Source of the DNA: Pasteurella multocida
GTDB taxonomy: Bacteria > Pseudomonadota > Gammaproteobacteria > Enterobacterales > Pasteurellaceae
DNA length: 32,000 nucleotides
Assembly (NCBI RefSeq): GCF_900187275.1
Contig: NZ_LT906458.1
Coordinates: 1,620,001-1,652,000, forward strand
Direction: 5' to 3'
A program made the position numbers and the translations under genes. Shown here one piece after another: positions 1 to 32,000 of this stretch (within the stretch, counting starts at the first letter, position 1; each line of letters starts with the position of its first letter). The notes beneath the pieces were generated by a model that saw only the letters and a list, made by a program, of their open reading frames with translations, made no database searches and had not been told where the DNA came from.

Positions 1-1
1 A

Positions 2-175
2 ATAAACGGTTTACAAGAAGATTTAAGAACGGCCATTACACTCCGCGAGCTTGAGGGCTTAAGCTACGAAGAGATCGCAGAAATTATGGATTGTCCAGTT
101 GGAACTGTTCGCTCTCGAATTTTCCGTGCGCGTGAAATTATCGAAAGTAAAGTGCAACCTATGTTGCAACGTTAA
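2..175 (+). CDS. rpoE: ECF sigma-E factor, C-terminal fragment (5' end outside window)
   Basis: Frame starting at nt 2 reads ...LRELEGLSYEEIAEIMDCPVGTVRSRIFRAREIIESKVQPMLQR*, the region-4 HTH of sigma-E. It is followed by rseA-rseB-rseC. Confidence 0.85.
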   Translation: MNGLQEDLRTAITLRELEGLSYEEIAEIMDCPVGTVRSRIFRAREIIESKVQPMLQR

Positions 176-221
176 ATACAATACAAAAAATCCAAAACCA
201 AGCAAAAGTTGGAGTGTCCAA

Positions 222-812
222 ATGCAAAAAGAGTTACTTTCAGCCTATATTGATGGTGAACAAGTCAGCGCTGAATTGACTGAAAAATTATGCCAAGATG
301 ACGAATTACAGCAATCTTGGGCAAATTTTCATACAATTCGTGCAGTCATGCGTCAAGAAAGCGAAGTATTACTGGGTGCAGATTTTACCGCGAAAATGGA
401 AGCGCTCATTGAAGCAGAGGAAATGAAAGTCGTCACACCGATGATTTCACAACCGTTGCCAGAAGAAGTAGAACACTTACCATTTATGCAAAAACTCAAA
501 GGTCTTTTTGCTCCCTTGGCACAAGTCGCTGTGGCGGCAAGCGTTTGCTTAGTTGCGGTGCTCGGCACACAATCTGTGATTACGGCTAAGAATGAAGCGC
601 AAAACAATGTTGATGCGCCAATTTTACAAACCTTACCGTTTAATAATGTCGTACAGCAAGTAAGTTATAATGCACCGATTAAAGATGTAGTCACACCAGA
701 GCAATTGGAACAAAAAAATAAACGCATTGGTACAATGTTACAAAACTATGAAGTACAACGTCGTCTTTATGCTGACTCTTTAATCTTAAATCAGCAAAAC
801 ACACAAAAATAA
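222..812 (+). CDS. rseA: anti-sigma-E factor RseA (MclA-like)
   Basis: The track ORF 99-812 overlaps rpoE. The internal ATG at 222 is preceded by GGAG. The N-terminus MQKELLSAYIDGEQ... and the central hydrophobic segment fit RseA, as does synteny with rpoE/rseB. Confidence 0.8.
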   Translation: MQKELLSAYIDGEQVSAELTEKLCQDDELQQSWANFHTIRAVMRQESEVLLGADFTAKMEALIEAEEMKVVTPMISQPLPEEVEHLPFMQKLKGLFAPLAQVAVAASVCLVAVLGTQSVITAKNEAQNNVDAPILQTLPFNNVVQQVSYNAPIKDVVTPEQLEQKNKRIGTMLQNYEVQRRLYADSLILNQQNTQK

Positions 813-831
813 TGTTTTTCGTTAATTCACC

Positions 832-863
832 TTCACCACCTTTATAGGTGGTGAATTTGTTTT
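832..863 (+). terminator. terminator-like hairpin between rseA and rseB (possible intra-operon attenuator)
   Basis: TTCACCACC-TTTATA-GGTGGTGAA followed by TTTGTTTT. It abuts the rseB start region. Confidence 0.4.
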
Positions 864-1829
864 ATGGTGGCAACTATGTTTAAAGCACTGCAAAAATCTC
901 TCACCTTTTTCTTGCTCGCGCTCTGCTCATTTAACACATTTGCAGAAGAAAGCCTGTCGGCCAAACAAATTCTACTCAAAATGCCAGAAGCGCGCGAAAA
1001 ACTCAGCTATGAAATTGCTTTTGTAAAAACAACACCCGCCAATATGGATTCTTTACGTTATCGTCATCTTCATATTGATGGTAAATCCTATGCGCAGTTA
1101 GTGACTCTGGACGGTGTCCAACAAGAAATTGTGCTCAGGGATAATTTAGTCAGCTATTTCCAGCCGAATTTCCAACCTTTTACGATTCATAGCGCCCAAA
1201 TCATTGACAGTTTACCGGCACTGATGAATGCCAATTTTGAACGGTTAGAAAAATACTATGATTTTGTCAAAATGGGGCGTAATCGTGTTGCTAACCGCCT
1301 TGTGCAAACAATTCGCATTTTGCCAAAAGATGATTTCCGTTACCAATATGTCGCCTTTATTGATGAAGAAAATCATTTGCTACTACAAAGTGACATTCTC
1401 GATCGCGATGGTAACTTATTAGATCAATTTCGTGTCGTCAATCTGTATATTGGCGATGGCTTACAAGGTTTAGCAGAATATCTCGAAAATATTGTGTTCC
1501 CACCATTACTGATTGATAAAAAAGAAGAGACAACGCCAACATTCCACTGGCAAACCAGCTGGTTACCACAGGGGTTTGTCAAAATAAATCAAGCTGTGGG
1601 ATTAGACGATGAACGCCATATTGAAAGCCAATTATACAGTGACGGGTTATTCTCTTTTACGCTTTATGTGTCTGATCCGATTGCCGAGGTCAATTTAGAT
1701 AATACGTGGAAACAAGGAACTTATACGATTTACAGTGAAATGATCAATGGCAAAGAAATTACCTTTGTTGGTCAATTACCGATTTCCACCGCAAAACGTA
1801 TCGTGCAAGATATTCAGTTCAAAAAGTAA
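864..1829 (+). CDS. rseB: sigma-E regulatory protein RseB (MucB family)
   Basis: Synteny after rseA. A signal-peptide-like N-terminus (MFKALQKSLTFFLLALCSFNTFA) follows. An alternative start at ATG 876 has GGTGG upstream. Confidence 0.85.
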   Translation: MVATMFKALQKSLTFFLLALCSFNTFAEESLSAKQILLKMPEAREKLSYEIAFVKTTPANMDSLRYRHLHIDGKSYAQLVTLDGVQQEIVLRDNLVSYFQPNFQPFTIHSAQIIDSLPALMNANFERLEKYYDFVKMGRNRVANRLVQTIRILPKDDFRYQYVAFIDEENHLLLQSDILDRDGNLLDQFRVVNLYIGDGLQGLAEYLENIVFPPLLIDKKEETTPTFHWQTSWLPQGFVKINQAVGLDDERHIESQLYSDGLFSFTLYVSDPIAEVNLDNTWKQGTYTIYSEMINGKEITFVGQLPISTAKRIVQDIQFKK

Positions 1830-1837
1830 GGCATAAC

Positions 1838-2269
1838 ATGTTAAAAGAAACAGCCATTGTGATTGACTACCAATCCGGCATGGCAAAAGTAAAATGTCAA
1901 TCACAAAGTGCTTGTGGAGCTTGTGCAGCACAAAATGCCTGTGGCGCCTCCGCTCTCTCTGAACTCACTGGAGAAAAGGGAGAGCACATTTTTTGGATTG
2001 AAACCATTACTCCACTAAAAGTGGGGCAACGGGTTGAAATTGGTTTAGAAGAGCGTTCGTTAATTTTCTCCGCGCTCATCATTTATATTGTTCCTCTACT
2101 TACTATTCTCGCCAGCACGTTTCTCGCGGAAAAACTGTTCTCTCATGAATTAATCAGCGCTTTGTTTATCTTTATTTGCACAGCATTGTCCTTTCTCGCC
2201 ATTCGCACATACAGTAAAAGGTTAAAGAAGAAACACCACTACCAACCTATTTTATTAAGAGTTTTGTAA
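1838..2269 (+). CDS. rseC: RseC/SoxR-reducing system protein
   Basis: N-terminal Cys cluster (CQSQSACGACAAQNACG), two C-terminal TM helices, and position after rseB. Confidence 0.8.
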   Translation: MLKETAIVIDYQSGMAKVKCQSQSACGACAAQNACGASALSELTGEKGEHIFWIETITPLKVGQRVEIGLEERSLIFSALIIYIVPLLTILASTFLAEKLFSHELISALFIFICTALSFLAIRTYSKRLKKKHHYQPILLRVL

Positions 2270-2319
2270 TCTTAACGAATCCTTTATAATGCACAGAAAT
2301 TTAAAAATAGGATAATTTT

Positions 2320-2829
2320 ATGCCGTTTATGTTAGGTATTACAGGCTATAGTGGAAGTGGCAAAACCACATTACTTGAACAGCTCGTGCCAATTCTTAAT
2401 CAACATGGGATAAAGGTTTCCGTGATAAAACACAGTCACCATGATGCACAAGTAGATAAAGTCGGTAAAGACAGCTGGCGCATGAAAGCAGCAGGAGCGA
2501 ATCAGGTGATGATGACCTGCGATAATCGTTGGGCATTGATGACAGAAACACCAACGCAACCCGCCAATCTAGCCTATTTAGCGCAACATTTTGATCCTCA
2601 CTTAACGGACTTAATCCTTGTAGAAGGTTTCAAACATGAGCCGATTGAAAAAATATTATTACACCGTCAAGAAATGACAAAACCGCGACCAGAACTCGAC
2701 CAATATGTTATTGCGTTAGCCACCAACTATCCACTTTCATCAACGGTCCCTGTTTTAGACATCAATGATATCACGCAAATCGCTACTTTCATTCGGCATT
2801 GGTATCAACAAAAGTGCGGTGCAAAATAG
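2320..2829 (+). CDS. mobB: molybdopterin-guanine dinucleotide biosynthesis adapter MobB
   Basis: P-loop [17 protein letters not shown], plus VIKHSHHD and ILVEGFKHE blocks collinear with E. coli MobB. Confidence 0.85.
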
Positions 2830-2838
2830 GAAAGTTTT

Positions 2839-4224
2839 ATGACCGAACGTGAAAGTTATCGGGGGTTAGCTTGGATTGCGGCAATGGCACTTTTCATGCA
2901 AACCCTTGATGCAACCATTCTCAACACTGCCTTACCCGCCATTTCACGCGATTTAAATGAATCGCCGTTAGAAATGCAACTTGCGATTATCAGCTATGCA
3001 CTCAGTGTGGCATTGTTTATCCCACTCAGTGGTTGGCTCGCGGATAAATATGGCACCTTAAAAATTTTTCGCATTGCTGTCAGCATTTTTGTTATCGGCT
3101 CTGTTGCCTGCGCCATCTCTAACACGCTTGATACCCTTGTCCTGGCGCGTGTATTACAAGGTTTTGGCGGTGCCTTAATGATGCCCGTAGCACGGCTTGC
3201 CATTATTCGCACCGTGCCTAAACAGCATTTATTATCCGTTTGGAATTTAATGGCGATGTCAGGTTTGCTCGGTCCGATTTTAGGTCCGATTTTAGGTGGC
3301 TGGTTAGTAACCTATGCGACTTGGCATTGGATATTCTTGATTAATATTCCGATTGGTATTATCGGGGTATTGATTGCAGGCAACTACATGCAAAATGTCA
3401 CGGCTGAAGTCAATAAACTTGATTGGAAAGGCTTTATGCTCTTTGCTGGTAGTTTAGTCGGACTCACATTGGGCTTAGATCTCATCGCTGAACGAAGTAG
3501 TCATAAAGGGATTGCGTTTAGTGTATTAATGTTGGGATTACTCTTATTGTGTGCTTATTATTTCCACGCGAAAAAATCCCCTATTTCCCTTTTGCCACTG
3601 TCCTTATTTAAGATCAGAACCTTTACGATCAGCATTGTGGCCAACTTATTTATTCGCCTTTGTGGTTCGGGGATTCCTTTTTTATTGCCTTTGATGTTAC
3701 AAGTTGTTTTTCATTACAGCGCGGAATTATCTGGCTGGCTCCTCGCTCCGATTGCCATCAGCTCTGTGTTAATGAAACCCTTAATTAGCCCTATTCTCCA
3801 CCGTTTAGGCTACAAAACCACCCTTCTTTTAACTGCCATTTGTCTCACACTGGCGATTGCTGTCATGGCGTTGGTCACTGTTGACACACCAATTTGGTTA
3901 TTAGTACTCGCCCTCGCATTTTATGGCGCTTGTATGTCTGTGATTTTCAGTGCGACCAATACCTTAGCGGTCAGCGAATTATCCGAACAAAACGCCAGTG
4001 CCGGCTCTACTATTTTGAGCGTTGCTCAACAAATGGGGATTGGGATCGGCATTGCGGTCTGCTCCGTGATCCTTGGGATTTATCGCGACCACATCGGAGA
4101 AGTCGGTGAACAACTTCAACAATCATTCAGCTATACCTTTTTAAGTGTTGCCTGTTTTGGTTTTATTTTGATTTGGGTGCTCACTTATTTAAAAGCCCAA
4201 GATGGTCAGAGTCTCCGTCGTTAA
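2839..4224 (+). CDS. mdtD: MFS transporter, DHA2 family, MdtD-like
   Basis: 461 aa with multiple TM segments. The N-terminal third (FMQTLDATILNTALP..., LARVLQGFGGALMMPV..., WHWIFLINIPIGIIG) is collinear with E. coli MdtD as recalled. Confidence 0.7.
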   Translation: MTERESYRGLAWIAAMALFMQTLDATILNTALPAISRDLNESPLEMQLAIISYALSVALFIPLSGWLADKYGTLKIFRIAVSIFVIGSVACAISNTLDTLVLARVLQGFGGALMMPVARLAIIRTVPKQHLLSVWNLMAMSGLLGPILGPILGGWLVTYATWHWIFLINIPIGIIGVLIAGNYMQNVTAEVNKLDWKGFMLFAGSLVGLTLGLDLIAERSSHKGIAFSVLMLGLLLLCAYYFHAKKSPISLLPLSLFKIRTFTISIVANLFIRLCGSGIPFLLPLMLQVVFHYSAELSGWLLAPIAISSVLMKPLISPILHRLGYKTTLLLTAICLTLAIAVMALVTVDTPIWLLVLALAFYGACMSVIFSATNTLAVSELSEQNASAGSTILSVAQQMGIGIGIAVCSVILGIYRDHIGEVGEQLQQSFSYTFLSVACFGFILIWVLTYLKAQDGQSLRR

Positions 4225-4231
4225 AATACAA

Positions 4232-4259
4232 GGCGAGAATGGGAGTTGAATTCACAACC
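4232..4259. repeat. att-like degenerate copy of the tRNA-Sec 3' end (outermost junction)
   Basis: GGCGAGAATGGGAGTTGAATTCACAACC versus the tRNA copy GGCGGAGGAGAATGGGAGTCGAACCCACCC (18985-19014). It lies directly after the mdtD-like stop codon. Confidence 0.6.
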
Positions 4260-4334
4260 TAACCACTTGAATATAAATAGATTTATTTTAAGCAAATAAA
4301 AATAGGTAACAAAACAGGTAACAAAAACTGTTTT

Positions 4335-4498
4335 CACCCCTTATTTTTTGATTATTTTTTATACTCACTTTCTGTTTGATTATCTTCTCTAAAAATGAAT
4401 TTCGTTATAAAAAAGGAATAATTAAAACTTTTTAAGAGAGTGTCAGCCATTGGCTGATACTTATCAGGCATACGTTAGGATAATTTTCCTAACGGTGA
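4335..4498. repeat. island end module R1 (copy 1)
   Basis: Direct repeat of 6755-6923. The last ~95 nt differ at only a handful of positions. It contains overlapping palindromes TCAGCCA-T-TGGCTGA and CTGATA-CT-TATCAG, and the hairpin CGTTAGG-N8-CCTAACG. Confidence 0.8.
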
Positions 4499-4750
4499 AA
4501 CATTTAACTCTTATCTATTTGCTAATAATAACCGTTGTGCAAATTTACATATCGGACAATAACAATACGGATTATCTTCGTATGAGTACGGATAAAAAAC
4601 TAGTTATTAATGATCATTTACATGGGGTTGTTTTTAAAAATGACATTTTAAGTACACTGAAGAAAATAGGGAGTTAATACATCAAAACAAAGCATAAATA
4701 GATTAGTGAATCAAAAATTGGGGAATTTGATTGGTTAGTGAATTGAGAGT

Positions 4751-4777
4751 AAATAAAAACCGCCAGTGTGGCGGTTT
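4751..4777 (-). terminator. Rho-independent terminator of the GNAT-ASCH/ASCH cassette
   Basis: AAACCGCC-AGTGT-GGCGGTTT with a flanking A-run that gives a T-run on the minus strand. It lies immediately 3' of the ASCH gene stop. Confidence 0.65.
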
Positions 4778-4782
4778 GTTGA

Positions 4783-5157
4783 TTAATTAATGTAGCAATA
4801 AGACTGTGGAGGTGTGCCAGAAGCTATAACATCTGAAATCGCTAATGGTTCATCGTATAATTTGAATGAGTCAATTTCAAAAGCATGCGCTAAAGCTCTT
4901 GTGGAAAAATACTCATCAAAGAAATTTTTGGTAATACCAGAAAATTCTTTTGTTTTTTCCCAGAGTGATTCTGGTGTATGGGATATTACATCTTTAATCT
5001 TAAATTCACCGACCACTTTTCCAACAGGCATTGTGGAGTAAACGACAATTGTTGTTATTCCTTCGCGTTTTGGTAGCGATTTTCTAAACTCAAATTTTTT
5101 TTCACCTGAAATGATTTTTTCTACAAACTCAGGTTTAATCGATAATAAAACTTTCAT
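4783..5157 (-). CDS. ASCH (PUA-like) domain protein, 124 aa
   Basis: N-terminal LLSIKPEFVEKIISGEKKFEFRK and VGKVVGEFKIKDV blocks are typical of ASCH-fold proteins. It overlaps the upstream gene by 23 nt. Confidence 0.7.
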   Translation of the reverse strand: MKVLLSIKPEFVEKIISGEKKFEFRKSLPKREGITTIVVYSTMPVGKVVGEFKIKDVISHTPESLWEKTKEFSGITKNFFDEYFSTRALAHAFEIDSFKLYDEPLAISDVIASGTPPQSYCYIN

Positions 5158-6184
5158 TGGCTTTTGATAAATATATAATTTTGTTAAATTTTTCGTCCGA
5201 AATTGGATGTAGTACTATTCTATTTTTACCTTGAATAATTCCATTGTCAAGCAAGGATTGCCGATTAATTCTTTTAGGCAACACTAAATTATATGTGAAT
5301 CTAATTACATATTCAGGATATTTTTCATAGTAGAAACGGGATAACTCTTGCTCTGTAAATACACTAAATTTTAGACAATATTTAAGATATTCAGAGAGTG
5401 TTTTAAATTCGCTAACATGACGCACACTTTCTACTACGCAAACGGAGGATAATACAGATCTGTAATAAGCTCTCTTTGCGATATCAGTCATTCTATACAT
5501 CACAAGAATATCACCCCTCCTTAGATTATTCGCACCATAAGCTGCTGATATATAAATCTTGTGTATGCTATTTGAATGTGACACATCTTTAATAATATCT
5601 GGAGATTCTCCAAATAATTTTGATTCTGGAAACATTCTTGTGTGGTATTCAGGTTTTATGGCAAGTAGATATTTATTAGCGTTTTGTTGATGAATGAAAG
5701 GGTAGTCTTGATAAATATGGTTCTTAATCACATGGAGATCTCTTAGGTAAACAAATTCAGTCCCGTTCGGGCTAACTTTTTCTCCATTCTTCTCAAAACC
5801 ATAGAATTTGAACAAGTCGATTAATGGCTCATGTTTTTCAAAAACAGTAAGATAAACTATATCGACATGGTTTGTTATGGCAATATCTAATATTTTCTTT
5901 ATAAACCTTTGTCCTCTTAATGTTCCAGCAGGATTAAACTTAAACGTCCCCACTTTCATCACAGCTTTTCCTCGAATGGGTGGGTTTACATCTTCTACAT
6001 CACTCTCAAATTTATAATATAAAAAGCCTTCTATCAGGTTATTATCGTTATATAAAACATAAGCCCACTCGTTTGACTTTCTTTGAAACCAGTCAGAAAA
6101 CTCTTTATAATCTTTCTTTAAGCTATCAAAGAATGGATCGTCTAAATTGACATCTGAGAAGAGTACAACTTTTAAGTTATCCAT
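5135..6184 (-). CDS. two-domain protein: N-terminal GNAT-like acyltransferase plus C-terminal ASCH-like domain (349 aa from ATG 6184)
   Basis: ATG 6184 is preceded by AAGGAAAAAT; the track start at 6214 lacks an SD. GNAT-like core: VGTFKFNPAGTLRGQRFIKKILDIA...VYLTVFEKHEPLIDLFKFYGFEKNGE. The C-terminal half opens LLAIKPEYHTRMFPES and continues RRGDILVMY...VCVVESV, paralleling the downstream ASCH protein. Confidence 0.55.
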   Translation of the reverse strand: MDNLKVVLFSDVNLDDPFFDSLKKDYKEFSDWFQRKSNEWAYVLYNDNNLIEGFLYYKFESDVEDVNPPIRGKAVMKVGTFKFNPAGTLRGQRFIKKILDIAITNHVDIVYLTVFEKHEPLIDLFKFYGFEKNGEKVSPNGTEFVYLRDLHVIKNHIYQDYPFIHQQNANKYLLAIKPEYHTRMFPESKLFGESPDIIKDVSHSNSIHKIYISAAYGANNLRRGDILVMYRMTDIAKRAYYRSVLSSVCVVESVRHVSEFKTLSEYLKYCLKFSVFTEQELSRFYYEKYPEYVIRFTYNLVLPKRINRQSLLDNGIIQGKNRIVLHPISDEKFNKIIYLSKANESFIID

Positions 6185-6362
6185 ATTTTTCCTTATGTTA
6201 AATCCACTAATCACAAAGCACAGACCACCAAAAGACTTTGTTTATCAAGTGCCACGCTAAATTCAAAAAAATCACCTTTATAACAAGTTGATTTTTAATA
6301 CTACGACAATAGCGTTATATAAACAAATATCTATTATATGTTTTGTGATCCGCCTCAAAGAG

Positions 6363-6533
6363 TAAAAAAGGTCGAAAAACTGGAATAACAATTTAAGGAG
6401 TTTTTAGGAGCAGTAGTTTGGGCTTTTTACTTGAACTTTTTACCCCCTCCCTATATCTGAAAATTTTAATTTCGCGGTTGTAAAAATTGAGTTAGTGGAG
6501 CGGTTGATAAAGTAAAAAGTAGTAGAGATTTAA
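6363..6533. repeat. island end module R2 (copy 1)
   Basis: Direct repeat of 6948-7118 (TAAAAAAGGTC..ACTGGAATA...ATATCTGAAAATTTTAATTTCGCGGTTG.AAAAATTGAGTTAGT...GTAGAGATTTA). Confidence 0.8.
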
Positions 6534-6629
6534 TCGTCTCTCTTCCAAATAATGTTATAAGCATTAAATACACAAATTTTTTAATATGTGACACATAATC
6601 AATATGTGGATTTACGAGGGGGGGTGATG

Positions 6630-6674
6630 AAGATTAATTTATGGAGTGGCGGAGATCATGGGAGTCCAATTCAC
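6630..6674. repeat. central att-like junction between the two elements
   Basis: AAGATTAATTTATGGA (6630-6645) is identical to 18967-18982. TGGCGGAGATCATGGGAGTCCAATTCAC (6647-6674) is a degenerate copy of the tRNA-Sec 3' end. Confidence 0.7.
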
Positions 6675-6722
6675 TATATAACATATTGATTTATAAAAGA
6701 CTAAATTTTAACACCCTAAAAT

Positions 6723-6744
6723 ATAGTACTATTCCTAGTACTAT
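6723..6744. promoter_or_regulatory. two TAGTACTAT repeats at the distal island end (candidate integrase/Xis arm-type sites)
   Basis: ATAGTACTAT (6723-6732) and CTAGTACTAT (6735-6744). The same 8-9-mer recurs five times next to int (18689-18861). Confidence 0.45.
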
Positions 6745-6754
6745 TTTTGTTTGC

Positions 6755-6923
6755 TACCCCCTGTTTTGATTATTTTTCATACTTATTTTTTTGTTTGATT
6801 CATCTTTTCTAAAAATGAGTTTCTTTACATTATAAAAAAGGACTAATTAAAACTTGTTAAGAGAGTGTCAGCCATTGGCTGATACTTATCAGGTATACGT
6901 TAGGATAATTTTCTTAACGGTGA
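6755..6923. repeat. island end module R1 (copy 2)
   Basis: Direct repeat of 4335-4498. Confidence 0.8.
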
Positions 6924-6947
6924 TTCTGCCGATTTTGCCGATGCTAT

Positions 6948-7118
6948 AAAAAAGGTCAAAAAACTGGAATAGCGATTTAAAGAGTTTTCAGGGGCGGTAT
7001 TCAAGACTTTTTATCTAAACTTTTTCCCCACCCTCCCCATATCTGAAAATTTTAATTTCGCGGTTGCAAAAATTGAGTTAGTAGGGCGGTTGCTAAAGTG
7101 AAAAGCTGTAGAGATTTA
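6948..7118. repeat. island end module R2 (copy 2)
   Basis: Direct repeat of 6363-6533. Here it lies only ~25 bp after R1 copy 2. Confidence 0.8.
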
Positions 7119-7154
7119 GCCTCCCCCTCCCTTTCTATCAACATTTTTAGGCAA

Positions 7155-7177
7155 TAAAAAAGCACCATTTAGGTGCT
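7155..7177 (-). terminator. Rho-independent terminator of the Abi gene
   Basis: AGCACC-ATTTA-GGTGCT preceded by AAAAAA, which gives a T-run on the minus strand. It overlaps the stop codon. Confidence 0.6.
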
Positions 7178-8119
7178 TTCATTATAGTTCTGTTTCATTA
7201 ACTCTATAGGCAGTGTTGTATACTCTCCTAACCCCATAAACTCTAATTTAGCATTTGGAACATCGGGAAAATCAGTATCAATTAAATCCTTTAGTTTTTC
7301 TAACCATTTATAGTTTTTGCTGTCAGTCTGCTGAATTAAATACCATAATATTAATATGCGACTAAAAACACGTTGCGATGTCCTTTCGTTCGTTTCTACT
7401 CTAGTGTTAGGTAAAGTAATAGCATTAAAATCTTTATTCCATACTCGAGAATGATGCGCACACAAGTTTCTCAAAATGTTGATTTCATGTAGCCATTTTT
7501 CAAAAGTAACATGATCTATACCAAATTTCTTGGAAATTTTTTTCTGATTGTTTCCTTTTAAAAATGAGTAATATTTTGATAAGGTTCCAAAATCCCATAT
7601 TTCTACAATCACCCAAAAAGGTATTTCTTTATCATTTTCCCTATGATAAATAATAAACTCAGCTTTATTTCTTTTAATTTCGTCCTGTAACTTAGGTAAC
7701 CAAACATTATCATAATTTCTTCTTACTTTTGGACTATCTTTCTTAATAAAATCCTTATTTTTATATGCTAATGGATCTATGCGACCTAATTCATGCGCCA
7801 TAACCGAACGTATGTTAACCTCTAATCTTTCGATAATATCTAACAGTAATAATCTCAGTTTTTTATCGAATAAATAAAGCTTATAAACTTCATTAAAAGA
7901 TGTATTTGGTAAAAACTCATCAATAAATTGACTTTGTCTTATGCCATTTTCAGTAACTATAGCAGTCCTTCTACTAGTAAACCAAAATCCAGAAAGACGA
8001 TAATAACCAACCTGAGAAAGTTTTCTTTTCGCGTATGAAATATCTTCAACTACCATCTTTCTAGTAAGCAAAATATCAACTAACTCAGCATATTCCTTAT
8101 GAGGTTTTGTTAAAAGCAT
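7169..8119 (-). CDS. Abi_2 (AbiD/AbiF-like) abortive-infection protein with HEPN Rx4H motif
   Basis: N-terminal ...KLSQVGYYRLSGFWF... is typical of Abi_2. RNLCAH (Rx4H, about nt 7454-7471) is a HEPN RNase signature. The gene is AT-rich with its own terminator. Confidence 0.75.
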   Translation of the reverse strand: MLLTKPHKEYAELVDILLTRKMVVEDISYAKRKLSQVGYYRLSGFWFTSRRTAIVTENGIRQSQFIDEFLPNTSFNEVYKLYLFDKKLRLLLLDIIERLEVNIRSVMAHELGRIDPLAYKNKDFIKKDSPKVRRNYDNVWLPKLQDEIKRNKAEFIIYHRENDKEIPFWVIVEIWDFGTLSKYYSFLKGNNQKKISKKFGIDHVTFEKWLHEINILRNLCAHHSRVWNKDFNAITLPNTRVETNERTSQRVFSRILILWYLIQQTDSKNYKWLEKLKDLIDTDFPDVPNAKLEFMGLGEYTTLPIELMKQNYNEST

Positions 8120-8730
8120 AGGATAATAAAGAAGAAGAAAGGAAGGGTAAGGAGGTAGCTTTTACACTCAACATTTCGGATTGAGGTCAGTTTTATCGTT
8201 TAGGCTACCCCACGATTGCGGTGTATTTTACACAAAATAAGATCTAAAACAAGGATATAGATCACATTTTTGATGGGTCATATAGGGCTGTATAGGGTCA
8301 AAACTCAGTTTTTCAATACGAGACAGCAAGGAAACTAAATGACTTCACAGACAGATTTCTGTTATTAAACAATCTATAAATATAGACCGTAGTCCTTATT
8401 AGGAGTTCCAAGCATTGCTTAATATTTACCCCTTTGAACTAATCATAATGTGGCTAAAGTAAGATTTTGGAATAAAGAAAAAAAGCCAGCAATTTCTGAA
8501 AACCCATCCGCTTCAATTGCATTGGGATCTTACATCAGATGCTGACCTTTCTAGGAAGAATATTAAAACCGAAACCGATCTAAGTCAATACATTCAACCT
8601 GCACCCAACATTGGTGGATGTAAATATCCTCAATAGTATTATGTAGCATAATCTCCCTCATTTTTCATAAATCCACCGCCACGATTTTTATCAAGAAAAA
8701 AAGCAATGTGTATATATAAGCAAAAAACTA

Positions 8731-8954
8731 TAGGACCAATAGGACCATAGGACCAATTCAGGATTGGCGCGGGTTGAAGGCTTGTTTTTTGGTCCTATTC
8801 CATTTTTAAAAATAGGACCAGTAGGACCAAAATAGGACCACTTTTTAAAATGGTCATTTTTTGAGCTTTAAAAAATAGGACCAGATTTTATTTATTTTTT
8901 ATATAAGTTATTGTTTTTTATCTATATATTATTTTCTGGTCCTATTGGTCCTAT
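8731..8954. repeat. iteron array with AT-rich core: putative island replication origin
   Basis: (A)TAGGACCA at 8731, 8740, 8748, 8812, 8822, 8832 and 8876. Inverted GGTCCTAT at 8791, 8938 and 8947. An AT-rich stretch spans 8885-8935. The array lies immediately downstream of the primase-helicase gene. Confidence 0.65.
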
Positions 8955-9092
8955 AAAAAAACTGTTATCTACACGAAAAAACTTTTTATCTAATTTTTTT
9001 AATTCTGCGTCCATTGCCTTGTGTAAAATAAATGCTACATATTTTACGAATTTTGGATATTCTCCTAATTAATATGCTACATATTAAGCAAT

Positions 9093-9116
9093 AAAAAAGA
9101 GGGCGCTTGCCCTCTT
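9093..9116 (-). terminator. Rho-independent terminator after the primase-helicase gene
   Basis: AAGAGGGC-GCTT-GCCCTCTT with an A-run on the plus strand, giving a T-run on the minus strand. Confidence 0.65.
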
Positions 9117-9132
9117 GTTTATACTGGATAGG

Positions 9133-11310
9133 TTATGTATTTTCTTCCTCCTCGCTTTCCACCAGCGTATAGAGTAAATAACATCTTGTGCGATCACCTT
9201 TTATTTGGCGTGGGAGTTTGATTGTAAATCCATACCCCTTTTCCTTTCCTCGCTTTAACATTCCTTTCTCGGCTAGGATTTGGCAAGCCTGCTTTTTAGG
9301 ATGTCCTTTTATTGCCTCGTCAAATGCCATTGGGTACAAATAAAAATACTCTTGTTCATCGCTCTTGCTATCAGGTATTACACGAAAGCCAGCGATATTG
9401 TTTACTTCTCTTTGCGTTGGATCTATTGGGTATCTAATAAAACGCCCCTCCGCATTTGCTAAAAGCCAGCCATTCACTTGCTCAATAACCTGTAATTCCT
9501 CACGGCTATGATAACCAAAGATATTTACCCACTCATTAAATGCTTTCGTTATCGCATTTTCACATTCGCCCACATCCCACCCCGTGAAGTCTAGGGAAAG
9601 TTTTAACGTCATTTCTAATATCGAAAAACGGCTCATTACACGCTTAACTTGTGAATGGCAATCATTCGGCAAGGTATTTAATCTATTCTCTAAAATGGCT
9701 CGATATAACGGCTCTATGGCGTTGTTATGGTGTAAATCAATAAGGTGCTTAATCCACTCACGCCCTATAACGCCATAATGCAATTTTGAGGCTTGGTTTA
9801 AATGGTCTGCGTGCGCCTTTCCGTCTTTGTGGTGGTGGAATTGAGTAGCCCTTTGTAGTGGAATATTCAACAATCGGACTAATTGCCCCACATTCGTTTT
9901 TATCCCCACGTTAGTTAAGTAAGTTTCTAAATCTATTTCCCCCGTAGAAAAAGCCACCGTGCGCCAGCGTGCTAAATCTCGGTTTCCTCCCTCTTTTGCG
10001 CCTTGTATCTTGCCTACACCATTAAATAGACTATAAGCAATGTCGCCAACGTGCTTGCGGTTGGTGCTTTGCCCTATCTCATCCAACGGCATAAAACCAT
10101 CATTGCGTGCTTGCGCCTCGTTGCTAATCCCTAGCGGTGTAGTTAGCCAACTTAAACGGATTTCATCAGGATGACCATAGATAGAACTTGCAATATTGGC
10201 GATGGTTGTTTTGCCTGTTGAGCTACCCCCAAAGATATGAACACCAAAGCTCTCCGCATTGATCAAATGAATAATAGGCGCACTTAACGCAACGGCTACA
10301 CCTAACATCATAAACGGATTACCGGCCACATTATTGGCGATTTCCTGTTGCCAGCTTTCAATGCTACCCCTTACCCCATAGCCTTTATTATTGGCGGACT
10401 GCCCCACAAAAAATACTGGCGTTTTAGGCTCTCCAATAACCTCGCCATTAGGGAGAATATATGCGCCTGATTGCCACCCTGTCGCATTTACTACGCGATA
10501 AAAGCCCTTTTGATAGTAGTCTTGTAAATAATCGGCTAAGTAAGGTCGTAAGCGTTGATTATTCGTGATATTTAAACCATTTTTACGCAATAACTGCCAG
10601 CCTGTACGCTCGCCCACATCTTTTAACGGCAACGCAAGCAATGTATTATTATCACTATTATGCGGTTTAAAACTAATCATGGTGTAATACTCTTCATCAC
10701 TTCGACCTTGTCCAACCACCTCTAATTCATCACTCAGCCAATCTTCACGCTCAATAATTTCCCCAGTATCCTTATCTAATTTTGGAGTAATGCGATATAA
10801 GCCACTTTTACCGCCTATTTTGCGCTTTTCTATGTAAGGTGACATATTATCCACCCAAACATTATTTTCCTTCTCTATGCCCTCCTGTGCGATTATTTCA
10901 GCCATACCGCTATCTTGTCTTACTCGCTTAATGTAACTGCTTAGATTTTCGGTTACTTCGCCAATACAATTACATAATGCCAATTGATCAACTTTAGAAT
11001 GTTTGGCAAGGTTAAGACAAAGTGCGGTAATTTGCGCCTGTGAAAGCTCACCGCATTGAATCAGCCTTACAGCTCTCTGCGCTGGTGGAACAATTGCTAA
11101 CCGCTCTAGCTCGTTTAATTGTTTTACGTCAAGGATAATCGGCTTTTGTGTGGCGTTATGCTGTAATGCTTGGCAAAGTAAGAGCCATCCCTCGCCCTTA
11201 CCTTTACCCCACCATTCCCACGCTTGACTGCCTGCTAGCACAATTAAATCACTAAATGGCTCATTGGGTTGTTCTTTAAGGTGCGGTGCTTGGATCATTT
11301 TTTTACTCAT
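9133..11310 (-). CDS. DUF927/P4-alpha-like primase-helicase (replication initiator)
   Basis: Walker A FGGSSTGKTT and Walker B-like MPLDEIGQ. The central block VNATGWQSGAYILPNGEVIG is typical of DUF927 proteins. ATG 11310 is preceded by GGGGGCGGAA; the track start at 11337 is less likely. Confidence 0.75.
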   Translation of the reverse strand: MSKKMIQAPHLKEQPNEPFSDLIVLAGSQAWEWWGKGKGEGWLLLCQALQHNATQKPIILDVKQLNELERLAIVPPAQRAVRLIQCGELSQAQITALCLNLAKHSKVDQLALCNCIGEVTENLSSYIKRVRQDSGMAEIIAQEGIEKENNVWVDNMSPYIEKRKIGGKSGLYRITPKLDKDTGEIIEREDWLSDELEVVGQGRSDEEYYTMISFKPHNSDNNTLLALPLKDVGERTGWQLLRKNGLNITNNQRLRPYLADYLQDYYQKGFYRVVNATGWQSGAYILPNGEVIGEPKTPVFFVGQSANNKGYGVRGSIESWQQEIANNVAGNPFMMLGVAVALSAPIIHLINAESFGVHIFGGSSTGKTTIANIASSIYGHPDEIRLSWLTTPLGISNEAQARNDGFMPLDEIGQSTNRKHVGDIAYSLFNGVGKIQGAKEGGNRDLARWRTVAFSTGEIDLETYLTNVGIKTNVGQLVRLLNIPLQRATQFHHHKDGKAHADHLNQASKLHYGVIGREWIKHLIDLHHNNAIEPLYRAILENRLNTLPNDCHSQVKRVMSRFSILEMTLKLSLDFTGWDVGECENAITKAFNEWVNIFGYHSREELQVIEQVNGWLLANAEGRFIRYPIDPTQREVNNIAGFRVIPDSKSDEQEYFYLYPMAFDEAIKGHPKKQACQILAEKGMLKRGKEKGYGFTIKLPRQIKGDRTRCYLLYTLVESEEEENT

Positions 11311-11737
11311 TTCCGCCCCCTTGTATCTCGTCCACATTAAAACTAACGCTATGTAATTTGCTAATTAAATATTTAGCACCACGCATAAAGGATTTAATCT
11401 GCCCCTTTTGTTCTTTACTTAACGTTTTTCCTTCTGCTAATTTTTCCACCACCAGCAAGCCTTTTGATAACCGTTCGGCTAAATCATCACATTCTTTGGC
11501 TAATTTAATCTTATGGTGATAGCAATCTGGAAATTCATTAAAACAACGTTGGTTACTGTCTTTTATCAGCTGAAATTGGCGGTTAATTTGCGTATATAGC
11601 ACACATAAGCCATTTCCTTTGCCTAAGGTGAGGGTTGGCTTTCTATCGTTCAAATAACCCTCTAATTTCGCTTTAAACGGCTTATTAGGTTCGGTGGTGG
11701 ATTTCGCTACTTTCATTTGAGTAATTGGATTCATCAT
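11303..11737 (-). CDS. hypothetical protein (144 aa), satellite core
   Basis: ORF with ATGA overlap to the upstream gene and an 8-nt overlap with the primase gene. No family recognised. Confidence 0.5.
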   Translation of the reverse strand: MMNPITQMKVAKSTTEPNKPFKAKLEGYLNDRKPTLTLGKGNGLCVLYTQINRQFQLIKDSNQRCFNEFPDCYHHKIKLAKECDDLAERLSKGLLVVEKLAEGKTLSKEQKGQIKSFMRGAKYLISKLHSVSFNVDEIQGGGNE

Positions 11738-12060
11738 TGATCACCTCCTAAACCGTCCGGATGACTAATTCTGATTTCAGAATACAAACCAGTGGTTTTT
11801 AAATAATCAGATACATCACAAGCTTGAGCATAGGTAGGATATTCGCCCACAAAAGCAATCTCGCCTTGTTTATCAAAAACAGTGATTTCATAAGGAGAAC
11901 GCTCTACTCTCAATGTTGAACTATAAACAAGCGGATCGTTATCCATTGCCTCACGTGCGATTTGTGCTGCCTCTTGGTATGTTTTCCCGGTGGCAATAAT
12001 GAATGGTTGACCTTCTACGGTTTCATCTTCTCGATAAGTGATTACGCTGTATTTACGCAT
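11734..12060 (-). CDS. hypothetical protein (108 aa), satellite core
   Basis: ATG preceded by GGAGGTGATTT. It is translationally coupled (ATGCGTAA junction) to the upstream ORF. Confidence 0.5.
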   Translation of the reverse strand: MRKYSVITYREDETVEGQPFIIATGKTYQEAAQIAREAMDNDPLVYSSTLRVERSPYEITVFDKQGEIAFVGEYPTYAQACDVSDYLKTTGLYSEIRISHPDGLGGDQ

Positions 12061-12448
12061 AAATCACCTCCATAGCAGGAGCAAAAGCAATAGGTGTGCG
12101 TGAACGAACCGCTAAAAGTGCGGTAGATTTTTGACTAGTTTTCATTGTGGGATTTCTCAATAGTTTAGTAAAAGGAGTACCGCACTTAGTAGGGTGCGAT
12201 ACGGTCTCAACTACCGCTATTGAACGGCTAACCTTATTCGTGCGCAAATGCGCCTTATTTCGGTTTATCAACCGTACCGCAAATTCGGTTAATGATAGGG
12301 TGTCAGTCAATGGCTGATACTCTAAAGAGTGAATTTGAGGTAAAAAAATACCGCTTGAATAACGCTTGCGGTTAGCGTCAATAGATGTAGTACCTTGAAT
12401 ACTACTAGCAATAACAGATCTTGACAATGCTTTTTTCACATTACGCAT
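12053..12448 (-). CDS. hypothetical basic protein (131 aa)
   Basis: ATG preceded by AAGGGGGTATTT, with an ATGCGTAA overlap to the Icd-like ORF. It contains a third copy of the R1 palindrome motif (12300-12321). Coding status is uncertain. Confidence 0.4.
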   Translation of the reverse strand: MRNVKKALSRSVIASSIQGTTSIDANRKRYSSGIFLPQIHSLEYQPLTDTLSLTEFAVRLINRNKAHLRTNKVSRSIAVVETVSHPTKCGTPFTKLLRNPTMKTSQKSTALLAVRSRTPIAFAPAMEVIYA

Positions 12449-12638
12449 AAATACCCCCTTTAACCTCTAAAGTGCGGTCATTTTTTGCGGTGTTTGGTAA
12501 GCGACCTAAGAGAATAAGAACATAATTACGCGCTAAATAGGCTCTCGCTTGGGTTTCGTTATCAGCTAATATGCGGATTTGTTCTGCTTTGGTTTGGTCG
12601 TAGTGTTGGCGTGATATGCCTAAGAATTGGTAAATCAT
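12441..12638 (-). CDS. Icd-like small protein (65 aa); the open frame extends upstream to 13037
   Basis: Internal ATG 12638 has GGAG 8 nt upstream. MIYQFLGISRQ...IRILADNETQARAYLARNYVLILLGRLP matches my recollection of the 'host cell division inhibitor Icd-like' pattern (..FL....R....R..A..E..AR..LA....L...GRLP). Confidence 0.45.
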   Translation of the reverse strand: MIYQFLGISRQHYDQTKAEQIRILADNETQARAYLARNYVLILLGRLPNTAKNDRTLEVKGGIYA

Positions 12639-13018
12639 TTGCGTAACTCCGTATGTAAAATTATTGAGAGTTACCGCTAAAAGTTTCCACGCTTTAGGGC
12701 GGTAACGTGCGACTGGGTGGAAAACTGCGACATACGGTACACAGCCAACGATTAAACGTTGCCAATCGCACGCTACCATTGAGAATAGATCCATTGCTGG
12801 ATTTATTTTAGGTGTGCGAACTTCACGAACAAAAAAAGCACGGTTAAATGGCGTGCTACTGTTCGCCGTATGTTTATTATTCGAGTTTCCACGCTCGGTT
12901 AGCGATTTTGCGCTAACGATTAAATAATGCCAAAACGCACCGCACTTTGTAAAGCGTTTTAGCTCACTTTTTTTAAATAAATCGGATTTTTTGAATAGCA
13001 TTTTGATATAATCCCTTT

Positions 13019-13075
13019 GCCTAGATATTGATTTCATTCCAAAGCCTCATTGAGTTAAACTCGGTGAGGTTTTTT
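13019..13075 (+). ncRNA. candidate ~57-nt antisense sRNA covering the start codon and RBS of the 13037 minus-strand ORF
   Basis: Extended -10 TGaTATAAT at 13004-13012. A plus-strand-specific terminator follows: CCTCATTGAG-TTAAA-CTCGGTGAGG plus TTTTTT (13045-13075). The two G-U pairs become A-C mismatches on the other strand. All neighbouring genes are on the minus strand. Confidence 0.35.
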
Positions 13076-13123
13076 GTTTCTTGCCGTAATCTTGCCGTTT
13101 TATCAGCCTATCTTTTATGTAAA

Positions 13124-13486
13124 TCACCGCCTTTTAAGCCATTTTGAGAACCTAATTTTTTGATTCAATCCAGCCAGTTCTGTTGCTGTTAAAATGTCAT
13201 GTTTTGCTGGTGGATCTTTCCTATCACTCATTAAATCTGTTCTCTCTGTTCTGCCCCTGTAATGTGGTAATAATTCCCCTTGTTTTGCCATTTCTGCCTT
13301 AAATTCCTCTATCATTTCAACAGTACGATAATCATTTAACAGCTCGCTTGCTCTTGCCCTGATAGTGTGCGGTTTCATTCGTGATAACTGGCTTTCACTT
13401 AATACCGTTTTTAAGGCGTGCGTAGCATTTCCTAATCTTGAATACGCTTTGGCAAACTCCTTTCTCACTTGATACCCATAGCCCAT
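13124..13486 (-). CDS. small-terminase-like HTH protein (120 aa)
   Basis: VRKEFAKAYSRLGNATHALKTV...IRARASELLNDYRTVEMIEEF resembles the N-terminal DNA-binding domain of the phage TerS (Terminase_2) consensus (F..Y...GNAT.A......A.A..LL....V...I). Confidence 0.45.
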   Translation of the reverse strand: MGYGYQVRKEFAKAYSRLGNATHALKTVLSESQLSRMKPHTIRARASELLNDYRTVEMIEEFKAEMAKQGELLPHYRGRTERTDLMSDRKDPPAKHDILTATELAGLNQKIRFSKWLKRR

Positions 13487-13542
13487 TCCACCACCCTATA
13501 TACTTTATATGTTCAGTTTTCCCCTTGTATGTGTACCACTTT

Positions 13543-13905
13543 CCTCAATTTTGAGGTTTGTTTTAAAATCAACGACTTATAATTCCCTCAAATTGAGGTA
13601 AAGCCATACTCCCTCGCGCGCGCTCGTACTGGTCGCAAAATTGCCTTTTTTATGGACTCCAAGAATTCAGGGTATTCACCACTCCCTCGCTCGCACTGGA
13701 AAGGTTGCCGTAATGGTGCCGTCCCCTAATCTTCCTCACGCGCTTACTGAATTTAACTGGACCAATTTTGGTCTCGTTGAATATACTTCCTCGTATGTGT
13801 TTGTACTGGAATATCCCTTTTTTATGGACTCGCAAAATTCCCAAAACCACCATTGGTGGACTGGCTCAAAATTGAGCTGGTTTTCATCTCCTAAAATTTG
13901 AGGAG
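13543..13905. promoter_or_regulatory. palindrome- and repeat-rich intergenic region (operator array and/or packaging site)
   Basis: Four related dyads: CCTCAATTTTGAGG (13543-13556), CCTCAAATTGAGG (13586-13598), GCTCAAAATTGAGC (13864-13877) and CTCCTAAAATTTGAGGAG (13888-13905). GTACTGG...CCTTTTTTATGGACTC is duplicated (13626-13659 and 13803-13831). CCACCA-T-TGGTGG sits at 13847-13859. Confidence 0.5.
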
Positions 13906-13947
13906 ATTACCGCCAACTTGTGTTAGTTCAGTTGTGGTCACGAGCAT

Positions 13948-14223
13948 TCATTTTTTCTCAACCTCGCTTAGCCTTTTCTCTAACTTATTCAGCGTTTGCC
14001 TAGCCTTGAGTAATTGCCCCAATAAGAACTCCGTAGGGTATTGTTTATATTCCCGTTCAATTTCTAGCACCTTTTCTTTCTGCAGTTGGATGACCTCACT
14101 TAATGGATAGGGTTCGTTATCGTCATCAAGACTAAGAAAATAGTAGGTAGTCGCTCTCACCAAGTAATGTTGAACGGCATTAGGTAAGAGAAAACGCTTA
14201 GCTATCTTGTTCTTTATTTCCAT
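13948..14223 (-). CDS. hypothetical protein (91 aa from ATG 14223)
   Basis: ORF in the satellite operon. ATG 14223 is preferred over TTG 14235. No family recognised. Confidence 0.45.
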   Translation of the reverse strand: MEIKNKIAKRFLLPNAVQHYLVRATTYYFLSLDDDNEPYPLSEVIQLQKEKVLEIEREYKQYPTEFLLGQLLKARQTLNKLEKRLSEVEKK

Positions 14224-14384
14224 TTCTTTTCCCAATAAATTCGCTTTTCTTCTACGGTGAGATTGTGAAAGTGAGTAGCATATCCACCGTGCTTTAATGC
14301 GTTAAATCGGCTATGGCGATATGCTTTTTCCGTTTCGCAAATAGGCGTTTTATTTCGCACTTTTGGCGTTATCTGAACACTCAC
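14214..14384 (-). CDS. possible small ORF (56 aa, GTG start), below the ORF-track cutoff
   Basis: VSVQITPKVRNKTPICETEKAYRHSRFNALKHGGYATHFHNLTVEEKRIYWEKKWK*. Its stop overlaps the next gene's ATG (ATGGAAATAA). It fills an otherwise empty 180-nt gap in a tightly packed operon. Confidence 0.3.
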   Translation of the reverse strand: MSVQITPKVRNKTPICETEKAYRHSRFNALKHGGYATHFHNLTVEEKRIYWEKKWK

Positions 14385-14414
14385 AATCCACCACCAGCAA
14401 GGGTTTAACGGTTT

Positions 14415-14693
14415 TCACAATTCGCAATTTGTTTCGCAATTTATCTGTAATAATTGCGCTAATTTTTCTTGGATATTCTCCACGTCATAAATTAAGCAGT
14501 TAATACGCTCTAACGCCCACTCTAGATAGTCTTTATCGCTCATCCTGACGTTAGGCTCTCCCTCTGTTTTTATCGTTGGATAACCTTTATCTATGGCGAT
14601 TTCTAAACTCTCTTGGATATTGTTTAACTGCGCCAAAATATCTGCGTATGTAGGTTTATATTGGCTTTCTGCTGGTGGATTGGTATCAAGCAT
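14415..14693 (-). CDS. hypothetical protein (92 aa)
   Basis: ATGCTTGA overlap with the Rha gene stop. No family recognised. Confidence 0.5.
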   Translation of the reverse strand: MLDTNPPAESQYKPTYADILAQLNNIQESLEIAIDKGYPTIKTEGEPNVRMSDKDYLEWALERINCLIYDVENIQEKLAQLLQINCETNCEL

Positions 14694-15408
14694 TTAATGC
14701 CCCCTTTCTCAAATGGTGTAATGTGGTTTCCTGTAACTGTGCTTTGCGCTGGTGGTAGCCCATACCTAACTTAATCATTACGGCATTTTCAGAAAGCAAC
14801 TGATCAACTAATTGCAACTGATCAACGGTCAAGCATTGTCTTATTTCCACATCATCAGGATAGCCATTCTCCAGTAGCCACGATTTACGGCTATTCCCTA
14901 GTGCTACTACATAAACAAGGTTATTTTCTCGGCTGTATGCGTGAGGGTCATCTTTGCCTACTTGTTCTAAGCGGTACTTAATCGCCTCATTCATTCGTAG
15001 TTGATCAACTTTCATATTGGCGCGTGTCGCAAGGCGTTTTTTCATCTCGTTAAACTCTTTGATGTACTGCTCTTTAAATTGCATTGCTTTCTTGCCAGTA
15101 AAGCCCATCACTAACAACGTAAAACCATCTTGGGTCATTAAATACATTGGTCTTTTCTCACCTTTCTCATCGGTGTATTTAACCGCCTTAAAATTAAGGG
15201 CGTTAAATTCAGGCGAACAACCTAAGTTTTTTATAGTCGCTAGAAGATTATCGTGCCGTTTACCAAAGTAATGCGCTACTTTTAGGCTATCTGTCATCGC
15301 TACCGTTTCCTTGTGAAAGACTTTAGGAAATACTGCGCTATTTACCGCACTTTCTGCGCCTTGTAGCTCGTTTACTTGGTTTACTTGATTCTTGGTATTA
15401 ATCATCAT
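14686..15408 (-). CDS. Rha-family phage regulatory protein (antirepressor-like)
   Basis: TDSLKVAHYFGKRHDNLLATIKNL...YLMTQDGFTLLVMGFTGKKAMQFKEQYIKEFNEM matches the Phage_pRha signature. GAGGA lies upstream of the ATG. Confidence 0.75.
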   Translation of the reverse strand: MMINTKNQVNQVNELQGAESAVNSAVFPKVFHKETVAMTDSLKVAHYFGKRHDNLLATIKNLGCSPEFNALNFKAVKYTDEKGEKRPMYLMTQDGFTLLVMGFTGKKAMQFKEQYIKEFNEMKKRLATRANMKVDQLRMNEAIKYRLEQVGKDDPHAYSRENNLVYVVALGNSRKSWLLENGYPDDVEIRQCLTVDQLQLVDQLLSENAVMIKLGMGYHQRKAQLQETTLHHLRKGALNA

Positions 15409-15425
15409 TAAATCCTCGCTATGCG

Positions 15426-15848
15426 CTAAATATTGGCTTTTGGGCGTGATGGTTTTTGTACTATTCTTTCACCGTCCACCACCGCCAAAGGGTCAACATA
15501 ATTAAAGCGGTTCATTGCCTCGTTAATATCTGCCTGTGAGAGTGGCTTATAACCTCGTTGGCTTGCTTTCAGGTTGTAATACTTGGCTAACTTCTCGCAA
15601 TCTTTCGCACTTGCTACTCGGTAAGAGAGATAAACGCCACCGTATACCCCCTTGCGTTCCACTCGCACAAATGAAATATCGTTTTGCTCCTCGAGTTGAT
15701 TAATCTCATTACGCAAAGAACGGTTAAAACAGATTTTTTGTAATTCAAGTTCACTAACCTCACCCAATAGCACAGCTAAGCCAGCTACTTTTGGCTTACG
15801 TTCCATCAGTGGAAAGTTAAAACTCGCTAGATATTGATCACCTTCCAT
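15426..15848 (-). CDS. hypothetical protein (140 aa)
   Basis: ORF with AGGGGGAA upstream, immediately after alpA. No family recognised. Confidence 0.5.
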   Translation of the reverse strand: MEGDQYLASFNFPLMERKPKVAGLAVLLGEVSELELQKICFNRSLRNEINQLEEQNDISFVRVERKGVYGGVYLSYRVASAKDCEKLAKYYNLKASQRGYKPLSQADINEAMNRFNYVDPLAVVDGERIVQKPSRPKANI

Positions 15849-15857
15849 AATTCCCCC

Positions 15858-16055
15858 TTATGCGTTAGTGGATTGAATAAAGGCATTGACCTCATCAGCA
15901 CTAAAACGCACAGAACCACCAATTTTGATTTTTTTCAGTAAGCCCTGTTTTGCTAAGCGGTCAATTTTGGTGCGTGAGCCAATACCAAGTGCGGTTAGCT
16001 CGTTAATGGAATAGTATTTTTTGATTGGTGTTTGATTGGTTTGAGTCGTACTCAT
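15858..16055 (-). CDS. alpA: AlpA/excisionase-family HTH regulator (65 aa)
   Basis: YYSINELTALGIGSRTKIDRLAKQGLLKKIKIGGSVRFSADEVNAFI fits the HTH_17/AlpA pattern. It is the first gene of the long minus-strand operon downstream of int. Confidence 0.7.
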   Translation of the reverse strand: MSTTQTNQTPIKKYYSINELTALGIGSRTKIDRLAKQGLLKKIKIGGSVRFSADEVNAFIQSTNA

Positions 16056-16152
16056 AAATACCCCTTTTAATTTGGTTAATTAAAATTAAGCAAAGTATTT
16101 CGTTTTGCTTGGGAGTATTTTGCTGTGGGAATTTTAGTAAGCCTATCCAACG

Positions 16153-16219
16153 TACTGTTGATTATATTTTCTAACAGTAGGTCATATTTTCTCACTGTTA
16201 GATTATATGGTTTACAGTA
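16153..16219 (-). promoter_or_regulatory. twin 25-bp operators ACTGT-N15-ACAGT, each enclosing a TATAAT, upstream of alpA
   Basis: Minus strand: tACTGTaaaccaTATAATctaACAGTg (16194-16219) and tACTGTtagaaaaTATAATcaACAGTa (16153-16179). Both have identical arm spacing. Confidence 0.5.
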
Positions 16220-16252
16220 AAACAGATAATCAACTAAATGAATTTTAGGCAA

Positions 16253-16279
16253 TAAAAAAGCCGATCTATTGAATCGGCT
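16253..16279 (-). terminator. Rho-independent terminator of the 201-aa gene
   Basis: AGCCGAT-CTATTGA-ATCGGCT preceded by an A-run, which gives a T-run on the minus strand. It lies directly after the stop at 16280. Confidence 0.65.
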
Positions 16280-16885
16280 CTAGTGGTTATTTTGATGCTT
16301 TTTCCTGTTTGGGTTTAAATCTCTAATCCATTCTTGGATAAGCCCTACGCTTTTTCTTATTCCTAACTCGCTCTTTATTTCATACGCAGTATCAAGTAAC
16401 GATTTTTTGCGGTATTTCCCCCATATTTCTTTTGCCAATATTCTAGCAGAGTTAATATTAGGATCTTCTGGCTTTGGTTTTCTTTTTGCTCTATTTTGTT
16501 TGGCTATTGCCACATTTGAGATTTCTAAAAGCTTTAACAATCTCTCATATTTACGAATAATAACGGCTATACTTAACAGGGATCTACCTTCAAAAAGTGC
16601 GTTCTCTCCATTTGCCACTATGTAAGAAATAGTATTTAATAAAAAACTTTTAAAGGAATTAGCTTCTATTTTATTAATAACACTATCTCTAAAATCTTTG
16701 AAAGTTTCAAAAATATCTTCATCATTATAATCTTTTACATGGTTAATAGCTTCGCTCAATCTCAATCTAATCTCATTTTCAGAACTATTTTTTATTTCGT
16801 CTAATTCCTTTATAACTTGAACATAATAATGCTCACAATAATCATCACGAGTGGCAAATTCTTTTTTATAAATATCACGCTCCAT
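16280..16885 (-). CDS. orphan alpha-helical protein (201 aa) with basic C-terminal HTH-like tail; accessory gene between int and alpA
   Basis: AT-rich monocistronic unit with its own terminator. No family recognised. C-terminal SLLDTAYEIKSELGIRKSVGLIQEWIRDL looks HTH-like. Confidence 0.55.
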   Translation of the reverse strand: MERDIYKKEFATRDDYCEHYYVQVIKELDEIKNSSENEIRLRLSEAINHVKDYNDEDIFETFKDFRDSVINKIEANSFKSFLLNTISYIVANGENALFEGRSLLSIAVIIRKYERLLKLLEISNVAIAKQNRAKRKPKPEDPNINSARILAKEIWGKYRKKSLLDTAYEIKSELGIRKSVGLIQEWIRDLNPNRKKHQNNH

Positions 16886-17126
16886 AAAACGTCCCTATAC
16901 GTTGCCCTATTTAGTTGGTGCGCAACAAAGAATAAATAGGGTTATTCTCTTTCGGCTCGGGTAATTAGTCCGCCCCTAGTTGCGCATATTTGGTTAAATA
17001 TTTCTCACTAAATTTAATCATATTTCACCATACTGTACAAGCACTGTATAAAAAGTTTATTTTCAGCACAACACAACCTCTTTTTAGCCCATTTACTGCC
17101 TCATTTCGTCAAAATCACCTAAAAAA

Positions 17127-17275
17127 ATAGGACCAAAACAGGTAAAAATAGGACCAAAATCACTAAAAATAGGACCAAAACAACTAAAAATAGGACCAGA
17201 TTTTATTTATTTTTTATATAACTCATTGTTTTTTATCTATATATTATTTTCTGGTCCTATTGGTCCTATAAAAAA
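17127..17275. repeat. second iteron array (crr-like), including a 90-bp near-identical copy of the ori core
   Basis: ATAGGACCA at 17127, 17148, 17169 and 17190, exactly 21-bp phased. Inverted GGTCCTAT at 17253 and 17262. 17186-17275 matches 8871-8960 with 2 mismatches seen. Confidence 0.65.
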
Positions 17276-17317
17276 TTTATACTCCTATTAAGAAAAGTTT
17301 TTTATGGTGTTGGTGGA

Positions 17318-17344
17318 AATAAAAAGGCTAAACAAATTAGCCTT
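17318..17344 (-). terminator. Rho-independent terminator of int
   Basis: AAGGCTAA-ACAAA-TTAGCCTT preceded by an A-rich run that gives TTTTTAT on the minus strand. It lies just 3' of the int stop. Confidence 0.6.
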
Positions 17345-17357
17345 TGAAAGAATAGTA

Positions 17358-18641
17358 TTAAGCCACAACCTTAAGATGTTTTGGTGGTGGAATAATTGGC
17401 TCTGGTGCTTGGCTTTCTACATAGTCCGCCCATTCTTGTAACATCACCGCCCTTTGTGAGAGATATAAAGATTTATCATAGGTTCTGCGGATCTGGTTTT
17501 TATCTTTATTTTGCTTGTGTGATAAGGCTCTTTCTATCCAGTCGGCTTTGTAGTCTTTCTCGTTTAATGACGTGCTGAATAAATGGCGTATGCCGTGCGT
17601 AGTGAGGCGATTTTCCCCTATACCCTTGATAATGGCTTTACGCATTGCCTCAATGCTTAAATGACCGCTTTTCACTGTTAAACTGGCAAATACAAATTCA
17701 CTCTCAATGCCAAGTACGGTGTGTAATTGTTGCATTTTATTAAATATCCCAATTGCTTGGCGTGATAGTGTTACTACGTGTTCTCGCCCCTCAGGTAGAT
17801 TTTTATTGCCCTTTTGGACTCGGTAGATCCACGTTTTCTCTTTGTAATGAATATCCGCCCATTTCGCTTTGGCGATTTCAGACGGTCGCCCACCAGTCAA
17901 TACCACCAGCATCACCGCATAAAATGAAAACGGATTAAAACGGTTTTCATCTCTTGCTCGGTAAAAGCCGTGTAAGAACTCGCTTAATTCTTCAGGGGTA
18001 ATGGTATTCATTCCCTTAGAGACTGGCTTATCAAATTCCTTGCCTATTTCTGCCAGCGGATTATGTGCAATCAATCCCCTATGAAGTGCGAACCGCATCA
18101 CATTGTTAAGATTGCCAATAATCTTTTTAACGGTTTCTAACTTGCCCTCTTTCTCTAGTGGTTTAAGCGCATTAATGGCGATAAGTGGCGTGATTTCTGA
18201 TATTGGATAATTGGCAAAGTGTGGGAGTAAATGACGTTCAAATAAAGCCCACGTATCTTTGGCGGTACGTTCTGAAAAGTTAGCCTTTATCTTTCTATCT
18301 TCAAACCACGCTTTAGCCATCTTCTCAAAGGTACGGCTTAGCTTATCCGCTTGTGCTTGTTCTTGTTGCTTACGGTAAGTTTGCGGATCGATATTATTCG
18401 CCAGCAAGGCATTAAATTCATCGCGCTTGGCTCTGGCTTGTGATAGTGATAAATCAGGGTAAGTACCCAAGCTAATTGTAGTGCGTTTCTTAGTGTAAGG
18501 CTGGGCGTATCTAAAACGCCATAATTTCGCCCTTTTACGTGATACTTCTAAAAATAGCCCGTCACCATCATATAGTGGCTTGCTTGTCGCTTTTGCGTTT
18601 TTAATCTCGCTGTCTGTTAGTTTCTTCACTAATCTAGCCAT
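17358..18641 (-). CDS. int: P4-family tyrosine integrase
   Basis: N-terminal arm-binding-type region (KLTDSEIKNAK...GDGLFLEV...KLWRFRY). C-terminal TTHGIRHLFSTS and a conserved Tyr region (RRTYDKSLY). It is adjacent to the tRNA 3' end. Confidence 0.9.
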   Translation of the reverse strand: MARLVKKLTDSEIKNAKATSKPLYDGDGLFLEVSRKRAKLWRFRYAQPYTKKRTTISLGTYPDLSLSQARAKRDEFNALLANNIDPQTYRKQQEQAQADKLSRTFEKMAKAWFEDRKIKANFSERTAKDTWALFERHLLPHFANYPISEITPLIAINALKPLEKEGKLETVKKIIGNLNNVMRFALHRGLIAHNPLAEIGKEFDKPVSKGMNTITPEELSEFLHGFYRARDENRFNPFSFYAVMLVVLTGGRPSEIAKAKWADIHYKEKTWIYRVQKGNKNLPEGREHVVTLSRQAIGIFNKMQQLHTVLGIESEFVFASLTVKSGHLSIEAMRKAIIKGIGENRLTTHGIRHLFSTSLNEKDYKADWIERALSHKQNKDKNQIRRTYDKSLYLSQRAVMLQEWADYVESQAPEPIIPPPKHLKVVA

Positions 18642-18688
18642 AAAAAAACTCCATGTAAAAAGAGTTATTTTTAGAAAGCCTACTCAAG

Positions 18689-18861
18689 ATAGTACTATTT
18701 TTTGAATGAGAGAATTATAGCACCAAACCCTTTCAAACCTTGTTATAAAAGGCTTTATGGAGCTTTTAGTACTATGATTTGAAAGTTTTATTTTCTCATT
18801 TTGGGAGTAAATAGTACTAAAATGGGTTCTTTCTAAAATTATAGTACTATTTATAGTACTA
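18689..18861. promoter_or_regulatory. five TAGTACTA(T/A) repeats between int and tRNA-Sec (candidate arm-type sites) plus the int promoter region
   Basis: Copies at about 18689, 18767, 18811, 18841 and 18853. The same motif occurs twice at the distal end (6723-6744). Confidence 0.45.
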
Positions 18862-18983
18862 AAAACTCGGGTTAGAATGAATAACTTTGATTAATTTTGC
18901 ACTATGTAAAATGGGATAAATCTTGATTTTATTGGTTTTTATTGATTATTTTGGTGAGGTTTGATTAAGATTAATTTATGGAT

Positions 18984-19078
18984 TGGCGGAGGAGAATGGG
19001 AGTCGAACCCACCCGAGATTGCTGGCAACCTCAACAGGATTTGAAGTCCTGCCGCTTCACCGGAAACGACGCTCCTCC
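18984..19078 (-). tRNA. selC: tRNA-Sec (UCA)
   Basis: The reverse complement reads GGAGGAGCGTCGTTTCCGGTGAAGCGGCAGGACTTCAAATCCTGTTGAGGTTGCCAGCAATCTCGGGTGGGTTCGACTCCCATTCTCCTCCGCCA. This gives 95 nt with a long acceptor stem, anticodon loop CTTCAAA (UCA), a long variable arm, GGTTCGACTCC T-loop and encoded CCA. It lies next to selA. Confidence 0.9.
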
Positions 19079-19269
19079 GTGCTAGAAGTCGTGAGCACTT
19101 TAACGCAAATACACAAGGGATTCAAGTAGGTAAGTAAAACTCAGGTAAAATTGACCGCACTTTTTTAACCGCCTCACAAAATTGGGCTTTCTTTTTGATT
19201 GCATACTGAATTTTCAACGAAAAACGAGTATGATTAAATCAATTTTGTGCGCAATAAAAAGGAATCCGA

Positions 19270-20652
19270 ATGTTGCTCTACTCTTCTCTTCCTTCCATTG
19301 ATAAATTGTTAAAAACGCCTGAAGGCGCTAGATTAAGTCATGAATTTGGGCATACTGCGGTAGTGAATATTTGTCGTCAATTGATTGAACAAGGGCGTGA
19401 ATACATCAAGAATGAAAATAAACTGCTCCCCGTTTTTCAAGATATCAGCGATACGTTACGTGAAATTGAACACCAGTTACACGCACAAAGCCAAGTGAAA
19501 ATACAATCCGTCCATAATCTGACCGGTACTATTCTACACACCAATCTTGGGCGTGCCTTATGGTCAGATGCTGCACAACACGCCGCCTTGACCGCAATGT
19601 CGCACAATGTGGCATTAGAATACGATTTGGAGGAAGGCAAACGGAGTCATCGTGATCATTATATTAGCGATCTCTTGTGCCAATTAACGGGGGCGGAAGC
19701 CGCCTGTATCGTCAATAACAATGCTGCAGCGGTGTTACTTATGCTAGCGACCTTTGCACAAGGCAAAGAAGTGATTATTTCTCGTGGTGAATTAATTGAA
19801 ATTGGCGGTGCTTTTCGCATTCCAGATATTATGCAACAAGCCGGTTGCAAATTGGTGGAAGTCGGCACAACCAATCGTACACATTTAAGCGATTATCGTC
19901 ACGCGATTAACGAAAATACTGCCTTTTTAATGAAAGTGCACAGCAGTAATTATCAAATCTGTGGTTTCACAAAGTCAGTAACAGAAGCAGAACTGGTAAC
20001 GTTAGCCAAAGAATTTAATCTACCAGTGATGACTGATTTAGGCAGTGGCGCATTAGTCGATTTAGCACAATATGGATTGCCGAAGGAACCGACCGTGCAA
20101 GAAAAATGGGCACAGGGTGTAGATTTGATTTCATTTTCTAGCGATAAACTACTGGGCGGACCACAAGCAGGTATTATTGTGGGCAAAAAAGTCTGGATTG
20201 ATCGCTTACAAACGCATCCTATTAAGCGTGCACTGCGCTGCGATAAAGTCATTCTGGCAGGATTAGAAGCCACGTTGCGTTTATATTTGCAACCAGAGAA
20301 ATTAAGCCAACACTTAACCACACTGCGCCTGTTAACACAACCAGTAGAAGCATTACATGAACAAGCCAAACAGCTCCAATCCGTATTACTGACAAAGTTA
20401 ACCACAGATTACAGTGTAGCTATCACCAATAGTGTGGCACAAATTGGCAGTGGCTCACAGCCCATGGCAACCATTCCTTCTGTCGCAGTCACCATTTCCA
20501 CTGAAAAAGCAGGAAAACTGACCGCACTTTTACAACGTTTTAAAGCTCTTCCACAGCCGATCATTTGCCGAGTAGAGAAAGAAAAAATTTGGTTAGATTT
20601 ACGTGGTTTAGCGGATATAGATAGTCTCCTCAAGACAATCATGCAGCTATAA
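19270..20652 (+). CDS. selA: L-seryl-tRNA(Sec) selenium transferase
   Basis: 460 aa. LPSIDKLL N-terminus and the PLP-lysine region [17 protein letters not shown] are typical of SelA. It lies adjacent to selC. Confidence 0.9.
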
Positions 20653-20659
20653 AAAGCAA

Positions 20660-20677
20660 AAGGGGCATATGCCCCTT
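20660..20677 (-). terminator. hairpin terminator between convergent selA and the nucleoside hydrolase gene
   Basis: Perfect palindrome AAGGGGCAT/ATGCCCCTT. The T-run is better on the minus strand (TTGCTTTTT). Confidence 0.55.
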
Positions 20678-20687
20678 GCTTGGTGCG

Positions 20688-21626
20688 TTAACCAATACGT
20701 TGCAAAGCATCGTAAATCAAGCCCCAAAATTTCGCTTTATCCAGTTGCATTGCCACCTGTGTGTGACAATTTTCAGGAATCGGATAACGAAAATCTGCCA
20801 CCGTCATGCCCAATGTGTGAGTGCCTGTTAACTCAATATTGATGGGCACCACTTTCGTCGTACAAACCGTCGGATCAATCACATAAGCCACTGCGCAAGG
20901 ATCATGTACTGGCGGATAATCAAAATTTTGTGCTTGCTTATACATTTTGCGAAAAAACGCCAACAATTCGAGAACAAACTTAGCTGGTTTTGTTTGAATT
21001 TTTTCAATGTTTTTAATCACATCTTCTGTGGCTAAAGCTTGATGCGTCAGATCCAATCCCACCATAGTTAATAGCCATTTTTCATTGAACACAATATGTG
21101 CCGCCTCAGGATCGATCTTAATATTAAATTCCGCAACAGCACTCCAATTGCCTGTGTGATAGCCTCCCCCCATTAAGACAATTTCCTTCACGCGTTCCAC
21201 AATGCGAGGTTCTTTTCTCACCGCCATGGCAATATTCGTTAAACCACCGGTAGGCACCAACGTAATTGTTTTGGGCGGGTGGGTCATCACTAACTCAATA
21301 ATTAAATCGACGGCATGACGTGAATCTAAACTCAGTGTGGGTTCGGGCAAAACAGGTCCATCCATCCCCGATTCACCATGGATACTCGGTGCAACTTCTA
21401 CTTCTCGCACTAAAGGTCGCACACAACCTTTGGCAATAGGTACGTTAAGGATATTGGCTATTTCAGCTACTGCTAAAGCATTACGACTGACTTTTTCTAA
21501 CGTTTGATTACCCACCACAGTCGTGATTGCTAACAGATCAATTTCTGGATTGCCATGCGCTAACAGAATCGCAATGGCATCATCATGCCCTGGATCACAA
21601 TCTAGAATAATTTTTTTCATGTCCAT
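20688..21626 (-). CDS. ribonucleoside hydrolase (IUNH family, RihA/RihB-like)
   Basis: KIILDCDPGHDDAIAILLA aspartate cluster, GNQT, VLMGGG, AEFNI and VHDP blocks, collinear with E. coli RihA/RihB. The start may be the second ATG (21620). Confidence 0.85.
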   Translation of the reverse strand: MDMKKIILDCDPGHDDAIAILLAHGNPEIDLLAITTVVGNQTLEKVSRNALAVAEIANILNVPIAKGCVRPLVREVEVAPSIHGESGMDGPVLPEPTLSLDSRHAVDLIIELVMTHPPKTITLVPTGGLTNIAMAVRKEPRIVERVKEIVLMGGGYHTGNWSAVAEFNIKIDPEAAHIVFNEKWLLTMVGLDLTHQALATEDVIKNIEKIQTKPAKFVLELLAFFRKMYKQAQNFDYPPVHDPCAVAYVIDPTVCTTKVVPINIELTGTHTLGMTVADFRYPIPENCHTQVAMQLDKAKFWGLIYDALQRIG

Positions 21627-21840
21627 TCCTCTCCTACCTAGAATAACATCTTGTTTATCTTAATAATTTTCATTCAGCGTAGAGCTAATTGGGTTTGAGG
21701 ACAATCCTTTAAGCTCAAAACTGTGAATGAGATCACAACATAAGTGCCGCCTCATGAGGTGGCATAAGAGCGCAACAGAAAAAAGTTATTCATTTAAACG
21801 CTAAATGCTAAAATAAAAACAAAAGCATTGAGGATAAGAG

Positions 21841-23715
21841 ATGATTATTGTGACATCAGGCCATGTTGATCATGGTAAAACGGCTTTATTACAGGCTCTC
21901 ACTGGCACCCATACCGCACATTTACCCGAAGAAAAAAAGCGCGGTATGACCATTGACTTGGGTTATGCTTACTTGCCTTTAGAAAAAAACGGAAAAATCG
22001 ACCGCACTTTAGGCTTTATTGATGTGCCGGGGCATGAAAAGTTTCTCGTTAATATGCTCGCTGGCTTAGGTGGTATTCATTATGCGATGCTCATTGTGGC
22101 AGCAGATGAAGGTGTGCAAGCACAAACTCTAGAACACTTGGCAATTTTACGTTTATTGCAATTAGAGCACATTCTTATCGTTATCACCAAAGCAGATCGC
22201 GCAACATCACCGCAAATTGAACAACTTTCACAACAATTAAAAGCGAATCATCCCATTTTAGCCAATTCACCTGTTTTTATCACTTCGGCTAAAACCGAAC
22301 AAGGTATTGATGAATTACGTAACTATCTTGCTAAGTTACCTAATTTAGCGGATTCCAATAAACCCTTTCGTTATGCTATCGATCGCGTATTTAGCGTAAA
22401 AGGGGTAGGTACCGTCGTAACCGGCACTGCATTTAGTGGACGTGTACAAATCGATGATGAACTGTTGTTATCCAATGGTCAGACCGTACGTATTAAAAAT
22501 ATTCATAGCCAAAATCAACAAACCAATGTGGGTAACGCAGGGGAACGCTTAGCATTAAATCTGAATGTGGATTTAGATCGCATCACCATTGAGCGCGGAG
22601 ATTGGTTACTTTCTCAACAACCCTTGCCACCAACATCACGTATCACCGTGCTGCTCAATGCGGAAACTACCTTACAAGAAAGTCAGCCTATCCATCTCTA
22701 TCATGCCAGTGCGCGAACAACGGGTAAGCTAAATTTACTGCAACACAAAACCCTTTTGCCTGCACAACAAGGTTTAGCAGAAATCATTTTAGAAAAGCCA
22801 TTGTTCTTAGCTTATGCTGATAAACTCATTTTACGTAGTGGCGATGCCAAACATCTGGTCGCAGGTGCGAAAGTTATTGAGATTAATTCGCCCAAGCGCC
22901 ACAAGCGAACTGAACAACGGTTAGATTTCGTATATGCTTTACAGCAAGCCAAAACTACCACTGAACGCACCACACTTTATCTACAAAATAAAGCTGTTGA
23001 TGCTCAAACGTTGATGTGGACGGAGCAATTAAATGCAGAGCAGCTCGCTGAGATCGTCGCGACCAATCAGCAAGTGCGTTTTCAGGATTGGATCTTTAAC
23101 GCAGATTATCAACAACAACAAACCGAGAAATTATTGACCGCACTTGCGCAATATCACCAAAATCATAATGACCAACTGGGTATCAGTAAGGCTCGTTTAT
23201 ATCGGATTGCAACCCTGAACCAACCCGAAAAATTGATGTATCACTTCCTAGAAGCATGTTTGGCTAAGGGGCAATTACAACAGACACGCGGCTGGCTACA
23301 TTTACCTGAACACAAAATCCAATTTTCAGAGGACGAACAAGCACTATGGCAAGCGGTACTGGAACAATTTGAACAACAGCATGGGCACCCCCTTTGGGTG
23401 CGTGATCTCGCCAATGTGTTAGGGCAAGACGAAAGCGCAATGCGAAATTTTCTCTATAAAGCGGGGAAATTGGGTTACCTGACACCGATTGTCAAAGATC
23501 GTTTTTTCCTCACAGAAACGCTCTACGCTTATTCACGTTTAGTAAAACAATTCATTGCAGAGCACGGCGCGATTTCAGTCAATCAACTCCGTGATGAGCT
23601 TCAATTCGGACGTAAATTGGTTGTACAGCTGATTGAATATTTCGATCGTTGTGGTTTTTTGCGCCGCAAAGGAAATATTCACGTATTACGTGATAGTGAC
23701 GTATTTGATTTGTAA
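21841..23715 (+). CDS. selB: selenocysteine-specific elongation factor SelB
   Basis: G-domain GHVDHGKT, DVPGHEKF and TKAD, with a long C-terminal winged-helix extension. 624 aa. GAGGA lies upstream. Confidence 0.9.
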   Translation: MIIVTSGHVDHGKTALLQALTGTHTAHLPEEKKRGMTIDLGYAYLPLEKNGKIDRTLGFIDVPGHEKFLVNMLAGLGGIHYAMLIVAADEGVQAQTLEHLAILRLLQLEHILIVITKADRATSPQIEQLSQQLKANHPILANSPVFITSAKTEQGIDELRNYLAKLPNLADSNKPFRYAIDRVFSVKGVGTVVTGTAFSGRVQIDDELLLSNGQTVRIKNIHSQNQQTNVGNAGERLALNLNVDLDRITIERGDWLLSQQPLPPTSRITVLLNAETTLQESQPIHLYHASARTTGKLNLLQHKTLLPAQQGLAEIILEKPLFLAYADKLILRSGDAKHLVAGAKVIEINSPKRHKRTEQRLDFVYALQQAKTTTERTTLYLQNKAVDAQTLMWTEQLNAEQLAEIVATNQQVRFQDWIFNADYQQQQTEKLLTALAQYHQNHNDQLGISKARLYRIATLNQPEKLMYHFLEACLAKGQLQQTRGWLHLPEHKIQFSEDEQALWQAVLEQFEQQHGHPLWVRDLANVLGQDESAMRNFLYKAGKLGYLTPIVKDRFFLTETLYAYSRLVKQFIAEHGAISVNQLRDELQFGRKLVVQLIEYFDRCGFLRRKGNIHVLRDSDVFDL

Positions 23716-23717
23716 AA

Positions 23718-23745
23718 ACGGTGAGTGAAACGCTCACCGTTTATT
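23718..23745 (+). terminator. Rho-independent terminator after selB (probably bidirectional)
   Basis: ACGGTGAG-TGAAACG-CTCACCGT followed by TTATT, with AAAA on the other side. Confidence 0.6.
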
Positions 23746-23765
23746 AGCCATACTCAGCATAGTGC

Positions 23766-24326
23766 CTAAACCTTCCTTGATAAGGTAATTGCCCCCAGCA
23801 TACAACTTATCTTGCATTGACCACAGCCATGACAAGCTGGACTAACAACAAGTTGTTTATGTTGAATCGACAAAGCATGTTGTGGGCATTTTTGCTGACA
23901 CTCAGAACAAGATTGCCCTTGTGTAATTAAACATTTTTCGCTAAAGATTGGACGTAATTCCGTGTCCGCTGAAAATGCTCGATGTAAGGCGCCTGTAGTA
24001 CAAGCTTCGGCACATTTACCACAAAAATCACAGGCTGAAAAATCAATTTCTAGCACGGGTTTTCCTTCCACCAAGCGAAGCAAGCCATAAGGACAGGCAC
24101 CAATACAATCCGCACATCCATGACACACTTGAAGTAATAAGGCTTCTTTAGCCGCAAAGGGCGGTCGATTTTTTAAACGTTTTTCCTGTTTCGTGTTTCC
24201 CCCCAATAAGCCACGCAATAAACCACGACGTGAAATAGTATGGTGAGAAAGATAGGCTTCATAATAACGTTCATCTTTCTGACGATGCCGATGAGTTGAG
24301 TCATTATTGTGCATGCTTTGCCTCAT
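23766..24326 (-). CDS. NapF-like 4Fe-4S ferredoxin-type protein
   Basis: Several CxxCxxCxxxC(P) motifs and an N-terminal twin-arginine-like SRRGLLRGLLGG. It is the last gene of the dms cluster. Confidence 0.7.
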   Translation of the reverse strand: MRQSMHNNDSTHRHRQKDERYYEAYLSHHTISRRGLLRGLLGGNTKQEKRLKNRPPFAAKEALLLQVCHGCADCIGACPYGLLRLVEGKPVLEIDFSACDFCGKCAEACTTGALHRAFSADTELRPIFSEKCLITQGQSCSECQQKCPQHALSIQHKQLVVSPACHGCGQCKISCMLGAITLSRKV

Positions 24327-24331
24327 GTGAT

Positions 24332-24937
24332 TTAACGATAAAGACGTACGCTGTTCACTTGAATATCAAGCTGTTGCTGCCATTGATTTAACGTCGCTTG
24401 CGTCAATAACGCAAGACCTCGATAAAATACTGACGTTTGTTGATTCGCTAAAAGTTGTAAATAACGTGTTGACCAAGTAAAGACATGCTCACTTAAAAAG
24501 ATAACCAATAATTCTGGGCGATTTTCCGCTAAATATGCAGACAGTAACAACATTAGCCCAATATGATCCTCTGGTTCATTTTGTGTGGTTACAAACTCAA
24601 CACGGTGTTGGCGTAAAAATTCGCGTAATTTCAGTAAAGAATCACCAAAAAGTACTGACTCGGGATCAAGATAAACCGATCCCCAAGGTGGAGCACTCAA
24701 GGCAGCGGGACCAATAAATAATTCTTGGTATGTTGTATCTAATGCTTCGCTTGCAAGACCTTGCTGAATAGCCTGCAAGATCGTTGCATCCACTTCATGC
24801 TGCCATTCATGTTGCCAATCAGGCTGACGGAAAAAATCCAAAATGGATTCAAGCTGTGCTTCAGTCGGTGCATAATAAAATAAAGCACCTAATAAACGCC
24901 CTGATAAGGAAACCCATTGACGTTGTGGCATATTCAT
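24332..24937 (-). CDS. dmsD: Tat proofreading chaperone DmsD (TorD family)
   Basis: GRLLGALFYYAP, PPWGSVYLD..SVLFGDS and NEPEDHIGLMLL blocks are collinear with E. coli DmsD. ATG 24937 has GGGGA 8 nt upstream; the track start at 24982 is less likely. Confidence 0.8.
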   Translation of the reverse strand: MNMPQRQWVSLSGRLLGALFYYAPTEAQLESILDFFRQPDWQHEWQHEVDATILQAIQQGLASEALDTTYQELFIGPAALSAPPWGSVYLDPESVLFGDSLLKLREFLRQHRVEFVTTQNEPEDHIGLMLLLSAYLAENRPELLVIFLSEHVFTWSTRYLQLLANQQTSVFYRGLALLTQATLNQWQQQLDIQVNSVRLYR

Positions 24938-25025
24938 AACATGAATCCCCAAAATTTTCATAAAATAGACCGCACTTAGCACTTGTGTTGTTCAGGGCAG
25001 CGCGAGCGCTACCCCGTTAGGTTTA

Positions 25026-25874
25026 CTATGCCCCGACAGCCATCCCAACCGTCATATGCAATCCATAAAATAACGTCCGCCCGATCATTTCAGCGGCGAA
25101 CACCAATAACACGGCACAAAGTTTACTCATCCATGAAGCCGGTTTATGGAGCACATAGAATAAACAGGCTATTGCCAAACCCAATAACACAAAACGTAAC
25201 GCACTTAAGGTGGCGAAATCTGGTACCAGTGCCGTCGCTTTTTGTGCTGACGTGACGACTGTGGATAACGCGAACCCTTGATAAATAATGACGATTGCGG
25301 CTACTAACGTTGTAATAGAAACAAGGGTTGGTACCCAAGAAACCACTTTAGCATCTGGTCGTTCACTATGTAATAAACCATAACCGAGGGTAAAACCTGC
25401 CAAAATAATGGTTAAATAAAAGCCCCAAGTAGTAAAACTGGTATGCCATGTTGGCACCGTTGAGATGTGATAAACCTTATTCATCATATACATAAAGATT
25501 AATCCCATCGCAGAGGCACATACCAATAAAAAGCGTCCAAATGCCTTTGGTAACTTGTCTAATATCGCAAATAACCAATATATGCCCGCAAGCGCAAAGA
25601 ACAACGTACCGGTGGCAATTTCGTTACTCAACATAGATTCACCTACTCGATTTAATGCGTTAAATGCACGCAATGGCGAGCCTAAATGCGTGATAGAGGC
25701 AATAAAACCTATACCGAGTAACGCTAATAATACAAACATCGCTTTGTGCACATAAACACGATAGTGTTTGTCTTCTGTCGTAAATAGAACAATAGCAAAG
25801 AGTAAAAAAGCCCCCACAACTGATTGTGCTAATACGGTGAAAATCACTAAAGGTAATTCGTGTAATCCGTTCAT
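25026..25874 (-). CDS. dmsC: anaerobic DMSO reductase membrane anchor subunit C
   Basis: 282-aa polytopic membrane protein directly after dmsB. Confidence 0.8.
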   Translation of the reverse strand: MNGLHELPLVIFTVLAQSVVGAFLLFAIVLFTTEDKHYRVYVHKAMFVLLALLGIGFIASITHLGSPLRAFNALNRVGESMLSNEIATGTLFFALAGIYWLFAILDKLPKAFGRFLLVCASAMGLIFMYMMNKVYHISTVPTWHTSFTTWGFYLTIILAGFTLGYGLLHSERPDAKVVSWVPTLVSITTLVAAIVIIYQGFALSTVVTSAQKATALVPDFATLSALRFVLLGLAIACLFYVLHKPASWMSKLCAVLLVFAAEMIGRTLFYGLHMTVGMAVGA

Positions 25875-25875
25875 C

Positions 25876-26499
25876 TTACACCTCCCTTGGATTCGCTAAA
25901 AAACCGGTTGTATCCCCCGTTGGACGCGCATTTTTATTGGTCTTAATCACCAAATTTGGCGCAGTATGTTCTGGCGAGGGTAATGGCGCAATCGCCGCTA
26001 AATCACCATAGGTTTTGCGTAGCTCATCAATGGGCGCGAAATCTAGAGCCCGTAATGGACACGCATCAACACAAATCGGTTTTTTCCCTTCCAATATACG
26101 TGAATGGCAGCCATCGCATTTAGTCATATGCCCTTTCATTGCATCATATTGTGGTGCATCATAAGGACAAGCCATATGACAATAACGACAACCAATACAG
26201 ATTGCTTCATTCACGATGACAAAGCCATCTTCTGTTTTATGCATTGCACCCGTTGGACAAACTGACACACAAGCAGGATTGTCGCAGTGATTACAGGAAA
26301 TCGATAAATAATAAGCAAAAACATTATGTTGCCAACATCCATTTGCTTGCTGTTGCCAGTCACCACCTGCATATTCATAAATGCGACGAAAATTCACGTT
26401 GGTATCGAGGTCTTTATAGTCTTTGCAGGCTAATTCACAAGTCTTACAGCCGGTGCAACGATCTGAGTCAAAATAAAAGCCATACTGAACACTCATCAT
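25876..26499 (-). CDS. dmsB: anaerobic DMSO reductase Fe-S subunit B
   Basis: Four Cys clusters (CTGCKTCELACK, CNHCDNPACVSVCP, CIGCRYCHMACP, CDGC...C..ACP). Starts QYGFYFDS. Confidence 0.9.
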   Translation of the reverse strand: MMSVQYGFYFDSDRCTGCKTCELACKDYKDLDTNVNFRRIYEYAGGDWQQQANGCWQHNVFAYYLSISCNHCDNPACVSVCPTGAMHKTEDGFVIVNEAICIGCRYCHMACPYDAPQYDAMKGHMTKCDGCHSRILEGKKPICVDACPLRALDFAPIDELRKTYGDLAAIAPLPSPEHTAPNLVIKTNKNARPTGDTTGFLANPREV

Positions 26500-26506
26500 T
26501 TACTCC

Positions 26507-28945
26507 TTACACTTTCGCAACTTGAACTAAGTTAGAATGCTGTGGATTACCCTTCGCGAGAGGCGATGGACGTTGTGTTGTCAATACGTTCACACAACCT
26601 GAATGATCCACACCTTGACTGTCTGGTGCATACCAAGCACCCTCACTTAACGCGACTACACCGGGGATAATACGAGGTGTCACTTTGGCATGAATCTGCA
26701 CTTCACCACGATCATTAAAGATACGAATCATATCGCCATTTTTAATATCGCGTGCTTGTGCATCAATCGGATTAATCCACACTTCTTGCGGGGTCGCCGC
26801 CTTAATCACGTCCACGTTACCGTAAGTTGAATGTGTACGCGCTTTATAATGAAAACCTGTCATTTGTAACGGATATTTTTCCATTAATTTATCGCCATAG
26901 TGTTCAAAACTGTCAGCATGTACAGGCAATGGGTGAATCACTTCATCGTCTTTTAGCGACCACGTTTTGGCGATTTCCGCTAAGCGCTCAGAGTAAATCT
27001 CAATTTTACCGGATGGTGTTTTGAGAGGATTCGCTTGCGGATCTTCACGGAAAGCCTTATAAGCCACATAAAAGCCATTTGGATCGACTTTTTTAAAGAT
27101 GCCTTGCTGTCTGAATTCTTCAAAGGTCGGCAATTCTGGCAAGTTTTCTCGGGATTGTTGATAAATATGACGGAGCCATTCTTCTTGTGTGCGCCCTTCA
27201 GTGAATGCTTGCTTAACCCCCATTTTCTCGGCTAAATCCGTTAACATGTCATAAATATTACGGCACTCAAAAGAAGGGGGGATCACTTGATCTGCAAAGA
27301 TCACATAGTTCATATTGGCGACAAAGGCATCGGTACAAAAATCCATTTGCTCTGACGCAGTACAATCTGGTAACAAAATATCACTGTATTTTGCGGTTGA
27401 AGTCATATGATTATCAATGGTAATAATCAATTCACACTGTGTCTCATCTTGCAAAGTTTCGTGAGTACGATTGATGTCGGAATGCTGGTTAATCAAACAG
27501 TTACTCGCATAATTCCAAATCACTTTAATAGGTGCAGTGAGTTTTTCCACACCACGAATACCATCCGTTAATGCAGTCATTTCGTGCGCACGAAAAATCG
27601 CATCTGTCCATAAAAACATCGGAATACTGGCTTTCACTGGGTTTGTTAAGGTTGGCATACGGACAAAAGGGACTTTATAAGTGCTTTCCCTTGCTCCAGT
27701 ATTGCCCCCATTAATTCCCACATTACCGGTCAGAATCGGTAACATAGCAATCGCACGAGAAATCAGCTCGCCATTACTGCGACGTTGTGGTCCCCAACCT
27801 TGCGAAATATAAGCAGGTTTCGTTCCGGCAATTTCTCGAGCCAATTTAATAATACGTTGTTCAGGAATTCCCGTAATTTTCGCCGCCCACTCCGGTGTTT
27901 TGACAATTCCATCATCCCCTTCCCCCAAAATATAGGCTTTATAATGCCCATTTTTTGGTGCGCCTTCAGGCAAGGTTTTTTCATCATAGCCAACACAATA
28001 CGTATCTAAGAACGCTTGATCGACTAAATCTTCTGTAATCATCACATAAGCTAAAGCCGAAACTAAGGCGGCATCAGTACCTGGACGAATTGGAATCCAT
28101 TCATCCTCACGTCCAGCCGCGGTATCAGTATAACGAGGATCAATAATGATCATTTTCGCATTCGATTTTTGTCGTGCTTGTTCAATACAATACGTCAATC
28201 CCCCACCGCTCATGCGTGTTTCTGCTGGATTATTACCAAAAAGGACAACCAACTTCGTATTTTCGATATCAGCTAAGCCATTTCCTAATGCCCAACCACC
28301 GCCATAGGTATAATCCAACCCGACTGCAATTTGTGCGGTGCTGTAATCACCATAATGGTTGAGATAACCCCCTAAACAGTTCATAAAACGGGCAAGCATA
28401 GTTGACCCCGGAGGCCAAGACTTAGTCATTGTGCCGCCCAGTGTACCTGTACCATAATTGAGATAAATCGATTCATTACCATATTGCGCAATATTCTTAC
28501 GTAGTGAAGTAGCAATCTCATTTAGTGCTTCATCCCAACTGATACGCTTAAACTTACCTTCACCGCGTTTACCCACACGCTTCATTGGGTATTTCAAACG
28601 GTCTGGATTATAAACACGCCGGCGCATTGAACGTCCGCGTAAACACGCTCTGACTTGGTGGTCAACGTTATATGTATCCGTTCCCGTGTTGTCAGTTTCG
28701 ACATAGATAATTTTATTGTCTTTCACGTGCATTCTCAGTGGACAACGGCTACCACAGTTCACTGTGCAAGCACTCCAAACCACTTTTTCCTGCAGATTTT
28801 CTGTTGATGAGGATGTCGCTTTTTTTTCATTAGCGACGGCTTTGAAAGGTAATGACAGATTGGTCGCAGCGAGCGCTGCACCAATTGAAGTTCTTTGCAG
28901 TAAAGAACGTCTGGTCAATCTTGAATTGACAAGCAATTTATCCAT
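26507..28945 (-). CDS. dmsA: anaerobic DMSO reductase catalytic subunit A (molybdopterin), Tat-exported
   Basis: ATG 28945 is preceded by GGGGGATACGTT. Tat signal LTRRSLLQRTSIGAALAA and the CTVNCGSRCPL Fe-S motif are present. The track start at 29038 adds an implausible leader. Confidence 0.9.
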   Translation of the reverse strand: MDKLLVNSRLTRRSLLQRTSIGAALAATNLSLPFKAVANEKKATSSSTENLQEKVVWSACTVNCGSRCPLRMHVKDNKIIYVETDNTGTDTYNVDHQVRACLRGRSMRRRVYNPDRLKYPMKRVGKRGEGKFKRISWDEALNEIATSLRKNIAQYGNESIYLNYGTGTLGGTMTKSWPPGSTMLARFMNCLGGYLNHYGDYSTAQIAVGLDYTYGGGWALGNGLADIENTKLVVLFGNNPAETRMSGGGLTYCIEQARQKSNAKMIIIDPRYTDTAAGREDEWIPIRPGTDAALVSALAYVMITEDLVDQAFLDTYCVGYDEKTLPEGAPKNGHYKAYILGEGDDGIVKTPEWAAKITGIPEQRIIKLAREIAGTKPAYISQGWGPQRRSNGELISRAIAMLPILTGNVGINGGNTGARESTYKVPFVRMPTLTNPVKASIPMFLWTDAIFRAHEMTALTDGIRGVEKLTAPIKVIWNYASNCLINQHSDINRTHETLQDETQCELIITIDNHMTSTAKYSDILLPDCTASEQMDFCTDAFVANMNYVIFADQVIPPSFECRNIYDMLTDLAEKMGVKQAFTEGRTQEEWLRHIYQQSRENLPELPTFEEFRQQGIFKKVDPNGFYVAYKAFREDPQANPLKTPSGKIEIYSERLAEIAKTWSLKDDEVIHPLPVHADSFEHYGDKLMEKYPLQMTGFHYKARTHSTYGNVDVIKAATPQEVWINPIDAQARDIKNGDMIRIFNDRGEVQIHAKVTPRIIPGVVALSEGAWYAPDSQGVDHSGCVNVLTTQRPSPLAKGNPQHSNLVQVAKV

Positions 28946-29074
28946 AACGTATCCCCCGATGGTTATGCTATAAACAGACATAGAAACATCTATTCTATTA
29001 AACAACCAAAAAGAGGTAGGGAATATGAGATAGATCAACTTTTATCTTTTAAGATAAAAAATAAGCCATATTAT

Positions 29075-29088
29075 ATGATATAAATCAA
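29075..29088. promoter_or_regulatory. FNR-type box upstream of dmsA
   Basis: ATGAT-ATAA-ATCAA versus consensus TTGAT-N4-ATCAA (9/10). A weaker copy, ATGAG-ATAG-ATCAA, lies at 29025-29038. Confidence 0.45.
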
Positions 29089-29133
29089 TCACTTATAAAA
29101 ATGATAATAATTAGCATTCAACTAGAATAGGCG

Positions 29134-29176
29134 TAAAAAAGACCATGATGTGATACTCATTACCGCATCATGGTCT
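29134..29176 (-). terminator. Rho-independent terminator after the MgtC-family gene
   Basis: AGACCATGATG...CATCATGGTCT stem preceded by AAAAAA, which gives TTTTTT on the minus strand. Confidence 0.6.
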
Positions 29177-29190
29177 GTTTCATGTCATGC

Positions 29191-29910
29191 TTAATTATCT
29201 AAATCCACACTCACCACTTCCGGCTCATTTTTTAGCAGCAAGTACACGTTTTGGAGCATGGTTTTGTCTGTAATCAAACAGCGCATATTTAAACGCACAT
29301 CATCCGTATTGGGTAAGTCTTTCACACTTAAGCTATCCAGACGGTAATTATTGCTGATTAAAATATCTGTGACTTTACCAATCGCATTCGGTGTATTGAG
29401 CTGAATGGTAATCTTCGTTTTACGAATATTATTTTTACGACGGACTAAACTTTGCACTAAAGGACTTAAACGAACAGCAATTAAAATCATCACGGTCGCA
29501 ATAATCGCATCAAAGAAAAAGCCTGCGCCACTGGCAATACCAATACCTGCAGCCGCCCAAATAATCGCAGCCGTCGTTAAGCCTGAAATCGCATCATTAC
29601 TTTTACGTAAAATCACCCCCGCACCTAAAAAGCCAATCCCACTAATCACTTGCGCGGCTAAACGCATGGGATCGGTACGGATATTTTCTGACACTTGAGC
29701 ATAATGCTCAGCGGCTTGAATAGACACAATGGTTAATACACAGGTTGTTACCGCGATAATGACGCAAGTCTTCACCCCTACTGCTTTACGTTTTAATTCA
29801 CGCTCTAAGCCGATGATTCCGCCTAATAGCATTGCCATTGCCATTTTCGCTAAAATCGCAAAATGCGTTGAGGCTAAAAAAGCATCGAACAAATCTGTTA
29901 ACATTTTCAT
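29191..29910 (-). CDS. MgtC/SapB family membrane protein
   Basis: LLGGIIGLERE motif, four to five TM helices and a C-terminal ACT-like soluble domain. Confidence 0.8.
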   Translation of the reverse strand: MKMLTDLFDAFLASTHFAILAKMAMAMLLGGIIGLERELKRKAVGVKTCVIIAVTTCVLTIVSIQAAEHYAQVSENIRTDPMRLAAQVISGIGFLGAGVILRKSNDAISGLTTAAIIWAAAGIGIASGAGFFFDAIIATVMILIAVRLSPLVQSLVRRKNNIRKTKITIQLNTPNAIGKVTDILISNNYRLDSLSVKDLPNTDDVRLNMRCLITDKTMLQNVYLLLKNEPEVVSVDLDN

Positions 29911-30004
29911 AAATCTACTGCACTAAAATCAATCAATATTATCCCAATTCTAACAAGGACATAAGATAAGTCCATAGGCATCTCAAAATATATTTCTACG
30001 CAAC

Positions 30005-30034
30005 AAAAATGCCTCTAAAATACTTTAGAGGCAT
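30005..30034 (-). terminator. Rho-independent terminator after the PTS gene
   Basis: ATGCCTCTAAA-ATAC-TTTAGAGGCAT preceded by AAAAA, which gives a T-run on the minus strand. Confidence 0.6.
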
Positions 30035-30053
30035 GCTATCTTGGACAAGAAAA

Positions 30054-31547
30054 TTAATCTTCTTTACCTAAAATTTGGTTAACTTCACTTTTGTATAACA
30101 CCGCTTTTGCCCCAAAAATCGCTTGAATACCTCCACCAACTTCAAGAACATCAATTGCCCCTAATGCTTTTAAACGTGCTTTATCTACTGCTTTCACGTC
30201 TTTGACATTTACACGTAAACGCGTAATACAAGCATCCACATGTTCAATATTTTCAGCCTTGCCTAATGCCTCAATAATGTGATGTGCATTTTCAGTTAAC
30301 GAAGAGTTAGTCGATTCAACCACTTCTTCCTGTTCTTCAGCTCTGCCCGGTGTCATCACATCAAATTTCGTAATCAGAAAGCGGAAGCTAAAGTAATATA
30401 ACATTGCCCAAAACACACCGACAACGACTACGAGGATCCAGTTTGTGTTTTCATTCCCCTGTAAAATGCCAAATAAAAGGAAATCAATAAAGCCACCCGA
30501 GAAAGTATTACCAATCGAAATATTCAAGAAATCGGCAATAAAGAATGAAACACCATCTAAGAAAGCATGGAAAACATACAACCAAGGTGCCACAAATAAG
30601 AACATAAATTCGATAGGTTCTGTGATGCCTGTAATAAACGACGTTAAGGCGGCCCCTAAAAACAAACCACCAATCAAACCACGACGTGCTTTAGGTACAC
30701 AGTGATACATTGCCAAACAGGCGGCGGGTAAGCCAAACATCATAGTATCGAAACGCCCCGCGAAGAAGCGAGTCCCTTCAGTGAATAACCCTTGATGGTT
30801 CGGATCAGCTAATTGTGCAAAAAAGATTTTTTGTGCCCCGATAATGGTTTCACCGTTTACAATTTCCGTTCCCCCTAACTCTGTATACCAAAAGAGCGGA
30901 TAAATCATGTGATGTAATCCCACCGCTCCACTCAAACGCATCAAAAAGCCGTAAAAAAACGTCCCAATTGCGCCCATAGAGGCGATACCCTCACCCGCGG
31001 ATACTAGCCAACCTTGGAAAGTTGGCCAAATAAGGAAAAAGAGGAAACCAACAAAAATTGCCGCAAACGCGGTAACAATAGGAACAAATCGCGATCCACC
31101 AAAGAACCCTAGAATTTGGGGTAACTGGATATTATGGTAACGATTATGTAACTTCACGGTTAATAATCCCATCACTAATGATCCAATCACCCCCGTATCA
31201 ATCCCTTTCACTTCTGGCGAAAAAATACTGATTAAGGCATTAATGGTGCCCGTCATGATTAAATAACCGACTACCGCCGCTAATGCAGCGACCCCTTTAT
31301 CACGTTTAGCCAGACCAATGCCTAAACCGATACAAAGTAATAACGCCAGATTAGCAAAAACCACACTGCCTGCGGCAGACATAATTTGGAAAATGCCTTG
31401 TAACACGGGGTTATCTAAAACAGGATAGGCCTGTACCGTCGCTTTATTCGATAATGCACCACCAATCCCTAGTAGCAAACCTGCAGCAGGTAGAATGGCA
31501 ATTGGTAACATGAACGCTTTACCAATTTGTTGAAGCTGCTTAAACAT
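30054..31547 (-). CDS. PTS EIICB component, glucose/maltose family (MalX-like)
   Basis: ATG 31547 is preceded by AGGAG. FKQLQQIGKAFMLPIAILPAAGLLLGIG, LAMYHC and the EIIB active-site ACITRLRV are collinear with E. coli MalX/PtsG-type EIICB. Confidence 0.8.
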   Translation of the reverse strand: MFKQLQQIGKAFMLPIAILPAAGLLLGIGGALSNKATVQAYPVLDNPVLQGIFQIMSAAGSVVFANLALLLCIGLGIGLAKRDKGVAALAAVVGYLIMTGTINALISIFSPEVKGIDTGVIGSLVMGLLTVKLHNRYHNIQLPQILGFFGGSRFVPIVTAFAAIFVGFLFFLIWPTFQGWLVSAGEGIASMGAIGTFFYGFLMRLSGAVGLHHMIYPLFWYTELGGTEIVNGETIIGAQKIFFAQLADPNHQGLFTEGTRFFAGRFDTMMFGLPAACLAMYHCVPKARRGLIGGLFLGAALTSFITGITEPIEFMFLFVAPWLYVFHAFLDGVSFFIADFLNISIGNTFSGGFIDFLLFGILQGNENTNWILVVVVGVFWAMLYYFSFRFLITKFDVMTPGRAEEQEEVVESTNSSLTENAHHIIEALGKAENIEHVDACITRLRVNVKDVKAVDKARLKALGAIDVLEVGGGIQAIFGAKAVLYKSEVNQILGKED

Positions 31548-31766
31548 AATGATCTCCTCTTCACACACAATGATTTGTACTAGTTTACCGCGTTTCTTAA
31601 CCTAACATAGTGAAGTTAATCACATATTTATGATTTATCTCCTTATTTATCTTTGGAATGCTGCATAGAAGAAAAGAAATGAAATGTTTTTTGCTAACGA
31701 TTTTGTCAAGAAATTTAGTAAAATTTGCAGTAAAATGACCGCACTTTTAACTCGTTTTGGGAAACT

Positions 31767-32000
31767 ATGCCAATTTCTAAACAAAAATGGATTGCCTACG
31801 CACAGCTGATGCGATTTGATAAGCCAATTGGCACTTTACTCTTACTTTGGCCAACCCTTTGGGCATTATTTCTATCCGTCAAAGGCATGCCCGACTTGTC
31901 GATATTAAGTATTTTTGTCTTAGGCGTGATTTTTATGCGTGCCGCGGGTTGTGTGATTAATGATTATGCCGATCGTCATATTGATGGTGCCGTCAAACGC
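31767..32000 (+). CDS. ubiA: 4-hydroxybenzoate polyprenyltransferase, N-terminal fragment (3' end outside window)
   Basis: [34 protein letters not shown]...[14 protein letters not shown] is the classic UbiA N-terminus with the NDxxDRxxD motif. Confidence 0.85.

What the first reader, a model, noticed from the sequence alone, without database searches (positions are those of the whole stretch)
4751..6184. Candidate undescribed two-gene module: GNAT-like/ASCH-like fusion plus stand-alone ASCH protein as sole cargo of a mini-island
Seen: two minus-strand genes overlap by 23 nt (5135-5157) and have their own terminator (4751-4777). They are visibly more AT-rich than the flanks and contain no uptake-signal copies. 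The 124-aa product carries ASCH-type blocks (LLSIKPEFVEKIISGEKKFEFRK, VGEFKIKDV). The N-terminal half of the 349-aa product reads like a GNAT core (VGTFKFNPAGTLRGQRFIKKILDIA, VYLTVFEKHEPLIDLFKFYGFEKNGE). Its C-terminal half re-uses the ASCH-like opening (LLAIKPEYHTRMFPES ... RRGDILVMY ... VCVVESV). Known: ASCH/PUA-like domains bind RNA or modified bases, and E. coli YqfB is an N4-acetylcytidine amidohydrolase. GNAT toxins (TacT, AtaT, ItaT) acetylate charged tRNA. Phage satellites and islands concentrate immunity genes at their ends. Inference: this is an acetyl 'writer' coupled to 'reader/eraser' ASCH modules. That would make it a reversible-modification toxin-antitoxin or abortive-infection system, with logic analogous to DarT/DarG. 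I do not recognise this composition as any named defence system.
Basis: partly seen in the sequence, partly recalled or inferred. Interest (0 to 1): 0.8.

Follow-up and report, generated by a model that had tools for sequence, protein, structure and literature searches.

The report
Catalogued GNAT-EVE plus ASCH module
The two overlapping genes are real and form a tightly conserved pair, but the pair is not undescribed: it belongs to a family of prophage- and island-borne predicted toxin-antitoxin or anti-phage modules (GNAT-EVE + ASCH, PADLOC candidate PDC-M11, annotated 'GevT/GevA' in an E. coli phage) for which I found no published experimental test of function.

Summary
Every sequence-level observation checks out. 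This covers the two minus-strand genes, the 23-nt overlap, the terminator, the low GC, the absence of uptake signals, and a 2.4-kb segment bounded by att-like repeats whose only cargo is this pair.

Domain calls hold. The 349-aa protein is an N-terminal GNAT fused to a PUA-superfamily barrel that is EVE-like rather than ASCH proper. The 124-aa protein is a canonical ASCH and a close structural match to Zymomonas ZmASCH.

The claim that the module is undescribed fails on three counts:
- Both proteins match PADLOC models PDC-M11A and PDC-M11B over their full length (E 4e-125 and 6e-48).
- Bell et al. 2020 described '(PIN)-GNAT-EVE + ASCH (+AAA_17)' operons as predicted toxin-antitoxin systems common in prophages.
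- GenBank PV340567 annotates 54%-identical orthologues in a lambdoid coliphage as 'GevT toxin' and 'GevA antitoxin'. They sit directly after cI, in the rexAB slot.

The ASCH gene accompanies the fusion gene in 80 of 80 loci across many phyla. A 23-35-nt overlap is preserved in 74 of them.

Function as a toxin-antitoxin or exclusion module is well supported by context. I found no published test of it. The writer/eraser mechanism stays a plausible inference. Novelty is low and interest moderate.

The parts
5135..6184 (-). GevT-like gene (PDC-M11A), 349 aa: GNAT-EVE fusion and predicted toxin or effector
   Evidence: The ORF is. PADLOC PDLC04419 matches at E 3.8e-125 over the full length. It is 54% identical to the 'GevT toxin' of phage PhiR47_2. 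The AF2 model has pLDDT 89.9. There are 664 homologues and 385 clusters at 50% identity with E<=1e-30.
5705..6184 (-). GNAT acetyltransferase domain (about residues 1-160). It carries the invariant loop T88-x-R90-G91-x-R93...K96-K97 and motif B Y128-G129-F130.
   Evidence: Foldseek matches Naa50, PaiA, NatD and Naa60. A PDB profile search matches PaiA 1tiq at E 2.4e-4 over residues 39-144. Weak Pfam GNAT hits occur in 23 of 40 homologues.
5138..5683 (-). C-terminal PUA-superfamily (EVE-like) beta-barrel domain (about residues 168-349). It is the predicted nucleic-acid or modified-base binding module.
   Evidence: Foldseek matches ZmASCH 5guq/5y6b with TMt 0.67-0.70. Weak Pfam EVE hits occur in 9 of 40 homologues. 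Bell et al. 2020 class the domain as EVE. Invariant residues include H181, D200, S202, N205, S206, K209, Y230, R231, N299, R305 and R308.
4783..5157 (-). GevA-like gene (PDC-M11B), 124 aa: stand-alone ASCH protein of the GxKxxExR ('GKER') type and predicted antitoxin
   Evidence: Pfam ASCH matches at 3.2e-8. PADLOC PDLC04425 matches at 5.5e-48. It is 54% identical to the 'GevA antitoxin'. ZmASCH matches at E 3e-17. The AF2 model has pLDDT 96 and TM 0.90 / rmsd 1.8 A to ZmASCH. Invariant residues are G18, K20, E23, R25 and Y40, and S119 is nearly invariant.
5135..5157 (-). 23-nt dual-coding overlap. The stop codon TAA of the upstream gene lies inside the downstream gene's invariant Ile7-Lys8 codons (ATT AAA), which implies translational coupling.
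   Evidence: The sequence is. The same 23-nt overlap occurs in at least 52 of 80 loci, and an overlap of 23-35 nt occurs in 74 of 80 loci across phyla.
4757..4777 (-). Intrinsic terminator-like hairpin plus T-run, immediately after the ASCH gene
6185..6362 (-). 5' region of the cassette. It has a Shine-Dalgarno AAGGA at 6194-6190 and a 12-nt inverted repeat at 6267-6278/6285-6296. The promoter is not confidently located.
4235..4255 (.). Outermost att-like copy of the tRNA-SeC 3' end, forming the left boundary of the mini-island next to the chromosomal MFS transporter gene
   Evidence: Repeat family D9 and the alignment.
6625..6674 (.). Middle att-like copy (50 nt, matching 18962-19012), forming the junction between the mini-island and the 12.3-kb island
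   Evidence: Repeat families D9 and D13.
4344..4498 (.). Island-end homology block R1, repeated at 6762-6923 at 94% identity
   Evidence: Repeat families D2, D14 and D17.
6363..6532 (.). Island-end homology block R2, repeated at 6947-7118 at 81-91% identity. R1 and R2 are contiguous in the large island but are separated by the gene pair in the mini-island.
   Evidence: Repeat families D4 and D5.
7169..8119 (-). Context: AbiD/Abi_2 abortive-infection gene at the cargo end of the neighbouring island
   Evidence: Pfam Abi_2 at 2.3e-55 and PADLOC AbiD at 1.1e-62.
17358..18641 (-). Context: tyrosine integrase of the 12.3-kb island, beside tRNA-SeC
18984..19078 (-). Context: tRNA-SeC, the integration target of both elements

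Best explanation
**What it is**

The locus is a Pasteurella member of the GNAT-EVE + ASCH family. The same family is listed as PADLOC PDC-M11 and annotated as GevT/GevA.

**Where it sits**

It is the only cargo of a 2.4-kb, integrase-less remnant or cis-mobilisable island. That remnant lies in tandem with a 12.3-kb satellite-like island at tRNA-SeC.

**Proposed working**

1. The two genes are co-transcribed and translationally coupled through a conserved overlap. This is shown.
2. The 349-aa protein is the growth-arresting effector. Its EVE-like barrel docks on a nucleic acid, most likely a tRNA or other RNA carrying a particular base. Its GNAT domain transfers an acetyl group from acetyl-CoA to that target or to a group attached to it. 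This is inferred.
3. The 124-aa ASCH protein keeps the effector harmless in uninfected cells. The most likely route is enzymatic: hydrolysing the acetyl-amide mark, or removing the modified RNA. This is inferred from its intact K20/E23/R25 catalytic motif and from its close relative ZmASCH.
4. Phage infection tips the balance, which gives abortive infection or exclusion that benefits the island or prophage. This is inferred from context.

**My confidence by step**

| Claim | Confidence |
|---|---|
| Family identity | about 0.97 |
| Toxin-antitoxin-type pair with an anti-phage or exclusion role | about 0.6 |
| Enzymatic writer/eraser on RNA specifically | about 0.35 |
For: **Identity**
- Both proteins match the PDC-M11A and PDC-M11B models over their full length.
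- They are 54% identical to the pair annotated GevT toxin and GevA antitoxin, which has the same 23-nt overlap.
- The architecture matches the GNAT-EVE + ASCH (+AAA_17) operons of Bell et al. 2020.

**Coupling of the two genes**
- The ASCH gene is present in 80 of 80 loci, from Proteobacteria to Firmicutes, Bacteroidota, Verrucomicrobiota, Chloroflexota and Spirochaetes.
- The overlap is conserved.
- Natural fusions join the two proteins in one chain: PIN-GNAT-EVE-ASCH and ASCH-PIN-GNAT-EVE.

**Active enzymes**
- The GNAT motif A/B residues are invariant.
- The ASCH GxKxxExR residues are invariant.
- Lys and Glu of this motif are essential for tRNA deacetylation in the ASCH proteins that were mutated in the preprint (TthASCH, EOLA1 and TRIP4). 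ZmASCH removed ac4C from purified tRNA in vitro (bioRxiv 10.64898/2026.02.27.708502).
- ZmASCH binds nucleic acid and cleaves ssRNA (PMC5615036).

**Immune context**
- In lambdoid coliphages the pair sits directly after cI, in the rexAB slot.
- It is present in 275 of 5426 complete E. coli genomes, always chromosomal.
- It occurs in temperate phages of Salmonella, Lactobacillus and Helicobacter.
- In the window it lies next to AbiD. In P. oralis it lies next to a SoFic-like gene at the same tRNA-SeC hotspot.
- A TIR(ThsB-like)-GNAT-EVE fusion exists.
- Payne et al. found the cassette embedded in RM, BREX or DISARM systems and counted 293 RefSeq instances.
Against: - I found no experimental paper on this family in the held library. 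The GevT/GevA labels are an annotation only, and PDC-M11 is explicitly untested.
- The GNAT domain shows no specific similarity to the known tRNA-acetylating toxins TacT, AtaT, KacT or ItaT.
- ZmASCH did not hydrolyse free ac4C and did not lower tRNA ac4C in vivo. Its genomic partner in Zymomonas is unrelated to GevT.
- Among the 148 nearest neighbours of 74 loci, only a few are known defence genes.
- The target could equally be DNA, as Iyer et al. 2013 proposed (cited).
Confidence: 0.6

Rival explanations
1. This is a classical addiction module. The ASCH protein neutralises the GNAT-EVE toxin by direct protein binding, in the type II manner. The pair's main role would be to stabilise the island or prophage that carries it, not to defend against phage.
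For: - The pair is the sole gene content of an integrase-less island remnant that has persisted across Pasteurella species.
- Fusions of the two proteins imply physical association.
- Association with known defence genes among nearest neighbours is only modest.
- Bell et al. predicted a toxin-antitoxin system without claiming defence.
Against: - The ASCH catalytic motif is invariant across phyla, which pure sequestration would not require.
- The rexAB-slot position in lambdoid phages points to a role in conflict with other phages.
- So do the TIR fusions.
- Embedding inside RM and BREX loci points the same way.
Confidence: 0.2
2. This is a DNA-modification system. The GNAT-EVE protein acetylates a base, possibly one already modified, in DNA. 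The ASCH protein reads or regulates that mark. The mark could be a self label, or a way to disable phage DNA that carries hypermodified bases.
For: - Iyer et al. 2013 proposed base acetylation in DNA for this architecture (as reported in PMC7641849).
- EVE domains bind 5mC and 5hmC-type bases in DNA.
- HTH-ASCH and HsdS-ASCH fusions occur in related operons.
- The human TRIP4 ASCH domain binds dsDNA (PDB 8yfi among the Foldseek hits).
Against: - Frequent N-terminal PIN RNase fusions point to RNA.
- The closest characterised ASCH, ZmASCH, acts on ssRNA and tRNA.
- No nuclease partner that would exploit a DNA mark is conserved.
Confidence: 0.12
3. The roles are reversed. The ASCH protein is the effector, an RNase like ZmASCH. 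The GNAT-EVE protein is its sensor or regulator, for example by acetylating and silencing it.
For: - ZmASCH degrades ssRNA in vitro.
- ASCH homologues (2753) outnumber GNAT-EVE homologues (664), and they pair with other partners.
Against: - The GenBank annotation names the long protein as the toxin.
- GNAT, PIN and TIR are typical effector domains, and they are fused to the long protein.
- The gene order, with the antidote translated second and coupled, fits toxin first and antitoxin second.
Confidence: 0.05

Closest known systems
PADLOC phage-defence candidate PDC-M11 (Payne, Hughes, Fineran & Jackson 2024, bioRxiv 10.1101/2024.01.29.577857)
   Same: Both window proteins match the PDC-M11A and PDC-M11B HMMs end to end (E 3.8e-125 and 5.5e-48). 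The gene order is the same (FAM_00697>>FAM_00247).
   Different: There is no difference in composition. The longer PDC-M11A models (444-501 positions) include an N-terminal PIN-type extension that is absent here. The candidate was defined by embedding in RM, BREX or DISARM systems, whereas here the pair lies in a tRNA-SeC island. It is untested.
(PIN)-GNAT-EVE + ASCH (+AAA_17) operons, predicted toxin-antitoxin systems (Bell et al. 2020, PMC7641849; earlier Iyer et al. 2013)
   Same: It is a GNAT fused to a C-terminal EVE/PUA-like domain, with an ASCH gene adjacent. The PIN-less form is typical of prophages of beta- and gamma-proteobacteria. An AAA_17 gene accompanies the pair in 19 of 80 relatives.
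   Different: The window copy has no AAA_17 gene and no PIN domain. It lies in an island remnant rather than a complete prophage.
GevT toxin / GevA antitoxin of Escherichia phage PhiR47_2 (GenBank PV340567.1 annotation)
   Same: The two proteins are 54% identical over their full length, with the same sizes (357 and 125 aa), order and 23-nt overlap.
   Different: The coliphage copy sits directly after cI in the immunity region (the rexAB slot) and has no terminator-bounded cassette of its own. I found no publication describing the experiments behind the names.
ZmASCH, Zymomonas mobilis ASCH protein (PDB 5GUQ; PMC5615036)
   Same: The 124-aa protein matches it at E 3e-17, TM 0.90 and rmsd 1.8 A. 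They share the GxKxxExR motif and the Tyr47 and Ser128 equivalents (Y40, S119). ZmASCH itself hits PDC-M11B at 3e-29.
   Different: ZmASCH has a 24-residue longer sequence. Its upstream neighbour is an unrelated 375-aa protein, not a GNAT-EVE.
GNAT toxins of type II toxin-antitoxin systems (TacT, AtaT, KacT, ItaT)
   Same: It has a GNAT fold, is paired with a small neutralising partner, and is carried on mobile elements.
   Different: No specific sequence or structural similarity was detected. Those toxins are single-domain and use an RHH (DUF1778) antitoxin that binds the toxin and DNA. Here the partner is an ASCH enzyme-like protein, and the toxin carries an extra EVE domain.
DarT/DarG
   Same: The logic is analogous: a nucleic-acid-modifying toxin encoded first, followed by an enzyme that could erase the mark, with an anti-phage role.
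   Different: There is no homology, because DarT/DarG is an ADP-ribosyltransferase with a macrodomain. The eraser activity is unproven here.
Lambda rexAB
   Same: The coliphage orthologues occupy the same position and orientation after cI, and would be expressed in lysogens.
   Different: The proteins and mechanism are unrelated.

Membership tests
GNAT-EVE + ASCH operon / PDC-M11 / GevTA | Long protein with an N-terminal GNAT acetyltransferase domain | tested here: met
   Foldseek matches Naa50, PaiA and NatD at E about 1e-5. A PDB profile search matches PaiA at 2.4e-4. The motif A/B residues are invariant.
GNAT-EVE + ASCH operon / PDC-M11 / GevTA | C-terminal EVE/PUA-like barrel fused to the GNAT | tested here: met
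   The AF2 model has pLDDT 89.9. The C-half superposes on ZmASCH with TMt 0.70. Weak Pfam EVE hits occur in 9 of 40 homologues.
GNAT-EVE + ASCH operon / PDC-M11 / GevTA | Adjacent gene for a stand-alone ASCH protein | tested here: met
   Pfam ASCH at 3.2e-8. The gene is found in 80 of 80 related loci and overlaps the GNAT-EVE gene in 74 of them.
GNAT-EVE + ASCH operon / PDC-M11 / GevTA | Full-length match to the family's profile models | tested here: met
   PDLC04419 at 3.8e-125 (profile positions 11-357 of 357) and PDLC04425 at 5.5e-48 (1-123 of 132).
GNAT-EVE + ASCH operon / PDC-M11 / GevTA | Optional accessory AAA_17 P-loop protein | tested here: not met
   tblastn against the window gives no hit. 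The gene is present in 19 of 80 relatives. It is an accessory, not a defining requirement.
GNAT-EVE + ASCH operon / PDC-M11 / GevTA | Toxicity of the long protein and neutralisation by the ASCH protein | not testable with these tools
   The only support is the GenBank annotation 'GevT toxin / GevA antitoxin'.
GNAT-EVE + ASCH operon / PDC-M11 / GevTA | Protection against phage | not testable with these tools
   PDC systems are explicitly untested. The evidence here is contextual only.
TacT/AtaT/KacT/ItaT GNAT toxin-antitoxin systems | Specific sequence or structural relatedness to these toxins | tested here: not met
   None of them appears among the PDB sequence hits at E<=10 or among the top 50 Foldseek hits.
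TacT/AtaT/KacT/ItaT GNAT toxin-antitoxin systems | RHH/DUF1778 antitoxin partner | tested here: not met
   The partner is ASCH.
TacT/AtaT/KacT/ItaT GNAT toxin-antitoxin systems | Acetylation of aminoacyl-tRNA | not testable with these tools
   This needs a biochemical assay.
YqfB-type ac4C amidohydrolases | Thr or Ser in the octapeptide (GK[T/S]R) | tested here: not met
   The window protein has G18-E-K20-K-F-E23-F-R25, which is the GKER type. The classification follows.
ZmASCH-like (GKER) ASCH proteins | GxKxxExR motif plus a close fold and sequence match | tested here: met
   E 3e-17. TM 0.90 and rmsd 1.8 A. The motif is invariant.
DarTG | ADP-ribosyltransferase toxin with a macrodomain antitoxin | tested here: not met
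   No such domains appear in the Pfam or PADLOC scans. The resemblance is one of logic only.
Integrase-less att-flanked island (CIME-like remnant) at a tRNA gene | Bounded by direct repeats of the tRNA 3' end, with no recombinase inside | tested here: met
   The repeats lie at 4235-4255, 6654-6674 and 18992-19012. Only the two ORFs lie inside. Mobility itself was not tested.

The most novel reading that the evidence does not exclude
GevT/GevA is a reversible nucleic-acid acetylation immune switch. The GNAT-EVE enzyme writes an acetyl mark on tRNA or other RNA (or on DNA) that is recognised through a modified base. The ASCH partner is the dedicated eraser. Phage infection would uncouple the two. 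This would be the first immunity system based on nucleic-acid acetylation, and it would give a physiological role to the large GKER branch of ASCH proteins.
Probability: 0.3. Interest if true: 0.8.

Novelty: already known. Interest (0 to 1): 0.35.

Why it matters
This locus adds little that is new. It is a typical member of a family already flagged three times by comparative genomics, and PADLOC detects it automatically.

The family itself is still worth attention for four reasons:
- It is widespread, with 385 clusters at 50% identity. Its E. coli representative is in about 5% of complete E. coli genomes.
- It occupies prime immunity real estate, namely the rexAB slot of lambdoid phages and defence slots at tRNA islands.
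- It is fused in nature to PIN and TIR effector domains.
- It pairs a putative acetyl 'writer' with an ASCH protein, and that protein class has only just been reported to deacetylate tRNA.

The Pasteurella cassette is compact (1.7 kb, with its own terminator) and would be a convenient construct for such tests.

Tried and rejected
- **Literature for GevA/GevT, PDC-M11 and GNAT-EVE.** I found no experimental paper. Iyer et al. 2013 is not held.
- **Recent defence-discovery papers.** I checked three for ASCH, GNAT or PUA and found no mention.
- **Is the fusion's C-terminal domain a duplicate of the stand-alone ASCH?** hhalign aligns only the first 22 residues, with probability 11%. I rejected this as a recent duplication. 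They share a superfamily fold only.
- **Is ZmASCH the cognate partner of a GNAT-EVE in Zymomonas?** It is not. Its neighbour is an unrelated 375-aa protein.
- **AAA_17 kinase remnant in the window.** There is none.
- **Enrichment of known defence genes among the 148 nearest neighbours of 74 loci.** It is only sporadic: Gabija GajB in 2-3 loci, ResIII in 2 and RelE in 2. The only recurrent neighbour is AAA_17.
- **Longer GTG start at 6214.** Rejected on the basis of homologue N-termini and the Shine-Dalgarno position.
- **Housekeeping acetyltransferase.** Rejected because of the low GC, the island position, the patchy cross-phylum distribution and carriage by phages.
Full report
**Observation**

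The window carries two minus-strand ORFs, at 4783-5157 (124 aa) and 5135-6184 (349 aa).

- The ATG at 6184 is the real start. Forty homologues all begin M-D/E-N-L at this position, and AAGGA lies 6 nt upstream.
- The genes overlap by 23 nt (5135-5157).
- A 9-bp GC-rich hairpin with a T-run follows the second gene at 4757-4777.
- GC is 0.31-0.34 across the pair against 0.40-0.45 in the chromosome. The low-GC tract runs on to about 9000.
- The Pasteurellaceae uptake signal AAGTGCGGT occurs 14 times in the window (0.24 expected) but never between 2821 and 11019.

**Island anatomy**

tRNA-SeC lies at 18984-19078(-). Copies of its 3' end occur at 18992-19012, 6654-6674 and 4235-4255.

- The sequence just beyond the tRNA end (18962-18991) recurs at 6625-6654.
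- Two further blocks are duplicated: 4344-4498 ~ 6762-6923 (94%) and 6363-6532 ~ 6947-7118 (81-91%).

The simplest reading is two related elements integrated in tandem at tRNA-SeC.

- The inner element spans 6654-18991 (12.3 kb). It has an integrase (17358-18641), Rha, an Ash-family protein, a DUF927 primase-like protein and an AbiD/Abi_2 gene at its cargo end.
- The outer element spans 4235-6674 (2.4 kb). It has no recombinase, and its only genes are the pair under study.

In Pasteurella oralis the whole 2.3-kb unit is 92.9% identical. It lies about 3 kb from tRNA-SeC, without the 12.3-kb island between them. A SoFic-like Fic gene occupies the place where the window has AbiD. So the 'mini-island, sole cargo' claim holds. 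The wider locus, however, is a variable defence hotspot.

**What the proteins are**

*The 349-aa protein.* It has only sub-threshold Pfam GNAT hits.

- A 40-sequence profile finds PaiA (1tiq) at E 2.4e-4.
- A confident AF2 model (pLDDT 89.9) matches N-terminal acetyltransferases and PaiA with its N-half. Its C-half matches the ASCH protein of Zymomonas mobilis (TMt 0.70).
- The acetyl-CoA loop (T88, R90, G91, R93, K96, K97) and the motif-B YGF (Y128-F130) are invariant.
- The C-terminal barrel gives weak Pfam EVE hits in 9 of 40 homologues and none to ASCH.
- Its sequence similarity to the stand-alone ASCH is confined to the opening strand.

*The 124-aa protein.* It is a canonical ASCH.

- Pfam matches at 3e-8 and ZmASCH at E 3e-17.
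- The model (pLDDT 96) superposes on ZmASCH at TM 0.90 and 1.8 A.
- The GxKxxExR motif (G18, K20, E23, R25) is invariant. Y40, the equivalent of ZmASCH Tyr47, is also invariant, and S119, the equivalent of Ser128, is nearly invariant.

**Is it undescribed? No.**

1. PADLOC-DB v2 has models PDC-M11A and PDC-M11B, and both proteins match them end to end (3.8e-125 and 5.5e-48). PDC-M11 is cassette CAS_00069 of Payne et al. 2024. It was found embedded in RM, BREX or DISARM systems, has 293 RefSeq instances, and is explicitly untested.
2. Bell et al. 2020 (PMC7641849) describe GNAT-EVE fusions, often with an N-terminal PIN.
   - Their operons almost always encode an ASCH protein and often an AAA_17 ATPase.
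   - They are predicted to be toxin-antitoxin systems.
   - Bell et al. credit Iyer et al. 2013 with the first description.
3. GenBank PV340567.1 (Escherichia phage PhiR47_2) annotates a 357-aa 'GevT toxin' and a 125-aa 'GevA antitoxin'.
   - They have the same 23-nt overlap and sit directly after cI.
   - They are 54% identical to the window proteins.
   - I could find no paper using these names.

**Conservation and variants**

A genome scan returned 80 loci from many phyla.

- The ASCH gene is present in all 80. It follows the GNAT-EVE gene on the same strand with a 23-35-nt overlap in 74 of them.
- The upstream gene's TAA stop lies inside the downstream gene's invariant Ile7-Lys8 codons.
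- The exceptions are Vibrionaceae and Shewanella loci. There the ASCH gene is convergent and paired with a P-loop gene, and the GNAT-EVE C-termini diverge.
- A roughly 175-aa AAA_17/AAA_18 protein is adjacent in 19 of 80 loci. None is present in the window.
- An exhaustive profile search finds 385 clusters at 50% identity with E<=1e-30. They fall into three length classes (about 350, 500 and 620 aa).
- The longer forms include PIN-GNAT-EVE, PIN-GNAT-EVE-ASCH, ASCH-PIN-GNAT-EVE and a TIR(ThsB-like)-GNAT-EVE.
- The E. coli version is in 275 of 5426 complete genomes at 99% identity or more, always chromosomal.
- Homologues occur in lambdoid coliphages, Salmonella SopEPhi, Lactobacillus Lj965, a Helicobacter phage and Methanothermobacter psiM100.

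**How it probably works**

*Shown.* There are two co-oriented, translationally coupled genes. They are obligately linked across phyla and sometimes fused. Both have intact enzyme-like motifs. They are carried by temperate phages and islands, in positions typical of exclusion genes.

*Inferred.* The GNAT-EVE protein is a nucleic-acid-directed acetyltransferase that arrests growth, and the ASCH protein counteracts it. An enzymatic antidote is attractive for three reasons.

- The catalytic Lys/Glu/Arg motif is invariant.
- Lys and Glu of this motif are essential for tRNA ac4C removal in TthASCH, EOLA1 and TRIP4.
- ZmASCH removes ac4C from purified tRNA in vitro and binds and cleaves ssRNA.

PIN fusions also point to RNA.

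*Caveats.*

- ZmASCH is inactive on free ac4C and in vivo, and its genomic partner is unrelated to GevT.
- The GNAT is not specifically related to TacT or AtaT.
- A DNA target has also been proposed.
- Known defence genes are only sporadic among nearest neighbours.

**Verdict**

The domain reading and the toxin-antitoxin/defence logic are reasonable, and they echo published predictions. The novelty claim is wrong, and the writer/eraser mechanism remains an untested hypothesis.

I rate the locus as already known, with moderate residual interest. I found no published experimental test of the family's mechanism, and this cassette would be a compact test article.

Noticed in passing
window 6654-18991: A 12.3-kb satellite-like island is integrated at tRNA-SeC. 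It carries an integrase, Rha, an Ash-family protein, a DUF927 primase-like protein and AbiD. It lies in tandem with the 2.4-kb remnant, and the two share homologous ends.
   Followed up: partly
window 8725-8960 and 17122-17275: Two clusters of AAAAATAGGACCA iterons and a 90-nt repeat (8871-8960 and 17186-17275, 98% identical) lie 8.3 kb apart inside the large island. They may be integrase arm sites or a replication origin. They are unexplained.
   Followed up: no
L001:8025-9362 (Pasteurella oralis): A SoFic-like Fic protein (PADLOC SoFic 1.7e-46, HPFGDGNGR motif) occupies the slot next to the GevTA pair where the window has AbiD. This makes it a variable defence slot at tRNA-SeC.
   Followed up: partly
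L085:3825-5447 (Zymomonas mobilis): The crystallised ZmASCH hits PDC-M11B at 3e-29. Its upstream neighbour is a 375-aa protein with no Pfam or PADLOC hit and no similarity to GevT. This may be a different partner for the same ASCH clade.
   Followed up: partly
P0251, P0310, P0331, P0336 (representative library): Several natural fusions exist: TIR(ThsB-like)-GNAT-EVE, PIN-GNAT-EVE-ASCH in one chain, and ASCH-PIN-GNAT-EVE. The two window proteins therefore also occur as a single polypeptide.
   Followed up: partly
L015, L019, L021, L027 (Photobacterium, Shewanella, Vibrio): In this alternative arrangement the ASCH gene is convergent to the GNAT-EVE gene and paired with an AAA_17 P-loop gene. The GNAT-EVE C-terminus loses the NESFII tail that the overlap imposes elsewhere.
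   Followed up: partly
L081 and L082 (lambdoid coliphages PhiR47_2 and 4A7): The orthologous pair sits directly after cI and before kil/gam/bet/exo. This is the position of rexAB in lambda.
   Followed up: yes
Methanothermobacter phage psiM100 (AF301375, 8722-9417): A partial GNAT-EVE homologue (32% identity over residues 12-231) lies in the region annotated 'inserted fragment IFa' of this archaeal provirus.
   Followed up: no
window 6267-6296: A 12-nt inverted repeat (AAAAATCACCTT / AAGTTGATTTTT) lies about 90 nt upstream of the GevT-like start. It is a possible operator.
   Followed up: no
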